From assembly GCA_026387435.1 (NCBI GenBank), contig JAPLLS010000035.1, forward strand, positions 1,692 to 65,691: a DNA stretch of 64,000 nt. The letters run 5' to 3'. Positions 1 to 64,000 of this stretch are shown piece after piece (the first letter of the stretch is position 1; every line of letters starts with the position of its first letter). The translations under genes were made by a program, and so were the position numbers. Source of the DNA: Candidatus Omnitrophota bacterium. GTDB lineage: Bacteria; Omnitrophota; Gorgyraeia; Gygaellales; Profunditerraquicolaceae. Below the pieces are notes generated by a model. That model worked only from the letters and a program-made list of their open reading frames with translations, had not been told where the DNA came from and made no database searches.

Positions 1-3000
1 TCTCTGTGCGCCAGTCGCTTTCCAAGCATCTATCGTTATTGTTTCCTCTTTGAACGCTCCTGTTATCTCTTGTGTTTTGATCGTTCTTGTTATCTCTTGC
101 GGAGCTAAATTGCTGTAACGTTCGGCCATATTCTTCATTTCATTAGTTACCCCGTGCGGACTTACGGCAAAAGCGGTAAGTTCTGCCCATAACGCTCCGG
201 TCAAAGCTCTGGCTCCCAATACTTGCAAATAATTATCGTCATTTATATTTACTCCGAAGCTTTTGAGTTGCTCGCTATAACCATTCTTCAAATCATCCTG
301 GCTATAATTCATAATAGCGGGCAATGCCGGCCGGGCCCAGCCCAAAGCTAACTCTTTTCCGGTAGTTATACCCGCGCCGATCGAAGTAATTATGGCGTGC
401 CTGACTAAGAAATTCTGCCAGGATTGGCTTGCGACTGGTTTTGAAAAATCAACCGGCGTCTTCCACCAAGCCTTAGCCGTAGCCCCACCAGCTTTAACTT
501 CAGGCGCTAAAGTACTGGCCCCAGCTTTAGCCTCAACTCCGCCTAAAGCCTCAACCGTAGCCCCGCCAGCTTTAACTTCAGGCGCTAACGTACTGGCCCC
601 AGCGTTAGCCTCAACTCCGCCTAAAGCACCGTTTCTTGCCGAAGCATATCTCATCAGATTGCTATCATCGGCAAACAACCTGGCCATGAGAGCATAGGAA
701 GCCCAATCAGCTGCGCCAGCTATATTGTTCGGGGAACCCAAGTTTTCATGAAAAAGAGCAACACCTGCGCCTGACCTGACTGCAGCCGCAGTCAACGGCC
801 AGGTCAAAAAAGATATTTTGTAAGCCGGGTTATATAAATTATTGAGGGTCTTGAGCATCTGCGGCTTATCTTCCAGCCAGTTCGCGCTAGTTCTTGCGGC
901 CAGAACCTTTGATGAGATCGTGCTCAAAGCGCCCATTGCTGCCCCATAAGCCAAACCTTGCGTAAAACCTTCGGAATAAGGAGTTATTACCAATGTATTC
1001 ATCCAGTTACGATCTGCTGTCGGATTATTCTTATAATAAACATCCAGACTGCCGGCCTGGGCATTTTTTACGTCGACAGTAATAGTCCCTACTGCCGGTG
1101 CAGTGGTAATGGCGCTAATTAGGGCATTCTTCCCCACATTACGCAAAAAAGTTGTAGCGGGAGTATTCGCAAAATTTGAATTTAAAATATGCGTAGAGAC
1201 CACTTTTGAAATTCCGGCTGTAACAAATATCGCCTCGTCCTGTTCCGGGGAAAGTAATTGGCCGTTATGAAGAATATACGAACCCGCGTTTGCAAAAGCG
1301 GTATGAATAGATCCGGAGACGGCAAACCGGCCTGCGGTGTTCAGAAGTGAAGCAATGCGGGGGTAATTTGTTAAAATCTCTGGGGTTTTGTTTACTCCTG
1401 CATACCAGTCAGTGAATTGAGCTAACTTCGCTAGTCTAGGGGAATTCTTTAACGCCTCGTTTGCCCAGGATAATCCTTGCGACGGAAGGGCCAAAGCAAA
1501 AGCTTCCCCAATTCCGTTAAAACTCGCTGAAGCTATATCATAACCGAGATTGATCTTTTCGCCGGAAGCATATTTCCCGCCTACATTAAAAAGTATGCTT
1601 GCGCCAACTGTCCAGGGAGCTAAACCTGCGGCTGTTGAGGCGATACCAGCTGCCCCGGAAACAAAACCAGTACCAAAACCAGCAGCAAAAGTTCCGGTCC
1701 CGGCACTTGTTGCAGCCGCACCTCCGGCTAATCCCCCGGCGACTCCTCCGGTTACCAAAGCTAACCCCGCTACGACAGTAGCTTCTGAAGCCGGCTTTAC
1801 AAGATAATTGTAGTTGTCGTCGCCTACGAATCCTTTCCAATAAGCCTCATTGCTCTTATCCATACCTTTCCAGGTAGTGGTAGCGCCTTTGAGGATCCCG
1901 GTATTTTCATTCCACAGTTTATCGCCTATTCCGGTATGGGTGACATTATCGTCAACCCACTCTAAACCTCCGCCTACGTGGTCACGCAGCCCCATGAAAC
2001 CCCTGAGTACAAATTTATTCGGCGCTGAGAAAATATCTCCGACCTCTTTATTTCCGGTTAGGTATGCCACATTCGCGATCGCCTCAGTAGGGCCGCCGAT
2101 TAATACCGGGTAAGTTATTGTTGAAAACTTCACGGTTGTCATTGCAGCGGTTTGCCATTTATTTGCGCCCTGCCAGAGGGGATTTATAAGAGATTTACCT
2201 GGGATTTTATTTACTATCGACGCAACCGTGCTGCTTTGGGATAAATAGCTTGATAGCGGCCCAAGCCCTAAAAGAGTGAAACCGCCAAAGCCACCGGAAG
2301 CCGCGGCCTCTAACATTTGATCATTACTCAGAGTTTTTCCGGTTGAAACGTAATGGGCCAGGCTGGAAATTCCCATGTTCAAAACCATCCCGCTTCCCAC
2401 TGTACCGGCATACAATCCTGCGGTGCTTAAACCAGTGGTTCCGAAAACAGTTACCGCCCCGGCGGCAGTAGTTGCTCCGGTCAAAGCCGCGGCTCCGTAT
2501 CCACCGGATATAGCGAACAACCCCACTTTGGCAAAAGCCAGGGGGTCGACTCTGTCCAGACCCGTAAGCTGTTTGCTGGGATCCTGAAGATCCCGGCCCA
2601 GGCCTAACTTTGTCCAGGCGCTCAACATCCCGCCGCCCGGTAGACCGCCGCCGGTGATTCTGTCGATCTTGGCCCCGAATGCTTTGGCTTCCGTACTTCC
2701 GGCTTGAATGCCTCCGGTCAAGTAAGTTATGGCATTATTGCTGCCATAGCCGGTACCCAAGCCGGTGCCGATCGCCCAAAGCCCAGCTCCCACCACGCCA
2801 AACTGGTTGGTATAATGAGTATATTCCGGGCCCAGTCTTGAAGTTATAGATTTAAGTCCATTGTCTTTGATATTGGCGGCAGAGCTTGCCAGGGACCCGA
2901 CTCCGCTCCTGAACGAATCTACTCCTGAGTTGGCCATGCTACTCGCTGTGCCTAGCGCTGATCCGGCCCTGGTCCTGAACGAATCTACTCCTGAGTTGGC

Positions 3001-3906
3001 CATCTTGCTCGCTGTGCCTAGCGCTGATCCAACTCTCTTGCTTATGTCGTCAAAAGCGCCAAAGATATCGCTTCCGCCTTTTACTTTCTGAGCTTCCTGC
3101 TTGCTGGCCGGGCTTAAGTTTAAACGGCGGGATTCTGTTTTGGATCTATCCACCAGGATATAACCGCTGAATTTTGCCGGGACTTCTTGTTTAGCGATAA
3201 ACTCTTCTTTTTCTTTTTCCAGGTAATAGATCTTCTCAGGAGTGACCCGGGTCACTAAAATGAAATGTTCCGCGTTGAGGTGGGCAATAAAAGGGGTGAG
3301 GCTGTTCAGCGATTCATCAATCAATTCCTGGGGTTTGACTTTGAAAGCTTCCAGCTCAAATCCAAATCCGCCGGCTACTTTCTGGATCGCATAAAGGCTG
3401 CTCCTGAGCTGGCCCTTGTAATCTTTGATGTTCCCGCTTAAAACATCGACCATGACCACCTGCAAGGTCAGCTCATACTGATTGGCGGTTTTCTGGCGGT
3501 ATTTTAAAAAGTTATTCAGGGCGTAGACCCCGCAATAATTGCTGACCTGGGTCTCGGAACTTCTTAACCAGTCATAAATCTTTTTAACTTCCCGGGCAGT
3601 GATTATCTTTGTATCTTTGGGGTTTTCTACCCCATCGACAACCAGGTTTTCGGAGATCTTGATCTTCTGTAAGGGTTTGTTGGCGAGGAAATCCAGGGAG
3701 CGCTTGATGTTCTCGGCTACGAAGTTGGAAACATATCCTTCCTGTCCGGCTCCCACCATTTGTTTCGGAGCCCAGAGGATGGTGGGGTCGTAGCCCATAG
3801 CCCAGGAAGCTTGCTCCGGTAAAAAGACCAGGACGACCAGCGCAGCGATCACTCTGATCCATCTGGGGTAGTTGGTCTTCATCACGGCTTTGTCCTGGGT
3901 ATTCAT
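1..3906 (-). CDS. Giant secreted/surface protein, partial (runs off the window start). It has an N-terminal TM anchor, a peptidase C39-like cysteine peptidase domain, and then long Gly/Ala/Ser/Thr-rich repetitive regions.
   Basis: Manual reverse-strand translation from the ATG at 3906 (MNTQDKAVMKTNYPRWIRVIAALVVLVFL...) is open down to base 1. This reading frame is truncated at the window edge, so the ORF track does not list it. A C39-like motif is seen around 3480-3600 (TQVSNYCGVYALNNFL ... AEHFILV). Tandem peptide repeats are seen (SALGTASKMANSGVDSFR x2; GGATVEALGGVEAKAGASTLAPEVKA x2). The plus-strand ORFs 392..697, 1550..1807 and 2861..3091 are antisense shadows of this gene. Confidence 0.6.
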   Translation of the reverse strand, partial: MNTQDKAVMKTNYPRWIRVIAALVVLVFLPEQASWAMGYDPTILWAPKQMVGAGQEGYVSNFVAENIKRSLDFLANKPLQKIKISENLVVDGVENPKDTKIITAREVKKIYDWLRSSETQVSNYCGVYALNNFLKYRQKTANQYELTLQVVMVDVLSGNIKDYKGQLRSSLYAIQKVAGGFGFELEAFKVKPQELIDESLNSLTPFIAHLNAEHFILVTRVTPEKIYYLEKEKEEFIAKQEVPAKFSGYILVDRSKTESRRLNLSPASKQEAQKVKGGSDIFGAFDDISKRVGSALGTASKMANSGVDSFRTRAGSALGTASSMANSGVDSFRSGVGSLASSAANIKDNGLKSITSRLGPEYTHYTNQFGVVGAGLWAIGTGLGTGYGSNNAITYLTGGIQAGSTEAKAFGAKIDRITGGGLPGGGMLSAWTKLGLGRDLQDPSKQLTGLDRVDPLAFAKVGLFAISGGYGAAALTGATTAAGAVTVFGTTGLSTAGLYAGTVGSGMVLNMGISSLAHYVSTGKTLSNDQMLEAAASGGFGGFTLLGLGPLSSYLSQSSTVASIVNKIPGKSLINPLWQGANKWQTAAMTTVKFSTITYPVLIGGPTEAIANVAYLTGNKEVGDIFSAPNKFVLRGFMGLRDHVGGGLEWVDDNVTHTGIGDKLWNENTGILKGATTTWKGMDKSNEAYWKGFVGDDNYNYLVKPASEATVVAGLALVTGGVAGGLAGGAAATSAGTGTFAAGFGTGFVSGAAGIASTAAGLAPWTVGASILFNVGGKYASGEKINLGYDIASASFNGIGEAFALALPSQGLSWANEALKNSPRLAKLAQFTDWYAGVNKTPEILTNYPRIASLLNTAGRFAVSGSIHTAFANAGSYILHNGQLLSPEQDEAIFVTAGISKVVSTHILNSNFANTPATTFLRNVGKNALISAITTAPAVGTITVDVKNAQAGSLDVYYKNNPTADRNWMNTLVITPYSEGFTQGLAYGAAMGALSTISSKVLAARTSANWLEDKPQMLKTLNNLYNPAYKISFLTWPLTAAAVRSGAGVALFHENLGSPNNIAGAADWASYALMARLFADDSNLMRYASARNGALGGVEANAGASTLAPEVKAGGATVEALGGVEAKAGASTLAPEVKAGGATAKAWWKTPVDFSKPVASQSWQNFLVRHAIITSIGAGITTGKELALGWARPALPAIMNYSQDDLKNGYSEQLKSFGVNINDDNYLQVLGARALTGALWAELTAFAVSPHGVTNEMKNMAERYSNLAPQEITRTIKTQEITGAFKEETITIDAWKATGAQR

Positions 3907-4384
3907 ATTATTATAATAATAATAATAATAAAAAATAAAAAAACTTTGGCTAAACTTTTTAAATCTAATTATTAAGCGTGAAAAAAAAATAACTAGTCAC
4001 CGTTTCGGCAGCCTAGTTATCGACGAGAATTCCGTGGCTTTGCTATCCCAAAAAGTTCTTTAAAGGGACAACCTTTTCGTTCGGCACTATAAATATAACA
4101 TATATATAAGTACTTGTCAATACTAAGTTTTAAGTTCAAAGAAAACCCTTTCAAAACAGTTAAAAAAGCCTCTTTGGGCGAAAATTTAAGCCCAAGATTT
4201 GAGCCGAAGAAATAAAATCATGCTCGTTTTCTTCAAACAAAACCGCCTAGCTAAAACCTGAAAACTCGCTTTTCCTGGCCCAAGAGCTTTGCTCCATTTC
4301 ATCCCCACCTACCCGCATGACCCCCAAAAACCACGTTCCCCTCAGCTAACTAACCACTCTAGGTCTGAGTTAAAATGAAACCAA

Positions 4385-4455
4385 TTTAGTAAATTGGACA
4401 TTTATAAATCAACAAACTATTGTCCAATTTCAAAAACAATGTCCAGATTTGTAAA
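4385..4455 (-). promoter_or_regulatory. Promoter/operator region of the giant-protein gene. It contains one direct and two inverted copies of TGGACA(TTTAT). The coding strand reads TTGATTTATAAATGTCCAA, the same motif as at the HTH-gene promoter.
   Basis: ttggacatttataaatcaa at 4394-4412, ttgtccaa at 4420-4427, atgtccag at 4439-4446. The coding-strand sequence TTGATT-N17-CTAAAT resembles a sigma70 promoter. Downstream is an AT-rich leader about 470 nt long containing an (AAT)n run. Confidence 0.4.
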
Positions 4456-4500
4456 TTAGTGATAGAAAGAAGAGCTAAACTGAAGAATTAAACTGAGGAA

Positions 4501-5367
4501 TTAGAATTTCAATTGTCCGCCCTGGGTAAACTTGATCAATATTGGGCCGGCAACAATGATTAAAACCACAGGCAGAATAAAGAAAAGCAGGGGGAATAAG
4601 AGTTTGATCGGCGCTTTTAAAGCCATTTCCTCGCCTTTTTGAAAGCGGATATCGCGCAATTCTTCAGCGTGCATTTTAAGCGCGGTAGTGATCGGAGTAC
4701 CCATTCTATCCGCTTGGAGCAAAGTGCGGACAAAAGAATTGATCTCCTGGCTTTTAATCCGGGCGGCCAGGTTTTTCAAAGAATCCCTGCGGGAAAGGCC
4801 CATCTGGATCTCCCGGACTAAAACTTTCAATTCCTCAACTAATACGCACGGCCGGAATTCTTTAATGACATGATTAACCGCAACCATAAAATCCAGGCCT
4901 GCGCCAACGCAGATATTCAAAAGGTCGATTACATACGGCAGGTCTTTTAAGACTTCTTTTTTTCTTTTCTTGATCTGGTTGGTAAGCCAAAGATCCGGGA
5001 GAAAATAGGCTATGACCATGGCCAAAACTAAGATCCACGGCTGAGGCTGGAAAAGGATATAGAGCCCTAAAGGCAAGCCAACCGTAGACAAAAACTTCAG
5101 GGCCATGAACTGGCTCATGTTCATAGGCCTGCCGGCAGCATATAATTTAAGTTTGATCTTTTCCGTAAATTTTGATTTTTTGACCAGCCGGTCGGTGAAT
5201 TGGGCGGTAAAACTCAAAACTTCTTTAGTGTCGAATTTCTTGGACTCTTCCTGGCCTTTCATCTCCTTAGGTAAAGTGACTTCTTCCAGCACGTGCTTGC
5301 TGGTCAATAAGAAGAAGGCCATGCTGATACAAAGAATCAATAACATCAAAGCCATAACTAAAAGCAT
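4501..5367 (-). CDS. tadC: TadC-like pilus assembly inner-membrane protein (T2SS-F/GspF domain)
   Basis: 288 aa polytopic protein. Its T2SSF-type cytoplasmic domain (…LKVLVREIQMGLSRRDSLKNLAARI…QADRMGTPITTALKMHAEELRD…) is followed by C-terminal TM helices. It lies directly after the TadB-like gene. Confidence 0.8.
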   Translation of the reverse strand: MLLVMALMLLILCISMAFFLLTSKHVLEEVTLPKEMKGQEESKKFDTKEVLSFTAQFTDRLVKKSKFTEKIKLKLYAAGRPMNMSQFMALKFLSTVGLPLGLYILFQPQPWILVLAMVIAYFLPDLWLTNQIKKRKKEVLKDLPYVIDLLNICVGAGLDFMVAVNHVIKEFRPCVLVEELKVLVREIQMGLSRRDSLKNLAARIKSQEINSFVRTLLQADRMGTPITTALKMHAEELRDIRFQKGEEMALKAPIKLLFPLLFFILPVVLIIVAGPILIKFTQGGQLKF

Positions 5368-5368
5368 A

Positions 5369-6220
5369 TTACACCTCTACCTTGCTTAATTTTCTGATCA
5401 GGATTATGCCGATTATTTCCGAACACGCCGCCCAGATCAAAAGCTTCCGGCCAATAGGGCTATTAAGCATTATATCGAAACTTTCAGGATTCACTTGTTT
5501 TACAAACAAAGCAAAAGCGATCGGCAGGATGCACATGATCAGTCCCTGGAGCCGGCCCTGCACGGTTAAAGCCCTGACTTTTCTCTCCAGCTTGATCTTG
5601 TCTCTGATGGTAATAACCAGCTGGGCGAAAATATCGGTTAAATTACCTCCGGTCTCGCGGGCTACGGAAACTGCGGAAGTTATCAGCCCCAAATCGTCGA
5701 TCGGCATTCTTTTCCTCAAATTATCCAAGCACTCATCCAGCGGCATTCCCATGCTGTTTTCCCTGACTACCAGGGCAAATTCTTCACGCATGGGGTCAGG
5801 CATTTCTTCGACCAATATTTCAAAAGCCTGGTTTAAACTCATCCCCGCTTTTAAAGCGCTGGAAAGGATCATTAAGGCATCAACCAGCTGCCCCTGGAAT
5901 TTCATCCTGCGCCGGAAAGCCAGGTTCTTCATTATAGCTGCGGGGATAATGAAACCGACGGCAAGGCCCGCGCCGATGCCGATAAGAGGGAATTTGCGCA
6001 ACAAAACATACCCCGCCAAGGCTAATACCACCGGGGATATGGTAAAGAACGGCAACATCTTGCGCCCCTGGTTGGCCATGAACAGGCGGTCAAGGCCGGA
6101 CGCGGTTGTATCCATTCTTTTTTTCTGAAGCTTGGAATATTTATCCGTGCCTACGGGAATGGACACATAGGCCAAGTATCCGATCGACCCTAAAAAAAGA
6201 ATGAGGATTATAAATACCAT
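5369..6220 (-). CDS. tadB: TadB-like pilus assembly inner-membrane protein (T2SS-F domain)
   Basis: 283 aa; T2SSF domain signature (…DALMILSSALKAGMSLNQAFEIL…SVARETGGNLTDIFAQL…) with flanking TM segments. Confidence 0.8.
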   Translation of the reverse strand: MVFIILILFLGSIGYLAYVSIPVGTDKYSKLQKKRMDTTASGLDRLFMANQGRKMLPFFTISPVVLALAGYVLLRKFPLIGIGAGLAVGFIIPAAIMKNLAFRRRMKFQGQLVDALMILSSALKAGMSLNQAFEILVEEMPDPMREEFALVVRENSMGMPLDECLDNLRKRMPIDDLGLITSAVSVARETGGNLTDIFAQLVITIRDKIKLERKVRALTVQGRLQGLIMCILPIAFALFVKQVNPESFDIMLNSPIGRKLLIWAACSEIIGIILIRKLSKVEV

Positions 6221-6244
6221 TTAACCTCTTGGTTGATTATCTGC

Positions 6245-6442
6245 TTAATTGCTGGTGTGAAGGGGATCATATTGCCTGCCGTGGCCGAATATATCCATCG
6301 ACTGTTTCCATTTCCCGGAAACAGCCCTTTTCAAGTAGGCAGACATGCCTAAAAGAGCTACGCCCACAACCGCTACAAGAACGGCGTATTCGATTAAGGA
6401 CATCCCTTTTAATGGTCTATATTTCATTTTACTGGCTTTCAT
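6245..6442 (-). CDS. flp: Flp-like (class III / type IVc) prepilin
   Basis: 65 aa; KG|MSLIEYAVLVAVVG leader/processing motif (Gly-1, Glu+5), a single hydrophobic helix, and the M-x-Y-x-KRAVSGKWK motif shared with its paralogs. Confidence 0.65.
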   Translation of the reverse strand: MKASKMKYRPLKGMSLIEYAVLVAVVGVALLGMSAYLKRAVSGKWKQSMDIFGHGRQYDPLHTSN

Positions 6443-6677
6443 GGAATATGTTCATCGGTGTGTTGCCGTTTCCCTGGTTAAAAAAATCGACCCCGGTTGC
6501 CGCGGTGCCCGTATTCATGTTACGGGTAGTTTCGTAAGCATTATGCCGGTTGACTATTCTGGCCCCAAACCAGACAAACATTTTGGTGGCCAGGACAACA
6601 AACAAAACCAGCATCACAAAGGTGATCACGAATTCCAGGCTGACCTGAGCTTTTAATCTCACTTTGGAGTTGTCCAT
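6429..6677 (-). CDS. Minor pilin / pseudopilin-like protein (TadE-like size class)
   Basis: 82 aa; KA|QVSLEFVITFVMLVLFVVL N-terminal prepilin-type segment followed by a short polar domain. Confidence 0.5.
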   Translation of the reverse strand: MDNSKVRLKAQVSLEFVITFVMLVLFVVLATKMFVWFGARIVNRHNAYETTRNMNTGTAATGVDFFNQGNGNTPMNIFHESQ

Positions 6678-7627
6678 GTTTTTGTGGGTTCCGCATCTCC
6701 GAAAGTAACGGTTACGTCATCACGGCCGCTTGATGTTATTATAACATGATTTAGAATTTCTGCACTATTTAATGATTCCGTGCTGGTATAACTATTGGCG
6801 TTTTCCACTAAGCCAAGGGTGCTGTCCCTTTTGATATCTTTATTCACCACTTGTTGTACTTCCAGAGTCGAATTCATTTGGCCGGCGTTTGGATTTAAAA
6901 AGTCGATCACTGCAGGAGGATCTCCCGCATTCCCGCTAACATCATAAACCCCATAATACTCTAGGCCGGACCTGGCGCTGTCATATTTCGTCGAGTCTAA
7001 AATACTTTTTTCACAATAATCCTCTAGGCAATCTGTATCATTCATTAAAACCATGACTTGTTTGGTGCCGTATCCCGGCTCCTGCTGATAAACCTTGGTT
7101 TGCGCCAGACTGCCAATATTGTAAATATCGTTGACTCCCTTAAGAATCGAGTCTGTATTCACTATTATGCTCCCGGGCTCGGGTTCCAAAGCTGCAGTAG
7201 TGTACTCCCGGATAACCGGAGCAACAAGATTGCTATCGGGATTAAAAACATATTGCACTGATTCTGAAGTGTCGAGAGTAGCATAATCTAATGGCGTGGA
7301 ATTATTGCTCCAATAAACTCCCTGTGCTCCCGTCCTTGCTTGGACCGTGCTCCTGCCTCCCAGACCAAACATATCCGTAGGATCGGGGGTTTCCACATCC
7401 TTGCGCACATCCACCACTTGAGCCTTAGGGACATTTGATGCGCTGGCCTTTTGCATAGCCCGGCGGAAAGCCTCCATTTTTGTTTCCTGCTCATAATTGA
7501 ACGACACGCCTTGCGAGACCATATAAGCTAAGACCATAAGAAGCAAAGAACCAAAAACCGCCACCTCGGCGAGGCTTTGGCCTTTATTACCCGGCCGGTT
7601 TTCTTTGATCCAACTGAAGTTTACCAT
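6659..7627 (-). CDS. Large minor pilin-like protein with a prepilin N-terminus (322 aa); candidate tip/adhesin subunit
   Basis: N-terminus …NKG|QSLAEVAVFGSLLLMVL carries the same G|QSxxE(+5) motif as the pilin array. A large polar C-terminal domain follows. Confidence 0.5.
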   Translation of the reverse strand: MVNFSWIKENRPGNKGQSLAEVAVFGSLLLMVLAYMVSQGVSFNYEQETKMEAFRRAMQKASASNVPKAQVVDVRKDVETPDPTDMFGLGGRSTVQARTGAQGVYWSNNSTPLDYATLDTSESVQYVFNPDSNLVAPVIREYTTAALEPEPGSIIVNTDSILKGVNDIYNIGSLAQTKVYQQEPGYGTKQVMVLMNDTDCLEDYCEKSILDSTKYDSARSGLEYYGVYDVSGNAGDPPAVIDFLNPNAGQMNSTLEVQQVVNKDIKRDSTLGLVENANSYTSTESLNSAEILNHVIITSSGRDDVTVTFGDAEPTKTWTTPK

Positions 7628-7953
7628 GGGTTTAAATGCTCGCTGCCTGTTCTGGTCTGTTCTACTTGCTGAGAATCTGTCTCGTCTACTGCGTATTCAT
7701 CACCGTTCGTGATAACCTGGTAATTTGAGATGGCCTCGGAGTTCACGTTGGTCTGGATCGACGATAATTCCATGCCCTCTGAATCATAGGGGTTTTCGCT
7801 TATTTGATCCGCAGCCTGCTTGGCCTTGCCCTCAACAGCCCTTTTCATATAGAACTGCATAGCGATAATTCCTGCGGCTATGATAGCCACCAGGAAAGCG
7901 TATTCCAGCGTAGATTGCCCTTTTAATCTAAATTTTTTCATTGGTTTTTTCAT
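7621..7953 (-). CDS. Flp-like prepilin paralog
   Basis: 110 aa; KG|QSTLEYAFLVAIIAAGIIAMQFYMKRAVEGKAKQ. Confidence 0.6.
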   Translation of the reverse strand: MKKPMKKFRLKGQSTLEYAFLVAIIAAGIIAMQFYMKRAVEGKAKQAADQISENPYDSEGMELSSIQTNVNSEAISNYQVITNGDEYAVDETDSQQVEQTRTGSEHLNPW

Positions 7954-7955
7954 CG

Positions 7956-8477
7956 CTATCTGCCTCCAGCACCGGAGTTAGTTACTCCGCTGCGCCCGGC
8001 AGCTCCGCCGCCGCCGAAACCGTTGCTGCCGCCGAAACCGCCGCCGAAACCGTTGCTGCTAGGTGTCGTATCTGCAAACGTTGGAAATGTTTGCGCATAG
8101 AAGACCGGGCTGTGGATAATGCCGTACTTAAGGTACTCTGCCGGCGGTATAATTACGCTAGAGGATGCGTCAGTAACGCTGCTGTCTTGATTGATTTGAA
8201 ACCTTCTGTCGCCCCTGGCGTATTCATTAGTGATAAATTCCTGGTTAGAAACTGTTACGGTGGGATCCGGCGCATAATCCCACCCTACTGTTCTGCCCCC
8301 CTCTGTTTGCGGGTCTATACCCATGGCCTGTAATACAGGAGACCCCAGGTCATCGCTAGTAGACTTGATAATCCCCTGGATCCCTCTTTTAAAATAGGCC
8401 TGCATCGCAAAAACGGTTATCGCGACGCAGCCTATGAGCAAAGAATATTCCAGGAAACTCTGGCCTTTTCTCATCAT
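7956..8477 (-). CDS. Flp-like prepilin paralog with a Gly-rich C-terminus
   Basis: 173 aa; KG|QSFLEYSLLIG…MQAYFKRGIQG… and a C-terminal GFGGGFGGSNGFGGGGAAG tail. Confidence 0.6.
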   Translation of the reverse strand: MMRKGQSFLEYSLLIGCVAITVFAMQAYFKRGIQGIIKSTSDDLGSPVLQAMGIDPQTEGGRTVGWDYAPDPTVTVSNQEFITNEYARGDRRFQINQDSSVTDASSSVIIPPAEYLKYGIIHSPVFYAQTFPTFADTTPSSNGFGGGFGGSNGFGGGGAAGRSGVTNSGAGGR

Positions 8478-8517
8478 TATCCTTAAATTTTTAGAATCCT
8501 ACCCCAGGCAGCGCCAC

Positions 8518-8847
8518 CTATGGTTCAAGTGAAACATAGGTTGTGCTTCCTTGCGAGGTAAAATTCGAGTCAAAATCGCTGATCCGCTCGCCTCTGTTGC
8601 GGATATCCAGATATGTATTTTGCGACGTCTGGAAATCAGAGCTGCTGGAATAATAGTACGGCTCGTATTGACCGGCTTCAGCGCTCACGGATGCAGCGTC
8701 AACAACGTTCCGATAACGGCCGGAAACCCCCCGCTTGACATAAGTAACCATAGCCACAGCCGCCAATAAAACTGCGGCCAGGCAAAAAGCGTATTCAAGC
8801 GCGCCTTGGGCTTTCCGGCTCCTGGCCGGTGATTTACTGGCCTTCAT
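8518..8847 (-). CDS. Flp-like prepilin paralog
   Basis: 109 aa; …KAQG|ALEYAFCLAAVLLAAVAMVTYVKRGVSGRYRN; Ser-rich C-terminus. Confidence 0.55.
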   Translation of the reverse strand: MKASKSPARSRKAQGALEYAFCLAAVLLAAVAMVTYVKRGVSGRYRNVVDAASVSAEAGQYEPYYYSSSSDFQTSQNTYLDIRNRGERISDFDSNFTSQGSTTYVSLEP

Positions 8848-9160
8848 ACAGATCTGCGCCTGCTCCGGTAGTCCACGTTGCCAAAGCTTCCTGACCCGTC
8901 TTAGAACTTACCGAGTCTGCGTTGAGAGTCGTCGTTGCTACCCCGCCAGCTTCCGATTGATGCGCATCTGAGTTTGAGGTAGACGTTAAAGTGGCGGTAT
9001 ATTTCGCCGGCTCAAACTGTTCTCCCATATTATCACCAGCGGCTTTTAATTTCCCTTCCCAACCGCGTTTGACATAAAACTGCATGGCCAAAAGCCCGCC
9101 GACAATAATTGCTACAACTATAGCGTACTCCAGTGTGCTTTGCCCTTTTCTGTTTAACAT
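8834..9160 (-). CDS. Flp-like prepilin paralog
   Basis: 108 aa; KG|QSTLEYAIVVAIIVGGLLAMQFYVKRGWEGKLK; Ser/Thr-rich C-terminus. Confidence 0.6.
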   Translation of the reverse strand: MLNRKGQSTLEYAIVVAIIVGGLLAMQFYVKRGWEGKLKAAGDNMGEQFEPAKYTATLTSTSNSDAHQSEAGGVATTTLNADSVSSKTGQEALATWTTGAGADLYEGQ

Positions 9161-9201
9161 TTTTTTGTCCCTCCTCGTCTAAATAATTTTTATTAAGCGC
9201 G

Positions 9202-9543
9202 TTATTGGGGTGCTAAAGTAGTATCCACAGCACCGCTTTTTTTCCTGGATTCCTCACTGATCCCGTTGTTGTTAAGTCCGCCGTTATTTGCCCAAACAGC
9301 CTGCTTTGTTGAAGAACTGGTCATGTCCGCTTCGGATTGGACATAATACGGTTCATACTGGGCGCCGTCAAAAGTTAAAACTTGGCCCCCGACATCCGAG
9401 CCAGTGCCGGTATGGTCAACGGCATTTCTCACTCTTCCCTGAAGACCTCTTTTAACGTAAGTCTGCATAGCTGCAGCTGCTCCGACAACCAAAGCAAGCA
9501 GTATCGCGTACTCCAAAATATTCTGCCCTTTGCGATTAAACAT
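9202..9543 (-). CDS. Flp-like prepilin paralog (start placed at the internal Met)
   Basis: ORF 9202..9642 carries an implausible N-terminal extension. The prepilin-type start MFNRKG|QNILEYAILLALVVGAAAAMQTYVKRGLQGRVRN begins at 9543. Confidence 0.55.
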   Translation of the reverse strand: MFNRKGQNILEYAILLALVVGAAAAMQTYVKRGLQGRVRNAVDHTGTGSDVGGQVLTFDGAQYEPYYVQSEADMTSSSTKQAVWANNGGLNNNGISEESRKKSGAVDTTLAPQ

Positions 9544-9586
9544 CTTTTCACCTCCCATTATTAGTTTTGCATTATTTTTACTAAAC

Positions 9587-9763
9587 TTATCCCCCCGCTC
9601 CCGGTAATCTGCCGGTGGCGTCAGAAACAGAACTAGCCGCATCGCTTACCCCAGTGTCCACTGCCGGTTTCAGATACTGGTTTGCCCCGTAGGCAATTGC
9701 CGCTACAACTACCGTCAGGACGATTACGTATTCCAAGATACTCTGTCCCCTTTTATTACGCAT
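9587..9763 (-). CDS. Short Flp-like prepilin (58 aa), not in the ORF track
   Basis: Manual translation: MRNKRG|QSILEYVIVLTVVVAAIAYGANQYLKPAVDTGVSDAASSVSDATGRLPGAGG*. Confidence 0.55.
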   Translation of the reverse strand: MRNKRGQSILEYVIVLTVVVAAIAYGANQYLKPAVDTGVSDAASSVSDATGRLPGAGG

Positions 9764-9802
9764 CTTTTACCTCCCTTTCTTCTGTTTACTGTTTTAGATA
9801 AA

Positions 9803-9946
9803 TTACGGACCCTCGTTCACTCTATCTTGAATGAGCTTGAAATTGGCCTTGACCGCCCGATTGCCGTAGAGATACATCGCCGAAAAAGCCATGGCTACTA
9901 CCGCGATCAACAGCGCATATTCAATTACGCTCTGAGCTTTTTTCAT
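9803..9946 (-). CDS. Short Flp-like prepilin (47 aa), not in the ORF track
   Basis: Manual translation: MKKA|QSVIEYALLIAVVAMAFSAMYLYGNRAVKANFKLIQDRVNEGP* (Ala at -1). Confidence 0.5.
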   Translation of the reverse strand: MKKAQSVIEYALLIAVVAMAFSAMYLYGNRAVKANFKLIQDRVNEGP

Positions 9947-9963
9947 ATACACTCCTGTGTTAC

Positions 9964-10377
9964 TCAGGCACTTGCCGCGTTTATCTCTGCCTGAATAATT
10001 CCCACTACTGCCCGCTGCGCATCTGTTAATGTCCCGTTTATCTCTATTGCCTTGTTCCCGGGATCATAGTTGCTTCTGCCGCTTATCAGTATTCCCGCGG
10101 CCACCAATCGCCTGATCTGCGACGGAGTCAAATAAACACTCGTCGGAATAGTTACCTGCGCATCATAACCGGGGACGATCGGGTCGTTAGGATCGACAAC
10201 GGGAACCGAGATCGGTTTTATGCTCGGGGTCAAGCCAAACGAATTGCCGATAGAAGCCGCAGCAAGATTCCTGCCCGTTTGTATTTTGGTCCCCATGCCG
10301 CTTGAGGCCAACAGAATCGCGGCAACGATCGCTGTAAGTATGATTAAATATTCTAAGATACTCTGGCCTTTTTTCAT
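9964..10377 (-). CDS. Flp-like prepilin paralog (137 aa)
   Basis: MKKG|QSILEYLIILTAIVAAILLASSG…. Confidence 0.6.
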   Translation of the reverse strand: MKKGQSILEYLIILTAIVAAILLASSGMGTKIQTGRNLAAASIGNSFGLTPSIKPISVPVVDPNDPIVPGYDAQVTIPTSVYLTPSQIRRLVAAGILISGRSNYDPGNKAIEINGTLTDAQRAVVGIIQAEINAASA

Positions 10378-10379
10378 CG

Positions 10380-10553
10380 CTAATTCCCCGTGCTTATACT
10401 CGGATCCGCATCCAGTAAACCGTTTATTGACCCTACGGCCGCTTGCGTTCCCTGTTGGACCTTGCTTCCAAAATTGCTTGACGCCGCCATGATCGCGGCA
10501 ATTATCACGGTAATGGTGATCACGTATTCCAGCGTGCTCTGAGCTTTTTTCAT
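10380..10553 (-). CDS. Short Flp-like prepilin (57 aa), not in the ORF track
   Basis: Manual translation: MKKA|QSTLEYVITITVIIAAIMAASSNFGSKVQQGTQAAVGSINGLLDADPSISTGN*. Confidence 0.5.
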   Translation of the reverse strand: MKKAQSTLEYVITITVIIAAIMAASSNFGSKVQQGTQAAVGSINGLLDADPSISTGN

Positions 10554-10555
10554 CT

Positions 10556-10735
10556 CTATGATCCTCCGCCCGAGGCTACGCCCAGCGAGTTCACTATCGA
10601 ATCCGCGGCTTTATCCATCCCGCCTTGTATGCTGCTGTGCATATAGCCCGAAGCTGCCATAATCGCGGCAACGATTACGGTAAGGACGATCACATATTCC
10701 AGTATGCTCTGGCCTTTTTTAATTTTAATCATCAT
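10556..10735 (-). CDS. Short Flp-like prepilin (59 aa), not in the ORF track
   Basis: Manual translation: MMIKIKKG|QSILEYVIVLTVIVAAIMAASGYMHSSIQGGMDKAADSIVNSLGVASGGGS*. Confidence 0.5.
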   Translation of the reverse strand: MMIKIKKGQSILEYVIVLTVIVAAIMAASGYMHSSIQGGMDKAADSIVNSLGVASGGGS

Positions 10736-10745
10736 ATGCCCTTCC

Positions 10746-10916
10746 TTATTTGACTATATTTGCGACCGCCTGAATAAAAGTATTGTTGGCGGCATTTTTA
10801 ATATCGACAAAATTATTATTATGTATAAAGCCTAAAGCAATCGCTACCACTATAATGGTAAGAATGAAGTATTCGAATATTGACTGTCCTCTTTCATTAT
10901 AAGTTTTGTCGGACAT
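10746..10916 (-). CDS. Short Flp-like prepilin (56 aa), first gene of the array, not in the ORF track
   Basis: Manual translation: MSDKTYNERG|QSIFEYFILTIIVVAIALGFIHNNNFVDIKNAANNTFIQAVANIVK*. An AGAGGG Shine-Dalgarno sequence lies upstream. Confidence 0.5.
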   Translation of the reverse strand: MSDKTYNERGQSIFEYFILTIIVVAIALGFIHNNNFVDIKNAANNTFIQAVANIVK

Positions 10917-10927
10917 CGCGCCCTCTC

Positions 10928-10962
10928 TAAAAAAAGGAACTGGTTACCAAATAACGGTAGCC
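10928..10962 (-). terminator. Terminator-like hairpin plus T-run in the 5' leader of the pilin array (possible attenuator)
   Basis: The minus strand reads GAACTGGCTACC-GTTATTTG-GGTAACCAGTTC followed by CTTTTTTT. This lies between the predicted promoter (11057-11085) and the first pilin start (10916). Confidence 0.35.
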
Positions 10963-11056
10963 AGTTCTTAGAGTAAACCCATTCAACGATTTTTGGCCGT
11001 GGCTACCATCTCCAAAATCGTACTTTTTATAAAATTACTTTCCTTTAGTCACTAGA

Positions 11057-11085
11057 AATATAACACACCATTGAGCCTTTGTCAA
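11057..11085 (-). promoter_or_regulatory. Sigma70-like promoter for the pilin array
   Basis: On the minus strand: TTGACA (11080-11085), a 17-nt spacer, and TATATT (11057-11062). Confidence 0.4.
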
Positions 11086-11195
11086 TCCGCGCAGGCCTTA
11101 AAAAGAAACCGTTTTCTTATTCAAAACCCCTGGTAATTGCAAAGAATGCGAGTTTCTAAGCATTTAACATGAAGATATTCCGGCGGGAAGAAGAA

Positions 11196-11243
11196 AAAAA
11201 ATACACTTTTTTGAGCCGGAAAAAGTGTATTTTTTCAAAACGC
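11196..11243 (-). terminator. Rho-independent terminator of the HTH gene
   Basis: The minus strand reads AAAATACACTTTTT-CCGGCTC-AAAAAGTGTATTTT followed by TTTTCTTC. Confidence 0.55.
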
Positions 11244-11269
11244 ATTTTAGCTAAATTTACAAGAAAGGT

Positions 11270-12325
11270 CTATTGATAGGCAGCCAAAGTTTCTTCAAAT
11301 TTGAATAATTGGCCTTCGGGAGTAAAAACTCTTTCCTTATTAATACTGCTGACCGCGAACTTAAAATCGTCCTGCCAGACAATATCGCAGATAGCGTTGA
11401 AACTGAGGGGATAAAGAAATTGCACATTAATCATTGAATCCTTTCTTTCAATTTTGGCGGCAAGGCTATAAAAACGATCGCGCATTGCCGAAAGATCCAG
11501 GAATTGGTACACTGAAGGGAAAAAGGACTGTTGCGCTTTCTTATTCAGGCATATGAGGATTTTTTGATATAAGTCATTGATTTCATTGATGTTCTGCGGT
11601 AAACCCAAGCTGATAAGATCCGCGTTTAGCTGATTAAAGGGCAATTTGGCTAACCGCTCATAAACGGAATCAAAATCTTTAATAGCCGGCTCTTTCCCCA
11701 ACATTCTCAAGATATTGGCTTCATCTTTAAGAAGTGGCTTATAAACTTTCAATTGTATCAGGACCCGAAGGGCATCTTCGCTAAGACCAGGCAGACAAAT
11801 TGAGATTTTTTGGGCCAGAAGTCCGGTCAAACCGAATTTATAGTCAACCATTAAGAGAAATATTGCCCCCCCGCTTTCTATGAGCACGCTTGGTTCGGAC
11901 GTCGACCTAAATTCAATTGATTTAATGCCTTCTGGCTCCAGGGCAATTTCTCTCTTTTCAAATTCCGGATTCGCCCGAGCAGGCGAATAAAAATCCGCGG
12001 CTTCGAAAACCGGCTCTTCCTTTGGGCTGACCCAGTTATCAGCTGATTTTTCCTGGGCTGCCGGTTCTTTGATTATGACCAGCGAAGGAACCTCCTGTCT
12101 CGGCAAAGGGGACAAAGCTGTTTTTTGCCTTATTCCTGGCCTTCCGATCCGATTGCTTAAACTATTTGCTTTAATTATCTTGTTTATTGAAGATTTAGAT
12201 ATTTCTACTTTAAATTCTTCTTTTATTAAGGAAACTAACTTGCGGCAGGAAAACTTGGGATTTTCCCTTTTTTTGCTCAAAATAAACTCTTCTATTTCGC
12301 TTTTTAATTTATACGGTTGGGTCAT
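11270..12325 (-). CDS. Hypothetical protein with an N-terminal helix-turn-helix-like domain; candidate regulator
   Basis: 351 aa. The first ~60 aa (…FSCRKLVSLIKEEFKVEISKSSINKIIKANSL…) resemble an HTH. No DDE or other catalytic motif was recognised. Its own promoter carries three TGGACATTTAT repeats. Confidence 0.35.
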   Translation of the reverse strand: MTQPYKLKSEIEEFILSKKRENPKFSCRKLVSLIKEEFKVEISKSSINKIIKANSLSNRIGRPGIRQKTALSPLPRQEVPSLVIIKEPAAQEKSADNWVSPKEEPVFEAADFYSPARANPEFEKREIALEPEGIKSIEFRSTSEPSVLIESGGAIFLLMVDYKFGLTGLLAQKISICLPGLSEDALRVLIQLKVYKPLLKDEANILRMLGKEPAIKDFDSVYERLAKLPFNQLNADLISLGLPQNINEINDLYQKILICLNKKAQQSFFPSVYQFLDLSAMRDRFYSLAAKIERKDSMINVQFLYPLSFNAICDIVWQDDFKFAVSSINKERVFTPEGQLFKFEETLAAYQ

Positions 12326-12333
12326 GTTCTAAT

Positions 12334-12402
12334 TTGGACATTTATTTCAGGTTTTGGACATTATTTATTTTAACTATACCATACTTCTGGACATTTATCA
12401 AT
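12334..12402 (-). promoter_or_regulatory. Promoter of the HTH gene containing three direct repeats of TTGGACATT(T)AT
   Basis: Repeat copies at 12334-12345, 12354-12366 and 12388-12402. The coding strand reads TTGATA-N17-TATAGT (-35 at 12396-12401, -10 at 12373-12378). One repeat overlaps the spacer and two lie between the -10 box and the ATG. Confidence 0.45.
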
Positions 12403-12433
12403 ATTAATAATAAAAGGGAGGGGAATAGCAGGC

Positions 12434-12778
12434 TTATTCTATAATTATAATTTCATCTTTTATTTGAGTTTTACTGGCTTGAATTGCCCCTTCGGGTAAT
12501 TCAATAGTAGTAATTGCCTTAAAGTAGATCGGGCTTACCCGAAACGGCTTGAACCCGGGAGTTAGGGCGATTACCTGCCTATTGCGGTCCAGGAATATGG
12601 CGTCAAAAGTAAAGCGCATGAAAAAAGAGTGGATGGAATTGGAAGGAGTAATAATTAGGCCTTCGCTTGGCTTAAGGCTGGGGCGATTCAATAGCCCGAC
12701 TAATCTCGAAAAGAATGTATCGGCGGTCTTGGCTTTATCCGCAAGAACCGTGTTGCGGGAACGGTTAATTATCCTCAT
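12434..12778 (-). CDS. DUF192 (COG1430) family protein
   Basis: 114 aa; …ADTFFSRLVGLLNRP…GLIITPSNSIHSFFMRFTFDAIFLDRN… matches the DUF192 pattern. Confidence 0.6.
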   Translation of the reverse strand: MRIINRSRNTVLADKAKTADTFFSRLVGLLNRPSLKPSEGLIITPSNSIHSFFMRFTFDAIFLDRNRQVIALTPGFKPFRVSPIYFKAITTIELPEGAIQASKTQIKDEIIIIE

Positions 12779-14958
12779 TATTTAGGTTTAAAGATATCTT
12801 CGGAAATAGAAATACCGCGTCTTTTGATCTCGTCAAAGAAGGTGGGAAGGTTTCCAGTAGGGGTAAAGTAGCCTTCGACTTTGCCCAGCTCGCCTACTCC
12901 GGTTTGCTTGAAGTCGAATAAATCCTGCATTCCAATATGCAGTTCATCGGTCATGCCGGTCAATTCGCTTATCTGGACGACTTTCCTGGAGCCGTCAGAA
13001 AGCCGGGCAGTATGCACGATCAAATCTATGGCCGAAGCGATCATTTCGCGGATAGCGCGCAAAGGTATTTCTATCCCGCCCATCAAGATCAAAGAGTCAA
13101 GCCTGGCCAGAACGTCCTGGGTGGAATTGGCGTGCAGGGTGGTCATTGAGCCGTCATGGCCGGTATTCATAGCCTGAAGCATGTCCAGGGCTTCCAGGCC
13201 GCGGCACTCTCCGATGATTATCCGGTCCGGGCGCATACGCATGGAGTTGCGGAACAAATCGCGCACGGTTATAGCGCCCTTACCTTCTATATTTTGCGGC
13301 CGGGACTCCAGCCTTACCCAGTGCTGATGATGAAGTTTTAATTCCGCGGCGTCTTCGATAGTGAGGATCCTTTCTCCGTCGGGGATAAATTCGGAAAGGA
13401 TGTTCAAGACCGTGGTTTTACCTGAGCCGGTTCCTCCAGAAACGATGATATTCTTGCGGGATATAACACAGATTCTTATAAATTCACCCATCACTTCATT
13501 AAGAGAATTGATGCGGCACAGGTCTGTTACAGTCATCCGTTCCTGGGGGAACTTACGGATAGTCAAAGTCGGGCCGGTCAGCGCCAAAGGCGGGATTATG
13601 GCGTTAACGCGGGAACCGTCGATTAATCTTCCGTCGACCATGGGCACGGATTCGTCTATCCTTCTGCCCAAAGGCGCAATGATCCTCTCGATTATCTGCC
13701 GGACTTGCCCGTTAGAAACGAACTTCTTGGCAGTCAGTTCCAATTTACCGTTTTTCTCCACATATATCTGGTTTTTATTGTTGACCATGATGTCGGTCAC
13801 CAGCGGATCGGCAACCAGATCCTCAAGCGGGCCGAGGCCGACGGCTTCATCGATCATTTCTTTAATAAACTGCTGCCGTTCGGTAAATGAAGGGACAAAA
13901 CTTTCCGTCTCTTCAGCCAGGGAATTGGATATCGATTTTTTGACCTTTTCTTTCAACTCCCGCAATTTCTTCGGGTCGCCGAGCACTACTTCCAGGCGGT
14001 GCAAATCCAGATCCTGGATGATCTTCAAGTGTATGCGCTGTTTCAACTGGTTGAGCTTGTCTTCTTTGGTTAACTGCTTGGGCTGGAGATTTTCCCGGGA
14101 GGAAAGGCTTAACCCTCCCTTGGTCTCGCTTTCCAGAGCCACTTCAAGGCTCTCGTCGGAAAGAGTCTCGATAATAGCGCCCTCAAGCTTCTTATGAACG
14201 GTAAAAAGCTCCTGGTCGGTAAGCAGATCGTCCGCAAGCTTATCGATCGCCAGCGAAGCCTTGGCCCGGGGATTATCCAGTACCAGCGGGTTTCTTCTGT
14301 TTAAAGCCAGGCATACGGCTTTGCCGTCGGAAGGGATGCGCGCAATTATCTCGCCGGGAATGGCGGATTTGACTTCCAGAAAAGATACGCCCCCCAGACT
14401 CTCTGCGCGGTTCAAAACTACTTTCATCATCCGCAAAGGGAAAGCAAAAGACTGCATGATATCTATGGCCTCTTTTACCTGCCCTACAGAAAGCACATCG
14501 GGATTGACGACAAATAAGATCAGGTTGGATTTCCCAAGGGTGGTAAGCAGGACTTTGGTAAAAACGCCGCCGCCTTCGATTACGATATAATCGTAAATTT
14601 TATCCAGCTGGTCGCATAGCGAGGCGATAAATTTCTCTTTTATTACCCCCCGCTGCCGGATATTCAGGGTTATTGGAAGGAAGTCCAGGCCGCTGAAGTT
14701 ATGGTGCAGGATATATTCCTGGATTTGAGTTAAATTGAACTGATCGTTGGTTTCCCATTCCGGGACAATATCGGCCAGGCTATGGACCGGTTTTAAATCC
14801 ATCAGCTTTGCGATATCTCCGGGGAGTTGCAAATCCAGGTCGACCAGAAGAACTTTGCCGTTGCCTATTTTGCGGGCGAGGCTGGTAGCGATATTAACGG
14901 CCAGGAAGGTTCTTCCTACTCCCCCTTTAGGGCTGAAAATGGCTATTGTTTTGGCCAT
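12778..14958 (-). CDS. Fusion protein: ParA/MinD-like TadZ/CpaE ATPase domain (N) + TadA/CpaF type II/IV secretion ATPase (C)
   Basis: 726 aa. The N-terminal half shows [19 protein letters not shown] (deviant Walker A) and [13 protein letters not shown]. The C-terminal half shows Walker [10 protein letters not shown], an Asp box and a His box [13 protein letters not shown], typical of CpaF/T2SS-E. Confidence 0.75.
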
Positions 14959-14959
14959 A

Positions 14960-16864
14960 TTATCTTTTTTGTTCTAGATTATACACGATAGGAATTTGCA
15001 CCCAGAGATCCTGCTCGCTTATATCCCGCGGGAAAGACGGGTAAGGAGCAATCCGCCTGGCAATGCTCATAGTATTCTCGTCAAGCACGCTATAACCCGA
15101 TGAATCGCTGATATTAGAATCAAGCAAATCCCCGGCTTTGGCCAGGTGCAGATTTAAAACAACTGTCCCTTGCAGCTCAGCCTGCTTGGCTGCCCAGGGA
15201 TAGAAAATATTATTGCTGAGGTATTCGCTGACTAGCTGGACGTATTCTTCGGCCGGTCCACCGAAAAGAACCTCCTGTTGCCCTTCGGCAAAAGGTTTTC
15301 TAGGGGAAACCGTTGCTCCTTTGTTTTGGACAGGGGCATTGCTCTTGGCAAGAACCGGCTGTTGTCTGCCGCCGGCAAAAGATTTTCCCTGCGAAACGAC
15401 CACTCCTCTATTTTGTTTATTGGCAGGGCCGGTTGCAGCAGCTCCTTGTTGCCCTCCGGCAAAGGGTTTTGTTTGTGAAACTACCACTCCCTTATTGTTT
15501 GCCGAAGAATATATCTTGGGAGCTATCGCTTCTTTACCCTCTTCCGGCCGGGAATCAGCTATTTTATCTCCACCGGGCTTAATTTGATTTTTTTTTTCCG
15601 CTTCCCGCTTTTCCGGGCCTTTATCCTCGACCACTGAGGGGGTAACCATGATGACTAACTCGGTGTCCCCCATCTCATCTTCTCCACCGCCCCTTATGGT
15701 AGTCCGGTGGCGGAAAAATACTCCCAAAATCGGGACTTCACCCAGCCAGGGGAACTTCTTCAGGTCTTCTTCGGTCTTTTGTTTGATCAAACCGCTGATC
15801 GCCAAAGTCTGGCCATTGTTAAGATAAAGCTGGGTAGAGGTTGAGCGTTTGCTTATAGGCCAGGCTTTGGCCGTTGGGGCAGTGACTAAGCCCAATACTT
15901 CCGCAGTCCCGACATCGCTGACTTCCACATTAAGCCCGAGCTTTATTTTTCCGTCGGAATTTAAAGAAGGAGACATTTTCAACTTGATCCCATACTCCTT
16001 ATACTCTACGGTATTGGAAGTGTTCGAACTACCGCTTACGCTTTGAGTGGTCATGACCGGCTTTTCCCCTCCGACCAAAAGCTCAGCTTCCTTGCCGCTC
16101 TGGCAAGACAATTTTGGCCGGGAAAGTATCTTAGCCTTGTTGTCTTTGACCATTAAATTCAAGGTCGCTTCCAATTGCTGATGCGTCCATTCACTCACTC
16201 TGAACAATGAGTTCGGAACATCGGCAAGCCTATCCCAACGCGGGGGCTCAGTAAGCAGCACAGACCCGCCGCTTAAAATCCAATCCATGCCCATTTGTTT
16301 AGTATAGCCTTTGTCTACCTCTATGATTTCGACTTCCAGTTCGATGATCGCTTTTTCTTCTTCGATCTGGATCAAATTGGTGGTCCTGGCAAAAAGGCCG
16401 CCCAGCGCGGTTTTGACCCGTTCCATGTCTTCCTTGGTTTTTACGCTGCCTAACAATAAAACTTTGCCTTCGCTGTCAGAGGGTTCGGTAGAAATCTGAG
16501 ACAAATTCAATTCCTTGAGCAGATCTTTAATCCGAGCATTGACATAAGCCATGGCTTCGGTAAGGACCTTTAAACTTGTATGGTGTTCGCCTTTTTCGTC
16601 CCACCAGATCAAGTTCGTAGATCCGGCCCCTTTGCCGACAACCACGATCTCTTTGGTGCTGACCGAAAGGATATCAGCTATCTCGGGCTTGCCGATGACC
16701 ACGCGAGTAGGAGTATTTACGCTGATCGACTTTAACTCGCCCTGATATAAAGTTTCTTCCGAGGAAGAAATTGCCGCCTTTTTTGTCTCCTGAGAAAAAA
16801 CAAGCTCCCTGCCCGGCAATAAAAACAGAGATAGAATTATTAAAAATGCCCGCGCTTTTCTCAT
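14960..16864 (-). CDS. cpaC: CpaC/RcpA-type secretin with a C-terminal repeat linker and TonB C-terminal-like domain
   Basis: 634 aa. It has a signal peptide and a pilus-formation N-terminal region (VNTPTRVVIGKPEIADILSV…). The secretin core reads …NGQTLAISGLIKQ…FPWLGEVPILGVFF…TELVIMVTPSVV. Three repeats of about 25 aa follow (NKGVVVSQTKPFAGGQQ…). The TonB_C-like end reads …QGTVVLNLHLAKAGDLLDSNISDSSGYSVLDENTMSIARRIAPYPSFP. Confidence 0.7.
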   Translation of the reverse strand: MRKARAFLIILSLFLLPGRELVFSQETKKAAISSSEETLYQGELKSISVNTPTRVVIGKPEIADILSVSTKEIVVVGKGAGSTNLIWWDEKGEHHTSLKVLTEAMAYVNARIKDLLKELNLSQISTEPSDSEGKVLLLGSVKTKEDMERVKTALGGLFARTTNLIQIEEEKAIIELEVEIIEVDKGYTKQMGMDWILSGGSVLLTEPPRWDRLADVPNSLFRVSEWTHQQLEATLNLMVKDNKAKILSRPKLSCQSGKEAELLVGGEKPVMTTQSVSGSSNTSNTVEYKEYGIKLKMSPSLNSDGKIKLGLNVEVSDVGTAEVLGLVTAPTAKAWPISKRSTSTQLYLNNGQTLAISGLIKQKTEEDLKKFPWLGEVPILGVFFRHRTTIRGGGEDEMGDTELVIMVTPSVVEDKGPEKREAEKKNQIKPGGDKIADSRPEEGKEAIAPKIYSSANNKGVVVSQTKPFAGGQQGAAATGPANKQNRGVVVSQGKSFAGGRQQPVLAKSNAPVQNKGATVSPRKPFAEGQQEVLFGGPAEEYVQLVSEYLSNNIFYPWAAKQAELQGTVVLNLHLAKAGDLLDSNISDSSGYSVLDENTMSIARRIAPYPSFPRDISEQDLWVQIPIVYNLEQKR

Positions 16865-17814
16865 TTTTTCTTCCCTTCGGATATTAGAGGAATCACTTCT
16901 TTTTGCAGTCCGCGGTAGACTTCTACGGTAACCGGCATTTTCCCCTCTTCCCTGGCCTTGGGGTATAAATATTCGAATAGATTATCCCAGTTAACCGGGT
17001 CGACCTCGGTCTGGGACAGATCAGAATTGGAACGCGTAACCAGCTTGATCTTTCCCTGTTCCTGAATAAAAGAGGCTAAAGCCGCTTCTTGAGGAGTAAG
17101 CGACAAGGTAACTGCATTTGCCGCGGCACTTGTCCCTTTCCCTTTAGGCTGCTCGATGTGCGCTCCGCCCGTATCTGAACCGATGGCCAGCACCAGGACA
17201 TTTTGAAAAAGCGGCACAGTAACTGACTTTTTTTCCTGTTTTTCCGTCTGTCCTCTGGGAGTTCTATTGACAATAGCATCAATAGTAGACCCCGGCGGAG
17301 GGCTGATTATTGCCAAAGCGTCCACATAATCCCCCGGCTGCAGCAATCCCTGAAGGCTGGCGATATTATCGACCAGCACAGAAACCGCCCTTTTGCCGCG
17401 GGGGGTGATTTCCGAGATGATTTTGGGTTTTTCCGGCGGAGCCCCAAGCTTATTCCTGAGTATCTGCTCGCCTTCGAGGATCTGTGACTGGGCGTACACT
17501 CCGACGATGTTAATAGTTGAGGCTATCGCCCCTGGCTGGATATAATCTTCCGGGACTTCCCGGCTGGCAATATCTTCGGCCACGATCGGCACTCCGGGAG
17601 AAATGGTGCGCGCTGCCACCAGAATAGCAACTTTCTTAACCTGCCTGGCCAGCCTTTCAGCTTCCTCGCGCTTCTTGACCGCTTCTATCTCTGTTTTTAA
17701 CTTCAACTCTTTTTCCGCAATATACATGCGGGCCAACACCGCTGCCAGAATACCACAAGCAATAGCAATTACGATCAACAACTTCTTTTTAAATTCCGGA
17801 TTAGGCTGAAACAT
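16861..17814 (-). CDS. cpaB: CpaB/RcpC-like Flp pilus assembly protein
   Basis: 317 aa. It has an N-terminal TM and a SAF-like segment (VAARTISPGVPIVAEDI). It lies immediately upstream of the secretin. Confidence 0.55.
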   Translation of the reverse strand: MFQPNPEFKKKLLIVIAIACGILAAVLARMYIAEKELKLKTEIEAVKKREEAERLARQVKKVAILVAARTISPGVPIVAEDIASREVPEDYIQPGAIASTINIVGVYAQSQILEGEQILRNKLGAPPEKPKIISEITPRGKRAVSVLVDNIASLQGLLQPGDYVDALAIISPPPGSTIDAIVNRTPRGQTEKQEKKSVTVPLFQNVLVLAIGSDTGGAHIEQPKGKGTSAAANAVTLSLTPQEAALASFIQEQGKIKLVTRSNSDLSQTEVDPVNWDNLFEYLYPKAREEGKMPVTVEVYRGLQKEVIPLISEGKKK

Positions 17815-17817
17815 AGG

Positions 17818-18708
17818 CTATTTCACCTTTTCTTGGTAATACGTAACGCTGGTTTTTTTGGCTAATTTGCCATTGAGCTCCTGCATTTTCTGCCGTTGTT
17901 TTATAGACACATAGGTACTCTTAACCTCGTCCCAAACATCATTTAAAGAAGGCACCTGGCCTCCGCGGCTGGCATCAAGCCTGATGATGTAATAGCCCCG
18001 CTTGTCTTTAAACACCGAGCTGATCTGCCCGTTTTCCAAAGAAGGCGAGAAGGCAATTTCGTCAAATTTCTTAAAGTCTGCCCCCCGCTGGCCTTTGGCG
18101 ATAAAACCCAGATCCCCGCCCTTAGAAGCGCTTTCCGCCTTGGAGCGCTCCTGAGCTAATGAAGCAAAATCCGTGCCTTTCAGCAATTCAATGAGGACCT
18201 CTTTAGCCTCGGCTTCGGTAGGCACCATAATTTCGCGGATCCTCCGTTCTTCGGCGGGGCGGAACTGGTCCTTATACTGCGCGTAGAAAGCCTCTATTTC
18301 CTTGGCCGGAGGGTTGGAATCTATGGTTTCTTTACTCAAAAATTCCCCGGCAACCAGGCTTACTTCCACATTTAAAAGCTGCTCTCTGATCTTGGGCTCC
18401 TTGTCAATGCCGTTGGCCTTAGCCTCGATATAGAAAAGATACCGGGGGACCAATACTTCTTTTAAGTAAGCGGTCTTTTCTTCCGGAGTCAATTTCTTAG
18501 GCTCAGCGTCCTTATTGAAGCGGGCATTCATCTCCGCGATCTCCTGGTCCAGCTGTTCCAGGGTAATATACATATTTCCTACTTGGGCAATGATCGTTCC
18601 TTCGGGTTTGACGGAGGGGGTAAGCGCGGTTGCGCCTATTTTCAGTTTTTCACAGCCGGTTAACGAAAAGGCGAGCAGGATCAAAAAAAAGAAAAACGAG
18701 TTTTTCAT
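17818..18708 (-). CDS. Lipoprotein parvulin-type peptidyl-prolyl isomerase (PpiC/PrsA/SurA-like)
   Basis: 296 aa. It has a lipobox LTGC and a rotamase domain …RRIREIMVPT…GGDLGFIAKGQ…FDEIAFS…GQISSVFKDKRGYYIIRL. It lies 4 bp upstream of cpaB. Confidence 0.6.
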   Translation of the reverse strand: MKNSFFFFLILLAFSLTGCEKLKIGATALTPSVKPEGTIIAQVGNMYITLEQLDQEIAEMNARFNKDAEPKKLTPEEKTAYLKEVLVPRYLFYIEAKANGIDKEPKIREQLLNVEVSLVAGEFLSKETIDSNPPAKEIEAFYAQYKDQFRPAEERRIREIMVPTEAEAKEVLIELLKGTDFASLAQERSKAESASKGGDLGFIAKGQRGADFKKFDEIAFSPSLENGQISSVFKDKRGYYIIRLDASRGGQVPSLNDVWDEVKSTYVSIKQRQKMQELNGKLAKKTSVTYYQEKVK

Positions 18709-18852
18709 TTCTTCTCCTTAAATTATGTTAAGCTGTGAACAAAAACATTACCTAAGATCCGCTCTAAGCGGCCTGGCAAAGCCATTATGACTTATTATCC
18801 ATATATATCATAATAAATTTTTAAAGTCAAACTTTTTTTATAAGTGAATAAC

Positions 18853-18866
18853 CGGGAATATTCCCG
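18853..18866. promoter_or_regulatory. Perfect 14-bp palindrome CGGGAATATTCCCG in the divergent promoter region
   Basis: Read directly from the sequence. It lies between the parvulin gene start (18708) and the GT2 start (18925). A TGTCCAA motif copy is nearby at 18905-18917, overlapping a GATATAAT -10-like box. Confidence 0.3.
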
Positions 18867-18924
18867 AGATTTATTTATTGGCTTTTAAAGTTTCCATGAT
18901 ATAATTTGTCCAACAATAAAACCT

Positions 18925-19641
18925 ATGCAAAAAACCCCGGAAAAACTCAGCCTGTCAGTAATCTTGCCCATATATAACGAAGAGGCGAATGTTGAACTTA
19001 CCTTAAAAACGATCCTGGCTTATTTGGAAAAGCTGACCGATGATTTCGAGATCATCGCGGTCAATGACGGCAGCACGGACCAAAGCCCAAAAATCCTTGC
19101 GGAATTAGCCCGCAAACATCCCCGGATCAGTTTAATAAACAGCCCTAAAAACACCGGCTATGGCTGGGCCCTCAGAAAGGGGATAATCTCGGCCGCGAAA
19201 GATTGGATTTTGCTTTTCGATGCGGACGGCCAGTTCGACATAGCTGATCTGGAGAGGCTGTGGGAAGCAAAAGCCGGGATTGATTTTATCCTGGGCTGGC
19301 GCAGAAGAAGAAATGACAATCCCTACCGGAGGTTGCTGGGCTCAAGCGGGAATTTCCTGGCTAATCTTATTTTAAGGATCCAGCCCTTTATCAAGGATAT
19401 TAATTGCGGATTTAAGTTATTTAAAGCCGGATTAATAAAACCTCTGGCTTTAATGTCCGCGGGAGCAACAATAAACTTTGAAATCCTGTATAATTTGAAA
19501 AATTACCGCCCTGTATTCATTCAACTTCCGGTCAGCCATTACCCGAGAAAAGCCGGACGCGCTACCGGAGGAGACCTTAAGAACGTAGCGATACTTATAA
19601 AGGAATCTTTTAAAATAATATTTAAAAATGCACCTACTTAA
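18925..19641 (+). CDS. Family-2 glycosyltransferase (polyprenyl-phosphate sugar synthase / DPM1-like)
   Basis: 238 aa; …LSVILPIYNEEAN…IIAVNDGSTDQS… and a DAD motif (…LFDADGQFD…). Confidence 0.7.
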   Translation: MQKTPEKLSLSVILPIYNEEANVELTLKTILAYLEKLTDDFEIIAVNDGSTDQSPKILAELARKHPRISLINSPKNTGYGWALRKGIISAAKDWILLFDADGQFDIADLERLWEAKAGIDFILGWRRRRNDNPYRRLLGSSGNFLANLILRIQPFIKDINCGFKLFKAGLIKPLALMSAGATINFEILYNLKNYRPVFIQLPVSHYPRKAGRATGGDLKNVAILIKESFKIIFKNAPT

Positions 19642-21235
19642 ATTCAGAAAAACCGGCCCGGCCATATTGTTCATCTTGGGAGCATTGATTTTGCTGCTTT
19701 TGCTGAACGCCGCAATGAAAAATACCTTTGAGTTCGACCCTGACGAAGGCACTTACCTTGTTATAGCCAAGCTTTCCCTTCAGGGGTTCAAACTTTACAG
19801 CCAGATCTGGAACGACCAGCCGCCGCTTTTTACCGAACTTCTTTCTTCGTGGTTTAGAATATTCGGCGCCAGCGCGTATTCCGGAAGGTTTTTTAATTTA
19901 ATCTTTTCCCTGTTTCTGCTCTGGGGGCTTTACCGGATTATAAAACTCCGGAGTGGCAGTTCGGCCGCTTTGGCCGCGGGTATTTTTCTGATCTTATCGC
20001 AGGGATTCCTCCGTTTGGGCATTTCGATCATGCCCGGGCTGCCCAGCCTGACCCTGGCCGTGCTTTCCCTTTACAGCGCGACCATTTATTCGGGATCAAA
20101 AAGCAAACCGGCGCTCTTTATCTCGTCGGCTTTTATGGCTTTCGCGCTGGCGACTAAATTTTCCTCAATTATTTTAGCCCCTTCCGTCTTCCTGGAAATC
20201 GGCCGGGCCGAAGAAAAAACCGATAGACCTTTTCCCGCCCGCCCAAAAAATTTTATTTTGCCGTTTTTCTGGCTGATAAGCAGCCTGGTTTTTTACATTT
20301 GCTTTATGTGGCCGTATTTTTATTTGAATTTAAACTTATTTGCCGAACAGCTCTTCAGCCCTCATTTGGCAAAACTAAATATCCCCGGCGCTGATTTTAA
20401 TGTGATCTTTGCGCAGCTTTTACTGGATTATGACCTGGTTTTGCTGGGAGCTGTTGCCGTATTTACAAATCTTCGTTCTGGCGCCAGGCGCAACATCCTT
20501 CTGCCCGCTGTCTGGCTGGGGCTGGCCATTACCTGTTTTGTCATCCACCGGCCGATCTGGTATCATTATTATTTGCTGGTCTCTATCCCGCTTTGCTGGC
20601 TGGCGGCAGTCGCCCTGGGGCAATTCCTTGAAAGGAAAAACGGCAAGAATCCCAAAAGATTCCTTTATTATTTAAGCTTCGCCCTGGTTGTTTTGGCCAT
20701 GGCGCGGATACCGTTTAAATTTATCGATGGCTGCCTTATCTTGAAAGAACCGCCTATAGGAGAGGAAAAAAGAATCCTGGATCTAATATCGAAGTTTAAA
20801 AAAGACGGCCAATGGATGTTCACCGACCTGTCTATTTTCGCCTTCTCGAGCAATATTCTCGTACCACCGGAAACAGCGGTCTTAACCCAAAAAAACCCGC
20901 CCACAACAAAACTCGCGGCATCGGTCTTAAAAAAATACAAACCCGAACTGATATTATTGGGGAGGTTCACGGATTATGACCGGCAAATGATATCCGAGAT
21001 CCAGAAGGATTACCGCAAAGAAAGCGAAATAACGATTTTTCGGCCGGGATCTTTCCCGGTAAGCTCCTGGCTGCCTATCGCAGTATTTTTGACTCCCAGG
21101 ATACAATACCCCGTCAACAAGTGGCTGCGCCGCTTGAACTGGCAGCCTAAGATCCTGATAACGGAGCGGATCGGTTTTTTCTATACTCAAAACCTGACCT
21201 TATTTATCCGCAAAAATAACGCTGATCAATTTTAA
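19628..21235 (+). CDS. GT-C fold glycosyltransferase (PMT/ArnT family-like, GT39/83-type)
   Basis: 535 aa polytopic membrane protein with the first-loop DE motif (…FDPDEGTYLVIAKL…). Confidence 0.55.
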   Translation: MHLLKFRKTGPAILFILGALILLLLLNAAMKNTFEFDPDEGTYLVIAKLSLQGFKLYSQIWNDQPPLFTELLSSWFRIFGASAYSGRFFNLIFSLFLLWGLYRIIKLRSGSSAALAAGIFLILSQGFLRLGISIMPGLPSLTLAVLSLYSATIYSGSKSKPALFISSAFMAFALATKFSSIILAPSVFLEIGRAEEKTDRPFPARPKNFILPFFWLISSLVFYICFMWPYFYLNLNLFAEQLFSPHLAKLNIPGADFNVIFAQLLLDYDLVLLGAVAVFTNLRSGARRNILLPAVWLGLAITCFVIHRPIWYHYYLLVSIPLCWLAAVALGQFLERKNGKNPKRFLYYLSFALVVLAMARIPFKFIDGCLILKEPPIGEEKRILDLISKFKKDGQWMFTDLSIFAFSSNILVPPETAVLTQKNPPTTKLAASVLKKYKPELILLGRFTDYDRQMISEIQKDYRKESEITIFRPGSFPVSSWLPIAVFLTPRIQYPVNKWLRRLNWQPKILITERIGFFYTQNLTLFIRKNNADQF

Positions 21236-22795
21236 ATCGCTTCCCGGCTTAAAATAAAAAAAACTTCTCAGTTCTTTACTGACCTTATCCGCCAAGACCA
21301 AGACTGGCCGGATAACAAATTCTCCGGCGCTGGTCTTTAATTTCAAAGAGGCCTCCTTGTTCTTGAGCACAAATACTGCCTCCTGGCCACCTTCAAGAAA
21401 AATCTGCTTATCAGCACCGTTTTTAAGGCCGCGCGGGGCATATAATGTTAATCCTTCGAAAAATTTAAAACTATACAGAGGCAAATTCTCTACGGCATTT
21501 ACTTCTAATCCGGCATATCTCAGCGGCATTGTACAGCCATGGGCAGCAAGCCCATCGACGTTTTTGCCTCTCCAGGAACTTTTATGCCAGTTATTTAAAT
21601 TAAGCGAATTAACCAGGACCTGCGAGCTGACTAAAACCGCAGGCAGGAAAAATAAAAAGATCAATAGGGGTTTTTTAATTCCTTTAAAAGCTGCCGGCAA
21701 AAGCAGCGCCGGATAAATAAAAAAATACCGGTTGCCGAAAAACCCTATTCCTCCGAAATAATTCAAAGGCCGAAAAACTAACAATACAACTGCCAGAATA
21801 ACCGCCGTAAGCAGAATGCTGTCGCCTTGCGACGTTTGTTCCCGCGGGACACTTTTCCTGCGCCACAGATAAATCAAGATACAGACCGCAGCGGGAAAAC
21901 CGTACCAGAGAATGCCGCTAAACCTCCCGGTAAAAAAATTAACGATGTTGCTTGAAAAAAGCTGTGGAGAGTTAAATCTCATATCCGCTAGTTCAGAAGG
22001 AGCCAGCACCAAGCGGAGCCGTAATTCCTCCAGGCTCTGCGGGATGGCCCCGCCGAACAAAATATATTTAGGATCGCTGTAGGCGAAAAAGGTCTTAAGA
22101 CAATATCTTGTCAGAAGAATAGTAAGGATCAGGCCGAAAGAACAAAAACCAAGCGCCTTTAATAGCTGTTTAATCTTGTTTTTAGCCGCCAAATCCCCGG
22201 CCAGGGGTATCAACATAAGCAGAAATGTTATTTTCTCGCCGGCTATTAAACCGATGATAAAAGCGCAGGCCATTGGCTTATTAACGCTTAACAGAAAAAT
22301 ACACAAACTGCAGGAAAAGAACAAAAAGATATCCGGGGTGACCCAGCTTATATAGGCCGGGACAAAACTGAATAAAAAAAATCCGGCGGCTATTAATAAA
22401 GAAACGCGCCTGCCCAGATAGCGGCGCAAACCAAGATAAGAAAAAACTATGCATAATCCCAAAAGCAGGCCATTTAACCCGGCTAACCCAAGCCGGCCGA
22501 AGATCAAGAAGAAAAAAGCGGCGACCACCGGATAAATTACCGGTTTGGCATAACGCATATTGCCTGCGGCGTCCATCCTTACATATACCCCCACAGGGAC
22601 GGCCTCAAATTTTTCTTTATCCCACCTCTGGGCTTCTTTGTGGTCCAGCACAAGGTCGCCGTCTTTTGCCAGAGAACTGATCATCATATAATAAGAAACG
22701 CTATCGCCATGGATATGCGGACCGGCCCAGGCTGCGAATAAAATTACCAGCAGTAAAACAATGCCAATAATCCTGGTTTCAATTGCCATCTTCAT
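21200..22795 (-). CDS. Polytopic membrane protein, putative GT-C-like glycosyltransferase
   Basis: 531 aa with more than 10 predicted TM helices. The N-terminal loop reads HGDSVSYYMMISSLAKDGD. It is convergent with the preceding GT-C gene. Confidence 0.35.
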   Translation of the reverse strand: MKMAIETRIIGIVLLLVILFAAWAGPHIHGDSVSYYMMISSLAKDGDLVLDHKEAQRWDKEKFEAVPVGVYVRMDAAGNMRYAKPVIYPVVAAFFFLIFGRLGLAGLNGLLLGLCIVFSYLGLRRYLGRRVSLLIAAGFFLFSFVPAYISWVTPDIFLFFSCSLCIFLLSVNKPMACAFIIGLIAGEKITFLLMLIPLAGDLAAKNKIKQLLKALGFCSFGLILTILLTRYCLKTFFAYSDPKYILFGGAIPQSLEELRLRLVLAPSELADMRFNSPQLFSSNIVNFFTGRFSGILWYGFPAAVCILIYLWRRKSVPREQTSQGDSILLTAVILAVVLLVFRPLNYFGGIGFFGNRYFFIYPALLLPAAFKGIKKPLLIFLFFLPAVLVSSQVLVNSLNLNNWHKSSWRGKNVDGLAAHGCTMPLRYAGLEVNAVENLPLYSFKFFEGLTLYAPRGLKNGADKQIFLEGGQEAVFVLKNKEASLKLKTSAGEFVIRPVLVLADKVSKELRSFFYFKPGSDLKLISVIFADK

Positions 22796-25700
22796 TATTT
22801 TTATGGCGGGTTTCTTTTAAGGGATAAGAAATCATGTTGGCAAGGTTCTTCAATGCGCCCGGATGGAATTCCCGGAGTTGGCGGTTCCAGGAAAAAGTGC
22901 TGAAAATCAGGCTTCCCCGGCCGTAATCAGAAACAAGATAGCCGCTTTTTACAGCCTGACATTGAAAATCCGGACAGCTGGTCAATTCTTTAAAACGGCG
23001 ATCGTATTTTTCGGGGAAAAACAGCCCTCTTTCCTGGCGCCAGCCGGAAAAATCTCCTGCGGAAACTTTATTGGGCCAGTTAAAAAGCGGATGTTCAGGA
23101 ACAAGAAAGGTGACCGGGCTGGCAGGGTCGACTATCCCGTCAAAAATCATTTGGAACTGCCCGGAGACAATGCTAACCGTCTCCGGCTTTCTGGGCTGAA
23201 ACAAAACTACCAGGTTACCTCCCTTAGCCGTAAAATCTTCCAATTGTTTGCGGATATTTTCATCGGAAAACAGCTTATCAGCGCCCTTGCCGATCAAAAT
23301 AGTGTCCAGCCCGGATAAATCATTTTCCCGGATGTTTTTTTCATCCAGGTTCTTCAAGTCGCAACCCAGGATCTTAAGGCTGGCAAATAAAATATTGTCA
23401 TCCCGTTCGATCAAACCAATCCTCAATTTAGCTGCTATCTTTATCCCGGGGAACCCGGAATAAGCGGCTTTTGAGTTCTCCCCGGGATTAATCCCGCCTG
23501 CTTTATATTTGTCATCATCGGCTTTCTTAACCAGCCCATATACGATTTTTCCGGGATAGGAAAAAAGATCGGCCATCTCCCCCTGGCTTTTGTGCTCACT
23601 CAAAGATTCCTCGGCCAGTTTACGATAAGTCTTGTTGACCGAAGGTATCAGCTCATCAGGATCGATTGCGATCTCATCCAGCGGCCCCCCTTCTTTTTGA
23701 GCGAATTTTCTTTGATAAACTCTGTCCGCTTGCCAGGCCGGCAACCCGTCCTTGATCATCTCGGGCAGAGTTTTAGGATCGCCGGAAAGGTCAAAGGCCT
23801 CCTGACCGAGAATATTCAGCGCCTGATGAGCGCAATGGTCAACCGAAGCGGTGTACTCAGTGATCACGATATCCGGGCGGATCAGCCGGAAAAAATAAAC
23901 CAGCTGCAATAATGTCTCTTGTTTCCCCCAGTTTTGAAAGGCTTCCTGCGGGTCAAAACAATACCCGAAATCCTTCTTGTTCAAGTAATAGACCCGGTCA
24001 ACTCCTAAAACCTGCGCAGCCCGCTCCATCTCTTCGGTGCGCAAAAAACCCAAATCATCATACAATACCGGGCTGATCTGATTCTCTCCGGCCTCTCCCC
24101 GAGTAGCTAATAGAATGTAAGTTTTGGCATTAAACCTTTTTTTGAAATAGGCCAGGCTTTCGGCTTCTTCGTCGTCCGGATGAGCCGCCAGACAGAGCAC
24201 ACGAAGCTCTCCGGAGGGAAGAACCGGCCTAATCCGGCTAAGCATTTCTTGAAGCCGGGTTAATTTAAGGATCATCCGATCAGCCAGAAGCTCCGGATGG
24301 GATCGATCATGGATATTCCCGAATTTCTGCTCTTCTAAATCCCAGCGCAGGAAGGTTTCCTTAAAAAGCTTGTAAGCGCAGATTGCCGTGTTACGATCGG
24401 GAAAATTCCTCAGCCATTTTATTGGCAGGTCCCTAAAGTCTTTAAGGATTACAGCGGGAGCATCGCTTACCATGTCTATATACAAGGGCGAAAGGAAATC
24501 CGGGTTGGGAGGGGCTAAAATTTTTCTTTGCTTAATTTCCGTGTACTCTTTGATATATCCGTCAACCGAGCCGGCAAGGATATTTATTATCCTCTCCTGC
24601 TCTTCCCGGGAAAGCAGGCTGAAATCAAAAAATGATCTTTCGGTTGCGCAAGACGTTTTTCGTTCATCCTGAGCCTTGGTGCCGGGCGGAAACTTTTCCC
24701 CCTGGGGATTAAAGATTCTTTCAAATTCTCTGCCGGTTAAATATGCGCTCTGCGTGTCAAGATCGAGCTTAACTTCGATCACCCCGCCTCCTTCATGCTG
24801 TCCGGCGATAAAAAAAGGCGTTTTTGCCCTAGCTTGGACTTGCGGGATAATTTTATACTCGCGGACATGTATGCCGCCCAGGTTATATTTAATCGCCACC
24901 TCGGCGTCGCCGTAGGTATCAATGATGATTTTTTGGCATATTTTGTCCTCAAAGGACATGGCTTTTAATAAGTATGCCAGCGGCTTGCCAAAAACCTTCT
25001 CTTTTTCTTTCAATATCCTGGATACCGAATCGTCGATTTCCCGCTCGGTAAGTTTGCCGTCTTTGACGGCTTTCTTAACTGATCGCAGTACGGTAAGGAT
25101 GACTTCCTCGGCTTTTTCCGGATCAGGATAGATTATGACCATATCCGTCCCCGCGGAAAAAGACATGGCCGCGATTTCTCCAATAAAAGGCCCGGCGATC
25201 CCTTGCTGCAAAGCGTATTCTCCCATCGCCTGCATGTTCAGCAATTCATCGGAAATGATCAGCCCCTTAAATCCCAGTTTTTTCCTAAGAAGCTGGCTTT
25301 GGATCTTATAAGACAGCGAAGCGGGTTTATTATCGAGGGCCGGATAGATGGCATGGCTGGTCATGATCATAAAGGGCCGGTTTTTTCTGATCAATTTTTT
25401 ATAGGGGGCTAAATCTTTCTCCTCAAGGCTGGATTTGGAGGAATCGACTTTAGGCAGCCATTTATGGGTGTCGTTGAACGCTGACCCCAGCCCGGGAAAA
25501 TGCTTTACCACCGGTATCACGTCTTGAGAATTATGCGCTTGAACGATCCGGTCGACCAATTGAAAAACCAATTCCGGATTATCGGAGAATATCTTTTCTT
25601 TTTTTACCAGGACTATGCCGGAATCGTTAATATCTCCGGCTACATCGGCGACTACGCCAAGATTAAGATTATAACCGTAGCTTTTCATCCGGGCCGCCAC

Positions 25701-26606
25701 CCCGGACCATTCATCCCCCAGCCGGGCAAGATATCCCTCTTTTGAATCCGGGACATGATAAAAAGATTCGTCTTTTTGAATGAAATAATCGGCCAATTTT
25801 TTCATTTCCTCCAGAACTAATTGGGTGCGGTATTCTTTTATGGCCTCAGCCTTAGCCAGCTTTAAAGAGGAAGCGACGCCCTGACCATTAGAACATAAGT
25901 CAACAGCCGGAACTCTCGAATTGGAAGTTGTATGGATTATATAGTAAAAAACTTCGGGGTTAATGAATTTATCTTTTTGCTCGTTTTTGAGCTCATCCAG
26001 CGCTTTATTCAAAAAATTAGCGCCGGCAACGTGATCTTTGTGTTTGTCTAGGGGGGAAGGCGAGTAAATTATCTTGGGCTGGTATTTTTTGAGAATATCT
26101 TTGATGTCCTGGGTCAGGTTTTCCCGGCTGTATCCGGATTTCGCCCTGCCCCAGGTTTTCTTATAAATCGAAGAGGATTGATTGGTATGCTCTGATCTAT
26201 ACCTGACATGTTCTTCCTGGCCCCACAAGAAAATCAGCCCGTCATCGGGGTAGCCTAAAAAAATCAGGTCTTCTTGAGGCAAGCCCATCTGAATTGCTGC
26301 CCGCAGCGCTTCTTCCTGGCGCTCTTGACCCAAGGCAATATAATCCTGCGCCGCGACCCCGGATTCGGGTTTATTTGCAAAAGCGGCTGCGCCGGACTCC
26401 GAACCATCACCATTGGTCAAAAAAACCACTTTTATTTTCTTGTGCTCTTTCACCCCCTGGATTATTGTTTGGCCGCAGGCCAGGGCTTCATCGTCCGGAT
26501 GAGGAGCAAATACCACCAGATCGACCGGTGGATCTTGGGCTTCCAAAAAAGAAGCGGCAAAAAAAATCGAAAGACAAGAAAATAAAAAGAGTTTTAAAAA
26601 TCTCAC
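22779..26606 (-). CDS. Secreted multidomain enzyme: LmbE/PIG-L deacetylase + GH3 (NagZ-like beta-N-acetylhexosaminidase) + second LmbE/PIG-L domain + C-terminal GATase1-like domain
   Basis: 1275 aa with a signal peptide. LmbE motif 1: VVFAPHPDDEALACG…HKDHVAGANF. GH3: VVKHFPGLGS…GFKGLIISDEL. LmbE motif 2: VLCLAAHPDDEEAESLAYF…DHCAHQALN. Confidence 0.6.
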   Translation of the reverse strand: MRFLKLFLFSCLSIFFAASFLEAQDPPVDLVVFAPHPDDEALACGQTIIQGVKEHKKIKVVFLTNGDGSESGAAAFANKPESGVAAQDYIALGQERQEEALRAAIQMGLPQEDLIFLGYPDDGLIFLWGQEEHVRYRSEHTNQSSSIYKKTWGRAKSGYSRENLTQDIKDILKKYQPKIIYSPSPLDKHKDHVAGANFLNKALDELKNEQKDKFINPEVFYYIIHTTSNSRVPAVDLCSNGQGVASSLKLAKAEAIKEYRTQLVLEEMKKLADYFIQKDESFYHVPDSKEGYLARLGDEWSGVAARMKSYGYNLNLGVVADVAGDINDSGIVLVKKEKIFSDNPELVFQLVDRIVQAHNSQDVIPVVKHFPGLGSAFNDTHKWLPKVDSSKSSLEEKDLAPYKKLIRKNRPFMIMTSHAIYPALDNKPASLSYKIQSQLLRKKLGFKGLIISDELLNMQAMGEYALQQGIAGPFIGEIAAMSFSAGTDMVIIYPDPEKAEEVILTVLRSVKKAVKDGKLTEREIDDSVSRILKEKEKVFGKPLAYLLKAMSFEDKICQKIIIDTYGDAEVAIKYNLGGIHVREYKIIPQVQARAKTPFFIAGQHEGGGVIEVKLDLDTQSAYLTGREFERIFNPQGEKFPPGTKAQDERKTSCATERSFFDFSLLSREEQERIINILAGSVDGYIKEYTEIKQRKILAPPNPDFLSPLYIDMVSDAPAVILKDFRDLPIKWLRNFPDRNTAICAYKLFKETFLRWDLEEQKFGNIHDRSHPELLADRMILKLTRLQEMLSRIRPVLPSGELRVLCLAAHPDDEEAESLAYFKKRFNAKTYILLATRGEAGENQISPVLYDDLGFLRTEEMERAAQVLGVDRVYYLNKKDFGYCFDPQEAFQNWGKQETLLQLVYFFRLIRPDIVITEYTASVDHCAHQALNILGQEAFDLSGDPKTLPEMIKDGLPAWQADRVYQRKFAQKEGGPLDEIAIDPDELIPSVNKTYRKLAEESLSEHKSQGEMADLFSYPGKIVYGLVKKADDDKYKAGGINPGENSKAAYSGFPGIKIAAKLRIGLIERDDNILFASLKILGCDLKNLDEKNIRENDLSGLDTILIGKGADKLFSDENIRKQLEDFTAKGGNLVVLFQPRKPETVSIVSGQFQMIFDGIVDPASPVTFLVPEHPLFNWPNKVSAGDFSGWRQERGLFFPEKYDRRFKELTSCPDFQCQAVKSGYLVSDYGRGSLIFSTFSWNRQLREFHPGALKNLANMISYPLKETRHKNNEDGN

Positions 26607-28807
26607 TGCTCTCTTTGGATGTAAATATCGTCTTTGCTCATGCCGTAGTGCCCCTTGGTTCGGCTGGTAATGCCGTAAGTTGTCAAGCCGGAGGCTGCAC
26701 TGCCGGGGGCTCCTGTTCGCTGAATGCCATCAATGATCCCGCTTAAATCATTTATGGGCCATTCCGGACCTGCGGGATTCCTGCGGTACCTGAACGTCCA
26801 CCAGGGGCCAACGGCAATATCATTGGTATAGCGCGAGACCGTAATATCGCCTATCGAGCCGCTAAGCTGGCCCTTAATAGTCCAGGTTTTCAAAAGGCCG
26901 CCCCAATCATATCCTTCTTTTATATACGGGAATTTATCTCTTGAGGGATAATTGTCCAGCAGCACTTGGGCAATATGATAGTTATGGTTTTTCTCGTCTA
27001 CCCAGCCGTAGATCGCTTCTTTTTGCAAATCCTCCGTAGTAGTATCGGGATACAATATCTTATTGGCCGCATTAGCGAAGGTCTCAATGGCGTCCATAAC
27101 ACCTCGCAGAGAGGTTTCTAAATTAACTAAAAGCTCAATGGCCTGGGCTATTTCTGAAGGCCCTGAAGTGGTGGCCCAGTTCAGTTCTCCTTGAAAACGG
27201 CAAGCCTGTATCGCGTGCGAACTGGGAGTGTGCGGTCCTCCGCAATCGTTACAAGGGCAATACACTGACCGGGTACGAAGAGGGCAAGGCGGGCTAATAG
27301 TGCTGTACAAATCCCCGTGGCCGCATAATCCTAATGAATATAATTCCGGATTGCAAGAGCAATAATTCCCAAACCAGGTGCAAGTATGGAAGGGGCAGCA
27401 ATAACATATGCATTGCCCGGAATCGTTGTATTTACAACAATACGTGCTGGCGCACTCATACGCGTCCGTACCTGTACCATTAAGGCAATCGCCATTAGGC
27501 AGGGGAACAATATTGCTGACATCAGCATTGATCATCTCCAATTGAGTGCGCCAAGCCAGGATCCCATTTGTTGTGGGGTTTCCATACACTACTTCATACA
27601 ACCTTCCATAGATGGTGTCAGGGTCATGGGGATTATCCTTATTATACCAAATTGGCAACCAGTCACCAAGAGTGGGGATCCGGCCAGAGACCGGGAGGTT
27701 GAGTAACTCCATGTCCCTGAGCAGGAATCCGCGCAACACCTCACTAACTTGCCCAATCTCTTGGTTGGTCCAAGTTACATAGCCGGCATATACCGGAGCA
27801 GCGAGCAGCCTAGTAGTCAATTCAGTGAATTTCTGGGGCAAGAATCCTGTGTTGGCGTTGCCGGTTATAAGCTGCCAAAACCATTGCCAAATATCCGTAG
27901 GCTCATTTGCGGTGACATGCGAAATTATTCTTACTATCTGTTTATCTGGAACAGCCCAGTCAGGGCAAGCGCCGTCGTCACAAGTTATATGCAAGGCGTC
28001 TACTTTTAAAGAAACCTCGGTATACATCCATGTTGTAGTGTCCCATTTATTGAACTCAGTGACCTTTACCAGGTTGTTGATAAGCAGCGCGATCTCCGGG
28101 CCTAAACCCGCTTCCGTTACCTTGCGATGGCGATCAGCCCAATACCAGCAAACATAACGGGGCACCTCTTGCTTCCCCTTCAAAATAGGGGCTTCGGGCG
28201 TATTGGTTAAATCGTATATATATGCATCGTCTACTATCAACACCCCATTTTTATCATAGTGGGATGCCAGTATGTACTGGTATACGTCTTCGGATTTTAG
28301 TGTCGCACGTTCTTGATCCGTCTGGGCCTGCTCAAGCATGGAGCCTATAGCACCCTCCCTGAGGGAGGAATATTCGGTCATTTGCGCGGCCGCATTCGAG
28401 AATCCGGCTTTCATAAGAAAATTAATTTCGCCCCAAAGTGGATTGGCGACCAGTATTAGTATTCCTAAGCTCAACGGCCGGCTCCAAAACGCAAGAACAA
28501 GAGCTAACAATACTCCAAATAGAGGGAGGATCAACCCCCAATTAAAACATACGAGTTGTGTGTCACCGATCATACCGCAACCAAACCCGGTAGCGAGTTT
28601 TCGTCTCAAAGTATCCCGTAACTCATTGATATACTGCGACCACTGCGAAGCCAGTTGCAAAGTGCCGCTGTCCGCGATCTGGGAGGTGGAAGTTTTGATA
28701 TCGCTGACTTTGCTGATATTGATGAGGACTATGGTTAAAAGGATTATGACCGCGATAAAGATGGTGATGATTACCACTACCTGGCCGGGAGTCTTTTTGG
28801 TTTTCAA
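26603..28807 (-). CDS. Cys-rich membrane-anchored protein of unknown function
   Basis: 734 aa. It has an N-terminal TM (VVVIITIFIAVIILLTIVLINI) and a dense Cys cluster (…CASTYCCKYNDSGQCICYCCPFHTCTWFGNYCSCNPE…CPCNDCGG…). It overlaps the downstream LmbE-GH3 gene by 4 bp. Confidence 0.5.
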   Translation of the reverse strand: MKTKKTPGQVVVIITIFIAVIILLTIVLINISKVSDIKTSTSQIADSGTLQLASQWSQYINELRDTLRRKLATGFGCGMIGDTQLVCFNWGLILPLFGVLLALVLAFWSRPLSLGILILVANPLWGEINFLMKAGFSNAAAQMTEYSSLREGAIGSMLEQAQTDQERATLKSEDVYQYILASHYDKNGVLIVDDAYIYDLTNTPEAPILKGKQEVPRYVCWYWADRHRKVTEAGLGPEIALLINNLVKVTEFNKWDTTTWMYTEVSLKVDALHITCDDGACPDWAVPDKQIVRIISHVTANEPTDIWQWFWQLITGNANTGFLPQKFTELTTRLLAAPVYAGYVTWTNQEIGQVSEVLRGFLLRDMELLNLPVSGRIPTLGDWLPIWYNKDNPHDPDTIYGRLYEVVYGNPTTNGILAWRTQLEMINADVSNIVPLPNGDCLNGTGTDAYECASTYCCKYNDSGQCICYCCPFHTCTWFGNYCSCNPELYSLGLCGHGDLYSTISPPCPLRTRSVYCPCNDCGGPHTPSSHAIQACRFQGELNWATTSGPSEIAQAIELLVNLETSLRGVMDAIETFANAANKILYPDTTTEDLQKEAIYGWVDEKNHNYHIAQVLLDNYPSRDKFPYIKEGYDWGGLLKTWTIKGQLSGSIGDITVSRYTNDIAVGPWWTFRYRRNPAGPEWPINDLSGIIDGIQRTGAPGSAASGLTTYGITSRTKGHYGMSKDDIYIQREQ

Positions 28808-28860
28808 GGTGAACTCCTTTTGTTTGGATGCATCAAGATCTTTTTTAAACGATATAATAA

Positions 28861-28935
28861 TAGCCCCAACCGGATTTGAACCGGTGTTTAGTGGCTGAGA
28901 ACCACGCGTCCTGGACCAGGCTAGACGATGGGGCC
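28861..28935 (-). tRNA. tRNA-Glu (anticodon CUC), 75 nt, no encoded CCA
   Basis: Manual fold. Acceptor GGCCCCA/TGGGGCT. U8 and A14 are present. The D-arm TCTAGCCTGGTCCAGGAC resembles tRNA-Glu. Anticodon loop TTCTCAG; T-arm ACCGG-TTCAAAT-CCGGT. Confidence 0.65.
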
Positions 28936-28994
28936 CAATCTTCAGGTAATAATTTAATTTTTCTAAGTTATTGTACTATCAGGGGTATCCTTAG

Positions 28995-29010
28995 TCAATA
29001 AATTTATTGA
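28995..29010. promoter_or_regulatory. Perfect 16-bp palindrome TCAATAAATTTATTGA upstream of the FIST sensor gene (candidate operator)
   Basis: Read directly from the sequence. It lies about 80 bp upstream of the start at 29091. Confidence 0.35.
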
Positions 29011-29090
29011 CCTTGGGCCCCGGGTATTATATACTCAGTATGAATACGCAGTTAAACTAATAGATTTTAAACCAACATCTTTGCAAAATA

Positions 29091-30302
29091 ATGCTGGATA
29101 TAGGAATCGGCTTCAGCCTCGAAGATAATTCTTTCCTGGCTGCAGAAGAAGCGATCAAGCAGGCTAAAAATCAGCTGAATAACAGCGAAAAAATAGATCT
29201 TTGCCTGGTATTCAATTCCTACGATTTTTCGGCGGCCGGAGCGATCAGGGGTTTCAACGCCCTGCTCAGGGATGTCCCGATAATCGGCGCTTCGGGTCCG
29301 GCGATCATTTCCGATAAGGGAATATTCAAACACGGCATAGCGGTGATGTTATTGGGCTTCCCCGACGGCGCTTACTGCCGGGTCGCCGCTACCCGGGATA
29401 TTAGCGAAAAAAATCCTTTTAACTGCGGCAAAGAGCTGGCTGAAAAACTGCTTTTGGGTTTTAAAAACATCCCCCGCAACCTGGGGCTGCTTTTTTTTGA
29501 CCAGCAGATAGAAGGCGGGCCTAATTTTATCGCCGGCCTTCAGGATAACCTCGGCAGAGGCTTCCCCTGCATCGGAACATCCCTCTCCAACCAGTACGAC
29601 CCCTCCCACTCCTGCCTTTATCTCAACAATGAGGCGATCAACAACAGCTGCGCGGGTATCCTTTGGGGAGGAAAAACCACTTTCGGAGTCGGGATCAAAC
29701 ACGGCTGGAAACCGCTGGGTAAACCCCATACCGTATCCAGCGCCGTAGGCAACATCATCAACGCCATCGACGGCAAACCGGCAATCGAGATTTATGAAAA
29801 CTACCTGGGCTACGACGCGGCCAAATTGACAAAAGACCTCAGGAAACTCTCGATCTCTTACCCCATAGGCGTTTTTATCCCCGGAGAAAAAGAATACCTT
29901 TTAAGAAGCGTGGTTTCCATAGAACAACGAGGGGCTTTGGTCTGCCAGGGCAGTATCTTGGAAGGCAGCACCATCAGGCTGATGATCTCTACCCCGGAAA
30001 CCTGCTTGGCCGCAACCACTCAGGCCATCGCAGAAGCCAAGAAAAATTTGTCCGGATCGTTGTTCAAACAGGGCATTGTAAGAAATTCCAGATTTGCTAT
30101 TGTATTTAGCTCGATTTCAAGATACAATTTGCTCAGAAGGGACATTAAGAAAGAGCTTAATCTTATCAAGGCCGGGCTCAAAGATACCCGCTTCCTGGGG
30201 ATCTACACCAGCGGGGAACTGGCGCCTATAACCGCCGGCAGTTACCGCGGCCAGATTTATTTTCATAATCAGGATTTCTCTGTTCTAATTATCGAGGGCT
30301 AA
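29091..30302 (+). CDS. FIST-domain sensor protein (FIST-N + FIST-C)
   Basis: 403 aa. Pattern …DLCLVFNSYDFSAAGAIRGF…VPIIGASGPAIIS… then …FLGIYTSGELAPI… is typical of FIST. It is followed by HK and RR genes. Confidence 0.5.
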   Translation: MLDIGIGFSLEDNSFLAAEEAIKQAKNQLNNSEKIDLCLVFNSYDFSAAGAIRGFNALLRDVPIIGASGPAIISDKGIFKHGIAVMLLGFPDGAYCRVAATRDISEKNPFNCGKELAEKLLLGFKNIPRNLGLLFFDQQIEGGPNFIAGLQDNLGRGFPCIGTSLSNQYDPSHSCLYLNNEAINNSCAGILWGGKTTFGVGIKHGWKPLGKPHTVSSAVGNIINAIDGKPAIEIYENYLGYDAAKLTKDLRKLSISYPIGVFIPGEKEYLLRSVVSIEQRGALVCQGSILEGSTIRLMISTPETCLAATTQAIAEAKKNLSGSLFKQGIVRNSRFAIVFSSISRYNLLRRDIKKELNLIKAGLKDTRFLGIYTSGELAPITAGSYRGQIYFHNQDFSVLIIEG

Positions 30303-30305
30303 TCG

Positions 30306-31790
30306 ATGTTCGAAGTTAACACGGTGCTTGCATTTATCGGATTGCTGGTCGTCATCGCTTTGACTTTTTTGCTTCTGTCCAAGGATTCAAAAATGAATTC
30401 CCTTCAGGCCGCGGTGGACAACCTGCAGAGGGCGCTGGACGAAATGGACGAGCAGGCCAAGCTGGTTGTGCGCACCGACATCGAGCTGAATAAGGCCCAG
30501 GAGGAACTGGACCGGAAAATTACCTCCCTCTATACCCTGCAAAAACTTTCCCGGACGATCAGCTCTACTCTCGAAGAAAATCAGATTTTTAAAAAAGTGG
30601 AGCTTAGCTACCTCGCCGACCTGGGCTTCCAAAAGGCCCTGGCATTTCTCTTTGATGAGAAAGAAAATAAATTCTCGCTGCGCTTAAGCCTCGGCTATGA
30701 GGAGGAAGAAGCCGCAAAGATCAAAACATTCATCGACGCGCATAAGGAAACCTACAACGGACTTATCCATAACGAAAAGGCGGTTTCTTCGATAGCCTCC
30801 AGGGAAAACCCCGCCGACACCAAGAGCACCAAAGAAACATTCGGGGTGGTCTCTTTTGTCTTTGCCCCGATCCTGGCCAAAGAAGGCAATCCCGGCCTGC
30901 TTTTTGTGGGCGCGGAAAAAACGGATACGATCATAACCGAAGGCGACGAAGAATTGATCACCATCCTGGCCAATCAGATCGGCCAGGCGCTGGAAAACGC
31001 CCGCCTGTTCGAAAAAACCTGGCAGGCCCACCAGGACCTGGAAAACCGGGTCGAAGAAAGGACCCGCGAGTTATCCCGGGCCCTGGAAGAAGTCAAAAAA
31101 TTAAGCCAGCGCAAGAATGATTTCGTTTCCAACGTCTCCCACGAATTAAGAACGCCGCTGACCTCGATAAAAGGCTACGCCTCGATCCTCTTATCCGGGA
31201 AACTCGGGGTGCTGCCCGAAGAAGTCGGCAAGCGCCTGGCTAAAATAAACAAGCACTCCGATGAGCTGGTCTCGTTCGTCAACGACCTGCTGGACCTTTC
31301 GCGCATCGAAAGCGGCAAGGTCGAACTTAAACTTGCCCCTCTTAACCTGAAGTCTATCGTCGATGAGGTAGCGGATCTGCTGGCCGTGCAATTTAAAGAG
31401 AAACAAATAGAATTTTCCTCTGAATCTCCGGCCGACCTGCCCGAAGTCATGGCTGATTACAGCCAGATAAAAAGGACCTTCATTAACCTGATCAATAATT
31501 CCGTCAAATACACCCCCCAGGGCAAGATCAAAGTCAGCTTGACCCGGCTGGATAAAGAGGTCCAGGTCGATGTCTCAGACACCGGCTGCGGCATGCCCGA
31601 ATCGGCGATGGATAAATTATTCACCGAATTTTATCGGGTGGATTCGGTAATGAACCAGGAGATCAAAGGCACCGGCCTGGGGTTGGCCATGGTAAAAAAT
31701 ATCGTTACCGCGCACAAAGGGAAGATCTGGGTAAAAAGCAAGGTCGGCTCAGGAACGACTTTCAGCTTCACCCTGCCTCAGGCTTATTAA
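30306..31790 (+). CDS. Sensor histidine kinase (TM, coiled coil, GAF, HisKA, HATPase_c)
   Basis: 494 aa; H-box SHELRTPLTSIKGYASILL; G-boxes …DTGCGMPE… and GTGLGLAMVKNIV. Confidence 0.8.
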   Translation: MFEVNTVLAFIGLLVVIALTFLLLSKDSKMNSLQAAVDNLQRALDEMDEQAKLVVRTDIELNKAQEELDRKITSLYTLQKLSRTISSTLEENQIFKKVELSYLADLGFQKALAFLFDEKENKFSLRLSLGYEEEEAAKIKTFIDAHKETYNGLIHNEKAVSSIASRENPADTKSTKETFGVVSFVFAPILAKEGNPGLLFVGAEKTDTIITEGDEELITILANQIGQALENARLFEKTWQAHQDLENRVEERTRELSRALEEVKKLSQRKNDFVSNVSHELRTPLTSIKGYASILLSGKLGVLPEEVGKRLAKINKHSDELVSFVNDLLDLSRIESGKVELKLAPLNLKSIVDEVADLLAVQFKEKQIEFSSESPADLPEVMADYSQIKRTFINLINNSVKYTPQGKIKVSLTRLDKEVQVDVSDTGCGMPESAMDKLFTEFYRVDSVMNQEIKGTGLGLAMVKNIVTAHKGKIWVKSKVGSGTTFSFTLPQAY

Positions 31791-31803
31791 AAAGAAGGTA
31801 TTT

Positions 31804-32730
31804 ATGCCACTAAGAGTTTTGGTAGTAGACGACGAACCGGATATCCGGGATGTTCTCAAGATCACCCTGGAAGCGGAGAAATACGAAGTTATCGAGGCGG
31901 AAAACGGCGAAGAGGCGATAAAGATAATCACTCAGAAAACTCCGGATCTGGTATTGCTGGATTACAAAATGCCTAAAATGGACGGCCGGGAGGTCTGCCG
32001 CCGGATCAAAAAAGACATCCTTCTGCGTCATCTGCCGATAATCATGGTCACCGGAAAGGGTGAAATAACCGATAAGGTCGACGGGATCGATGCCGGCGCC
32101 GACGATTATATCGTCAAACCCTTTGAACCGGAAGAGCTTTTGGCCCATATCAAAATGATCCTGCGCCGCACGGAGATCGATCTGGAAGCCAACCCCCTGA
32201 CCCGGCTTCCCGGCAACATTTCCATATTAAACGAACTCAATCAGCGATTGAGCAGCCAGAAACTTTTTGCGGTCTGCTACGTGGACCTGGACAAATTCAA
32301 GGCCTATAACGACACTTACGGGTTTGAACGGGGGGATAACGTCATCAAAGAAACCGCGCGCATCCTTTTACGGACGACCCAGGAACTTGGCAATCCCGAC
32401 GATTTTGTCGGCCATATCGGCGGCGACGATTTTGTGGTGGTTACTTCCATTCCCACCGCGGATGTGCTCTGCCCGGGGATCATCGATAATTTCGACAAGG
32501 CGCTCAAAGAATTCTACAATGAGATCGACTGGAAAAACGGTTATATCACCGCCCATGACCGCCAGGGCGCGGAAATAAAAAACCCCCTCTTGTCGATCTC
32601 CATCGGTGTGGTCACTAATGAATCCCGAAAGATCGAGCACGTGGCCCAGATCGGCGAGATCGGAGCGGAATTAAAAGCTTACGCCAAAAGCCAGAAAAAA
32701 AGCAATTACGTGGTGGATAAGCGTAAATAA
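31804..32730 (+). CDS. Response regulator with REC + GGDEF domain (variant GGDDF motif)
   Basis: 308 aa. REC domain: VLVVDDEPDIRD…LLDYKMPKMDG…DDYIVKPF. GGDEF region: …YVDLDKFKAYNDTYGFERGD…GHIGGDDFVVV. Confidence 0.75.
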   Translation: MPLRVLVVDDEPDIRDVLKITLEAEKYEVIEAENGEEAIKIITQKTPDLVLLDYKMPKMDGREVCRRIKKDILLRHLPIIMVTGKGEITDKVDGIDAGADDYIVKPFEPEELLAHIKMILRRTEIDLEANPLTRLPGNISILNELNQRLSSQKLFAVCYVDLDKFKAYNDTYGFERGDNVIKETARILLRTTQELGNPDDFVGHIGGDDFVVVTSIPTADVLCPGIIDNFDKALKEFYNEIDWKNGYITAHDRQGAEIKNPLLSISIGVVTNESRKIEHVAQIGEIGAELKAYAKSQKKSNYVVDKRK

Positions 32731-32736
32731 AAATAG

Positions 32737-32798
32737 GGGACGGTTCTCATTTATTTAAACGGCTCATTCCCGCTTAAAAATAAATAAGAACCGTCCCC
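32737..32798. terminator. Bidirectional rho-independent terminator (22-bp stem, 1 mismatch) between the RR gene and tRNA-Leu
   Basis: GGGGACGGTTCTCATTTATTTA…TAAATAAATAAGAACCGTCCCC. A T-run follows on the plus strand and an A-run precedes it. Confidence 0.6.
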
Positions 32799-32812
32799 GA
32801 GTTTTTATTTAG

Positions 32813-32897
32813 TGCGAGGAGAGGGAGTTGAACCCTCACAGCTTATACAGCCAACAGCCCCTCAAACTGTCGCGTCTGCCAATTCCGCCATCCTCGC
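32813..32897 (-). tRNA. tRNA-Leu (anticodon GAG), 85 nt with a long variable arm
   Basis: Manual fold. Acceptor GCGAGGA/TCCTCGC. D-arm with a 3-bp stem. Anticodon stem ACAGT/GCTGT with loop TTGAGGG. T-arm GAGGG-TTCAACT-CCCTC. Confidence 0.7.
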
Positions 32898-33133
32898 AAA
32901 TTGTTCAAGGAATATATTCTATTACGTATCAAATCTCCTGGCAAGGGAATTAATTGGTGTAAAAAAATAAGTTTGCAAATTTACCAACAATAAGGCATAC
33001 TTTAATTAGAAATAAGCGTTAAATTACAATCTGGTGTTCCTACTGATAAAGGCAAACTAGCAGTAATGCTGGGACGCAAAGCCAAAGGGTCCTAAGAAAT
33101 TTAGGACAGCCTGGCCGCCAAAAGGAAAGACTT

Positions 33134-33172
33134 AAAAGACCCTGAATATTCCTTTTTAGGGTCTTTTTTTTG
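33134..33172 (+). terminator. Rho-independent terminator on the plus strand with no annotated upstream ORF (end of a candidate sRNA)
   Basis: AAGACCCT-GAATATTCCTTTTT-AGGGTCTT followed by TTTTTTTT. Confidence 0.45.
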
Positions 33173-33185
33173 CGCCCGGTATAGT

Positions 33186-33800
33186 TTGCCAGAGTTTTGG
33201 CAGGTTATACCGGGTTTCTTATTTTCGAGGACTAAAATGGCTAGAAAAAGTCTAAAATCCAGAATAATGATCTTAATGCTGACAGCCAGCCTGGTATTTG
33301 CTTATAAACCTCTTTCCGCGGAAATCACACTCCCCTTACCGACTGCTGGCCTGGGCTACAGCGGGATAACCTTTAGCTCGGCTTCAGCGGACCTTTGGCA
33401 ATACCTCAGGATCGGGCTGAACTATCTGGAAAGCCCAAAGCCGCTACAGCCGCCGGAAGCCGTACCCCCTACTTATATCCACCCTGACTCCCAAGGTTTT
33501 GGAGCATACGGGTTTAGCCCCGGAGCTTACCAGGACGTGCAACGGCTTTATCCTTTTTTTCAAAAATACTCCTGGCAGGAAATAATGAACTCCCCGAAGT
33601 TATACGATCTGGCCAACCAGGCTTTTGCGGACTGGCTTTTAAAGAATCTTAAAGATTATATCCCGGAGGGAGCTTCCAAAGAGGAGATCTTTGATGTTTT
33701 ACATCAAGCCTGGAACCTGGGTTTGAGCGGATTTAAAAACGGAAGGCAAGTAGTTGCTTCGAGGGCCAAAAGAGCGCAAGAATTCAAAGGCCGGCTTTAA
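33186..33800 (+). CDS. Secreted hypothetical protein
   Basis: 204 aa. It has a signal peptide (…MILMLTASLVFAYKPLSA). No recognised domain. Confidence 0.4.
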   Translation: MPEFWQVIPGFLFSRTKMARKSLKSRIMILMLTASLVFAYKPLSAEITLPLPTAGLGYSGITFSSASADLWQYLRIGLNYLESPKPLQPPEAVPPTYIHPDSQGFGAYGFSPGAYQDVQRLYPFFQKYSWQEIMNSPKLYDLANQAFADWLLKNLKDYIPEGASKEEIFDVLHQAWNLGLSGFKNGRQVVASRAKRAQEFKGRL

Positions 33801-33802
33801 AC

Positions 33803-35488
33803 TTATAACTTCTTCTCGATCTTGGCCCAGGTATCCCGCAAAGTAACCGTGCGCACAAAAACCAATTTTCCCGCAGCGCTGTCCTTGGGATCCAGCGCAA
33901 AATACCCTAATCTTTCGAACTGAAATCTGCTTCCCGGCCGGGCATCTTTAAGGCCGGGCTCCACCGGACACGCAGCTAAAATCTCCAGAGATTTAGGATT
34001 AAGGTTGGCCGTGAATTCCTGGCCCTGCGCTGTTTCGTTAGGGTCACGTTTGGTAAAAAGGGTATCGTACAAACGCACCTCGGCCAAAATCGCGTGGCGA
34101 CAGGATACCCAGTGCAGGGTAGCTTTGACCTTGCGGCCATCCGAAGAATCTCCGCCCCGGGTATTAGGGTCATAAGTGCAGTGGATCTCTTTAATCTTCC
34201 CGGTCGATGCGTCCTTAATTACTCCCACGCATTTGATAAAATAAGCGCAGCGCAAGCGCACCTCGCGGCCGGGAGATAAACGGAAGAATTGTTTCGGCGG
34301 ATCCTCGCGGAAATCATCTTCTTCAATATAAAGTTCCCGGCCAAAGGGAACCTTACGGCTTCCGGCTGACGGATCTTCAGGATTATTGATCACATCCACT
34401 TCTTCGCTTTTACCTTCGGGGTAATTATCGATGATCACCTTGACCGGCCGCAGCACGGCCATGGCCCGGGGCGCGGTTTTATTCAATTCCTCGCGGATGG
34501 AGTTTTCCAGAACATTCAACTCGATAATACTGCCGGCTTTAGCCACCCCGATCTGTTCGCAAAACTTCCTTATCGATTCCGGGCTATAACCGCGGCGCCG
34601 GAACCCGGAGATGGTCGGCATCCGGGGATCATCCCAGCCGCTGACGTATTTTTTCTCCACCAGTTCCAGGAGCTTGCGTTTACTTAAAAGGGTGTGGCTG
34701 ACGTTCAAACGGGCAAACTCGATCTGCTGAGGATGGTGAACTCCCAGCTGGTCAAGGATCCAATCGTACAAAGGGCGGTGCACTTCGAATTCCAAAGTGC
34801 AAATGGAATGAGTGATCCCCTCGAGAGAATCGCAGATGCCGTGGGTAAAATCGTATGTAGGGTAAATACTCCACTTCCCGCCGGTGCGATGATGCGCAAC
34901 TTTCCTGATCCGGTAAAATACCGGGTCGCGCATCAGTAAATTGGGGCTAGTCATATCGATCTTGCCCCGCAGGACTTTGGAGCCATCGGCAAACTCACCG
35001 GCCTTCATCCGGGCAAATAGGTCCAGGTTCTCCTCGACGCTGCGGTTGCGGTACGGGCTTTCCGTGCAGGTTTCGGTAATCGTTCCCCGGGACTTGCGCA
35101 TTTCTTCCAAAGTCTGATCGCAGACAAAAGCTTTGCCCTTTTTGATCAGTTCGATTGCATAGCCGTAGATCTTATCAAAATAGTCCGAAGCGTAATAAAG
35201 ACGATCCTGCCAATCAAAGCCCAGCCAGCGCACGTCTTCCTTGATGGAATTCACATATTCCACTTCCTCGGTCTCGGGATTGGTATCGTCAAAACGCAAA
35301 TTGCAAAGCCCTTTGTAGTCGCGGGCCAGCCCGAAATTCAGGCAGATGCTCTTGGCGTGCCCGATATGCAGATAGCCGTTCGGCTCCGGAGGGAAGCGGG
35401 TATGGACCCGGCCATCGTTTTTCCCCTTAGCCAGGTCTGCGTCGATTATTTCTCGGATAAAATTTCCAGCCGGTTTAGAAATTTCCAT
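33803..35488 (-). CDS. glnS: Glutamine--tRNA ligase
   Basis: 561 aa. The stretch …[15 protein letters not shown]…[45 protein letters not shown]… is near-identical in pattern to the E. coli GlnRS N-terminus and HIGH region. Confidence 0.9.
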
Positions 35489-35560
35489 TATTGTTTTTAA
35501 AGTTTGTCTAAAAGCGTTTTATTATTATACAACGGTTTTTTGTCTGTCCAACAACAAATA

Positions 35561-36340
35561 TCATCGCTTTTTTAACGCTACAGCCATGCCCACGGCCACA
35601 GTAGCGCCGCTGGTGTCGTCTATAGACTCGACATCGCCGGCATTAACTTCCCCCCACCAGTTAGGAGAATCTTCATAAGGGCGGGAATTAACGAAAAACT
35701 TCTGCTCCAGTATGGAATTCCCCTGAAACAGCTTATTAAAAGAAGCGATATCATAGACTCGCTGATATTTGGTCATCTGTTTTTTCCCGACCGGAGCGGA
35801 TAAAATAAGCCTGCCTCCATATTTAAGGACGCGTAACGCCTCTTTTACCCCCCGGATATCCGCGCCTTCAATCATCTTGGGATCTTTGTAAAATCCGATC
35901 CCCAAATGCTCAATGGTCGACAGGCATACCATTGCGTCAAAAGTTTCATCCGGGAAAGGCATGGTGCAAATATCCCCCTGCTTGAACGTCAGATTCGGAT
36001 GAACATAGGGATATTCCCGAAAATCATATCCGGTTACCCTGAAGCCTAATCCTGCACCCATCAAAGGCATTGGGCTCTCCACGCAGCCAATATCTAAAAT
36101 ACTGACGGCAACGGGTAGAACGCTGAGGTGTTTTATCGCGAAGGGGATCTCCACCACTCTTTCGTTGATAAAAATTTTATTTAATCTTTCCTGCCCTCTT
36201 AAGGCCTTCCAGTTAAATATTCTTTTAAAAGCGAAATAAAAACCAGTGTTCAAAAAATAATTATTGTCCGGGAATTTAAAAGGGCTTTTCAAAGGCTTAG
36301 CCGGAAATGCAACTTTCGTCAGTTTAGGATTTTTATTCAT
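35561..36340 (-). CDS. Class I SAM-dependent methyltransferase
   Basis: Motif …VSILDIGCVESPMPLMGAGLGFRVTGYDF…AMVCLSTIEHLG. The start is placed at the internal MNKNPK, which resolves the overlap with the upstream gene. Confidence 0.55.
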   Translation of the reverse strand: MNKNPKLTKVAFPAKPLKSPFKFPDNNYFLNTGFYFAFKRIFNWKALRGQERLNKIFINERVVEIPFAIKHLSVLPVAVSILDIGCVESPMPLMGAGLGFRVTGYDFREYPYVHPNLTFKQGDICTMPFPDETFDAMVCLSTIEHLGIGFYKDPKMIEGADIRGVKEALRVLKYGGRLILSAPVGKKQMTKYQRVYDIASFNKLFQGNSILEQKFFVNSRPYEDSPNWWGEVNAGDVESIDDTSGATVAVGMAVALKKR

Positions 36341-36851
36341 AGGGATTGCTGAGAAATTCCAATAGGCAATTAATAATAGTAAGCGGCCCGGGAGGACAAC
36401 CCGGAATATGCAAAACAACCGGCAGAATATCTTTGATCGGTTTTTCAATGTAGTAAGAACCTTTAAAAATACCTCCGTCTAAGGCACAATCGCCGAGAGT
36501 GATCACAAATTTCGGTTCAGCCATAGCCTCATAAGTCTTGTTCAAAGCGATAAGCATGTTCTTGGATAACGGCCCGGTAACCAGCAGAGCGTCCGCGTGG
36601 CGGGGCGAAGCCACAAAATTTACGCCGAAGCGCTGCAAGTCATAGATGGGGTTGGTCGCGGAAATGATCTCCGATTCGCAGCCTCCGCAGGAACCGGTGT
36701 CGACTTCGCGGATATTCAAGGAGCGGCTGAATTTTTTAAATATAGCGGTCCTCAACTCGCCCCCGACGGATTCGATCTCGCGGGATATCTTCCTATCGAT
36801 ATGCCTGGTCACCACGCCTTTTAATATTCTGCTTTTTAATATATTTATCAT
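36333..36851 (-). CDS. NuoB-like small subunit of a group-4 hydrogenase-related (Ehr/Ech-like) complex; all four [4Fe-4S] cysteines present
   Basis: 172 aa; GSCGGCE, GDCALDGG and PGCPP motifs. Confidence 0.75.
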   Translation of the reverse strand: MINILKSRILKGVVTRHIDRKISREIESVGGELRTAIFKKFSRSLNIREVDTGSCGGCESEIISATNPIYDLQRFGVNFVASPRHADALLVTGPLSKNMLIALNKTYEAMAEPKFVITLGDCALDGGIFKGSYYIEKPIKDILPVVLHIPGCPPGPLTIINCLLEFLSNPYE

Positions 36852-36854
36852 GGT

Positions 36855-38432
36855 TTAGAGGTCGTTTCCTGAATACGACAGATCAAAACTTTTATTGCAC
36901 AGCGGAAAATCAGGAATAATATTACCTAAAACCGCATAAGCAAGCCCCTGCCAATTACGAAAAGAAGGATCTACTATCTTGCACCTGGCGATCATTCCCG
37001 CGGGATCAGTTTTAAGCCAGTAGAGAATCGGCCCTCTCCAGCCCTCGACGTAGCCTAAAGCGCAGCCTTCTTTTAATATTGGGCCAACTTTATTTTTATC
37101 GCAGCTGGATAGCTTACCCCCAAATTCCTCGATCAAGCGGCAGGATTCGACGAACTCAAAAATCCTCACTCTCAATCGGGCTAAAACATCCCCGGATTCC
37201 TCCAGCGCCATTTTGAATTTAGCTTCCTTATATACCCCGGGGAAACATTTTCTTAAATCAATGGCTACGCCTGAAGCCCGGCCGGCCAGGCCGAGCACTC
37301 CCAGGTCTTCGGCGGTTTTTTTGATCAAAACTCCGGCTGTATCCACCCTGTCCATAAAAGAACCGCTGGAATATAAAATTTCAACCAACTCATTGAAATC
37401 CCGCTTTATCTGTTCAAGAGATCCCAGAAGCAGCGTTTTCTTGCTTTCATTTATCTCGACGGAAACACCCCCCAGCGCATTAACATTTTTTAGATAACGG
37501 CTGGCAGTAAGCTTTTCGTTCAATTGCAGGATAGCTTCTTTGATGATCGAAGCATATGCGCTGGGATAACTAAAGCCCACATCTAAAGCTATGCCTCCGA
37601 TATCGTTGACGTGATTATACAGCCGCTCCAGCTCTAAAAATATCGCCCTTAAATAAGCTGCCTGAGAAATGATTGATATCCCGGAAATCTTCTCGGCCGC
37701 CCGGGTAAAAGCCAGGCTATGGCTAAAAACCGAATCCCCGCAAACGCATTCCGACAACTTCAGCGCTTCCAGATAAGACTTGCCTTCAAAAAGCTTTTCT
37801 GCTCCCCGATGGGTAAATCCCAGCCTGGGTTCCAGATTTATGATCGGTTCTCCAGCCACGCTAAAGCGGAAATGGCCCGGCCCGATGATCCCGGCATGCA
37901 CCGGCCCGACCGGGACTTCGAATATACCTTCCCCATCCACCCTGCCAAATTTATATTCCCCTAAATTTCCCGGCTGAACTTTCTGGAAATCCTTGCGCAG
38001 GGGGAAATTAGCCTGCGGCCAAACCTCATCATGCAGTTTTAACCGCCTTAAGTCCGGATTTCCCCTGGGCTCGATCCCGAACATCTCCTGGATCTCCCGT
38101 TCAAAGAGGCTGGCCGAATGCATGCTTTTGGCCAAGGTTTCAAAACCAGGGTTATCCTGCGGGATATCCATACTGACCATAACCCACTGGGAACTCCTGA
38201 AACCGCAGAACACGCCATTGACCACGAATACGCCTCTTTCCCGGCGCTCATCGAGGGCAAAAAGCATCATCACCGGCGAAGAAAGAATTTTATGCAGGGC
38301 CAGGGCCGTATCCTTGAAAATCCGCGGATCCACCTTAAGCCTAAGCTCATCCGGATGATCCTGAGAGCTCGCCAGCGCAACAAAATCCGGGAATTTGCTT
38401 TTTAGAGCTGAAATAATTTCTGAACAATCCAT
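36855..38432 (-). CDS. Fused NuoC/NuoD-like (HycE-like) large subunit lacking the NiFe-ligating cysteine pairs
   Basis: 525 aa. N-terminal L1 region reads ECVCGDSVFSH (not RxCGxCxxxH). The C-terminal reads …IVDPSFRNWQG in place of DPCxxC. The NuoD-like core (…ERLYNHVNDIGGIALDVGF…) is retained. Confidence 0.65.
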   Translation of the reverse strand: MDCSEIISALKSKFPDFVALASSQDHPDELRLKVDPRIFKDTALALHKILSSPVMMLFALDERRERGVFVVNGVFCGFRSSQWVMVSMDIPQDNPGFETLAKSMHSASLFEREIQEMFGIEPRGNPDLRRLKLHDEVWPQANFPLRKDFQKVQPGNLGEYKFGRVDGEGIFEVPVGPVHAGIIGPGHFRFSVAGEPIINLEPRLGFTHRGAEKLFEGKSYLEALKLSECVCGDSVFSHSLAFTRAAEKISGISIISQAAYLRAIFLELERLYNHVNDIGGIALDVGFSYPSAYASIIKEAILQLNEKLTASRYLKNVNALGGVSVEINESKKTLLLGSLEQIKRDFNELVEILYSSGSFMDRVDTAGVLIKKTAEDLGVLGLAGRASGVAIDLRKCFPGVYKEAKFKMALEESGDVLARLRVRIFEFVESCRLIEEFGGKLSSCDKNKVGPILKEGCALGYVEGWRGPILYWLKTDPAGMIARCKIVDPSFRNWQGLAYAVLGNIIPDFPLCNKSFDLSYSGNDL

Positions 38433-39856
38433 AACAGGTCCTTTTTAATGAATACCAGCACAAAACCTACCGCGCACATCTGAAAGAATAAAAACAAAAA
38501 AGCCAGCTTAGCGCTTAAAGGAGTACCGGCTGCTTTCATCCCCTTAGGAAGATTGCCAAAAAGCATTTCTCCGAAATGATAAATGAAAGCCCCGAAAATA
38601 ATCGCCAGAAAGAATAACAATAACCCGGCGATCAAATATGAGCCGTTAGTGAAAGCCGCGATTATGATCAGGATCTCGCTGATAAATATGGAAAAAGGCG
38701 GAAATCCGGTCAGCGCGAATACTCCCAAAAGGAGCATGATCCCCGTAAACGGCAGCGCTTTAATTACCCCCCGGATAGCGTTCATATTATGTTTCTGGTA
38801 AGCGCTGACAATATCGCCGGCGCCGAAGAACATGAAAGACTTGACCACCGCGTGATTAAGAACGTGTAAGAGTGCTCCGGCCATGGCTAAAGGAGCGCCT
38901 AAACCTAAACCCACGGAAATTATGCCGACGTGCTCGATACTGCTGTAAGCGAGCAGCCGCTTTAAATCTTTCTGGACCAGAATGAAACACGCGGATAACC
39001 CCAGAGAGATCAAGCCCAGGAGGATCATCAGGTTGCCGAAATAGGAAAACCCAACCCCCTTGATCACGATAATCCCAAATCTCAAAATGGCATAAAGAGC
39101 GGTCTTTAAGAGCACCCCGGAAAGAAGCGCGCTTATGGGAGCCACAGCCTGGCTGTGCGCATCAGGCAGCCAGGTGTGCATGGGAGCTAAGCCGGCTTTG
39201 GTCCCGTAGCCGACCAGGATGAAAATAAAAGCGACTTTGAGGATGTTCTTATCCATTTTTCCGGCTGAAGCAGCCAAAAGCGACCAATTCAAACTTTTCA
39301 CTCCTCCAGAAAGTGAGTATGCATAGGAAAAAAGGATCGTCCCTAAAAGCGCGAAAATTATGCCTACCGAACAAATGATAATGTATTTCCAGGCCGCCTC
39401 TACTGATTCCTTGGTGTTATAAAACCCGACCAAAAACGCCGAAATAAGAGTGGTCATTTCAATGGCCACCCAAAGCATGCCCAGATTATTCATTGCCGGG
39501 ACAAAAAACATCGAGAAACAGAATAGATTAAAAAGAGCATAATAGATCCGGGCTTTTTTCTTGGTCATTAGGCCCTTTTCCATGTCTTTTTTAATATACC
39601 CGATGGAATAAAGCGCGGCCGCGAAAGAAACTATGGAAATAACAAAGATAAAAAACGCGCTCAGCGCGTCCAGGTAGATGAAGCCAAAATACGTACAAGC
39701 GCTGTCGGCCAAAAGCGTTTCTTTTAAAAGCACGGCGCTGGCCGTTAACACAGCCAGGTATCCCAAACTGTTGATTATCCCGAAAACTTTTTTGTTAATA
39801 ACCAGCGCCCCCGCTGCAAGCAGAGCCGGGATGGCCAGGATCAAGACTATCAGCAT
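38402..39856 (-). CDS. NuoM/NuoN/MrpD-like antiporter-type membrane subunit (HyfF-like)
   Basis: 484 aa polytopic protein; complex I subunit 2/4/5 family features. Confidence 0.65.
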   Translation of the reverse strand: MLIVLILAIPALLAAGALVINKKVFGIINSLGYLAVLTASAVLLKETLLADSACTYFGFIYLDALSAFFIFVISIVSFAAALYSIGYIKKDMEKGLMTKKKARIYYALFNLFCFSMFFVPAMNNLGMLWVAIEMTTLISAFLVGFYNTKESVEAAWKYIIICSVGIIFALLGTILFSYAYSLSGGVKSLNWSLLAASAGKMDKNILKVAFIFILVGYGTKAGLAPMHTWLPDAHSQAVAPISALLSGVLLKTALYAILRFGIIVIKGVGFSYFGNLMILLGLISLGLSACFILVQKDLKRLLAYSSIEHVGIISVGLGLGAPLAMAGALLHVLNHAVVKSFMFFGAGDIVSAYQKHNMNAIRGVIKALPFTGIMLLLGVFALTGFPPFSIFISEILIIIAAFTNGSYLIAGLLLFFLAIIFGAFIYHFGEMLFGNLPKGMKAAGTPLSAKLAFLFLFFQMCAVGFVLVFIKKDLLWIVQKLFQL

Positions 39857-39861
39857 AAATT

Positions 39862-40497
39862 TTATCCTTTTAAACGCGAAAGCTTATTAACATCGATATG
39901 GGTAAAGAGTTTGTTGATCCGGTAAACAAAAAAACCCATGATCAAAACGCTCACAAACACGTCAAAAAATATAGCGATCTCCACAAAAAAAGGCATGCCC
40001 CCGGAAACCGCGGAGGCCACCAGAAATAAACCGTTTTCCATTATCAGAAGGCCGATGATCTGGGCCAAAGCGGTCATCCTGAAGATCATCAGGAATATCC
40101 CGGCAAAAACCACAAAAAAAGCTATGGCCAATATGCTGCCCCCCGCCAGCTGGGCCGCGGCGAGAAAATGCCTGGTAAAAACCCAGGATAAATAAGTAAA
40201 CCCCAAAGCCCACAGTAATGATAGCTGGGGATTAATCAATAATCCCAGGTTTTCGTTGGCCTTGATCCGTTTTATGATCCGATTTAAAAAATAAGGGATA
40301 AGAACCACCTTGAGAACAAAAAGCAACCCGGCAATTATATACAAATCCAACTCGTGCTCTTGCAGGGCAATAATCAAAGTTGCCAGGAACAAACAGAATG
40401 ATTGATAACGAAAACTGCGGATCAAAGCCGGGGTCCTTTTGGCAATAACCATAAGGTATGTTGAAACCAGAACCCCGAATAAAATCATAGCCTGCAT
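39862..40497 (-). CDS. Small hydrophobic membrane subunit (HyfE-like)
   Basis: 211 aa with about 6 TM helices. It sits between the antiporter-like and NuoH-like subunits. Confidence 0.5.
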   Translation of the reverse strand: MQAMILFGVLVSTYLMVIAKRTPALIRSFRYQSFCLFLATLIIALQEHELDLYIIAGLLFVLKVVLIPYFLNRIIKRIKANENLGLLINPQLSLLWALGFTYLSWVFTRHFLAAAQLAGGSILAIAFFVVFAGIFLMIFRMTALAQIIGLLIMENGLFLVASAVSGGMPFFVEIAIFFDVFVSVLIMGFFVYRINKLFTHIDVNKLSRLKG

Positions 40498-40498
40498 A

Positions 40499-41419
40499 TT
40501 AAACTCCTAAGATCGCGCAGACGACCGCGATAATTCCCAAGACAAAAGCAAAACCCAGGAAATCCGCCACTCTGAACAAGCGCATCTTGGCCACGGAAAC
40601 CTCGACCAGGGCCACAGAAATGGCAATGATGATTATCCTGGCCAAATACCATAAAAGCCAGAAAATTGTTTGCGCCGGTTCAACTGTTTCCAGGGCCGCG
40701 ATCGGAAAAATGATCTGGGCGATCAGGAAAAACAAGATCATCTGTTTGATGTAAGCGGCCATCTCGATTATCGCCAGCGATCTTCCGGAATATTCCAGGA
40801 TCATTGCTTCGTGGACCATGGTCAATTCCAAATGGGTCTCCTGATTGTCAACCGGGACACGTGAAGTCTCGGCAATGGTTATAAGAAACAGGGCGATCGC
40901 GCTGACTATACAAGATACAGATAGAGCGTGCATACCGCTGAATGCCGAAATATCCGTCGAGTTAAATTGCAGAGATATTGAAAACACCACCAGGCACAAC
41001 GCCGGCTCAACCAGGCTGGAAATAAACATCTCTCTGGACGAGCCCATGCCGCCGAAAGAACTACCCGTATCCAAAGCCGCCAGGGCCAGGAAAAAGCGGC
41101 CCAGGGAAAAAATAAATACCAGGGCCAGGAAATCTCCCATCTGATGCATCGGGCTGGCCAGGATCAATACCGGGATCAGTACTGCCGCGGCTAAAGTCGA
41201 AGAAATCAACACAAAAGGAGCGACCCAGAATATCCAGGATGCGGTTTGCGAGACCACCTCCCCTTTGGAAAAAAGTTTAGCCAGGTTGTAATACGGCTGA
41301 AAAATACTCGGCCCCTGGCGCAGCCGGATATTATTTTTTATCTTGGCGATCAGTCCGCTTAAAAACGGGGCGGCCGCGATAAATAAGATCAATTGCAGAA
41401 TAATCATCAATATTTTCAT
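40499..41419 (-). CDS. NuoH/HycD-like membrane subunit
   Basis: 306 aa; …RLRQGPSIFQPYYNLAKLFSKGEV… is typical of the complex I subunit 1 family. Confidence 0.7.
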   Translation of the reverse strand: MKILMIILQLILFIAAAPFLSGLIAKIKNNIRLRQGPSIFQPYYNLAKLFSKGEVVSQTASWIFWVAPFVLISSTLAAAVLIPVLILASPMHQMGDFLALVFIFSLGRFFLALAALDTGSSFGGMGSSREMFISSLVEPALCLVVFSISLQFNSTDISAFSGMHALSVSCIVSAIALFLITIAETSRVPVDNQETHLELTMVHEAMILEYSGRSLAIIEMAAYIKQMILFFLIAQIIFPIAALETVEPAQTIFWLLWYLARIIIIAISVALVEVSVAKMRLFRVADFLGFAFVLGIIAVVCAILGV

Positions 41420-41423
41420 AGTT

Positions 41424-43250
41424 TTAAAACCGTTGCATAAATACGATTAACAACAATAATGCCACAAAAATATAGGAAATGTACAGATGTATGCTGCCCG
41501 GCTGGATCTTTCTCATGAATTTTGCCGATTTAAAGACCCAATCCAGCGTCGGATCATAAATATATTTTTTGAATATCGGGGTGGTATGGGTTTCATAAGC
41601 GAAGGATTTGACGTGATAGAACGATTCCCGGATCTTCTGCGTTTTGCGGTAAGGCAGGAGAAAAAAACTAAAGGCTATCCGGAAGGGTTTAGAAAAAGCG
41701 GTAGCCGTGTATTCGTTGCGGCCGCCCAGTTTGTAATATCCGCAATCCCAGGTATTATAAATGGTTGCTTTCCTGTTAAAAATACGGTAGAGGACGAAGC
41801 CCGCGCCACCCAGGACAACTAAGGTCAAGGTCAGCATCAGCGGGGAAAGGTAAGCACTTGTTCCCGGCTGCGGGTTGAGGATAAAATTGTTGAGAGAAAA
41901 ACTCATACCATTAAGGTCGATACCCGTCGCGCAGCCGCAGACTTTAGCCAGCAATCTAACCACAAAAACAGCGGCTAAACCGAAAACTACGGTCAAAGTC
42001 GATAAAATAAACATTCCTAACCTCATGGAAAATCCCACCTCTTTCGCATTCAAAGCAAAAGAGCTTCTGGGCTGCGCCAGGAAAGTTATCCCGAAAGCTT
42101 TGACAAAACAGGCCGCGGCCAGTCCGCTGGTCAAAGCGAGCATAGCCGCGCACACAGCCAGGAAAAGCTTGGCTGCTCCGGATACTTTAATGGCGCCCAG
42201 AAAAAACGCCTGCAAAGTGAGCCACTCGCTCACAAAGCCGTTCAAGGGCGGCAACGCCGAGATGGCCATTGCTCCGATGAGGAAAAAAAGCGCGGTCTGC
42301 GGCATCTTTTTGATCAACCCTCCCAGTTTTTCCATATCCCGGGTCCCGGTTGCTTTATAGACGCTTCCGGCGCACAGGAATAAAAGCCCTTTAAAGATGG
42401 CGTGGTTCACCAGGTGATACAGTCCGGCGATCAGCGAGAATATTGACAGATAAGGCATATTCAGGCTCAAAAAGAACATCGCCAGCCCTACTCCTAACAA
42501 GATGATCCCGATATTCTCCACGCTGTGATAAGCCAGCAGCCTCTTAAGATCGTGTTCCATGAGGGCATAGACCACCCCGACCAAACAGGAAATCACGGCC
42601 AGGATCAGGACCAGGATCCCCCACCACGCAGAATGCACTCCCAGAATAAAGATCACGAACCGGATTATTCCATATATCGCGGTTTTGATCATCACCCCGG
42701 ACATGATACTGGAAATATGGCTGGGGGCCTGCGGATGAGCAGCGGGCAGCCAGATATGTAAAGGCACGATGCCGGCCTTGGTCCCGAAACCGACCAAGAG
42801 CAGCAAAAAGACTATATTTTTAGTTTGCCCGTCCATTAGCTGACAGGCATTTTTTATGGATAGGAAATCAAATGAATTGGCGGATTTATACATGATCATA
42901 AAAGCGGCGATCAAAAATGCGGTCCCGATATGGGTCATTACTATATAAATCAACCCCGCCTGGATGGATTTTTCGTTCTTATCATCGAATACGACCAGAA
43001 AATAGGAAACCAAAGACATGATCTCCCAGAAGACCAGGAAAACTAAAACATTGCTGACAACAACCACCAGCCCCATGGATAAAACAAAAATAAGCAGCAA
43101 TATCCAAGCCAGGGCTATTTTGGCCCGGGAGTACTCTCCTTTTAAATAGCCGATGGAATAAATTGCTGACGGCAAACAGACAATAAAGATCACACCCAGA
43201 AAAAATAAAGAAAGCGGATCGAATAATAGGTTAAAATTAATCTTTTCCAT
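41424..43250 (-). CDS. NuoL/HyfB/MrpA-like antiporter-type membrane subunit
   Basis: 608 aa polytopic protein; it is the first gene of the operon. Confidence 0.7.
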   Translation of the reverse strand: MEKINFNLLFDPLSLFFLGVIFIVCLPSAIYSIGYLKGEYSRAKIALAWILLLIFVLSMGLVVVVSNVLVFLVFWEIMSLVSYFLVVFDDKNEKSIQAGLIYIVMTHIGTAFLIAAFMIMYKSANSFDFLSIKNACQLMDGQTKNIVFLLLLVGFGTKAGIVPLHIWLPAAHPQAPSHISSIMSGVMIKTAIYGIIRFVIFILGVHSAWWGILVLILAVISCLVGVVYALMEHDLKRLLAYHSVENIGIILLGVGLAMFFLSLNMPYLSIFSLIAGLYHLVNHAIFKGLLFLCAGSVYKATGTRDMEKLGGLIKKMPQTALFFLIGAMAISALPPLNGFVSEWLTLQAFFLGAIKVSGAAKLFLAVCAAMLALTSGLAAACFVKAFGITFLAQPRSSFALNAKEVGFSMRLGMFILSTLTVVFGLAAVFVVRLLAKVCGCATGIDLNGMSFSLNNFILNPQPGTSAYLSPLMLTLTLVVLGGAGFVLYRIFNRKATIYNTWDCGYYKLGGRNEYTATAFSKPFRIAFSFFLLPYRKTQKIRESFYHVKSFAYETHTTPIFKKYIYDPTLDWVFKSAKFMRKIQPGSIHLYISYIFVALLLLIVFMQRF

Positions 43251-43453
43251 CGTTTTTATGGGATTATTTTAAAAAGGCCGGCCGCAACAATTAAAACCAG
43301 ACGATTTAATTGTTTGCACTGGGCAGTATACCTTAAAACTATATCTCTCCTTACGCATGAGCTTATTATACTACATTTTGCCATATACCCAAGAAAATAC
43401 CATCCAAAAGAGATAGATTTTATGTCCCTTTTGTCCCCTTTCTTGAGGGCAAT

Positions 43454-43744
43454 TTATCTCTTTTCCCTCTTTAACGAATCCAGGATAAATCCATCGATCC
43501 GCTTCCATAGGTACGAAGAAAATCTCACCGGGTGAGGATTTCCTTGCTTATCACAATACTCAAGATCGTAGCTATTAATCTTATTATAGACGATCAGAAT
43601 AGCTTCTGCGAGCAGATCCTCTCCAAACCGGGCAATTAAGTATGGAAATACTTTCTTGTAAATTCTAAAGATTAATAAACCAATATGGCGCAGAACAAGC
43701 TCATCCTTGCTTTTCTTGGAGCCGTTTTGAGCCTTGAAGATCAA
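43454..43744 (-). CDS. Small protein consisting only of a sigma-70 region-2-like domain
   Basis: 96 aa; …ELVLRHIGLLIFRIYKK…GEDLLAEAILIVYNKINSYD…VRFSSYLWKRIDGFILDSL parallels sigma70_r2. No region 4 is present. Confidence 0.4.
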   Translation of the reverse strand: MIFKAQNGSKKSKDELVLRHIGLLIFRIYKKVFPYLIARFGEDLLAEAILIVYNKINSYDLEYCDKQGNPHPVRFSSYLWKRIDGFILDSLKREKR

Positions 43745-43818
43745 TCTCCTTTCTATTTAGCTACTAAAAATAAAAATCCCCTATGCCGCGCATAAGGGAT
43801 TCATTGTTCGATTCCTCC

Positions 43819-44964
43819 CTACGCTGGCATTATCCAGATCAGGTTATTAGGGTAATCCGGATTTAGTTCTTCATGATTGGTCAAAAAGCGGGCTTTTAAT
43901 ATTCCTTCATCCCACTCGCCCTCCGCGGTAGAATCCCAGACTATCCCGCCGCCGATTCCCATTTCGCCTTTTTTGCCTTCAAGCAGTAGAGTCCTTATAG
44001 GAACATTAAAAAACAGATCCCGGCTGGGAGTGATGTAGCCGATAGCGCCGGTATAAATTTTTCGCTTTTCATCCTCCAGCGAGCGGATGATCTGCATAGC
44101 CCGGATTTTCGGGGCGCCGGTTACTGATCCTGAAGGAAAAAGTGACCCAAACAAATCATAAAGGGAGATTTGTTTGTCAACGGTGGCAGTTACCGTAGAA
44201 GTCATCTGGTAGAGCGTGGCGTAACGCTTAACTTCAAACAACTGTGGCACCTTGATATTACTACCGATTCTGCCCAGATCGTTACGCAATAAATCCGCGA
44301 TCATCACATTTTCAGCCCGGTTTTTCTCATCATATTTAAGACGCCAACCGGAAAATAAATCCGAGAATACAGTGCTACCTCTCGGCCAGGTACCTTTCAT
44401 CGGTTTAGTTGTAATGAACATGCCGCGCTTTTTCATGAACATTTCCGGCGAAAAAGAAAGAATCTTAAATGTTTCGGTTTCCAGGTAAGCCGGATAGGGA
44501 ACCGGCTGTTCCCGGAGGAGTTTGCGATACAACGAGAAGGCGTCTCCGTTAAAATAAAATTTCATTTTCAAGCAATAGGTGACCTGGTAAACATCGCCGT
44601 TACGGATATAATCACGAATGTACCCGATATCCTTGCGGTAATCAGGAATGCTGATTGCAGACCGGATATTGCGCAGAAGGAAATCCTTTATTGGTTTTTT
44701 AATAAAGGCTTTCCCGTGGCTTGGGGCTTCATAACAACCCAGATAAAGAAGCGGAAAATCGTATTCATTCTTGCTACGAAGCGTATCCTCAAAACCATAG
44801 CCAGCTTCATACGAAAAAAACCCGGCAACATAGTATCCTTTACTCAGAAAATGTTCTATAGTGGCGAATGATTCTGGAAGACCTTCGGGCTTGTAGCAGG
44901 AAATGATTGTTTTAGGGCGTGAAAAAAGTAGCGGTTTTTTTTCGAATCCGATAAGTATATTCAT
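43819..44964 (-). CDS. Chorismate-binding enzyme (aminodeoxychorismate synthase PabB / anthranilate synthase component I-like, short form)
   Basis: 381 aa; …GSVTGAPKIRAMQIIRSLE…RKIYTGAIGYI…MGIGGGIVWDSTAEGEWDE…. Confidence 0.7.
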   Translation of the reverse strand: MNILIGFEKKPLLFSRPKTIISCYKPEGLPESFATIEHFLSKGYYVAGFFSYEAGYGFEDTLRSKNEYDFPLLYLGCYEAPSHGKAFIKKPIKDFLLRNIRSAISIPDYRKDIGYIRDYIRNGDVYQVTYCLKMKFYFNGDAFSLYRKLLREQPVPYPAYLETETFKILSFSPEMFMKKRGMFITTKPMKGTWPRGSTVFSDLFSGWRLKYDEKNRAENVMIADLLRNDLGRIGSNIKVPQLFEVKRYATLYQMTSTVTATVDKQISLYDLFGSLFPSGSVTGAPKIRAMQIIRSLEDEKRKIYTGAIGYITPSRDLFFNVPIRTLLLEGKKGEMGIGGGIVWDSTAEGEWDEGILKARFLTNHEELNPDYPNNLIWIMPA

Positions 44965-45100
44965 GGAACACCTTATGCGTAAAGCCTGGGTGCCCCATGA
45001 AATAAAAGGCTAAATTATACATGGCTTTAATAAAAATCTTGATGAGCACAACCATCAGGGCATTCTTTATCTCTATGGTCTAAAATTCAAGAGATTTATA

Positions 45101-45174
45101 TGGTTGCCCCCTAAGGATTCGAACCTTAATTAACTGATCCAGAGTCAGTCGTGCTGCCATTGCACTAGAGGGCA
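45101..45174 (-). tRNA. tRNA-Gln (anticodon CUG) with encoded CCA
   Basis: Manual fold. Acceptor TGCCCTC/GGGGGCA. U8. D-stem GTGC/GCAC. Anticodon stem ACTGA/TCAGT with loop CTCTGGA. T-arm TAAGG-TTCGAAT-CCTTA; A-CCA 3' end. Confidence 0.7.
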
Positions 45175-45179
45175 GTAAT

Positions 45180-45356
45180 TTACCAGAGATTCTTCTTCAT
45201 CCAGGTATTGGCGTTCTGGGCGTCTGTCCAATCCTGTTTTGCTCCTGATGTCGCGCCTTCAGCCGCGCCCTTGGATGCGCGGTAAACAGTATTGCAACCG
45301 CTTACGGAAATCGCAAAGATCACTAAACCAAAAAGCAAAACGATTTTCTTGCTCAT
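45180..45356 (-). CDS. Small lipoprotein (entericidin-like size, 58 aa)
   Basis: The internal start MSKKIVLLFGLVIFAISVSGC has a lipobox. The ATG overlaps the gltX TGA stop (ATGA-type overlap). Confidence 0.4.
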   Translation of the reverse strand: MSKKIVLLFGLVIFAISVSGCNTVYRASKGAAEGATSGAKQDWTDAQNANTWMKKNLW

Positions 45357-46711
45357 CAGCTCTCCTTTTTTATCCATTTCGCTAAACGCTTTTTGGTACG
45401 AATTTTCCCCAGGCAGCATATCAGCTCAAAAAGACCCGGCCCTACGGTTTTTCCGGTCAACGCCACCCGAATCGGATGGATCAGCGCTTTGGCTTCGATG
45501 GCTAACTCAGCGACCAGCTGGCGAAAAGTTTCTTCAATCTCCGGGACTTCGAACTTTTCCAGTTTTTCCAGCCGTTCGGAAAACAGTAAAAATTCTCTAG
45601 ACAGATCCCGGCTCAAAAATTTCTCCACAGCCTTGGGGTCTACCGGAAAATCATCGAGAAAGAAAAAATCAGCCCGCTCAAAAAAGTCGCTTAATACCGT
45701 CAACCGTGCTTGTAACAATTTTACCAAAGAAAGCAGATAATTCCTATCAAAATTATCTTTAGCGATCCAATTCCTGGCGGCCAGTTCCGGAACAAGCGCA
45801 TCCACGAGTTTCTGAGGGTCTTCGTTCTTGAGATACTGATTATTCAACCAACTGAGCTTATCCATGTCCAGGATTGCCGCGGTCTTATTGATGTGATGGA
45901 TATCGAAAAGCTTGACCGCCTCATTAATATCCAGGATCTCCCGGTTCTCTCCGGGCGACCAGCCCAAAAGCATCAGAAAATTAACCAGGGATTTAGCCAG
46001 ATACCCCATATCCCGGTATTCGGAAATAGCGGTAGCGCCTTTTCTCTTGGAAAGCCGGCCGCCCTCTTTAGCCAGGATCAGAGGTAAGTGCGCGAATTTC
46101 GGAATTGCCAGACCCAAAGCCCGGTATAAGAGTATTTGTTTCGGGGTATTGGAAATATGGTCGTCGCCCCGGATGATATGGGTCAGGTTCATCAGCGAAT
46201 CGTCGACAACGCAGGCGAAATTATAGGTCGGAGAGCCGTCGGATTTTATGAGCACCTGGTCCTTGATCACCGAGGTATCGAACTCGATTCCGCCGCGGAT
46301 CATATCTTCGATCTGGACTTTGCCCGGCAAAACTTTGAGGATGATCGCCTGGCCTTCGCCCTTAGGATGAGCTTCTCCGGGGGCCGAAACCTGTTCTTCG
46401 CCTGTTTCCGCAGTTAGTTTATCCGCCTTATAAGCCTTACCTTGCGAAAGCAGCTTCTCGGCGTATTCCTTATATATATTGAAGCGCTCGCTCTGATAAT
46501 AGATCTCATCCCAGTCCAACCCCAGCCACTTCAGGCTGAAAAGGATCTCCTCCAGGTATTCCTTCTTGGAGCGTAAAGTATCCGTATCCTCGATCCTCAA
46601 AATAAATTTTCCGCCCTGCGATTTAGCGTAAAGCCAGTTGAACAAGGCTGTACGGGCCCCCCCGATATGCAGATTACCCGTAGGGCTGGGAGCGAAACGG
46701 ACTCTGACCAT
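45356..46711 (-). CDS. gltX: Glutamate--tRNA ligase
   Basis: 451 aa; MVRVRFAPSPTGNLHIGGARTALFNWLYAK…ILRIEDTD… and KLSKRKG (KMSKS). Confidence 0.9.
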   Translation of the reverse strand: MVRVRFAPSPTGNLHIGGARTALFNWLYAKSQGGKFILRIEDTDTLRSKKEYLEEILFSLKWLGLDWDEIYYQSERFNIYKEYAEKLLSQGKAYKADKLTAETGEEQVSAPGEAHPKGEGQAIILKVLPGKVQIEDMIRGGIEFDTSVIKDQVLIKSDGSPTYNFACVVDDSLMNLTHIIRGDDHISNTPKQILLYRALGLAIPKFAHLPLILAKEGGRLSKRKGATAISEYRDMGYLAKSLVNFLMLLGWSPGENREILDINEAVKLFDIHHINKTAAILDMDKLSWLNNQYLKNEDPQKLVDALVPELAARNWIAKDNFDRNYLLSLVKLLQARLTVLSDFFERADFFFLDDFPVDPKAVEKFLSRDLSREFLLFSERLEKLEKFEVPEIEETFRQLVAELAIEAKALIHPIRVALTGKTVGPGLFELICCLGKIRTKKRLAKWIKKES

Positions 46712-47269
46712 TTAAAGCACCTCAATCTTCCCGGGCTGTTTTACCAGCCCCATACCTTCTTTTAAAGCCGCGATGTTTTGCCGGAGCAATTCTGGTTTAT
46801 CTTTAGGGACCGTAGCCTCGATCACTTCTAAAACCGTCTTATCTCTGACCAGGCCGGTTTTGGCCACAAAAGCGCCCAGGGCGACCATGTTCGCGACCTT
46901 GATGCTGCCCAGCTTGAACGCGGTGTCGGTAAAAGGGATCTTCTCAATTGCCGCTTTAGCCTGCGAAGTATCGCCTGCCAGAGAACCGTTGACCAGGATT
47001 ATCCCTTTAGCCTTGACCTGGTTCTTAAACCGCACAAAGGAAGGCTCATTGAAAATTATTAAAGTGTCCGCCTCGGTAATAAGCGGAGACCCTATTTCCT
47101 CGTCGGAAACTATAACCATGCAATTAGCGGTCCCTCCCCTGACTTCCGCGCCGTATGCCGGCAGCCAGGTCACGAATTTCTTCTCAAGCATGGCCGCTTC
47201 GGCAATGATCTTGCCCAGAAGCATAACCCCTTGCCCGCCGTAGCCGGCTATTATGATCTTATTTGTCAT
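46712..47269 (-). CDS. 2-oxoacid:ferredoxin oxidoreductase gamma subunit
   Basis: 185 aa; IIIAGYGGQGVMLLGKIIAEAA. Confidence 0.8.
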   Translation of the reverse strand: MTNKIIIAGYGGQGVMLLGKIIAEAAMLEKKFVTWLPAYGAEVRGGTANCMVIVSDEEIGSPLITEADTLIIFNEPSFVRFKNQVKAKGIILVNGSLAGDTSQAKAAIEKIPFTDTAFKLGSIKVANMVALGAFVAKTGLVRDKTVLEVIEATVPKDKPELLRQNIAALKEGMGLVKQPGKIEVL

Positions 47270-47994
47270 TTTATTCTTCCTAAGGGGAACTCTTTAGACA
47301 TCACATCCTTAATCCAGGCCATCGATTTTACCGGAGATAATCCCCAATAAGTAGGACAGGGAGATAAAACCTCCACCAGGGAAAAACCAGCCTTATTTAT
47401 CTGGTTCTCGAATGCCAGCTTGATCGCTTTTTTCGCTTTGATAATTTCGGTGGGCGATTGCAAAGATACCCGTTCTACATAACAAACCCCGGGCAATTGA
47501 GTTAACAGCTCGGAGATCTTCAAAGGATACCCTTGAATTTTCACGTCCCGGCCTAAGGGGGTAGTCGCGGTCTTCTGGCCGGCAAGGGTAGTAGGCGCCA
47601 TCTGCCCTCCGGTCATGCCGTAAACGGCGTTGTTGATAAATATTACCGTAAGATTCTCCCCGCGGTTGGCGGCATGGATAGTTTCATTGGTGCCGATCGC
47701 CGCCAGATCGCCGTCGCCCTGATAGGTAAAGACTATATTTTGCGGCCGTACTCTTTTGATGGCGGTAGCCACGGCCAAAGCTCTTCCGTGCGCGGCCTCC
47801 GTGCAGTCAAAATCCCAGTAATCATAGGCCAGCACCGCGCAGCCGACAGGAGCAATGGCGATTACGCTCTCCCGGATAGCCAGCTCGTCTATAACCTGGC
47901 AGACAAGCTTATGGGCGATGCCGTGGCCGCAGCCCGGGCAGTAATGCGTTGTTGTATTGCGCAGAGATCCAGGATGTGCGTAAATTTTATCCAT
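47266..47994 (-). CDS. 2-oxoacid:ferredoxin oxidoreductase beta subunit (TPP-binding)
   Basis: 242 aa; CPGCGHGIA…YQGDGD…GMTGGQ. Confidence 0.85.
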   Translation of the reverse strand: MDKIYAHPGSLRNTTTHYCPGCGHGIAHKLVCQVIDELAIRESVIAIAPVGCAVLAYDYWDFDCTEAAHGRALAVATAIKRVRPQNIVFTYQGDGDLAAIGTNETIHAANRGENLTVIFINNAVYGMTGGQMAPTTLAGQKTATTPLGRDVKIQGYPLKISELLTQLPGVCYVERVSLQSPTEIIKAKKAIKLAFENQINKAGFSLVEVLSPCPTYWGLSPVKSMAWIKDVMSKEFPLGRIK

Positions 47995-47997
47995 ATT

Positions 47998-49053
47998 TTA
48001 TTTCTCTAGTTTTTTTATCGCGGCGATTATCTCGCCCTCCGCAGGTATTGCCCCGCCGGCCCGGCCAAAGAATTCCACCGGCCTCGAGCAATTTACGGCG
48101 AGCTTCACATCTTCCACCATTTGCCCGTAGGACATCTCCACGACCAGATATTTTACTTTTTTCCTTGTCTGTTTCGCAAAAGCTTTCACTGGAAAAGGCC
48201 AGAGGCTAATCGGACGGATCAACCCGACTTTTTTGTTTTTTTGCCGGAACTGCCGGATAACACTCTTAATGATCCTGGCCATCCCGCCGTAGGCCACGAC
48301 AATAATTTCAGCGTCGTCTGTAAATTGCTCTTCCCAGCGCTGCTCTTTTTCCTGGGCGGCTTTATATTTTTTTTGTAATTTCAGATTCAATTCTTCAAGC
48401 GCCCCGTCTTTAAGCAACAATGACCGGATTATATTCGCCGGCCTTCCCTGGCAACCAATCAAAGCCCAGGGCTTGGGGTAATGGATGACTTTGCCGGGCT
48501 TAAGCGAAAGCGGCTCCATCATCTGCCCGAGCATGCCGTCTCCTAAGATCATCACCGGGTTGCGGTATTTATCCGCCAGATCAAAAGCGTCGAACATTAA
48601 ACCATACGCTTCTTCTACCGACGAAGGACTTAAAACGATGGAATGATAATCCCCGTGGCCCCCGCCTTTGGTAGCTTGAAAATAATCTGATTGCGAAGGG
48701 GCGATATTGCCCAGCCCCGGGCCGCCGCGCATAATATTCACGATTACCGCCGGCAATTCCGCCCCGGCCAGATATGATATTCCTTCCTGCTTTAAGCTTA
48801 TACCCGGGCTGGAAGAAGAAGTCATTGCCCGCACTCCCGCAGCGCTGGCACCGAAAACCATGTTTATCGCCGCTAACTCCGATTCCGCCTGGATGAAAAC
48901 CCGGTTGTTTTCCGGCATGTTTTTAGCCATGTACGCGGTCAGCTCGTTCTGGGGAGTTATGGGATACCCGGCATAAAAACCGCAGCCGGCCCGGATCGCC
49001 GCTTCGGCGATCGCTTCGTTTCCCGTCATTAAGATTCTGCTTTTATCAGCCAT
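47998..49053 (-). CDS. 2-oxoacid:ferredoxin oxidoreductase alpha subunit
   Basis: 351 aa; family features and position between the delta and beta subunits. Confidence 0.8.
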   Translation of the reverse strand: MADKSRILMTGNEAIAEAAIRAGCGFYAGYPITPQNELTAYMAKNMPENNRVFIQAESELAAINMVFGASAAGVRAMTSSSSPGISLKQEGISYLAGAELPAVIVNIMRGGPGLGNIAPSQSDYFQATKGGGHGDYHSIVLSPSSVEEAYGLMFDAFDLADKYRNPVMILGDGMLGQMMEPLSLKPGKVIHYPKPWALIGCQGRPANIIRSLLLKDGALEELNLKLQKKYKAAQEKEQRWEEQFTDDAEIIVVAYGGMARIIKSVIRQFRQKNKKVGLIRPISLWPFPVKAFAKQTRKKVKYLVVEMSYGQMVEDVKLAVNCSRPVEFFGRAGGAIPAEGEIIAAIKKLEK

Positions 49054-49057
49054 ATTT

Positions 49058-49306
49058 TTATTTATAAACCTCGATGCAGCAATCCGGACAAATAATCGCG
49101 CAAAAACTGCATCCTAAACAATCACCTTTGTCTTCAAAGGTAACGGGATTAACGCCTTTTTTATTCAATGTTTTCTCGGCCTTGATCCTGGCCTTGGGGC
49201 AAACCCCGACACAAAGAAAACACCCTTTACATTTTTCTTTATCTATGGTTATCTTAGCCATTTTTAAGCAACTCTTTCTTGGCCCGGTTGGCAATGCCCT
49301 GGGCAT
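49058..49306 (-). CDS. 2-oxoacid:ferredoxin oxidoreductase delta subunit (2x[4Fe-4S] ferredoxin); the true start is probably the internal MAKITIDKEKC at ~49261
   Basis: CKGCFLCVGVCP and CLGCSFCAIICP. Gene order delta-alpha-beta-gamma. Confidence 0.75.
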   Translation of the reverse strand: MPRALPTGPRKSCLKMAKITIDKEKCKGCFLCVGVCPKARIKAEKTLNKKGVNPVTFEDKGDCLGCSFCAIICPDCCIEVYK

Positions 49307-51116
49307 CCAGGCCGTAAAGCGAGAGCAATAATTCCCGCTTACCGTGGGGAATAAACTGGTCGGGCAATCCGATCTTGGCTACCTCGACATCCAGGATCTC
49401 AGCCAAGGCGCTGCCAAAGCCTCCGCTGGCAATGCCGTCTTCCACGGTAAGGACCAGCTGGCAATTTTTAGTTGCCGCCTTAAACGCCCGATCATCCAGG
49501 GGCTTGACAAAACGCGCGTTAATTATTGTTGGAAAAATATTTTCTTTGGCCAGAATATCCGCCGCATCTATTGCGGCCTGGACCTGAGATCCCAAGGCAA
49601 ATATTGCCAGACCTCTGCCCTCTCTTAAAACTTCGGGCTTGCCCATTTCGAGCTTAGTTTTCGATATCTGCGAAACCGGCACTTGAGAACGAGGATATCT
49701 TATGGCCACCGGCTTATCCAGACTCAAAGCCAATTCCAGCATCCGTTTCAGATCTTCTTCGTCGGCCGGAGCCATGATCGTTAAATTCGGCAGGCCGCGC
49801 AAAAAATTAATATCGAACCCGCCCTGATGGGTCTTTCCGTCTTCTCCGACGATTCCGGCCCGGTCCACGCACAAAACCACCGGCAAATTCTGCAAACAAA
49901 CCTCTTCGATGACCTGGTCATACGCCCTCTGCAGGAAAGTCGAATAGAGCGCCACCACCGGCTTAAACCCTCCGGCAGCCAAACCGGCCGCGAAACAAAC
50001 CGCATGCGCCTCGGCGATCCCGACATCAAAAAACCTGGCCGGATATAAATCCCGGAATTTATCCAAACCCGTGCCTTCGGGCATGGCTGCGGTGATTGAG
50101 ACTATTTTTTTATCTTTGGCCGCCAGCTCGACCAGCTTTTCGCTGAAAACCCGGGTATAAGATTTTCTTGCCGGCTGATCCGGACAAACCGGGCTGCCGT
50201 CTTTGATATTAAAAGATCCCACGCCATGGAACCTGACCGGATCGATTTCCGCCGGCGGATAACCTTTGCCTTTTTTAGTAATAATATGAAGGAACCGCGG
50301 CCCCTTGAAGCTGAGAATATTTTTTAGGGTCGGGATCAAAACGTTCAGATTGTGTCCGTCCAACGGCCCGAAATAACGAAAACCCAGCTCTTCAAAAAGC
50401 ATGCCCGGAATAAAAAGCCCTTTAAGCCCTTCTTCAAATCTATTGGCCAGTTTGATGATCCGGCCCCCTTTAGGTACCCGGGAATTGATAAAACTTTCCA
50501 GATTGCCGCGGAAACGGTTATAGATCGGCAAAGAAATTATCTTATTAAGATAAACGCTTATCGCTCCCACGTTGGGAGCGATACTCAATTCATTGGTGTT
50601 GAGGATGACCAAAATATCTTTTTTCAGATGGCCGACATTATTAAGTCCTTCGAAACACAAGCCCCCGCTTAACGACCCGTCGCCGATCACTGCCACGACC
50701 CGGAAATAATCCTGGACGGGTAACATATCCCTGGCGCAAGCCAGCCCCAAGGCCTGGGATACCGCGTTGGAACTATGGCCGGAAGTAAAAACGTCGAATT
50801 CCGATTCCTCGCGGCAGGGAAAACCGCTTAATCCCTGATACTGCCTTAAGGTATTAAACCTATTGTTGCGGCCGGTAAGGATCTTATGGGCGTAAGCTTG
50901 GTGGCCGACGTCAAAAATGATCTTATCCCTGGGCGTGTTTAAACAAAAATGCAAAGCGATGATCAACTCCACCGCGCCGAGGCTGGAAGCAAGATGTCCT
51001 CCGTTATGAGAAACCACCTCGACCATGCGCTGCCTGACTTCTTCAGCCAGCAAAGCCAGCGACTCGGGGCTCAGTTTTTTAATATCCTCAATGGAATTTA
51101 TTTTCTCCAGGATCAT
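49254..51116 (-). CDS. dxs: 1-deoxy-D-xylulose-5-phosphate synthase
   Basis: 620 aa; …GGHLASSLGAVELIIALHFCLNTPRDKIIFDVGHQAYAHKILTGR…. Confidence 0.9.
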   Translation of the reverse strand: MILEKINSIEDIKKLSPESLALLAEEVRQRMVEVVSHNGGHLASSLGAVELIIALHFCLNTPRDKIIFDVGHQAYAHKILTGRNNRFNTLRQYQGLSGFPCREESEFDVFTSGHSSNAVSQALGLACARDMLPVQDYFRVVAVIGDGSLSGGLCFEGLNNVGHLKKDILVILNTNELSIAPNVGAISVYLNKIISLPIYNRFRGNLESFINSRVPKGGRIIKLANRFEEGLKGLFIPGMLFEELGFRYFGPLDGHNLNVLIPTLKNILSFKGPRFLHIITKKGKGYPPAEIDPVRFHGVGSFNIKDGSPVCPDQPARKSYTRVFSEKLVELAAKDKKIVSITAAMPEGTGLDKFRDLYPARFFDVGIAEAHAVCFAAGLAAGGFKPVVALYSTFLQRAYDQVIEEVCLQNLPVVLCVDRAGIVGEDGKTHQGGFDINFLRGLPNLTIMAPADEEDLKRMLELALSLDKPVAIRYPRSQVPVSQISKTKLEMGKPEVLREGRGLAIFALGSQVQAAIDAADILAKENIFPTIINARFVKPLDDRAFKAATKNCQLVLTVEDGIASGGFGSALAEILDVEVAKIGLPDQFIPHGKRELLLSLYGLDAQGIANRAKKELLKNG

Positions 51117-51119
51117 ATT

Positions 51120-51356
51120 TTATTCTTCCGTCTTGACAGAATCTAAAGGCTTGAATTCGAACTCGCCTTTTTTATTCTTGACCAAAACATCGATTTTCTT
51201 TTTGGCGCTGTCGAGCTTTGACGAACAGGTTCGGGAAAGCTCAATGCCCTCCTGATATTTTTTCAGCGCTTCATCCAGGGATAAATCGCCGTTTTCCAAG
51301 TCCTCCACGATCTTCTCCAGTTTCTTCAATGCTTCCTCGAACTTTATCTCTGCCAT
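51120..51356 (-). CDS. xseB: Exodeoxyribonuclease VII small subunit
   Basis: 78 aa; FEEALKKLEKIVEDLENGDLSLDEALKKYQEGIEL. Confidence 0.85.
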   Translation of the reverse strand: MAEIKFEEALKKLEKIVEDLENGDLSLDEALKKYQEGIELSRTCSSKLDSAKKKIDVLVKNKKGEFEFKPLDSVKTEE

Positions 51357-51357
51357 C

Positions 51358-52701
51358 TCAACTGACCTCCGTCACTTTGCTGGTTATTTCTCCCTGATAA
51401 ACCTTAGTCCTGATTTCTTGCCCAGTCGATACGCTCTTAGAGTCTTTAATGATCTTCCCGTCGGAAAGCCTGAAAGTAACGCTGTAGCCGCGGGAAAGGA
51501 TATTCAAAGGATTCAGGCTGGAAAGATTCTCGATTATCCCCTTAAACACGCTGTCTTTCAAATTTACTAAATGCTGCGCGCGCACATAGATCTGGCGGGC
51601 CAGATCCGCAAGCTTGGCCTGATAAAGCTCCAGCTTAACCACCGGGTTAAGTAAAGACAGCTTCTTTACATTGGCATCCAGCCGGTTGGTGTTTATTTCC
51701 CAGGCATGCTCCGCAGCAATTTTCAAACGATGAGCCAGATCCAGGACTTGGTTCCGCGAAGCTGTTATTGCGTCGCTAAAATCCTGTTTCAGGCTGGCAA
51801 TCAACTCTTCGAGTTTCCGGCGCAGGTCTTCCTGGCGAGGGATAACCAACTCCGCGGCTACCGAAGGGGTCGCGGCGCGCAGATCCGCCACCAGATCGGC
51901 GATGGTTACGTCGCGCTCATGGCCGACAGCCGAGATTACCGGTATGGTTGAATTGTAGATCGAGCGGGCCACGATTTCTTCGTTAAAAGCCCAGAGATCC
52001 TCGATACTGCCGCCGCCCCGGCCGACGATCAAAACCTCCACTTTTTCCCCTTCAGGAAGCTGATCATTAAGCCGGTTAAAATCTTCGACGGCCTGGGCTA
52101 TTTCTTCTTTGGCGCCCTCTCCCTGGACTTTGACCGGATTGATAATAATATGCACGTCTTTAAACCGGCGGTCTAGGACCTTAAGAATGTCTTTGATGGC
52201 CGCGCCGGTCAGAGAAGTCACCACCCCGATTTTCGCCGGCAAATAAGGAATAGGCTTTTTGTGCTCAAGGGCGAAAAATCCCTCTTTCTCAAGCTTGGCT
52301 TTAAGTTGCTCCAAGGCCAGTTGAAGCCCGCCGATGCCCTTGGGCTCGACCTTTTCGATGATCAAGCTGTATTTACCGTGCGGCGGATAAACGCTGATCC
52401 GGCCTAAACAAATAACCTTAAGGCCGTTTTCCAGCTTGAACTTTACATCTTTTGTCGACCGGCTGAATATGGCTGCGGAAAGAACTGCCTCCTGATCGTT
52501 TTCCCGGTCTTTCAAAGAAAAATACCAGTGGCCTGCGCTCGAGGCGGTAAAATTAGAAACCTCGCCTTCCACCCAGACAGAGCCAAAAGCGCCTTCCAGC
52601 AAAACCTTGATTTCCCGGGTGACTTCGCTTACCGTAAAAACATGGCGGCTGTTTTTGAACTCGGCGCTTGAGCTGAATAAATCCGTAATTTCTTCGGTCA
52701 T
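51358..52701 (-). CDS. xseA: Exodeoxyribonuclease VII large subunit
   Basis: 447 aa; N-terminal OB-fold (…VWVEGEVSNF…) and a catalytic core. Confidence 0.85.
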   Translation of the reverse strand: MTEEITDLFSSSAEFKNSRHVFTVSEVTREIKVLLEGAFGSVWVEGEVSNFTASSAGHWYFSLKDRENDQEAVLSAAIFSRSTKDVKFKLENGLKVICLGRISVYPPHGKYSLIIEKVEPKGIGGLQLALEQLKAKLEKEGFFALEHKKPIPYLPAKIGVVTSLTGAAIKDILKVLDRRFKDVHIIINPVKVQGEGAKEEIAQAVEDFNRLNDQLPEGEKVEVLIVGRGGGSIEDLWAFNEEIVARSIYNSTIPVISAVGHERDVTIADLVADLRAATPSVAAELVIPRQEDLRRKLEELIASLKQDFSDAITASRNQVLDLAHRLKIAAEHAWEINTNRLDANVKKLSLLNPVVKLELYQAKLADLARQIYVRAQHLVNLKDSVFKGIIENLSSLNPLNILSRGYSVTFRLSDGKIIKDSKSVSTGQEIRTKVYQGEITSKVTEVS

Positions 52702-52713
52702 CTTTCCAATCCA

Positions 52714-54558
52714 CTATTTAGCGGAAGTCGCGGTTGCATTCTGCAAGGCTTGCGAAACGGTCGTGTTAGTTGTCTCAATTACAGCTTCTTTTTTCTCCGG
52801 CGCGGCTATCGGCATTGGAGAAACTTCCAGCTCTTCGGGCTTCGGCGTTGGGGCAACTTTCAACTCAACGGGTTTAGGCTTTAAGATTATCAAATGCACC
52901 GAATAAGGCTTCAGGGTCAGCTTCTCCCCGTAAGCCCCTTCGCTAAAAGTAATGCTTTTTTCCTCTACCGGGGCAAATTCACAGTTAAATCCGCAAGCGG
53001 AATCTATTGAGTACCGGGTATACAAATAATCGTTTTTTAGATTCTTGATCTCTAGTTTCAACTGCCGCGGTAGATCGATTAAGCGCTGCGAGGATTCAAA
53101 AACATCCAGAGATCTCTTCAGCAGGTTTTTGGTTTTTCCCGGGGTCCGGAGAGAATTGATATCTACCTCCTTGCGCTTGATTTTTTCCAGAACGTCCGAT
53201 TTAACTATATCCAAGAGCGCCTTTCTTTCCCCGTCCCCCAGAGTGGCGATGTTGCGGGAAAGAAAACTCCTGAGGATATCCGGGTCGATATAATTATAAA
53301 TCAGGATCGCGAAGTTATCTTCCGAGCGCGTGGCAACCATGCCCACGAACTCATCGTTTATCTTGGAAGGCGAAATGTACATGGCCGAGCCGAGCTTTGC
53401 GAGCATTCTGAAAACGTTATAGATAACCTTGCTGCCGCCGGCATACCCGGCCTCGGAGGGCTCGAACCAGAAAGCGCCGACATTCCTGGCTACCCCTTCC
53501 AAATTGTCCTGAAAATCTTCCAGCGAGAAAAATAACTGATAATTAATATCGGCTTCGTACATGCGGCGAAGCCGGGCGGGAATAAAGCTCGCCCCGACAT
53601 AAGCCTTTTCTTTTCTTTCGGCCAAAACGTTCTGCCCGCTATCGTAGTTCCATTCATCAACGATCAAAGGCATATCCTTGGGAAAACTAAAATAAGACAG
53701 CCAGTCCCGCAAAAGCGCAACGGAAGTCTTATTGTAAATGGTCATTTCTTTTTCCGTCCGGGGGTCGGTGGAATATGCATGCCAGGAGATAAAATCCAGC
53801 GGAAGCTTATAATGATAACAGAACTTGATCAGTTCATAGATCAAACTTTTTTCCGGTGTGATCACGGTGTTGCCTTCGCTGTTTCGAAACCACCAGCTTG
53901 AAGACGGACCGCCCAAAGGGATATGGATCCTGTATTCCGATTCCAATTCCCGGACAGCCTCTGCCACCGCCTTGTAAAGGCCGAGGTATTCCTGCTGCCG
54001 GCCCAAAAAGAAAATATCCAGATCCGGCGCGGTCCAAACCTCATACCAGATATTATATTTTTTTTCGCAGCTTAAATGGCGGATGTAATTTTTTACCAGC
54101 GCCTTGAAGGCTTTCGGGTCAACCGGAGAGCTCTTCTTGTCCAAAACCTTACCCTGGCCCTGAGGAGTACTGAAAATATCCAGAATCACAATTTGCCCGG
54201 CGTCGCTTATTTTTTTGATAATCGATTCGTAGTTGGCGAGCAATTTCCTCTGCAGCTGAAGGTTTTTCTTCAACTGGCCGATCTCCCAGAGGTTATACTG
54301 CAGCCGGTACATCCCTTTAAACCCGATGTCTGAATTCCAGCGCTCGATCACCTCGCGGCTAGCCAATTCCTGGGGCCAGGTCAACTCGCTATTAAAACCA
54401 CGGCCGCTTAAATCCATAGCCGGAGAAAAAATAGCCGGCAGCGCTATCGTGCTGGATGACGTATCCAGAGTAAACTCCAGATCAACATCTTCAGCCTTAG
54501 CGTACCCGAAAAATAAGAGTATTACTCCGAGGATTATAAAATATTTTTTTAGATCCAT
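52714..54558 (-). CDS. Secreted protein, putative TIM-barrel glycoside hydrolase-like, with a Pro/Lys/Glu-rich C-terminal linker
   Basis: 614 aa with a signal peptide. It contains …DEWNYDSGQNV… and a C-terminal PKPVELKVAPTPKPEELEV. The family could not be resolved by eye. Confidence 0.3.
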   Translation of the reverse strand: MDLKKYFIILGVILLFFGYAKAEDVDLEFTLDTSSSTIALPAIFSPAMDLSGRGFNSELTWPQELASREVIERWNSDIGFKGMYRLQYNLWEIGQLKKNLQLQRKLLANYESIIKKISDAGQIVILDIFSTPQGQGKVLDKKSSPVDPKAFKALVKNYIRHLSCEKKYNIWYEVWTAPDLDIFFLGRQQEYLGLYKAVAEAVRELESEYRIHIPLGGPSSSWWFRNSEGNTVITPEKSLIYELIKFCYHYKLPLDFISWHAYSTDPRTEKEMTIYNKTSVALLRDWLSYFSFPKDMPLIVDEWNYDSGQNVLAERKEKAYVGASFIPARLRRMYEADINYQLFFSLEDFQDNLEGVARNVGAFWFEPSEAGYAGGSKVIYNVFRMLAKLGSAMYISPSKINDEFVGMVATRSEDNFAILIYNYIDPDILRSFLSRNIATLGDGERKALLDIVKSDVLEKIKRKEVDINSLRTPGKTKNLLKRSLDVFESSQRLIDLPRQLKLEIKNLKNDYLYTRYSIDSACGFNCEFAPVEEKSITFSEGAYGEKLTLKPYSVHLIILKPKPVELKVAPTPKPEELEVSPMPIAAPEKKEAVIETTNTTVSQALQNATATSAK

Positions 54559-55346
54559 GGCGTATTTGCGAGTTTTCTCTGGATCCTGGTGATCTTTTGG
54601 GCATGGCCGGTCCGTTCATCGATCTCCACCACCGCGCCGCAAAGCTGGATATTGCCTTCGGCGACCTCGAAGCGCACCGGCACGTGGGTAAGAAACCGCT
54701 CCATCACATCTTCCACCCTGCGGCCGATCACCGAATCATACGGCCCGGTCATCCCGGCGTCAGTCAGATACGCGGTTCCTTCCGGCAAAATCCGCTCATC
54801 CGCGGTCTGGATATGAGTATGCGTACCCAGGACCGCCGAAACCTTACCCTGCAGGTACCAGCCCAGAGCGACTTTCTCCGAAGTGGCCTCAGCGTGTATA
54901 TCGACAAGAATCACATTGGTTTCTTTAGTTATGGCCTCAACCGCGGCCATTGTAGTCCGGAAAGGGCATTCGAGAGCGTCCATAAAAACTCTGCCCAATA
55001 CACAGATCACTCCTACCTTCCGGCCTTTTTGCGTCGTGAAAACGCCGTATCCCGCCCCCGCAGCCGTAGAAGGAAAATTGTTCGGCCGCAATATCCGACG
55101 CTCTGTCTTAATCAGTTCGAATATTTCTTTTTTCTTCCAGATATGGTCGCCGGATGTCAGAACGTCCACCGAGCTGTCGAAGAGCTCCTGGGCGATCTTG
55201 GCGGTAATCCCAGAGCCGCCGGCGGCATTCTCGGCATTGACCACCACGAAATCCAGGTCGAATTCTTTCCTCAGCCCGGGCAGCAATGATTTGATCGCCT
55301 CCCGGCCGGGATTACCCACAACATCGCCGATAAATAGTATATTCAT
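54549..55346 (-). CDS. ymdB: YmdB-family metallophosphoesterase (TIGR00282; 2',3'-cyclic nucleotide phosphodiesterase)
   Basis: 265 aa; MNILFIGDVVGNPGR…VVVNAENAAGG…. It is adjacent to rny. Confidence 0.8.
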   Translation of the reverse strand: MNILFIGDVVGNPGREAIKSLLPGLRKEFDLDFVVVNAENAAGGSGITAKIAQELFDSSVDVLTSGDHIWKKKEIFELIKTERRILRPNNFPSTAAGAGYGVFTTQKGRKVGVICVLGRVFMDALECPFRTTMAAVEAITKETNVILVDIHAEATSEKVALGWYLQGKVSAVLGTHTHIQTADERILPEGTAYLTDAGMTGPYDSVIGRRVEDVMERFLTHVPVRFEVAEGNIQLCGAVVEIDERTGHAQKITRIQRKLANTPWI

Positions 55347-55382
55347 CCTATTCCTTGAAACCCACCCCAGGGGTGGGGCTGG

Positions 55383-56945
55383 TTATTTCGCGTACTCGAT
55401 CGCCCTGGTTTCCCGGATGACCGTTACCTTGATCTGCCCGGGGTATTCCATGCCTTCTTCGATTTTCTTTCTAATATCCCGCGCCAGAGTGGTGGCGTCG
55501 CCATCATTAATTTTCTCCGGCTGAACGATTACCCGGATCTCTCTTCCGGCCTGAATGGCATAAGATTTATCCACGCCCTTAAAAAGATTGGCGATGGACT
55601 CCAACTTCTCCAGCCTCTTGATATACGTTTCCAGAGTTTCTCTTCTGGCTCCCGGACGGGCGGCGCTGATGGCATCCGCCGCTACTGTAAGCACGGCATA
55701 GAAAGTCTTGGCCTCGATTTCTTCATGATGAGCTTCAATAGCGTGGATGACTTCCTGCGACTCGTTGAACTTCTTGGCGGTATCCGCTCCGATCTTGGCG
55801 TGCGTTCCCTCGATCTGATGGTCCAGGGCTTTGCCGATATCATGCAAGAGGCCTACCCGCTTGGCAAGCTTAAAATCCAAACCCAGTTCCGAAGCCATGA
55901 CCCCTACCAGATACGATACTTCTTTGGAGTGCTGCAGCGCATTCTGACCGAAGCTGGTGCGGTATTTCAAACGCCCCAAAAGCCTGACCAATTCCGGGTG
56001 AAGGTTGTCAACCCCGGCATCAAAAGCCGCGCGCTCGCCCTCTTCTTTGATCTTCTCATCCATATCTTTCTTGGTCTTCTCCACGACTTCCTCGATCCGG
56101 CCGGGATGGATCCTCCCGTCGGAAATAAGTTTTTCCAGGCTTAAACGGGCGATCTCCCTGCGCACAGGGTCAAAGCAAGAAAGGGTCACCGCTTCCGGAG
56201 TGTCATCGATGATGACATCCACTCCTGTAGCCATTTCCAGGGCCCGGATGTTCCGGCCTTCTCTTCCGATAACCCTGCCCTTCATTTCATCGCTGGGCAG
56301 ATTGACGACACTTACCGTGGATTCCACGGTGTGCTCTACCGAGCAGCGCTGAATGGCCAGGCTTATAACTTCCGCGGCTTTCTTCTCCGCGGAATTACGC
56401 AGATCTTCTTCCTGCCTTTTGATCAAAACTGCTTTCTCGGAATTTAATTCCTCGTTCAAACGGCTTAAAAGTATCTGGCGCGCTTCTTCCAGGGACAGAT
56501 TGGCTATTTTTTGCAGCCTTTCCTTTTCCTCGGCGATCAAAGACTGAAGCTGGGCTTCTTTTCCCTTAAGCGCTTCTTCCTGTTTCTTCAGGGATTCCAG
56601 CTTGGTCTCGGTATCCTTTTCTTTCTTCTCCAGAAGATCAAGCCTGCGGTCGATGTTTTCTTCTTTCTGGGAGAGCCTTTTTTCCAGATTAGAGATCTCC
56701 TGCCGGCGGTCTTTGGTCTGCTGCTCAAAATCCTGGCGCAACTTGTATAAAAGATCTTTGCCTTCCAGCTCCGCGCTGCGCTTGCGGTCTTCAGCTTCTT
56801 TCTTGGCTTGGTCAACGATGAACTTGGCCTTGGTTTCAGCATCCTGGGTCTTTTTCTCGGCATGGTATCTTCGCACGAAATAACCCAGATATAAAGAAAC
56901 TGCGGCCACTGCGATAAGAATTAACAGGTTTACAAGATTTATCAT
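55383..56945 (-). CDS. rny: Ribonuclease Y
   Basis: 520 aa; N-terminal TM, coiled coil, KH domain and HD domain (…LHDIGKALDHQIEGTHAKIGAD…). Confidence 0.9.
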   Translation of the reverse strand: MINLVNLLILIAVAAVSLYLGYFVRRYHAEKKTQDAETKAKFIVDQAKKEAEDRKRSAELEGKDLLYKLRQDFEQQTKDRRQEISNLEKRLSQKEENIDRRLDLLEKKEKDTETKLESLKKQEEALKGKEAQLQSLIAEEKERLQKIANLSLEEARQILLSRLNEELNSEKAVLIKRQEEDLRNSAEKKAAEVISLAIQRCSVEHTVESTVSVVNLPSDEMKGRVIGREGRNIRALEMATGVDVIIDDTPEAVTLSCFDPVRREIARLSLEKLISDGRIHPGRIEEVVEKTKKDMDEKIKEEGERAAFDAGVDNLHPELVRLLGRLKYRTSFGQNALQHSKEVSYLVGVMASELGLDFKLAKRVGLLHDIGKALDHQIEGTHAKIGADTAKKFNESQEVIHAIEAHHEEIEAKTFYAVLTVAADAISAARPGARRETLETYIKRLEKLESIANLFKGVDKSYAIQAGREIRVIVQPEKINDGDATTLARDIRKKIEEGMEYPGQIKVTVIRETRAIEYAK

Positions 56946-57036
56946 TATTGCTCAACCTCCTCTTTGGATGTTTGGACACAATAATACTGTGCCGGTAAGC
57001 ATCATTGCTGTAGTGGTTATTGTAATTGTTTAAGAA

Positions 57037-57591
57037 TTAAGCAAAGATAACTTTGTCGACGTTTACGTCGTATTCGGTGGTGGGGATAAAAGGTAAGATC
57101 TGAAAGTCGTAGGCCAGGCCGATAGAGACAGAGTGCTTGGTAAGTCTGGATAAAAAACGGTCATAGTAACCCTTGCCTCTTCCCAGCCGCCGGCCCTTCT
57201 TGTCAAAGGCCAGGCCGGGAACAACCACAAGCTCCAGGCTTTTTAAATTGACCGGTTTTTTTAGCGCCGGCTCCCGTATACCATAAGGGCCCCGCAAAAG
57301 CGTTCCCCTGTCTTTTAGCACGCATGGGCTCATTAACCCATTTTTGCCACATACTGGAACAACGACTGTTTTACCTATTTTTTGAGCAGCTTTTATCATA
57401 CCCACGGTATCGACTTCTCCACCAAATGACATATAAAACATCACAGTCTTTGCTTTCTTAAAAACGCGGTTTCGGAAAAGCTTAATCTTGACTTGAAAGC
57501 TTTTCTTATTCCGATTTTCCTCCTTCTGTGTTTTTAGCCTCATTAAAATTGTATTACGAATCTTTTGCTTTGTCAACTTCATGTCCACCAC
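57037..57591 (-). CDS. 5-formyltetrahydrofolate cyclo-ligase
   Basis: 184 aa; …VVVPVC…GLAFDKKGRRLGRGKGYYDRFL. Confidence 0.75.
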   Translation of the reverse strand: MVDMKLTKQKIRNTILMRLKTQKEENRNKKSFQVKIKLFRNRVFKKAKTVMFYMSFGGEVDTVGMIKAAQKIGKTVVVPVCGKNGLMSPCVLKDRGTLLRGPYGIREPALKKPVNLKSLELVVVPGLAFDKKGRRLGRGKGYYDRFLSRLTKHSVSIGLAYDFQILPFIPTTEYDVNVDKVIFA

Positions 57592-57613
57592 CGATTACTT
57601 TTGACCTTAAGAC

Positions 57614-58276
57614 TTACTGCTGTTTAGCGGCCGCCAGCAATTTGTGCGGCTTAAGCACCTTCTGGAAATCGCGGGGAGGCCGGTTTTGCCGGATCTTGTC
57701 CAGCTGACCAAGCTTCTCCAGTTCGCGGTAGATCAAAACCCAGGCGCAATCCCGCTCTTTATCCAGCTCGCATTTACCTTTATCCATCCCCCCGCACGGG
57801 CCGTTCAAAAGCCCTTTGGGGCACAAGGTAACCGGGCAGATCCCGGCAGTAGAATCCAGGACGCAGTTGCAGCAAAGGGAACATTTCTCGAAAAAATTGC
57901 CCTGGCTATCCATGACCGCGCCGAAAACCGTGTTATTCGCCGGGATGACCTTTAATCCGAACCGGTCGTTATCCTTGACCGATTGACAGGCCAAGCCGCA
58001 GGCCAAAACTAAAATTGCCTGAGCTTCCCGGATATTTTTAAGGTTCTTGGCGGTTTCCGCTTTAAGCTTGGCGGCAATGCAGCAGGACTCCGGAATACAC
58101 ATTCCCAAAACCGTTTTTCCGGCGGCTTCTAGCTTTTCTTTCATCGCCTTAAGTTCTTCTTCGCCACCCGACTTACAAAGGGTAGCGCAATCCCCGCAGC
58201 CGAAGAGAAATATTTTCTGGTAATTTTTTAAGCTATCTATAACTTCCTGAAAGGGTTTTGCCTCAGAAATAATCAT
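57614..58276 (-). CDS. Methylenetetrahydrofolate reductase C-terminal-domain-like (MetV-like) Cys-rich protein
   Basis: 220 aa; CPK…LNGPCGG signature plus additional Cys pairs. Confidence 0.5.
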   Translation of the reverse strand: MIISEAKPFQEVIDSLKNYQKIFLFGCGDCATLCKSGGEEELKAMKEKLEAAGKTVLGMCIPESCCIAAKLKAETAKNLKNIREAQAILVLACGLACQSVKDNDRFGLKVIPANNTVFGAVMDSQGNFFEKCSLCCNCVLDSTAGICPVTLCPKGLLNGPCGGMDKGKCELDKERDCAWVLIYRELEKLGQLDKIRQNRPPRDFQKVLKPHKLLAAAKQQ

Positions 58277-58540
58277 TCGTTTTCTCCGTTAAATATTTTA
58301 ACTCTATATTATTCTATCACGGTTTGGTCGAAGCCTCAAGTAAAAATAAATGAGGCCATAACTTAAATTCGCGCATAAGTTGTGGAGCCGGCAATCAAAT
58401 ACTCTAAGCGACATCAACTTATAAGCGCGAATTTACTCCGAGCGTGTAAGCAAATTCCCAGAGGAATTTGCGAACGTTACGCGAGGAGGAGATACTCAAA
58501 ATCTGCGAGTGTTAGCCGAGGGCGGAGGTAAAAATAAAAG

Positions 58541-58568
58541 GGGGGCGCTTCATAGAAACGCCCCCTAA
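58541..58568 (-). terminator. Rho-independent terminator for a minus-strand transcript inside the 500-bp structured intergenic region
   Basis: GGGGGCG-CTTCATAGAAA-CGCCCCC with TTTTATTTTT following on the minus strand. Confidence 0.45.
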
Positions 58569-58787
58569 TATATCCCCGCCTGTGCCGTTGATACCTGAAA
58601 CGCTGAACCTTTCGGTTTCAGGTGGGTGCCTTGTCCGGATACCAAGGTATCCTGGAAGTCAGGCTCCCATAATTATACTGTTGGTTCAACAATTCTCAGG
58701 CAATAGCCAACGAACACTGCAGGGATTTATCTTTCGCAATTAAAGTATAACACAAAAAGCCGGTACGTCAATATCACCGTAATACCT

Positions 58788-59660
58788 TTATCCGATTCTC
58801 TTTTGAGTTTCTTTTTCTTTCAGGTAATTATGCCGGGACACTATCGGCCGTTTCAACCGTCTTTCCAGTTCCTTTCGAGCATTCCCGGCAATACGCCCGC
58901 CTGCGCGCGCATCCGTTTTAAGCTTCTTTACTCCTTTAGAATCTTCATTACGATGAATCTCGGTACTAGACCGTTCTCCGAGCATGGTAAATATCAATTC
59001 AAGGTCATCCATATGATCACGTAAATTTTCCCGTTTTAGCCCTTTTATTTCTTTGTATTCGGAAGGCGTAACGCCAAATGTTGCTCTTGATATTTCCGAG
59101 GTCAAAATTTCATAATCTTTTTCTTCTTGGGCCCCGCGTTTCTGCCATTCATCGGTCAACTCTTCCCTAATGGCGATACCGCGCATCCGTTTCTCGATCC
59201 AGTCATCGCTGTAACCTTTAAGTTTATATAACATTCTTGTTCTTTTTGTAGCAAGCTCCGGGTTCTCGATTTCCTGGACTCGCTCATAACCAACTTTTGC
59301 CAACCAGCGCTTGAACGGTTCGGCTTTAGGTGAGGAGATAGATTGAATGATACGAAACATGGTCTCCGTATCAGCACAATCCGTCATATACAATTTACCG
59401 TCAGACGAAGGAAGCTTCAGTTGTACGATTTTTTCGTACAACTCAGAATAACCCTCATCAGTAAGCTTTTTCTTAAGATCACTCCAATACCTACGCGGGA
59501 TACTGCTACCCGAAAGAATTTCTACGACATCAACGACTGAAAAATACCACTCGTTTTGATTCAAAATCTTCCTTACTCTCCGGCCTTTAAATATCGCGAT
59601 CTTTGTCTCCGGCTGCATACAATACTCCTCTCGCTGCTGTGTTTTCTTTCCCATAAACAA
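58788..59660 (-). CDS. Bro-N domain protein (DinD / phage antirepressor-like)
   Basis: N-terminal …KIAIFKGRRVRKILNQNEWYFSVVDVVEIL… matches the Bro-N pattern. The C-terminal half resembles DNA-damage-inducible protein D-like proteins. The start may be the internal MQPETK. Confidence 0.5.
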   Translation of the reverse strand: MFMGKKTQQREEYCMQPETKIAIFKGRRVRKILNQNEWYFSVVDVVEILSGSSIPRRYWSDLKKKLTDEGYSELYEKIVQLKLPSSDGKLYMTDCADTETMFRIIQSISSPKAEPFKRWLAKVGYERVQEIENPELATKRTRMLYKLKGYSDDWIEKRMRGIAIREELTDEWQKRGAQEEKDYEILTSEISRATFGVTPSEYKEIKGLKRENLRDHMDDLELIFTMLGERSSTEIHRNEDSKGVKKLKTDARAGGRIAGNARKELERRLKRPIVSRHNYLKEKETQKRIG

Positions 59661-59778
59661 AAAACCTCCGCCCGTTTCCGAACGAAGGTTTTCGTTATTT
59701 TTAAGTGGCAGTTCCCCCTTCTAACGATACCACTGATTGTTCCTCTCTACTGATTATCTTTTACCACAATTTCTTGCT

Positions 59779-61827
59779 TTAGTCAACCGTTTTAATCTGA
59801 AATTTTTCCTGGAGGGCTTTTACTATCCGCTCGTGGGCCGGGGCGACTTCGTCTTCGGTAAGAGTCCGGGAATCCGAACAATATTTGCAGGAAATAGTAA
59901 TCCTTTTGAATCCAACGGGAACATTTTCGCCTTCATAGCTGTCTTTGAATCCCGCTTCAGCCAACAGGCTTTCTTCCAAGCCATAAATAGCTTGGGTTAT
60001 ATCGTCAAGAGAAATTTCGCTTTTAATCGGCAGGGTTATGTCCCGGGTAATTCCCGGATAGCGCGGCACCAGCGATAACTGGAATTTTTTCCCGAGATTG
60101 ACTTTCGGCAGGATCTTTTCCTCCAGATCCAGTTCGGCGACAAACACGTCTTTATGCTTAATGTCCAATGCCTCCAGGATCTTCCCGGGCAACTTTCGAA
60201 ATATGCCGACTCTTTCTTTATCTAAAATAACCTCTACCTGCTCATTGTCGATAAAACGGTAGTTGCTTTTTTTGATATCCAGCCCCAGACGGATAAAAAG
60301 TGTTTCGATTATTCCTTTTAAATGCAAAAATCCGGGCTCATCCGCGACATGGCCAATTTTCGGGCCGAACCACCGGGAATTAGTACCGCACAACGCCAGA
60401 GCCAGAGAATATTTTTCTTTGATTTTCCCCGAAGCCAGTTGATAAGTTTTGGCGATCTCAAAAATGCTGGTGCAGGGGTTCTGTTGACGCAGGTTGTAAG
60501 CGACTCGCGAAGCCAGGCTGAATGATAGCATCGGCCTCATCAATTCCTGCTCCAGGCTCAAGGGGTTGGAAACTTCGATTAAAGCCTCTTGACGATCCCA
60601 GAACCCTTCCAGGCTTTTGCGCTCGATAAGACTATGGGTAATCACCTCGTTCAACCCCAGGCCGACAAGTATATCTTTGATCAAGCCCAGATGATCCCGG
60701 GATTTTTCTTTCTGACTGTTCAAGACCACGGAAGCCAGCGTCGAGGGGATATTTTCAAAGCCGTAAATCCTGGCCAGCTCTTCCACCAGATCTATTTCCG
60801 CCTTAACATCCAGGCGCCAGGACGGCACGTCAAGGATAAGCATAGTTTTGGTCTTGGCTTGAATTTTGAAGCCCAGGCTGGTTAAAATATCTTTTACTCG
60901 GGCTACAGGAATATCTATGCCCAGGTATTTTTTAACGCTCCCCAAGGAAAAATCGACCTTGAGAGTTTTCTCCGGGAAGCTTCCGGAAATTTCCGCGCAA
61001 ACCTCTTGTCCGCCGCAACACTCGGCGATCAATTGGCTGGCCCTTAAAGACGCCGCTTCCACGGCTTGCGGGTCGATCCCCCGCTCAAATCTATAGGAAG
61101 CGTCGCTGTTCATCCCTAATTTCTGCCGGCCTCTGCGGACTATTACCGGATTGAATATCGCGGCCTCTAAAAGGACGCTCTTGGTAGCTTCCGTTACTTC
61201 CGTATCTTTTCCGCCCATTACTCCGGCAATGGCCACGGGCTTATCTTTATCGGCGATCACCAGTATATCCGGGCTGAGTTTGCGAACTTGCGCGTCTATG
61301 CTAACCAGGCTTTCGTTATCCTTCGCCCGGCGGACAATGATTTTTCCGCCGTTTAATTTATCCAGATCAAAAGCGTGCAGCGGCTCGCCCACCTCGAATA
61401 AAACATAATTGGTGATATCCACCACGTTGTTTACGCTGCGTAGTCCGATCAGCTCCAGCCGCTCCTTGAGCCATTTCGGAGAAGAACCGACTTTTACGTT
61501 ACGAATTACCCTGGCAGTATAAACCGAGCAGTCTTTCTTGTCCTCTATCTGAATACCAAATTTATCTTTTCCCTGTGACTTTGTGACCTTGTGACTTTGT
61601 GACCTTTTAAGCTCCCTGCCCGTAAGCGCCGCGGCTTCTCTGGCCACTCCGACAACGCTTAACCAGTCCGGCCGGTTGGAAGTGATCTCGATCTCCAAGA
61701 CGAAATCACCGGCTTTTTCCTCAATGGACTTGACTTCCAGCCCAGCCATGGTCAATTTCTCAGCCAGCGCTGCAGCTGGAATTTTTATATCCGCGAAGTC
61801 TTTTAACCAGTTATAGGTAACTTTCAT
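59779..61827 (-). CDS. pheT: Phenylalanine--tRNA ligase beta subunit (short form)
   Basis: 682 aa; MKVTYNWLKDFADIKIPAAALAEKLTMAGLEVKSIEE…NRPDWLSVVGVAREAAALTG. Confidence 0.85.
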   Translation of the reverse strand: MKVTYNWLKDFADIKIPAAALAEKLTMAGLEVKSIEEKAGDFVLEIEITSNRPDWLSVVGVAREAAALTGRELKRSQSHKVTKSQGKDKFGIQIEDKKDCSVYTARVIRNVKVGSSPKWLKERLELIGLRSVNNVVDITNYVLFEVGEPLHAFDLDKLNGGKIIVRRAKDNESLVSIDAQVRKLSPDILVIADKDKPVAIAGVMGGKDTEVTEATKSVLLEAAIFNPVIVRRGRQKLGMNSDASYRFERGIDPQAVEAASLRASQLIAECCGGQEVCAEISGSFPEKTLKVDFSLGSVKKYLGIDIPVARVKDILTSLGFKIQAKTKTMLILDVPSWRLDVKAEIDLVEELARIYGFENIPSTLASVVLNSQKEKSRDHLGLIKDILVGLGLNEVITHSLIERKSLEGFWDRQEALIEVSNPLSLEQELMRPMLSFSLASRVAYNLRQQNPCTSIFEIAKTYQLASGKIKEKYSLALALCGTNSRWFGPKIGHVADEPGFLHLKGIIETLFIRLGLDIKKSNYRFIDNEQVEVILDKERVGIFRKLPGKILEALDIKHKDVFVAELDLEEKILPKVNLGKKFQLSLVPRYPGITRDITLPIKSEISLDDITQAIYGLEESLLAEAGFKDSYEGENVPVGFKRITISCKYCSDSRTLTEDEVAPAHERIVKALQEKFQIKTVD
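61575..61606. repeat. Tandem repeat (GTGACTTTGTGACCTT)x2, containing four GTCACA units at 8-bp period, inside pheT
   Basis: Read directly from the sequence. It encodes SHKVTKSQ-type peptide repeats. Confidence 0.6.
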
Positions 61828-61830
61828 TTT

Positions 61831-62831
61831 TTAGAATTGATTTAGGAAACGCAGATCGTTCTCAAAAAACAGCCGGATGTCATTTATCCCGTATTTAAGC
61901 ATGGCGATCCGCTCCACCCCCATGCCGAAAGCGAAGCCGGTGTATTTCTTGGGGTCATACCCCACATTTTTAAAAACATTGGGATGGATCATCCCCGAGC
62001 CGAGGACCTCCAGCCAGCCCTTTCGGCCGCAGACCGAACAGCCTTTGCCCTTGCAAATGATGCAGGAAATATCCACTTCCGCGGAAGGTTCGGTAAAAGG
62101 GAAAAAATGCGGCCGGAAACGCATCTTGATATCCTGGCCGAAAATCCCTTTGGCGAAAAACTCCAGAACTCCCTTAAGATCCCCCAGGGTAATGTTCTCG
62201 CCGACCATGAACCCTTCGATCTGGTGAAACATGAAAGAATGCGATGCGTCCACCGCATCCGGCCGGTACACTCTACCGGGAACCACAATCGCAAGCGGAG
62301 GCTTGCGCGATTTCATCGCCCGTATCTGCACCGGCGAAGTGTGGCTGCGCAAAAGCAGCTTGGAGTAATCCTTTAAATAGAAGGTGTCAAAGGCATCGCG
62401 GGAAGGATGATCTAAGGGGATATTTAACCCGGTGAAATTATTAAACTCTGTCTCAATCTCCGGGCCCTCAACGATAGAAAAACCCATTTGGGTGAATATG
62501 ACACAGATCTCATCGATTACCTGTTGCGGCCGAGCTCCTGGCAAACCCCCGGCAAACTTATATCTATGCGCGGAGTTTTTTCTTGCGGACCGGCGGTCTT
62601 AAGCTGTGATTCTTTATCGTTAAAAAGCCCGGTCAGCCGGTTCTTAAGTTCATTGACCTGCTTGCCGAAAGCCCCCCGCTCAACAACCGGAAGTGTAGGG
62701 ATCGAACCGGTAAGCCCGGCCAGAATACCTTTTCTTCCCAGGTATTTTACCTTTAGTTCCTCTAATGCCAAGGCAGATTCGCAGTCTTTTATTTCCGCTT
62801 CCGCGGCTTGATTAATACTGTTGATATCCAT
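61831..62831 (-). pseudogene. pheS: Phenylalanine--tRNA ligase alpha subunit split by a frameshift (N-terminal part 62517..62831, catalytic part 61831..62544). An apparent 11-nt near-duplicate insertion is responsible. This is an authentic frameshift/pseudogene or an assembly error.
   Basis: ORF1 ends …[21 protein letters not shown]2 begins (TTG) [22 protein letters not shown]… and continues through class II motifs (…[16 protein letters not shown]…[14 protein letters not shown]). Removing GGGGGTTTGCC restores a continuous …[16 protein letters not shown]… frame. Confidence 0.6.
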
Positions 62832-63328
62832 AAGATTATTAATATTGTCCCCAGGCCAAAAGCGAGCTTCTGCCTATGGCTGCTTAAATGTTGTTTAACC
62901 CTGTTCCCGCTTTTTAGTACCTGCAGGCTTTCCGCGTGGATATCCAGATCGCCGCCGTGGACTAAGCAGGAGCGGTGGAATGCGCCGCTAACCTCAACTA
63001 AATCTCCGATAACCTTGTATGATCCGGTATTGGCGATCTTGCCAACCAGATCTTTCTTGATCCAGATCCCCAGCGCGTTTTTTCCGTCGTTAAGATTGAC
63101 CCAGGCGTATTCCCCCCTGGCCATGACCTCCCCGATAACCTCGCCCTGAAAGACCACGGTTTGGCCGTCGTAATCCTTGGCTTTGTTGATCAATTCCGTG
63201 CTGGAAATTGTCTGGGCAAAACTTTTCCCCAGGGCCAGAAAAACAACACCCAAAAGTATTGCGCCCTGAATCGAGCGTATTGCGTTTCGAAGAATCACGT
63301 GTGACGTGTGACATGTGACGTGTGACAT
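62789..63328 (-). CDS. Secreted hypothetical protein with a C-terminal TM. The start is probably the GTG at 63298, giving the signal peptide (M)ILRNAIRSIQGAILLGVVFLALGKSFA|Q.
   Basis: ORF-track ATG at 63328 lies inside the GTCACA tandem repeat; signal-peptide logic favours the downstream GTG. Confidence 0.4.
   Translation of the reverse strand: MSHVTCHTSHVILRNAIRSIQGAILLGVVFLALGKSFAQTISSTELINKAKDYDGQTVVFQGEVIGEVMARGEYAWVNLNDGKNALGIWIKKDLVGKIANTGSYKVIGDLVEVSGAFHRSCLVHGGDLDIHAESLQVLKSGNRVKQHLSSHRQKLAFGLGTILIILWISTVLIKPRKRK
63301..63328. repeat. Tandem repeat (GTGACGTGTGACAT)x2, containing four GTCAC(A) units at 7-bp period, between the trkH stop and the next gene
   Basis: Read directly from the sequence. 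Confidence 0.6.
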
Positions 63329-63331
63329 GCT

Positions 63332-64000
63332 TTATTTCCCCTTAAAAGCAGCGTAAATAAAACCTAACAAGGTTAGCACTGACATAAACTCCAGCCTACC
63401 CGCCCACATTTGAATTATATAGGTAACTTTTATGGCTGAGGGCATTCCCACATCGGTGATCCCGCAGGACAAGCCCACATTGGCCGCGGCGGAAGTCGAT
63501 TCAAAAAGAGAATTAAGAAATGGATACCCGTAAAACATTCCCACGATCGCGCCCAGGCCGTAAAGAAGAAGGTAGCCCAGAGTTATGATCAGCGCCGGCC
63601 TGACCTGCTTATCTTCCAGGAAAACTTCTTTAATATGGTGGAATTTCTGGACCACGATCGCCCGTTCCGGCAAGATTATCTTTTTAATATCCTGGGCCAA
63701 GGCTTTAAAAATTATCCCGATACGGATCATTTTTATGGCTCCGGTCGTAGAACAAACAGCCCCTCCTAAAGCCATGGCGCAAATCACTCCTACCAGGGCG
63801 AGATCGTTCCAATCGGTAAGAAACTGGCGGGCATAAATAGTTTGAAAACCGGTACCAGTGTGGCCGGAGATCAGCTGATAAAAACCTTTGCGGAACAAGA
63901 CCATAGCCTTGGGGTAGGCTCCGGCCTCATAAAGCCCGAACGCAGTGATCAAAAAAGTCAGCAGTATGGTCGCGAAAAATGTCCGGGTCTCGATATTCTT
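63332..64000 (-). CDS. trkH: TrkH/KtrB-family K+ transporter, C-terminal part (gene continues beyond the window end)
   Basis: …SAAANVGLSCGIT… and …GRLEFMSVLTLLG… are typical of the TrkH family. Confidence 0.65.
   Translation of the reverse strand, partial: KNIETRTFFATILLTFLITAFGLYEAGAYPKAMVLFRKGFYQLISGHTGTGFQTIYARQFLTDWNDLALVGVICAMALGGAVCSTTGAIKMIRIGIIFKALAQDIKKIILPERAIVVQKFHHIKEVFLEDKQVRPALIITLGYLLLYGLGAIVGMFYGYPFLNSLFESTSAAANVGLSCGITDVGMPSAIKVTYIIQMWAGRLEFMSVLTLLGFIYAAFKGK

Follow-up and report, generated by a model that had tools for sequence, protein, structure and literature searches.

The window (that is, the whole 64-kb stretch of Omnitrophota DNA that was analysed) contains a Tad locus centred on tadZA (12778..14958, stop codon included, minus strand), a single 726-aa open reading frame (ORF) with an ATG start and zero internal stops that encodes a TadZ-like domain, a linker and a CpaF/TadA ATPase. 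An earlier sequence-only reading had given these coordinates correctly and had left out the strand. Also on the minus strand, a gene for a PPIC-type peptidyl-prolyl isomerase (17818..18708) opens the conserved cluster and is followed by rcpC/cpaB (16861..17814) and by an RcpA/CpaC-like secretin gene whose product carries a C-terminal TonB_C domain (14960..16864). The secretin stop codon lies 1 nt ahead of the tadZA ATG, and the tadZA stop codon shares 1 nt (TAATG) with the ATG of a DUF192 gene (12434..12778, minus strand) that follows tadZA in every Omnitrophota locus compared, so that the stop and start codons of these three genes show apparent translational coupling. Further along the same strand are a syntenic 351-aa ORF (11270..12325), approximately 13 ORFs for Flp-like (pseudo)pilins bearing the processing motif KGQS(I/T)LEY (6245..10916), an array that encloses a conserved 322-aa ORF (6659-7627), and two T2SSF-type platform proteins, one TadB-like (5369..6220) and one TadC-like (4501..5367). 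The 351-aa ORF bears weak HTH_32/IS630-like similarity, and its interpretation as an inserted IS630-like transposase was rejected because it is syntenic with, and 40% identical to, an ORF in a second Omnitrophota locus (L087) and because its family scores fall far below the cutoffs. The TadB/TadC platform, RcpC, secretin and Flp pilins of the tadZA locus are retained in identical gene order in two other Omnitrophota loci (L087 and L088), and a third (L089) comprises the tadZA–DUF192 core.

CpaF/TadA proteins are hexameric ATPases that power both the extension and the retraction of Flp pili at the TadB/TadC platform, and the C-terminal half of the tadZA product is, judged by its sequence, a clear CpaF orthologue. 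Pfam T2SSE covers aa 372-652 (E 4.8e-60), and the half matches the solved Caulobacter CpaF structures 8rkd/9e24 at 379 bits (E 2.8e-112), compared with 141 bits for archaeal GspE 2oap, 140 for FlaI, 112 for VirB11 and 45 for PilT; Foldseek, too, placed TadA/CpaF on top, and the best NCBIfam match was the TadA-family model TIGR03819, at 334 bits, below its equivalog cutoff of 373 bits. On the minus strand, this half comprises a helical bundle (aa 298-373; 13840..14067; AF2 helices 298-317, 329-351 and 358-373) that matches Caulobacter CpaF starting at residue 28 of 8rkd, the CpaF N-terminal domain (NTD; aa 374-475; 13534..13839; delimited by structure–sequence match, AF2 and Foldseek) and the C-terminal ATPase domain (CTD; aa 476-726; 12781..13533; delimited by motifs, Pfam and CpaF structures), in part of which (532-633) AF2 confidence is low. 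The ATPase is complete, as had been claimed, with Walker A GGTGSGKTT (aa 508-516; 13411-13437, minus strand), an Asp box (aa 529-540), Walker B (aa 578-587) and a His box (aa 600-612; 13123-13161, minus strand). With high confidence, we regard the 726-aa protein as a 'TadZA' fusion that serves as the motor ATPase of a Tad-type (type IVc) pilus machine in an Omnitrophota bacterium. Neither a second ParA-like gene nor a second T2SSE gene was found in the window when both halves were compared by phmmer with all ORFs of at least 60 aa.

The chain begins with a MinD/ParA-fold, TadZ-like ATPase domain (aa 1-256; 14191..14958, minus strand), as delimited by Pfam, AF2, Foldseek and hhalign. Pfam AAA_31/CbiA/ParA matches span aa 3-187 (E 5e-15 to 7e-8), which upholds the ParA/MinD-like character proposed for this half, and the domain is modelled by AF2 with a pLDDT of about 85. 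When the full-length AF2 model was submitted to Foldseek, TMt values of 0.75-0.89 were obtained for this domain against 3ea0, MinD and FlhG, with 3ea0 the best match (TMt 0.89, rmsd 2.4 Å). We recognized 3ea0, from its sequence and genomic context, as the ATPase domain of the TadZ/CpaE protein of the Chlorobaculum tepidum tad locus. The same structure ranked top at 118.6 bits with a profile built from the N domains of the fusions (best MinD 97 bits, within a MinD range of 75-97 bits), although its identity to the domain is 23-24%, its P-loop reads KGGDGGS and it belongs to a separate 382-aa protein with a receiver-like N-terminal domain. Six canonical TadZ proteins scored 70-132 bits with this profile, a range that also includes FlhG (122.6 bits), and E. 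rectale TadZ (3fkq), the sole solved full-length TadZ, reached just 41.7 bits. The N half thus appears closest to the ATPase domains of tad-locus TadZ/CpaE proteins, although its separation from FlhG and MinD by sequence is not clean.

The atypical receiver domain (ARD) at the N terminus of TadZ is the module thought to mediate polar localization, and this receiver-like domain is absent from the fusion, which starts 8 residues before the P-loop, as do all of its homologues. Aligned by hhalign with C. tepidum TadZ (382 aa), the N-domain profile spans residues 128-366; among the other canonical TadZ proteins, it matches from approximately residue 130-150 onward in five and from residue 282 onward in a 569-aa Alkaliphilus protein. 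Of the TadZ/CpaE domain that the sequence-only reading had proposed, the ATPase domain is therefore present and the N-terminal receiver-like domain is missing.

That reading had also pointed to a deviant Walker A motif with an Arg. Both the motif (aa 9-17; 14908..14934, minus strand; it includes KGGVGRT) and the Arg are there, but the residue replaced (R16) is the P-loop Lys of GK[ST] and not the signature Lys (K11), which is kept here and is invariant across the fusion family. The NCBIfam model NF047398 ('KGGVGR-motif variant AAA ATPase') matches at E 1e-11, under its cutoff. Across the family the P-loop Lys position is occupied by K, R, Q, A, V, T, I or C, and some members even lack KGG; the Walker A motifs of canonical TadZ proteins are variable as well (KGGSGTS, RGGVGAT and KGGDGGS). 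The deviant Walker A is fully canonical (KGGVGK[ST]) in 41 of the 120 best Omnitrophota homologue clusters, and 73 of 79 Bdellovibrionales P-loops read KGGVGKS.

It could be argued from these data that the N domain is a MinD/FlhG-type ATPase that was independently recruited onto CpaF and drives membrane or landmark cycling by hydrolysis, rather than forming a slow TadZ hub. MinD and FlhG were close seconds in all N-domain searches, MinD ranked first when the single sequence was searched against the PDB, the ARD is absent, the match to E. rectale TadZ is weak, and canonical motifs occur in Bdellovibrionales members and in a part of the Omnitrophota clusters; in addition, fast pole-to-pole dynamics have been reported for the TadZA of Bdellovibrio bacteriovorus (bioRxiv 10.64898/2026.07.08.737194). 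However, a tad-locus TadZ ranks first in both the profile and the fold comparison; of the six top annotated plasmid matches inspected (L081-L086), five are encoded immediately upstream of cpaF; and the P-loop of the fusion family is as degenerate as that of TadZ, a degree of variation that would be incompatible with MinD or FlhG function. The window holds neither minC nor minE, nor any MinC or MinE domain, and the neighbours are tad genes, with no flagellar genes nearby. MinD proper is ruled out by this tad gene context and by the fusion to CpaF, and we consider the broader MinD/FlhG interpretation improbable. As existing classification places TadZ within the FleN/FlhG subfamily (PMC6668835), the distinction between TadZ and FlhG is partly semantic.

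Between the two ATPases lies a flexible acidic and Ser-rich linker (aa 257-297; 14068..14190, minus strand); in the AF2 model, a disordered stretch of roughly 40 residues (pLDDT <50 for 257-296) divides two parts that are modelled with confidence. As the sequence derives from a metagenome-assembled genome (a 100% match is named 'MAG: Candidatus Omnitrophica') and tadZ immediately adjoins tadA upstream in canonical tad loci, a single error (either the loss of a stop codon or a frameshift) could have joined two adjacent genes during assembly or annotation. Yet the same single ORF recurs in independent assemblies (NCBI, JGI, ENA and Logan), in which one protein of 682-734 aa contains the P-loops of both halves in 113 of the 120 top-ranking homologue clusters. 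More than 110 independent Omnitrophota clusters with 57-100% identity and lengths of 715-734 aa have the same architecture, and full-length colinear homologues are encoded in all 80 of the Bdellovibrionales genomes from which loci were fetched, closed chromosomes included. The linker, although the most variable and indel-rich part of the family alignment, remains in frame and alignable throughout, and the fusion of B. bacteriovorus was detected at full length on an immunoblot (bioRxiv 10.64898/2026.07.08.737194). A merging artefact therefore has practically no chance of accounting for the ORF. The single-polypeptide fusion that had been proposed is borne out by the intact ORF and by the two domains that both Pfam and NCBIfam recognize in it: tadZA of Omnitrophota genuinely joins an ATPase domain resembling TadZ, a positioning protein, to the CpaF/TadA pilus motor, and this widely conserved fusion is the norm among the Omnitrophota clusters sampled.

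The sequence-only reading had stated that TadZ and TadA are separate proteins in characterized Tad systems, which is outdated, as a preprint of July 2026 describes an 'atypical TadZA fusion ATPase' encoded by tad locus 1 of B. bacteriovorus (bioRxiv 10.64898/2026.07.08.737194). The Omnitrophota protein matches that account, by description, in having an ARD-less ParA/MinD-like TadZ domain followed by a flexible linker and TadA/CpaF, in beginning a few residues before Walker A and in being encoded directly after rcpC and the secretin gene (the sequences compared came from 80 Bdellovibrionales genomes other than B. bacteriovorus HD100, including a Bdellovibrio sp. MAG). Aligned with a Bdellovibrionales homologue (P0148, residues 22-713), aa 17-723 of the Omnitrophota protein are 40% identical, and nine further Bdellovibrionales loci gave 39-42% identity at 95-99% coverage; a second homologue search returned more than 120 Bdellovibrionales clusters. 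As in the Bdellovibrio tad locus, a prepilin peptidase is missing from the Omnitrophota locus (domain searches of the 64-kb window).

The two systems differ in phylum, in the P-loop (KGGVGRT here versus KGGVGKS) and in locus layout: the Bdellovibrionales operon runs rcpC–secretin–tadZA–tadB, whereas the Omnitrophota locus has DUF192, the conserved ORF and an extended array of pilin genes between tadZA and the platform genes tadB and tadC, the last of which, unlike in Bdellovibrio, belongs to the same locus. The TonB_C domain of the secretin is likewise a point of difference, as is RomR, a Bdellovibrio partner of which no similar gene was identified in the 64-kb window. The fusion design is already known from Bdellovibrio, and the Omnitrophota protein adds a member to it and no new kind of system. 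Among the best 150 representative clusters at 50% identity, about 62 are such fusions, and the names found for the more distant ones are Bdellovibrionota, Bacteriovoracia or an unclassified 'bacterium'. When CpaF-domain identities were compared and a neighbour-joining tree was built from 150 sequences, proteins with and without the fusion were intermingled at 57-61% identity, and the tree is not decisive on the number of fusion events.

The canonical TadZ/CpaE and TadA/CpaF pair (A. actinomycetemcomitans, C. crescentus, C. tepidum (L090) and the plasmids L081-L086) has the same modules in the same order, in a tad locus that likewise contains flp, rcpC, a secretin gene, tadB and tadC, and with a similarly variable, atypical Walker A. 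Unlike the fusion, it is encoded by two genes, and TadZ, at approximately 380-400 aa, carries a receiver-like N-terminal domain of approximately 130-150 aa.

For the fusion, we envision that each protomer of the CpaF hexamer would carry one TadZ domain on the disordered tether. The TadZ domain may bind ATP, with K11, T17, D40 and D42 all present, and would probably be poor at hydrolysis because an Arg stands in place of the P-loop Lys. Nucleotide-dependent dimers of these domains, or a peripheral cytoplasmic ring, could then recruit or position the machine and connect it to a landmark partner, by analogy with the TadZ-plus-linker part of B. bacteriovorus TadZA, which binds the polar hub RomR (bioRxiv 10.64898/2026.07.08.737194). 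Fusion would set a 1:1 stoichiometry and deliver hub and motor together, and the earlier idea that it would hard-wire localization to the motor is a reasonable hypothesis. The likely mechanism is thus a CpaF hexamer whose tethered TadZ domains serve as a hub for assembly or positioning; ATP binding, the formation of dimers or a ring, this hub function and a role of the pilus in attachment to host or prey are what we infer for the Omnitrophota machine.

An alternative would make the N domain a regulatory pseudo-ATPase that gates the bifunctional CpaF motor (for example, as an extension/retraction switch or a platform clutch) rather than positioning or nucleating the machine. The P-loop Lys has given way to Arg here and to a variety of residues in other members, which suggests that the domain can do without hydrolysis, and its tether leads to the helical bundle at the start of CpaF, the same place at which an FHA domain sits in CpaF relatives. 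These FHA-CpaF and tandem-CpaF proteins likewise bear an extra N-terminal domain on a CpaF-type ATPase with a linker or helical bundle, but the addition consists of an FHA domain, which binds phosphopeptides, or of extra T2SSE copies, whereas that of the fusion is ParA/MinD-like. Moreover, Omnitrophota cells measure roughly 0.2 µm (PMC10066038) and would need little polar targeting, so that polar positioning may carry little meaning in them. The known role of TadZ/CpaE is, however, assembly and localization of the machine (PMC6668835), and the reported RomR binding also speaks for positioning. We judge such a gating role rather unlikely and retain the assembly or positioning hub as the preferred function.

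Published TadB and TadC trees group Omnitrophota with Bdellovibrionota, and the fusion now links the Tad machines of both phyla, so that the findings on Bdellovibrio TadZA offer a concrete model for how a host-contact pilus could be assembled in Omnitrophota, an uncultivated phylum thought to consist of ultra-small predators or parasites. More tentatively, TadZA machines might represent a distinct, horizontally shared Tad subtype for cell-to-cell attack or attachment that is common to Bdellovibrionota and Omnitrophota. In the latter, such machines would be coupled with a secretin bearing TonB_C, with DUF192, with large arrays of pilins and with a neighbouring giant ORF, and the outer cytoplasmic ring visible in cryo-tomograms of Tad machines might consist of the tethered TadZ domains. 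We hold this extended scenario to be doubtful; if a subtype of this kind exists, the fusion would mark a genome as that of a predator or parasite. As Caulobacter tomograms leave the position of TadZ relative to the motor unresolved, a natural, covalent 1:1 TadZ–TadA protein is a handy object for structural work to locate it.

A looser parallel is found in the FlaI/FlaH pair of the archaellum and of Epd-like pili, in which a CpaF-related hexameric motor works with a poorly hydrolysing P-loop ATP-binding protein that is encoded next to it (PMC6668835). Among solved structures, FlaI ranks behind only CpaF and archaeal GspE (2oap) as a relative of the C half; FlaH is a separate, RecA/KaiC-like protein, whereas the N domain of the fusion is ParA/MinD-like.

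The gene tadZA (12778-14958, minus strand) is a single open reading frame of 726 codons with an ATG start and no internal stop, whose product joins a TadZ-like N-terminal domain through a linker to a CpaF/TadA ATPase. The sequence-only reading had seen a ParA-like VLLVDLDLQ segment and a complete CpaF/T2SS-E ATPase in one frame, and Pfam recovers both halves on one chain, with AAA_31/CbiA/ParA at residues 3-187 followed by T2SSE at residues 372-652 (E = 4.8e-60); the fusion was thus correctly observed, and its interpretation as TadZ–TadA is largely correct. The protein begins with [18 protein letters not shown] and carries the motor motifs in its second half (that is, Walker A GGTGSGKTT at residues 508-516, the Asp box at 529-540, Walker B at 578-587 and the His box [13 protein letters not shown] at 600-612). 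Three NCBIfam matches stay under their curated cutoffs: the TadA family (E = 1e-99), MinD (E = 1e-18) and a 'KGGVGR-motif variant AAA ATPase' domain (E = 1e-11). One detail of that reading has to be revised: Arg was said to replace the signature Lys of the deviant Walker A, yet this Lys (K11) is present and invariant in the family alignment, and the Arg (R16) instead occupies the position of the ordinary P-loop Lys of GK[ST].

A merger of two genes by artefact can be excluded for practical purposes, given that both P-loops lie on a single chain in 113 of the 120 best homologue clusters (57-100% identity, 682-734 aa), which come from independent assemblies (NCBI, JGI, ENA and Logan), and that the linker is in frame and alignable along its whole length. 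A protein from a Candidatus Omnitrophica MAG is 100% identical, and the proposed check on orthologous loci finds the fusion again in Omnitrophota and Bdellovibrionales. Only 1 nt separates the stop codon of the secretin gene upstream from the tadZA ATG, and the final base of the tadZA stop codon doubles as the first base of the DUF192 gene (TAATG), which indicates a tightly coupled operon.

The C-terminal half is clearly a motor of the CpaF/TadA type: among solved structures it matches Caulobacter CpaF best (8rkd, 8rjf and 9e24; 379 bits, E = 2.8e-112), far ahead of archaeal GspE 2oap (141 bits), FlaI (140), VirB11 (112) and PilT (45). The AlphaFold2 model (mean pLDDT 68.5) has a confident N domain (residues 1-250, pLDDT about 85), a disordered stretch (257-296, pLDDT < 50) and a helical bundle (298-373) that leads into the CpaF NTD and CTD, with low confidence across much of residues 532-633; its best Foldseek matches are TadA/CpaF.

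For the N-terminal half, several tests point to TadZ/CpaE. A profile (A2) built from the N domains of both Omnitrophota and Bdellovibrionota fusions finds 3ea0 as its best PDB match (118.6 bits), against 75-97 bits for MinD, 88 for FlhG, 66-71 for three FleN chains, 60-64 for H. pylori Soj (with the remaining Soj/ParA chains lower) and only 41.7 for E. rectale TadZ 3fkq. The best fold fit is also 3ea0 (Foldseek TMt 0.89, rmsd 2.4 Å), which corresponds by sequence to the C-terminal domain of a Chlorobaculum tepidum protein of 382 aa, named CpaE in JGI; hhalign maps the fusion N domain to residues 128-366 of this protein. Its gene sits between a tadG-like gene and tadA in a complete tad locus (flp x3, rcpC, secretin, tadE, tadG, the CpaE gene, tadA, tadB, tadC, prepilin peptidase). 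Independently, annotated plasmids were searched by tblastn with the N domain: of the six top-scoring places that were inspected, five hold an 'AAA family ATPase' gene directly upstream of a 'CpaF family protein' gene in tad loci, and the sixth holds an FlhG-type gene. Independent recruitment of a MinD/FlhG-type ATPase could be argued from the A2 score of that plasmid FlhG (122.6 bits), which falls within the range of canonical TadZ proteins (70-132 bits), but it is disfavoured, as nearest neighbours, gene context and P-loop all point the other way. Five of six canonical TadZ proteins examined have a receiver-like domain of 130-150 residues before the ATPase domain (about 280 residues in the sixth, a 569-aa Alkaliphilus protein), whereas tadZA has none. 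By nearest neighbours and position the N domain is TadZ/CpaE-like, in line with the earlier reading; scores alone do not set it clearly apart from FlhG/MinD.

The fusion extends well beyond this lineage. In a library of representatives clustered at 50% identity, about 62 of the 150 best hits show an N-domain match ahead of the CpaF Walker A; the majority measure 640-790 aa, and many are colinear with residues 3-724 of the query (38-53% identity). Where members of the distant clusters carry names, these are Bacteriovoracia, Bdellovibrionales and Bdellovibrionota. When one such distant fusion was used to scan species-representative genomes, all 80 loci listed (Bdellovibrionales, Pseudobdellovibrionaceae or Oligoflexia) encoded the fusion at full length, with Walker A within about 15-30 residues of the N terminus and KGGVGKS in 73 of 79 proteins. 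Another search yielded more than 120 clusters from Bdellovibrionota (733-785 aa) that have these domains; one such fusion is 40% identical to tadZA over residues 17-723, and the locus order there is rcpC-secretin-tadZA-tadB. The Omnitrophota P-loop reads KGGVGRT (64 clusters), KGGVGKT (41) or KGGAGRT (7), and is degenerate in other fusion clusters (for example, GAKSGSGT and AREGMGQS), as expected of a TadZ-like binder rather than a cycling MinD. Other N-terminal additions to CpaF relatives include FHA domains and tandem ATPase copies.

The architecture is already known and under study. A July 2026 preprint (10.64898/2026.07.08.737194), which credits the prediction of the fusion to earlier work, describes an 'atypical TadZA fusion ATPase' that comes from a tadZA-tadB operon in tad locus 1 of B. 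bacteriovorus, with a ParA/MinD-like TadZ region (Walker A-like K/RGGXGXS/T), no N-terminal receiver-like domain (ARD) and a flexible linker before TadA; TadZ and linker together bind RomR, a polar hub, the protein shifts dynamically from pole to pole, and prey invasion depends on the machine as an essential component. Omnitrophota Tad complexes, whose TadB and TadC group with Bdellovibrionales, have been described without mention of the fusion (Seymour et al. 2023, PMC10066038). Thus, tadZA is not a novelty but an Omnitrophota member of a family that has already been characterised in Bdellovibrio and has hundreds of annotated entries in public databases; our modest additions are that the fusion is standard in sampled Omnitrophota clusters, that the C. 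tepidum domain 3ea0 is the nearest neighbour of its TadZ part, and that it belongs to a distinctive conserved locus beside an apparent giant ORF.

In Tad systems, CpaF/TadA hexamers power Flp-pilus dynamics at the TadB/TadC platform, and TadZ/CpaE, which binds ATP and hydrolyses it slowly, acts as an early hub for positioning and nucleating the machine. In the mechanism that we envision, each motor subunit would carry one tethered TadZ domain, and the fusion would guarantee stoichiometry and co-recruitment. The N domain keeps K11, T17, D40 and D42, with Arg at the P-loop Lys position; its most likely behaviour would be ATP-dependent pairing or ring formation with little turnover, and the linker and N domain would be the likely contact for a landmark partner. 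A purely regulatory pseudo-ATPase is compatible with the sequence data and departs from this mechanism only in what the tethered domain does.

The locus, entirely on the minus strand, runs from a PPIase (17818-18708) through RcpC/CpaB (16861-17814), the secretin (14960-16864), tadZA, DUF192 (12434-12778), a 351-aa ORF (11270-12325) and about 13 Flp-like pilin ORFs (6245-10916) to TadB (5369-6220) and TadC (4501-5367). This order is identical in two other Omnitrophota loci (L087 and L088), and a shorter contig (L089) retains tadZA then DUF192. Neither a second ParA-like or T2SSE gene nor a prepilin peptidase (Peptidase_A24) was found in the 64 kb, the remainder of which holds housekeeping genes; the B. 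bacteriovorus tad loci similarly lack TadV, and sharing of PilD has been proposed there. The secretin has a C-terminal TonB_C domain (residues 552-630, E = 8e-14) that is unusual for the RcpA/CpaC type and kept in L087 and L088. DUF192, translationally coupled to tadZA here by the 1-nt overlap, follows tadZA in every Omnitrophota locus inspected, and was not seen after it in the Bdellovibrionales loci. The small, tandem pilin ORFs have in common a hydrophobic helix and, at the N terminus, a prepilin motif of the KGQS(I/T)LEY type, and one (8518-8847) scores 23.5 bits against the archaeal Pfam family 'Class_IIIsignal' (cutoff 23.7). The 351-aa ORF, which has only sub-threshold HTH_32 and IS630-like similarity, was considered as a transposase insertion and rejected: it is syntenic and 40% identical in L087, with a longer relative at the same place in L088, and so is a conserved locus component.

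Directly downstream of tadC, an open frame spanning 1,300 codons or more (1-3996, minus strand) continues past the window start, with a likely start at MNTQDKAV near 3906 and a weak Peptidase_C39 match (E = 1.8e-7); in the syntenic L087, the gene called here has a product of 32,492 aa, and the frame probably belongs to the giant ORFs that have been reported in Omnitrophota beside pilus and secretion genes. A 1,275-aa protein (22779-26606, minus strand) contains two stretches of PIG-L (GlcNAc-PI de-N-acetylase) as well as a GH3 N-terminal domain; its gene, which adjoins the Tad locus in L087 too, is accompanied by two large ORFs without a Pfam match (21200-22795 and 26603-28807). Among the housekeeping genes lies an ORF (58788-59660, minus strand) that encodes a Bro-N domain, which is characteristic of proteins from phages or mobile elements. 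Finally, among CpaF relatives in the representative library (P0121, P0122, P0123 and P0180), some are called as proteins of 949-1,605 aa with two to four tandem T2SSE modules, and one has a GlutR_N domain before CpaF; these may be genuine fusions of several ATPases or the result of gene calls that were merged.

Follow-up and report, generated by a model that had tools for sequence, protein, structure and literature searches.

A Tad pilus secretin of Omnitrophota that continues into a TonB-type C-terminal domain

Introduction

The Tad/Flp-pilus outer-membrane secretin encoded by the open reading frame (ORF) 14960-16864 of a Candidatus Omnitrophota bacterium does not end with its barrel, but runs on as one polypeptide into a linker and a TonB/TolA-type C-terminal domain. 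In public databases, this fusion is the standard Tad secretin throughout the phylum Omnitrophota. The analysis started from a stretch of 64,000 nucleotides, hereafter called the window, and from a sequence-only reading of the gene.

Omnitrophota are nanobacteria, for the most part uncultured, that show traits of predators or parasites, and Tad pili are thought to be their main host-attachment device (PMC10066038). Species differ in the way in which Tad secretins are piloted to the outer membrane and tethered to the cell wall, and the mechanisms are just beginning to emerge, with TadD in Pseudomonas and CpaD in Caulobacter as the cases at hand. A phylum-wide secretin whose own TonB-type domain stands in for such accessory proteins would represent a third solution beside TadD and CpaD, and a new use for a domain that is known almost only from inner-membrane energy transducers.

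Results and discussion

The reading frame encodes a Tad secretin with a C-terminal extension

The gene boundaries given by the sequence-only reading proved exact; the gene lies on the minus strand, and each peptide string quoted in that reading was found verbatim in the translation. The ORF starts with ATG and contains zero internal stops. Its product is 100% identical to a database entry (P0001) that NCBI lists as 'MAG: TonB family protein [Candidatus Omnitrophica bacterium]'. From the N-terminus, the protein consists of a signal peptide, a CpaC/RcpA-type N domain, the secretin core, a disordered repeat linker of 124 aa, and the TonB_C domain (Table 1). Inspection of the signal peptide revealed no lipobox and nothing of a TonB-type membrane anchor. 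AlphaFold placed a helix at residues 4-14 and disorder at residues 17-32, and cleavage presumably takes place at about residue 24.

Table 1. Features of the secretin and of the surrounding tad operon (positions in the window)
Feature	Position	Strand	Basis or remark
Tad (CpaC/RcpA-type) secretin with C-terminal TonB_C	14960..16864	-	634 aa + stop codon
Predicted Sec signal peptide, residues 1 to ~24, MRKARAFLIILSLFLLPGRELVFS	16793..16864	-	read from sequence
T2SS-T3SS_pil_N, residues 38-100	16565..16753	-	PF13629, 48.9 bits; pLDDT >90
Second periplasmic alpha/beta domain, ring-building type, residues 105-167	16364..16552	-	AlphaFold H-E-E-H-E, pLDDT ~90
Secretin beta-barrel core, residues 170-413	15626..16357	-	PF00263 at 238-413, 135 bits
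Disordered linker, residues 414-536	15257..15625	-	low pLDDT; rich in Lys, Ala, Glu, Pro, Gly, Gln
Three tandem repeats in linker, residues 456-531	15272..15499	-	protein self-match
TonB_C including N-terminal helix, residues 537-632	14969..15256	-	PF03544 + TIGR01352 + AlphaFold
Parvulin-type PPIase lipoprotein	17818..18708	-	SurA_N-like region + rotamase domain; LTGC lipobox; heads the operon
cpaB/rcpC (alignment complex)	16861..17814	-	PF16976 + SAF; TIGR03177, 151.9 bits
TadZ (ParA/MinD-like) fused to CpaF/TadA ATPase, 726 aa	12778..14958	-	domain matches
DUF192 protein	12434..12778	-	PF02643; conserved locus member, 53/80 loci
Protein with N-terminal helix-turn-helix, 351 aa	11270..12325	-	weak HTH_32 + IS630 N-terminal matches
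~13 Flp-type pilin/pseudopilin genes	6245..10916	-	N-terminal motif KGQSxLEY; Class_III signal match
TadE/TadG-like gene, 322 aa, within pilin array	6659-7627	-	translation
tadB, inner-membrane platform	5369-6220	-	PF00482 T2SSF; same order in L081
tadC, inner-membrane platform	4501-5367	-	PF00482 T2SSF; same order in L081

The CpaC-type N domain and the secretin core, both named in the sequence-only reading, were borne out by profile and structure searches. PF13629 and PF00263 scored above their Pfam cut-offs of 23 and 27.5 bits, respectively, and the best 40 Foldseek matches in the PDB were all secretins, including GspD, InvG, PilQ, and RcpA (structure 8odn_A at rank 13, E 2.3e-14). For residues 105-167, Pfam gave weak YscD BON-like matches and nothing stronger. 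In total, AlphaFold modelled 375 secretin residues confidently after the signal peptide. The extension that follows the core comprises 221 aa, slightly fewer than the ~230 residues estimated at first reading.

The protein shares pil_N, the secretin core, the fold, and the gene position behind rcpC/cpaB with the RcpA/CpaC-type Tad secretins (RcpA-TadD, 8odn; C. crescentus CpaC-CpaD). A gated outer-membrane channel of 12-15 subunits would be expected of a member of the Tad secretin class. The pil_N-type N domain of RcpA is the binding site for a beta-hairpin of RcpC/CpaB (PMC12307814), and the C-terminal beta-hairpin of CpaB is conserved in the loci with fused secretins, as in RcpC. The CpaB C-terminus (VTVEVYRG...VIPL), which among the periplasmic proteins of the operon is the sole terminal strand with strong conservation, was also considered as a TonB box and rejected, as it corresponds to this known RcpC hairpin that binds the secretin N domain.

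The C-terminal domain has a genuine TonB_C fold

The TonB_C-like end proposed in the sequence-only reading was confirmed as a genuine TonB_C fold by profile searches as well as by structure prediction. PF03544 (cut-off 24.6 bits) matched residues 552-630 with 52.2 bits and an E-value of 8.4e-14, the match extending over positions 2-79 of the 79 in the profile, and TIGR01352 (tonB_Cterm), which has a cut-off of 27.1 bits, scored 50.7. AlphaFold models of the full-length protein and of a 195-aa fragment showed the topology H-H-E-E-H-E with pLDDT values of 94-98. When the family profile was compared with the PDB, it matched solely the C-terminal domains of TonB, HasB, and TonB2 (best E 4.4e-12), and the top 26 Foldseek matches of the domain were all C-terminal domains of TonB, HasB, FusB, or TolA. 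The domain ends two residues ahead of the stop codon. Its canonical signatures, the YP, SSG, and LD motifs, are all kept, and beta3 is strongly conserved with an invariant Pro and Tyr. The YP motif (Y555 and P556) is invariant among the 120 homologs listed.

The secretin-borne domain resembles the C-terminal domains of TonB, HasB, and FusB (PF03544) and domain III of TolA in its profile, in the order of its secondary structure elements, and in its three-dimensional fold. Even its extra N-terminal helix is also present in the C-terminal domain of H. pylori TonB and in HasB. The domains differ, however, in their attachment. Those of TonB, HasB, FusB, and TolA are tethered to the inner membrane via an N-terminal helix on ExbBD or TolQR and reach outward, whereas the TonB_C of the secretin hangs from an outer-membrane channel on a linker that is short in the family, and lacks a motor-binding anchor.

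The fusion is widespread and inherited as a unit

PF13629, PF00263, and PF03544 occurred together in all 120 homologs listed. Relatives of the fused secretin are encoded in 295 GTDB species genomes, nearly all of them labelled Omnitrophota. Among the best 80 of these 295 (species representatives), secretin and TonB_C reside in one ORF in 79 loci, and the sole exception is cut by a contig end. Of 146 cluster representatives (50% identity), 82 have the same single-ORF architecture, and a HMMER search of these representatives revealed two TonB_C domains on some related secretins. Across the family, TonB_C is consistently located 0-5 residues from the C-terminus. Its linker to the core has a median length of 36 aa, with an interquartile range of 29-54 aa and 5th and 95th percentiles of 24 and 125 aa, and the window secretin belongs to those members whose linkers measure 120-214 aa.

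The mean pairwise identity amounted to 61% for the secretin core, 50% for pil_N, and 47% for TonB_C, compared with 16% for the linker. Pairwise identities of the secretin and TonB_C were correlated (r = 0.63), with none of 500 Mantel permutations giving a value as high. At the level of sequence comparison, these data show that the fusion is ancient, co-inherited with the secretin, and under purifying selection.

The sequence-only reading took a TonB_C module on a secretin to be an undescribed architecture. This holds for the literature searched, most subscription-journal papers lying outside its reach, and neither the paper on Omnitrophota Tad pili nor that on TonB/TolA evolution nor the recent Tad structure papers mention the fusion; in public databases, however, it is neither rare nor unique to the window gene. 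The databases automatically name the fused secretins 'TonB family protein' (NCBI) or 'pilus assembly protein CpaC' (JGI). The NCBI name arises because TIGR01352 is the only NCBIfam model above cut-off. Such misnaming hides Tad secretins from surveys and may inflate the 'TonB' counts of Omnitrophota. A 2026 preprint describes two 'TonB-domain' genes beside giant-protein loci, and these may likewise be fused secretins.

Taken literally, the NCBI name and its sole NCBIfam match would make the protein a genuine TonB energy transducer. Its N-terminus, however, is a predicted cleavable signal peptide followed by the modelled secretin residues, a membrane anchor and exbBD neighbours are missing, and there is no periplasm-spanning spacer, given that TonB_C lies a family median of 36 aa from the outer membrane (124 aa in the window protein). 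A fusion might also be simulated by a missed stop, by a frameshift, or by chimeric assembly; the uninterrupted ORF and the recurrence of the same single ORF in the 79 independent assemblies and 82 cluster representatives speak against this. N-terminus, neighbours, reading frame, and recurrence refute both the transducer and the artefact, and we give them next to no credence.

TonB_C was also found on envelope proteins outside pilus machines. M56 (BlaR1-like) peptidases carry three to four copies and are anchored in the inner membrane, and a TolC-like OEP with two copies represents a second outer-membrane channel bearing the domain. Given the fusions to secretins, M56 peptidases, and OEP, TonB_C serves envelope proteins as a portable module in the periplasm.

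The secretin gene belongs to a complete tad operon

The window contains a complete Tad/Flp pilus operon of the Candidatus Omnitrophota bacterium, with the genes in the order PPIase lipoprotein, cpaB, secretin, tadZ-cpaF, DUF192, HTH protein, ~13 flp-like pilins, tadB, and tadC. This order recurs in locus L081 as well as across most of the 80 loci, and the relative P0016 (56% identity) comes from an annotated syntenic locus. The genes around the secretin are tightly packed: the cpaB stop and the secretin start overlap by 4 nt, and tadZ-cpaF begins 1 nt past the secretin stop codon. A tadZA fusion has been reported in Bdellovibrio as well. Genes for CpaB and TadZ-CpaF were detected in 75 and 73 of the 80 loci, respectively, and the pilin family in 43. 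Homologs of the 351-aa HTH protein occupy the same position in 45-49 of the 80 loci, and we could therefore rule out that it is an inserted transposase.

The PPIase lipoprotein is encoded, at the head of the operon, in 69/80 loci. The Gly-Cys pair of its lipobox is conserved to at least 90%, while the PPIase region after the lipid anchor is poorly conserved, and the same applies to the N-terminal tether of CpaB. We know of no other Tad loci in which a SurA_N-like/parvulin lipoprotein is encoded by the first gene of the operon.

Three groups of genes were searched for without result. Candidates for a pilotin or belt (TPR, OmpA-like, or other) were absent from the tad genes of the window, from L081, and from the families conserved over the 80 loci; an operon-level search gave no TadD-, RcpB-, or CpaD-like genes; and exbB, exbD, a TonB-dependent receptor, or tolQR-tolB-pal did not occur among the Pfam-scanned ORFs of the 64-kb window, in the inspected flanks, or in L081.

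TonB_C as a possible anchor of the secretin

In P. aeruginosa, the C-terminus of RcpA is an unstructured tail of ~17 aa, the last four residues of which bind the TPR pilotin TadD. In the fused secretins, this short S-domain tail is replaced by the linker and the folded TonB_C. Caulobacter CpaC is ringed by a separate OmpA-like lipoprotein, CpaD, whose gene lies just downstream of cpaC; CpaD has been modelled as a belt round the barrel, is a predicted peptidoglycan binder, and is proposed to tie CpaC to peptidoglycan (PMC13170226). The window operon contains no cpaD gene.

By analogy with these systems, TonB_C may serve as a cis-encoded periplasmic anchor or collar that replaces accessory proteins, rather than as an energy transducer driven by the proton-motive force; of the readings considered, we favour this one, at about even odds of being right. 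For the function of the domain, the sequence-only reading had suggested either anchoring to peptidoglycan or coupling to TonB-box partners. A replacement is suggested because TonB_C would take the place of the S-domain tail that binds TadD in Pseudomonas RcpA, because it would also fill the slot that the genes for RcpB or CpaD hold between rcpA and tadZ in other Tad systems, and because the operon has no TadD-, RcpB-, or CpaD-like gene. The arguments from S-domain position and gene slot are analogies, and the genome may carry analogues of TadD, RcpB, or CpaD at other loci.

In such an arrangement, the C-terminus of the secretin would leave the barrel wall at its periplasmic face, directly beneath the outer membrane. 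Because of this exit point and the median family linker of 36 aa, an assembled ring would hold its 13-14 TonB_C domains around or just below the barrel, with the inner membrane out of reach. The short family linker would therefore confine the partner of TonB_C to the outer-membrane-proximal periplasm, and the linkers of 120-214 aa could permit a deeper periplasmic reach. The putative anchor would fix the secretin to an element close to the outer membrane. Candidates are peptidoglycan and a protein associated with the wall or the outer membrane, a beta-strand of which would be captured through the beta-strand augmentation typical of the TonB fold. Such an anchor would stabilise the assembly and withstand the load exerted as the adhesion pilus retracts. 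The documented activity of TonB-type C-terminal domains is the binding of a short beta-strand (TonB box, TolA box), and their binding to peptidoglycan is poorly established.

Secretins that bring their own targeting feature are known. Self-piloting liposecretins such as HxcQ do without a separate pilotin, since they are targeted in cis via an N-terminal lipid anchor. The fused secretin differs from HxcQ in having a plain signal peptide and a folded C-terminal domain instead of an N-terminal lipid anchor. The general concept of a secretin that contains, or is partnered by, a wall-fixing module is shared with the AMIN domains of PilQ, the LysM protein TsaP, and ExeA/GspA (PMC5285504). The AMIN domains are, however, N-terminal and unrelated in fold to TonB_C, for which peptidoglycan binding is not established.

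The self-piloting principle leads to an alternative in which TonB_C has no role in the finished machine. It would then be a biogenesis handle for the PPIase lipoprotein, BAM, or Lol, delivering the secretin and assisting its insertion into the outer membrane in place of the S-domain and TadD. Consistent with this, TonB_C sits exactly at the position of the pilotin-binding S-domain of RcpA, a TadD-like TPR lipoprotein is missing from the operon, and the SurA_N-like/parvulin lipoprotein heads the operon in most loci. Yet the PPIase region behind the lipid anchor is poorly conserved, and a transient need gives no obvious reason for the two TonB_C copies of some relatives. We regard an assembly-only function as unlikely.

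Alternatively, TonB_C might grip the TonB or TolA box of a TonB-dependent transporter, of TolB, or of another outer-membrane protein, and thus link the pilus, physically or functionally, to import, signalling, or Tol-Pal. The preservation of all canonical signatures, including beta3 with its invariant Pro and Tyr, is in line with this proposal, as is the superposition of the domain on transporter-bound TonB (9dc4_T with an rmsd of 1.6 A, 2gsk_B, and 2grx_C). Strand augmentation is the established activity of the fold (PMC12204202), and the tandem TonB_C pairs in relatives suggest an avidity-based binder. On the other hand, the window and the inspected flanks encode no TonB-dependent receptor, exbBD, or tolQR-tolB-pal, and no conserved linear TonB-box-like motif was found in the periplasmic proteins of the operon. 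Moreover, in a preprint that surveyed complete Omnitrophota genomes, pilus and giant-protein loci are reported to lack adjacent receptor clusters of the canonical TonB-dependent type. We regard coupling through a TonB box as unlikely.

A more speculative variant is an inverted TonB system. Here, the ring of TonB_C domains tethered to the outer membrane would capture a box-like strand of a force-generating or signalling partner, such as an ExbBD/TolQR-coupled protein, TolB-Pal, or an outer-membrane transporter, and thereby mechanically couple secretin gating, retraction load, or the uptake of host material to the proton-motive force in these ultra-small bacteria that depend on hosts. We judge this decidedly improbable.

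The linker of the window secretin contains lineage-specific repeats

Both AlphaFold models left the linker disordered, with pLDDT values of 31-47 in the full-length protein and 47-56 in the fragment. The three tandem repeats noted in the sequence-only reading are real, but their period is 28-29 aa instead of the ~25 aa assumed. The best ungapped self-match scored 69, as opposed to 28.7 +/- 5.0 for shuffled sequences, and none of 500 shuffles reached 69. Repeat cores of 19-20 aa, with the motif KG-V-V-V-S-x-x-K-x-F-A-x-G-x-Q, occupy residues 456-474, 484-503, and 513-531, and are alike at 11-14 of 19 residues and at ~70% of nucleotides. Tandem Repeats Finder, applied to the DNA of the secretin gene, did not detect these repeats and reported only an unrelated 11-nt repeat.

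The repeats (KGVVVSxxKxF) might act as TonB-box mimics in cis that dock to TonB_C within or between subunits, resulting in autoinhibition or daisy-chaining of the ring. Their core, hydrophobic-V-V-[S/T], loosely resembles the TonB-box core of E. coli transporters, and in relatives at 51-82% identity the motif is retained in a linker that otherwise diverges. In the models, however, the repeats stay low-confidence coil and add no strand to TonB_C (pLDDT 31-38 in the full-length protein; 47-56 and DSSP coil in the 195-aa fragment). Since most family members, with their median linker of 36 aa, lack the repeats, these cannot explain the conserved fusion, and a docking function in cis is very improbable. 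Among the homologs listed, the motif is confined to the closest relatives (P0002-P0007 and P0012). Judged by this distribution, the three repeats are a lineage-specific decoration on an unusually long linker and not a family feature.

Gene and domain architecture

The gene flagged by the sequence-only reading is present as a single uninterrupted ORF. Plus-strand translation of 14960-16864 was packed with stops; the gene therefore lies on the minus strand, a point that reading had left unstated. The CpaC-type N domain, secretin core and TonB_C domain that it had proposed all matched above the Pfam thresholds (the cut-off for PF03544 is 24.6 bits), and the related TonB_2 model gave a weaker match. 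We conclude that the protein, a fusion of two well-known parts, is a Tad secretin whose C-terminal module is undescribed and has a function that we infer below.

Features of the secretin protein and the tad operon (locus counts refer to the best 80 loci from 295 genomes)
Feature	Position	Strand	Remarks
Parvulin PPIase lipoprotein, SurA_N-like region, first operon gene	17818-18708	minus	lipobox LTGC, Gly-Cys conserved to at least 90%; 69/80 loci
cpaB/rcpC	16861-17814	minus	overlaps secretin start by 4 nt; 75/80 loci
Secretin gene	14960-16864	minus	634 codons, ATG start, TAA-type stop at 14960-14962
T2SS-T3SS_pil_N	residues 38-100	minus	Pfam 48.9 bits
Secretin	residues 238-413	minus	Pfam 135 bits
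Repeat core 1	residues 456-474		NNKGVVVSQTKPFAGGQQG
Repeat core 2	residues 484-503		QNRGVVVSQGKSFAGGRQQP
Repeat core 3	residues 513-531		QNKGATVSPRKPFAEGQQE
TonB_C PF03544	residues 552-630	minus	profile positions 2-79 of 79, E 8.4e-14, 52.2 bits
Fused TadZ (ParA/MinD-like, residues 3-266) and CpaF/TadA ATPase (residues 337-664), 726 aa	12778-14958	minus	73/80 loci
DUF192 protein	after TadZ-CpaF gene	minus	53/80 loci
351-aa protein, N-terminal helix-turn-helix (HTH)	11270-12325	minus	weak IS630 and HTH_32 matches
~13 Flp-type pilin/pseudopilin genes, 49-322 aa, N-terminal motif KGQSxLEY	6245-10916	minus	between HTH gene and tadB

The GenBank protein with 100% identity (P0001) is named 'TonB family protein [Candidatus Omnitrophica bacterium]'; the JGI name for the homologs is 'pilus assembly protein CpaC'. 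The NCBI name arises because TIGR01352 (tonB_Cterm; 50.7 bits, cut-off 27.1) is the only NCBIfam model to pass its cut-off, all secretin equivalog models of NCBIfam scoring far under their own. The NCBI pipeline systematically mis-annotates this secretin and its homologs as 'TonB family protein', and the present finding puts right a systematic mis-annotation of Tad secretins. Three parts define TonB and TolA: an N-terminal membrane helix for binding the motor (ExbBD or TolQR), a spacer that spans the periplasm, and a C-terminal domain (PMC12204202). Whereas these proteins begin with the motor-binding helix, the window secretin begins with a signal peptide and ~375 residues of secretin, for which reason we rejected it as a genuine TonB. 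With this N-terminus in front, TonB_C hangs from the outer membrane.

Predicted structure

AlphaFold2 modelling of the full-length protein with 120 homologs was confident for residues 35-412, where the N domain is followed by a second alpha/beta domain of ring type and by the secretin barrel. Residues 416-534 were disordered (pLDDT 31-47), and residues 537-630 were predicted very confidently (pLDDT 94-97) in the order helix, helix, strand, strand, helix, strand. In Foldseek searches against the PDB, the front part of the model matched GspD, InvG, PilQ and the Tad secretin RcpA (8odn_A, E 2.3e-14), and its end matched TonB C-terminal domains. A separate model of residues 440-634 yielded the same C-terminal domain (pLDDT 94-98). 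Its 26 best PDB matches were exclusively C-terminal domains of TonB, HasB, FusB and TolA, among them TonB complexed with BtuB (2gsk_B) and with FhuA (2grx_C); the globular domain of Neisseria TonB (9dc4_T) aligned with an rmsd of 1.6 Å over 78 columns. A TonB_C profile of 30 family members matched only TonB, HasB and TonB2 chains in the PDB (best E 4.4e-12), and the best match spanned the full H. pylori TonB C-terminal domain, extra N-terminal helix included. Both a significant PF03544 match and a TonB-type predicted fold were thus found, as the sequence-only reading had anticipated.

The secretin-borne TonB_C looks fully canonical, which would suit a specific coupling, via a TonB box or TolA box, to a transporter or TolB. 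We nevertheless consider such coupling unlikely: the operon shows no conserved box motif, and no such partner lies close by, Pfam searches of the larger ORFs in the window having matched no exbB, exbD, TonB-dependent receptor or tol-pal gene.

Spread and inheritance of the fusion

The first homolog search returned 862 protein clusters at E ≤ 0.001. Among the matches listed, which came from NCBI, JGI, ENA and Logan assemblies, 120 of 120 carry pil_N, Secretin and TonB_C, with 37-79% identity to the query. A scan in which a single genome stood for each GTDB species revealed a relative in 295 genomes. Nearly all of the best 80 loci from these genomes carry the label Candidatus Omnitrophota or Omnitrophica; some have generic names ('uncultured Planctomycetales', 'bacterium' and 'Deltaproteobacteria', for example) that are regarded as unreliable MAG names. 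Purpose-built HMMs for the two parts placed secretin and TonB_C in the same ORF in 79 of the 80 loci, the sole exception being truncated by a contig end. With the ORF uninterrupted and the single-ORF architecture recurring in this way, we rejected the missed-stop artefact against which the fusion had been weighed. That the protein is a true TonB, or an artefact, has next to no probability, since the secretin N-terminus and the recurrent fusion refute it.

Mean pairwise identity within the family was 61% for the secretin core, 54% for the second N-terminal domain (residues 105-167), 50% for pil_N, 47% for TonB_C and 16% for the linker. The identities of secretin core and TonB_C were correlated (r = 0.63, reached by 0 of 500 Mantel permutations), as expected from one ancient co-inherited fusion rather than repeated captures.

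The architecture had been taken as undescribed. This holds insofar as no mention of a secretin with a TonB C-terminal domain was found in the literature searched, most subscription journals being outside its reach; the architecture is, however, visible in public databases in hundreds of genomes. The word TonB is absent from an Omnitrophota survey analysing Tad and RcpA (PMC10066038), the word secretin from a review of TonB/TolA evolution (PMC12204202), and recent Tad structural papers and a preprint do not mention the fusion. In a 2026 preprint on Omnitrophota, 'TonB-domain' genes are noted next to Tad cassettes and giant proteins, their nature going unrecognised; we suspect that these genes encode the fusion. 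The fused secretin would be noteworthy and testable for secretin or Tad specialists.

Linker and repeats

Taken as the stretch that separates the secretin profile match from the TonB_C profile match, the linker has a median length of 36 aa across 199 family members (interquartile range 29-54, 5th-95th percentile 24-125), against which the 124-aa linker of the window secretin is an outlier. TonB_C occupies the extreme C-terminus in every one of the 199. The three tandem repeats noticed earlier are real, but their period is 28-29 aa and not ~25 aa. The 19-20-residue cores have 11-14 of 19 residues and ~70% of nucleotides in common, and the best ungapped self-match of the linker scored 69 versus 28.7 ± 5.0 in shuffles (0 of 500 reached 69). 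The motif was found in the closest relatives alone (homologs P0002-P0007 and P0012); other homologs have linkers of unrelated sequence, mostly much shorter. The repeat core bears a loose likeness to a TonB box, on which grounds the repeats might dock in cis on TonB_C. This is very improbable, given that two AlphaFold models left the repeats as coil and most of the family lacks them.

The tad operon

The tad operon is tightly packed on the minus strand, with the TadZ-CpaF gene starting 1 nt past the secretin stop; a tadZA fusion has also been reported for Bdellovibrio bacteriovorus. A TadE/TadG-like gene, then tadB and tadC, stand at the end of the operon, and the gene order is the same on the 149-kb contig holding a 56%-identical ortholog (locus L081). 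The pilin/pseudopilin array is unusually large. Homologs of the HTH protein, which vary in a low-complexity spacer and are conserved in their C-terminal domain, lie between the DUF192 and pilin genes in 45-49 of the 80 loci, and this constant place led us to reject a stray transposase at 11270-12325. The PPIase lipoprotein could be a dedicated secretin chaperone or pilotin substitute. A purely biogenetic TonB_C, acting as a docking handle for this chaperone or for the BAM machinery, appears rather improbable to us.

TonB_C on other proteins and its proposed role

An exhaustive HMMER search with the TonB_C domain alone yielded 5,623 cluster representatives (E ≤ 0.001), 219 of them with E ≤ 1e-10. 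We broke down the best 150 of the 5,623, of which 4 were known from the first homolog search. The remaining 146 comprised 69 secretins with TonB_C, 13 secretins with two TonB_C, 24 proteins, many of these being short fragments, in which TonB_C matched once, and 40 with 2-6 tandem TonB_C and no match to the purpose-built secretin model. Pfam analysis of 10 of these 40 identified eight M56 (BlaR1-type) peptidases with 3-4 TonB_C, one protein with TonB_C domains only and one TolC-like OEP outer-membrane protein, in which two TonB_C domains precede the OEP part. Its presence on secretins, M56 peptidases and a TolC-like protein marks TonB_C as a portable periplasmic binding module. The two-TonB_C secretins and the OEP protein indicate, moreover, that its fusion to outer-membrane channels is not limited to one architecture. 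Two-TonB_C Tad-type secretins and the OEP fusion are found among homologs P0127, P0129-P0131, P0134, P0135, P0137, P0140, P0149, P0152 and P0249, none of them in the window.

In the classical Tad order rcpCAB-tadZA, rcpB fills the slot between secretin and tadZ, whereas in Omnitrophota this slot is taken by the secretin-fused linker and TonB_C. RcpB is listed among Tad components as outer-membrane-associated. P. aeruginosa RcpA ends in an unstructured S-domain, which binds the TPR pilotin TadD through its last four residues, an interaction essential to secretin assembly (PMC10499894); the Omnitrophota secretin instead has linker and TonB_C there. The gene for the Caulobacter lipoprotein CpaD lies immediately downstream of cpaC, and CpaD, a predicted peptidoglycan binder, was modelled as a spoke-like belt round the barrel (PMC13170226). 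No TadD-like, RcpB-like or CpaD-like gene was found in the operon, either in the window, in L081 or among the families conserved over the 80 loci.

A linker of 25-40 residues is unable to cross the periplasm, and the conserved function must therefore lie near the barrel and the outer membrane. Together, linker geometry, TonB_C position and modularity favour a cis-encoded anchor or collar for the secretin ring that does the job of the missing accessory proteins, a reading to which we give an even chance. As such an anchor, TonB_C would take over the role of accessory proteins absent from the operon: it would tie the ring either to peptidoglycan or to some protein associated with the wall or the outer membrane, assist secretin assembly and withstand the load as the adhesion pilus retracts. 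Peptidoglycan binding by the TonB-type fold is putative and not well established.

Surroundings of the operon

The remaining window is ordinary chromosome with tRNA synthetases, complex-I-like subunits, pyruvate:ferredoxin oxidoreductase, DXS and RNase Y. Directly downstream of tadC, an ORF of at least 1,302 aa (1-3906, minus strand) runs off the window start. Its product carries an N-terminal membrane segment, matches Peptidase_C39 over residues 169-252 (E 1.8e-7) and is otherwise Gly/Ala/Ser/Thr-rich without Pfam match; it may belong to the long or 'giant' proteins that have been reported beside Tad cassettes in Omnitrophota. In 42 of the 80 loci (L011, L013, L014, L016, L017, L023 and others), a gene directly preceding that of the PPIase, ~2.8 kb upstream of the secretin, encodes a conserved membrane protein of 80 aa (MREHLGFLK...IAKIADLL.KIINEIKKE); this gene was not seen in the window. 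Genes for a FIST-domain protein, a GAF histidine kinase and a GGDEF response regulator adjoin the operon divergently in 31-36 of the 80 loci (L002, L015, L043 and others). In the window they lie at 29091-32730 on the plus strand, displaced by ~10 kb through a block (18925-28807) encoding a GT2 glycosyltransferase, PMT_2, a 531-aa protein, a 1,275-aa PIG-L and GH3 protein and a 734-aa protein. These regulatory neighbours suggest c-di-GMP control of the pilus.

Follow-up and report, generated by a model that had tools for sequence, protein, structure and literature searches.

A predicted LmbE–GH3–LmbE enzyme with a permuted GH3 barrel and a cysteine-rich TadG-like protein are encoded with Tad pilus genes in Omnitrophota

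Results

The analyzed window is a 64,000-nucleotide stretch of DNA from a Candidatus Omnitrophota bacterium (GCA_026387435.1 JAPLLS010000035.1:1692-65691). Its minus strand encodes a 1275-aa enzyme with a predicted export signal (22779..26606, GTG start) and a 734-aa cysteine-rich membrane protein (26603..28807, TTG start), the latter with an AAGGAG Shine-Dalgarno sequence 7 nt 5' of its start codon. Both open reading frames were present as described in the initial annotation, including the translational coupling by a 4-bp overlap (GTGA). The operon has, however, a third gene that this annotation of a gene pair had overlooked, encoding a 531-aa polytopic, GT-C-like membrane protein (21200..22795, minus strand) that overlaps the 3' end of the enzyme gene by 17 nt; homologues lie immediately 3' of the enzyme gene in three further loci (L005, L007, L017). 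A tRNA-Glu(CTC) gene (28861..28935, minus strand; ARAGORN) is located 53 nt 5' of the start of the cysteine-rich protein, and a promoter scan placed sigma-70-like hexamers 5' of this tRNA gene at 28970-28998 and 29026-29055. An NCBI entry identical to the enzyme is named 'PIG-L family deacetylase [Candidatus Omnitrophica bacterium]'. We retrieved 61 homologues of 33-77% identity from NCBI, JGI, ENA and Logan assemblies, in which conservation spans the full length of the protein.

The enzyme is composed of a signal peptide, a first LmbE domain (LmbE1), a permuted GH3 domain, a middle module, a second LmbE domain (LmbE2) and an amidotransferase-like domain. The initially proposed LmbE-GH3-LmbE order thus stands, while the permutation, the middle module of about 160 aa and the C-terminal domain had been missed. 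Pfam detected PIG-L twice (E=4.8e-47; PF02585, 160.1 bits in two stretches) and Glyco_hydro_3 once (E=1.1e-43), and the motifs originally quoted were all found: PHPDDE at residues 35-40, AHPDDE at 808-813, KHFPGLGS at 368-375, GLIISDEL at 448-455 and, in the partner protein, the cysteine cluster at 441-536. The HxxH-type motifs are HKDH (189-192) and HCAH (924-927). LmbE1 (residues 28-285; 25752..26525, minus strand) was delimited by Pfam, by conservation and by a BshB1 model that aligns to residue 285, and LmbE2 (residues 800-1010; 23577..24209, minus strand) by Pfam and conservation. The zinc and catalytic residues of LmbE1 (H36, D38, D39, H189xD191H192) are conserved among the 61 homologues; in LmbE2, H809-P-D811-D812-E813 is invariant and H924xxH927 is conserved. 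Both domains score far below all equivalog cut-offs for BshB, MshB and Mca (82 vs 182.5, 59.6 vs 195 and 55.7 vs 277 bits). Export of the enzyme had been proposed from the outset, and the N-termini of its homologues agree with this prediction: residues 1-24 (26535..26606, minus strand) read as a Sec-type signal peptide, and classical Sec signal peptides are predicted across full-length homologues and also in variants without LmbE1. A lipoprotein signal was considered and rejected, as C11 is too near the N-terminus and is not conserved.

As judged from family profiles and the predicted structure, the (beta/alpha)8 barrel of the GH3 domain is circularly permuted, with the region corresponding to canonical positions ~107-316 placed first (residues 293-540; 24987..25730, minus strand) and the canonical N-terminal part (~1-106) following it (residues 541-632; 24711..24986, minus strand). 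Because of this permutation, the match to the GH3 catalytic domain profile PF00933 (150.3 bits, cut-off 27) covers only profile positions 107-314. Residues 303-537 align to positions ~136-395 of the NagZ/YbbD chain, whereas a profile built from residues 541-634 aligns with YbbD positions 10-105 (E=9e-5), and its remaining weak matches are likewise GH3 N-termini. When the family profile was un-permuted in silico, it yielded one continuous alignment to YbbD 36-393 (E=1.3e-53). With the single un-permuted sequence (541-640 before 291-540), the GH3 match in a Pfam scan remained confined to 107-314; it took the family profile to recognize the permutation. An AlphaFold2 (AF2) model of residues 291-800 (pLDDT 88.6, pTM 0.85) contains 5+3 strands, and Foldseek searches with the permuted domain found NagZ structures of which only ~250 of ~340 residues align sequentially. 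Among GTDB species representatives, the permuted order occurred only in Omnitrophota.

The partial Pfam match (positions 107-314 of 316) might alternatively suggest that the frame arose from merged genes or mis-assembly, or that it holds a decayed, functionless GH3 fragment. The probability of such an artefact is virtually nil, and this reading of the frame is already refuted: the large frame is intact, the seemingly missing GH3 segment exists, is conserved and is modelled with high confidence, and the same domain order and conserved catalytic residues recur in 61 homologues from independent assemblies.

NagZ structures were the top PDB matches of the GH3 domain. The NagZ signature, KH(F/I)PG(H/L)GxxxxD(S/T)H with its catalytic His, appears in the enzyme as K368-H-F-P-G-L-G-S-A-F-N-D379-T-H381, with D453 as the predicted nucleophile. 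Among the homologues K368, H369, H381 and D453 are invariant, and position 379 is Asp in 52 and Asn in 9. The sugar-binding Asp of the DQEGG motif, by comparison, is replaced by Q603 (Q in 54 family members, E in 3, M in 2, L in 2), followed by H604, and the Arg position of the RSF motif is occupied by K338 (R in 52 of 61 homologues). Because of the resulting QHEGG motif and K338, the specificity and even the activity of the domain may differ from those of canonical GH3 enzymes. All in all, the enzyme carries three apparently intact active sites, namely two distantly related, putatively zinc-dependent LmbE/CE14 sites and one of a predicted NagZ-type GH3 exo-beta-N-acetylhexosaminidase.

The middle module (residues 633-795; 24222..24710, minus strand) consists of a disordered linker (635-655) and a helical/small-beta domain and is missing from six homologues; residues 633-800 gave no Pfam match and, by sequence profile, no PDB match. 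The C-terminal domain (residues 1055-1262; 22821..23444, minus strand) resembles class-I glutamine amidotransferases. Comparison with the clan members GLMA_2nd, ThuA, GH42M and DUF4350 gave weak matches that are consistent within this one clan, foremost of the GLMA_2nd/ThuA/GH42M type: 10 of 16 family members weakly match PF22369 (best E=0.0014), the match to PDB 5gsm is similarly weak (E=0.0094), and P0105 has a homologous domain with a ThuA annotation.

The cysteine-rich partner had been proposed to be a receptor or scaffold of a generic kind, but its relatives and genomic position instead suggest, at the level of profiles, a divergent TadG-like pilus-assembly protein. While the window sequence matched no Pfam or NCBIfam model, including the TadE/G-like PF13400, this profile was detected in 2 of 11 close homologues (E=0.012) and in 44 of 55 distant relatives retrieved by profile (best E=1e-8), and the gene is positioned in Tad loci. 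The N-terminal TadE/G-like anchor region (residues 1-73; 28589..28807, minus strand) is hydrophobic with a conserved KKTPGQ and was modelled by AF2 as a long helix at residues 7-73. The cysteine-rich module (residues 441-536; 27200..27487, minus strand) holds 17 of the protein's 22 Cys; eight Cys are invariant in the family and two nearly so. The structure prediction that had been recommended for this region was of low confidence (pLDDT 33-46), and a Foldseek search of the protein model against PDB found nothing (best E=0.44). The presumably periplasmic Cys-rich knot is conserved and probably disulfide-bonded, although it may instead form a metal site. A 231-aa cysteine-rich protein 5' of the enzyme gene in L002 appeared alike by eye; the Cys-domain HMM did not detect it.

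A Tad pilus cluster occupies 4501..18708 (minus strand) of the window and encodes a PPIase, RcpC, a secretin with TonB_C, a ParA-like/CpaF fusion, a DUF192 protein, a 351-aa protein, at least 12 Flp-like pilins, TadB and TadC. Beside it lies a convergent gene pair (18925..21235, plus strand) for a 238-aa GT2 of the ArnC/PpgS/DPM1-like polyprenyl-phosphate glycosyltransferase type and a 535-aa PMT_2 GT-C transferase. We compared the window with L001-L017, which together represent 15 distinct loci. The enzyme gene adjoins or sits inside a PPIase-RcpC-secretin-CpaF cluster in 13 of these; L002/L003 carry PilM/PilO genes in place of this cluster, and on the short contig L017 only glycosyltransferase genes are visible around the enzyme. 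Of the 13 loci that reach far enough upstream, 10 have the gene for the cysteine-rich protein directly 5' of the enzyme gene, in most cases overlapping it by 4 bp. Both genes are inserted between the ATPase gene (CpaF, tadA) and TadB/TadC in L008, L010, L012, L014 and L016. PMT_2 and/or GT2 genes flank the enzyme in 11 of the 15 distinct loci, and in L002 the genes for the enzyme, PMT_2, GT2, a second PMT_2 and a DegT aminotransferase all run in one direction. The link to glycosyltransferases, though common, does not hold everywhere: in four loci (L004/L011, L012, L014, L015) neither GT2 nor PMT_2 occurs within ~10 kb. The best matches of the 238-aa GT2 were ArnC, PpgS and dolichyl-phosphate transferases; it is the only GT2, and PgaC was matched over just positions 43-139 of 407. 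As no PgaC-like processive synthase is present, a PNAG-type system was ruled out, and the suggestion of a pathway acting on a PNAG-like matrix is not supported.

Discussion

'Deacetylate-then-cleave' on a GlcNAc-containing surface glycan, as initially suggested, is, as a hypothesis, the most plausible biochemical reading. The domain identities, the conservation of motifs, the permutation, the export signals and the synteny are observations, and the activity, substrate and biological role of the enzyme are inferred. Our favored, if still tentative, explanation is that the Omnitrophota Tad pilus has an accessory module, encoded by the genes for the enzyme, its cysteine-rich partner and the third, GT-C-like protein, which would deacetylate and trim, in the periplasm, a GlcNAc-containing glycoconjugate of the envelope or pilus. 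Briefly, the enzyme would be exported via its Sec signal peptide and work in the periplasm, where it would N-deacetylate GlcNAc-type residues of the glycoconjugate and its GH3 domain would take off terminal beta-linked HexNAc/HexN. The neighboring ArnC/DPM1-like GT2 and PMT_2/GT-C transferases might assemble the glycoconjugate itself, with polyprenyl-phosphate sugars as donors. The glycan would most likely be carried by the Flp pilins, which are rich in Ser/Thr, by the TadG-like protein or, at the base of the pilus, by an envelope polymer, and editing of this glycan would tune pilus charge and adhesiveness, or pilus assembly. Against this explanation, the closest characterized GH3 relatives cleave muropeptides or chitooligosaccharides, not glycoproteins.

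These relatives include the exported NagZ enzymes YbbD and LpqI, which act on peptidoglycan fragments and are the best characterized among them, so an unlikely alternative is that the enzyme remodels peptidoglycan for the Tad machine, either by GlcNAc deacetylation and trimming at strand ends for insertion or anchoring, or by periplasmic muropeptide recycling. Trans-envelope machines often bring their own cell-wall enzymes, such as FlgJ and VirB1, and in several loci the gene is part of the core Tad operon and has no glycosyltransferase genes nearby. Yet NagZ-type GH3 enzymes are chain-end enzymes and unable to make gaps in the sacculus, the known peptidoglycan N-deacetylases belong to CE4 and not to CE14/LmbE, and domain scans of the protein for LysM, SPOR or PG_binding detected none. 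The frequent coupling to GT2/GT-C genes would also stay unexplained.

The matches of LmbE2 to the diacetylchitobiose deacetylases 3we7 and 3wl4 and the weak resemblance of the C-terminal domain to domain 2 of GlmA, an exo-glucosaminidase, recall the Thermococcus chitin route, in which a CE14 deacetylase is followed by an exo-glucosaminidase. By analogy, the enzyme could serve an offensive or nutritional purpose and deacetylate and then cleave chitin-like, cell-wall or S-layer glycans on the surface of a host or prey to which the cell attaches by its Tad pili. Published work indeed associates Omnitrophota Tad systems with predation or parasitism (PMC10066038). We nevertheless regard this option as improbable, as the enzyme has a Sec signal alone: neither a signal for passage across the outer membrane nor a carbohydrate-binding module was detected. 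In addition, the examined loci show no linked genes for sugar transport or catabolism, and translational coupling to TadG-like and GT-C-like membrane proteins points to envelope biogenesis.

Lipid-linked aminosugar pathways have a corresponding gene set, with an ArnC/PpgS-like GT2, GT-C transferases and a deacetylase. It is therefore conceivable, albeit quite improbable, that the genes serve housekeeping modification of envelope glycolipids or LPS with GlcN-type cationic groups, as in ArnC/ArnD/ArnT, LgmABC and NaxD/FlmK, and neighbor Tad genes by chance. However, the linkage of the enzyme to pilus genes persists over an identity range of 36-77%, five loci have the gene pair inserted between tadA and tadB/tadC, the deacetylases of these pathways are not known to be LmbE-type, and the GH3 domain would be without a role.

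In a bolder version of the Tad accessory module, which we consider rather doubtful, the enzyme and the Cys-knotted TadG-like protein would be an obligatory Tad component that had gone unrecognized, natural circular permutation of a GH3 barrel would be seen here for the first time, and these ultra-small putative predators or parasites would need periplasmic deacetylation and trimming of pilin or pilus-base glycans to attach to their hosts. Literature searches on circular permutation of GH3, LmbE with NagZ, deacetylases in Omnitrophota and cysteine-rich TadG found nothing relevant, and, in line with the initial view that the domain combination is undescribed, no paper describing CE14-GH3-CE14 was found. 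A conserved and seemingly active GH3 permutant would offer specialists in carbohydrate-active enzymes a second natural case beside GH13/GH70, and its altered -1 subsite motif and two flanking CE14 deacetylase domains a new architecture to characterize. Tad pili are the main genomic argument for Omnitrophota as predators or parasites, and the putative glycan-editing enzyme and the Cys-rich TadG-like protein are expressible targets for work on the construction and use of the attachment organelle in these uncultured nanobacteria. The position of the gene pair in Tad gene clusters suggests a contribution of sugar editing to the building or use of attachment pili by the tiny, possibly parasitic Omnitrophota.

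The cysteine-rich protein shares with TadG and other PF13400 proteins the N-terminal hydrophobic anchor, the location in Tad loci and relatedness at the profile level, but differs in that the window sequence falls below the Pfam threshold and has a second hydrophobic segment and a large ectodomain with a cluster of 12-23 Cys and no structural match. PgaB and PelA of PNAG and Pel biogenesis are analogous to the enzyme in that they combine periplasmic deacetylation and glycan cleavage in one adhesion-linked protein. They belong, however, to unrelated families (CE4 with GH153/GH166) and come with a linked processive synthase, whereas the window enzyme combines CE14 with GH3 and is not accompanied by such a synthase. 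With the LmbE/PIG-L (CE14) proteins MshB, BshB, Mca, TT1542, diacetylchitobiose deacetylase and LnmX it shares the HPDD...HxxH motifs and the PF02585 fold; these known enzymes are single-domain and mostly cytoplasmic, while the window enzyme holds two divergent copies in one polypeptide predicted to be exported. Uncharacterized secreted 'PIG-L family deacetylases' of ~820 aa in Bacteroidota (Pedobacter, Hymenobacter) have N- and C-terminal domains that are 29-38% identical to LmbE2 and the C-terminal domain, but an insert of ~350 aa between the two and neither GH3 nor a second LmbE domain.

The GH3 domain has the same fold and catalytic machinery as the NagZ-type enzymes YbbD/NagZ of B. subtilis (3bmx/4gyj), LpqI of M. 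tuberculosis (6gfv) and CbsA/NagA of Thermotoga (5bza/3wo8), with KHFPG(H/L)GxxxxD(S/T)H, the His/Asp dyad and the Asp nucleophile in common, and YbbD and LpqI are exported, as is predicted here. In contrast to these enzymes, its barrel is permuted by profile and model, QHEGG takes the place of DQEGG, the C-terminal alpha/beta sandwich domain is missing and a CE14 domain is fused to either side. GH70 glucansucrases, relative to GH13, are a known example of natural circular permutation in a glycosidase barrel. The putative GH3 permutation would be an event of the same type, again in a (beta/alpha)8 barrel, but in a different clan and family.

A co-translated gene pair encoding a predicted exported enzyme

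Here, we describe a gene pair of Omnitrophota Tad loci. It encodes a TadG-like membrane protein and, co-translated with it, a predicted exported polypeptide in which three active sites are conserved, two of CE14 (the family of LmbE/PIG-L deacetylases) and one of a permuted NagZ-type GH3. The enzyme (1275 aa, GTG start) is encoded at 22779..26606(-) and its Cys-rich partner (734 aa, TTG start with the Shine-Dalgarno sequence AAGGAG 7 nt upstream) at 26603..28807(-), where the initial annotation had placed both ORFs, and all motifs quoted there were located in the two proteins. Translational coupling, likewise proposed, is borne out by a GTGA junction, in which the enzyme GTG overlaps the TGA of the upstream Cys-protein gene (4 bp). 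The third ORF of the operon, at 21200..22795(-), overlaps the enzyme 3' end by 17 nt and encodes a 531-aa GT-C-like membrane protein with a weak match to the Leptospira LA_3751/3752 putative glycosyltransferase family. The start of the Cys-protein gene is preceded at a distance of 53 nt by a tRNA-Glu(CTC) on the same strand (28861-28935(-)). Sigma-70-like hexamers lie ahead of this tRNA gene, and transcripts from its promoter may read through into the operon.

Pfam recovered two PIG-L domains (E=4.8e-47) and one Glyco_hydro_3 domain (E=1.1e-43), in agreement with the earlier domain calls. The claimed secretion is consistent with residues 1-24, which resemble a Sec signal peptide; the n/h/c organisation is classical in full-length homologues, with AxA-like sites at the end. 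An identical copy of the enzyme in NCBI is titled 'PIG-L family deacetylase [Candidatus Omnitrophica bacterium]'. Because conservation extends over the full length in 61 homologues (33-77% identity), which come from independent assemblies (NCBI, JGI, ENA and Logan), the long ORF does not stem from merged genes, a doubt that had been attached to it, and we regard an artefact as exceedingly improbable.

LmbE1 occupies residues ~28-285, the BshB1 model alignment reaching residue 285, and precedes the GH3 barrel. An additional middle module (residues 633-795), for which Pfam and PDB profile searches detected no relatives, is absent from six homologues that retain residues 541-632. LmbE2 (residues ~800-1010) and the C-terminal domain (residues ~1055-1262) share 29-38% identity with the N- and C-terminal domains of PIG-L proteins of ~820 aa from Bacteroidota, which are uncharacterised. 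The C-terminal domain gave weak matches to GLMA_2nd (10/16 members), DUF4350, ThuA, GH42M and PDB 5gsm (E=0.0094); as the weak matches are confined to one clan, they point to a class-I-glutamine-amidotransferase-like fold. Variants without LmbE1 keep their own signal peptide (L008, L010, P0027, P0037), and others lack the C-terminal domain, either alone or together with LmbE2 (P0040, P0041). What stays invariant across homologues is a core of the permuted GH3 and one or both LmbE domains.

Predicted circular permutation of the GH3 barrel

The Pfam GH3 match in the enzyme is limited to profile positions 107-314 of 316, and all PDB NagZ structures align only from chain position ~100-120 on. The N-terminal barrel third that these matches leave out was found immediately after the end of the canonical GH3 domain: aligned across the family, residues 541-634 show the pattern MSLEEKIxQK...YNLGGI...IPLFIAGQHEGG, which is recognisable as the N-terminus of GH3. 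The profile built from these residues matched residues 10-105 of YbbD, the NagZ of B. subtilis (E=9e-5), and five of its other weak matches were GH3 N-termini too. When the family alignment was un-permuted in silico by moving 541-632 ahead of 297-540, its profile aligned unbroken to YbbD 36-393 (E=1.3e-53, 185.6 bits), as well as to residues 16-337 of LpqI, an exported NagZ-type relative, 4yyf 38-355 and BglX-phosphorylase 23-356. The AlphaFold2 model of residues 291-800 (pLDDT 88.6, pTM 0.85) places five strands in the first GH3 segment and three in the second, the latter at pLDDT 92-99. Its top Foldseek matches were exclusively NagZ-type GH3 structures, with ~250 of ~340 target residues sequentially aligned at 2.5-2.8 A, the result expected for a circular permutant. 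The single un-permuted sequence gave no longer GH3 match in Pfam, so the evidence comes from the family profile and the model, which indicate that the barrel is circularly permuted, with the canonical N-terminal third following the canonical C-terminal part. Only ten loci among 185,579 GTDB species representatives matched the permuted order, all from Omnitrophota MAGs (two with automated Planctomycetes labels); the 70 other matches kept had the canonical GH3 segment only.

Conservation of the catalytic residues

The GH3 residues K368, H369, H381 and D453 are invariant among the 61 homologues, of which 52 have D and 9 have N at the position of D379. H36, D38, D39, H189, D191 and H192 of LmbE1 are conserved in the family; LmbE2 has an invariant H809-P-D-D-E813 stretch, along with conserved H924 and H927. 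From this conservation we infer that all three sites are catalytically competent. The enzyme has the catalytic features of GH3 and CE14; it departs from canonical GH3 topology, and its LmbE domains reach none of the CE14 equivalog thresholds. The sugar-binding Asp of canonical NagZ (DQEGG) is replaced by Q603 (variably Q/E/M/L), followed by a near-invariant H604, and where the NagZ RSF motif has its Arg, the window enzyme has K338 but 52/61 homologues have R. The specificity of the -1 subsite may therefore differ from that of NagZ.

The relationship of the GH3 domain to YbbD and LpqI would also suit an enzyme that remodels or recycles peptidoglycan at the Tad machine. However, NagZ enzymes act from chain ends, the known peptidoglycan deacetylases are, to our knowledge, CE4, and a peptidoglycan-binding domain was looked for in the enzyme and not found, all of which weakens this explanation and leaves it unlikely.

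Association with Tad pilus loci

The window holds a complete Tad cluster on the same strand as the enzyme gene (-), comprising a PPIase, RcpC, a secretin with a C-terminal TonB_C domain (14960-16864(-)), a 726-aa ParA/TadZ-like and CpaF/T2SSE fusion ATPase (12778-14958(-)), DUF192, Flp-like pilins, TadB and TadC. Both fusions recur in related Omnitrophota loci. A 351-aa protein following DUF192 (11270-12325(-)) has weak HTH/transposase-like Pfam matches; since ~340-aa genes without Pfam match hold the equivalent position in L001 and L004, two other loci with enzyme homologues, it is probably not a transposase but a conserved constituent of the Tad locus. The pilin array (6245-10916(-)) contains at least 12 small Flp/TadE-like genes with a G/QS(I/T)LEY (also KGQS(I/T)LEY) prepilin motif, an unusually big repertoire for a single Tad locus, and many of these pilins have C-terminal tails rich in Ser/Thr. 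Between the Tad cluster and the enzyme operon lies a convergent pair (18925..21235(+)) of a PMT_2 GT-C transferase (19628-21235) and a 238-aa GT2 (18925-19641), whose best full-length matches, all below cut-off, were ArnC, PpgS, AglJ and dolichyl-phosphate hexose transferase. Elsewhere in the window, a complex-I/NiFe-hydrogenase-like subunit cluster (36855-43250(-)), of which the fused 30-kDa and 49-kDa subunit (36855-38432) was the sole ORF scanned, is unrelated to the enzyme operon.

We compared 15 distinct loci (the window and L001-L017, with L002/L003 and L004/L011 each counted once). Tad genes adjoin the enzyme gene in 13 of them, the exceptions being L002/L003, with PilM/PilO instead, and L017, a short contig with glycosyltransferase genes only. 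In 10/13 loci with sufficient upstream sequence, the gene immediately preceding that of the enzyme is the TadG-like one; the two overlap by 4 bp in the window, L001, L005 and L006, for which gene coordinates were called, and are 121 bp apart in L007. The pair sits between CpaF and TadB/TadC in L008, L010, L012, L014 and L016, and the enzyme directly follows CpaF in L004/L011 and L015. PMT_2 and/or GT2 genes occur in the sequence flanking the enzyme gene in 11/15 distinct loci, and the 531-aa gene comes after it in L005, L007 and L017. A divergent cluster encoding a FIST-domain protein, a GAF histidine kinase and a response regulator that matches GGDEF over profile positions 5-90 only occupies 29091-32730(+) and adjoins the locus also in L001, L004, L007, L008 and L015, six loci in all. 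This recurrence, together with a PilZ gene in L001, suggests c-di-GMP control of the pilus/enzyme module.

The Cys-rich partner

A word-based search found only 11 homologues of the Cys-rich partner, all hypothetical, and a full profile search found 417 relatives (77 at E<=1e-30). In more distant relatives the similarity is confined to the N-terminal 60-250 residues, and 44/55 of them contain PF13400 ('Flp pilus-assembly TadE/G-like'), to which 2/11 close homologues match weakly. We conclude that the partner, initially suggested to be a receptor or scaffold, is probably TadG-like, a divergent protein of this kind whose ectodomain is novel. Its Cys cluster keeps its position in full-length relatives (12-23 Cys within 110 residues, median 16), with eight Cys invariant among close homologues. 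The structure prediction proposed earlier for this region was of low confidence there; AF2 returned a long N-terminal helix (7-73) and alpha/beta domains at moderate confidence, and the model matched no PDB fold. Disulfides may be the likelier arrangement, given that Cys counts are mostly even and that the location is outside the cytoplasm. L002, which has PilM/PilO genes nearby and an enzyme of 36% identity, diverges most among the loci. Here the gene directly upstream of the enzyme (9277-9972(+)) encodes a secreted protein of 231 aa, 20 of them Cys; it was undetected by the Cys-domain HMM, and a Cys-rich neighbour thus recurs without demonstrable homology.

Proposed function and relation to known systems

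From the sequence we tentatively infer, at nearly even confidence, that the enzyme acts on a glycoconjugate of the periplasm or the surface that contains GlcNAc, N-deacetylating it and trimming it by exo-cleavage. The favoured target would be a glycan that the neighbouring GT2 and GT-C enzymes attach using polyprenyl-phosphate sugars; its candidate carriers are the pilins rich in Ser/Thr, the TadG-like protein, or a polymer of the envelope at the base of the pilus. By analogy with the deacetylate-then-cleave route of Thermococcus, the same activities could serve attack or feeding on host glycans, which we consider decidedly unlikely; modification of lipid-linked aminosugars of the envelope, unconnected with pili, seems very unlikely.

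Our literature search turned up no description of a permuted GH3 barrel, of an LmbE-NagZ fusion, as the initial annotation had anticipated in calling the combination undescribed, or of such an enzyme in Omnitrophota or Tad systems. The key Omnitrophota paper discusses Tad complexes and not the genes for the enzyme and the Cys protein (PMC10066038). Each enzyme domain is a member of a known family, and the architecture, topology and pilus association appear to be new. In the proposed role, the enzyme would be a functional analogue of PgaB and PelA. Deacetylation by PgaB and PelA yields cationic, adhesive glycans.
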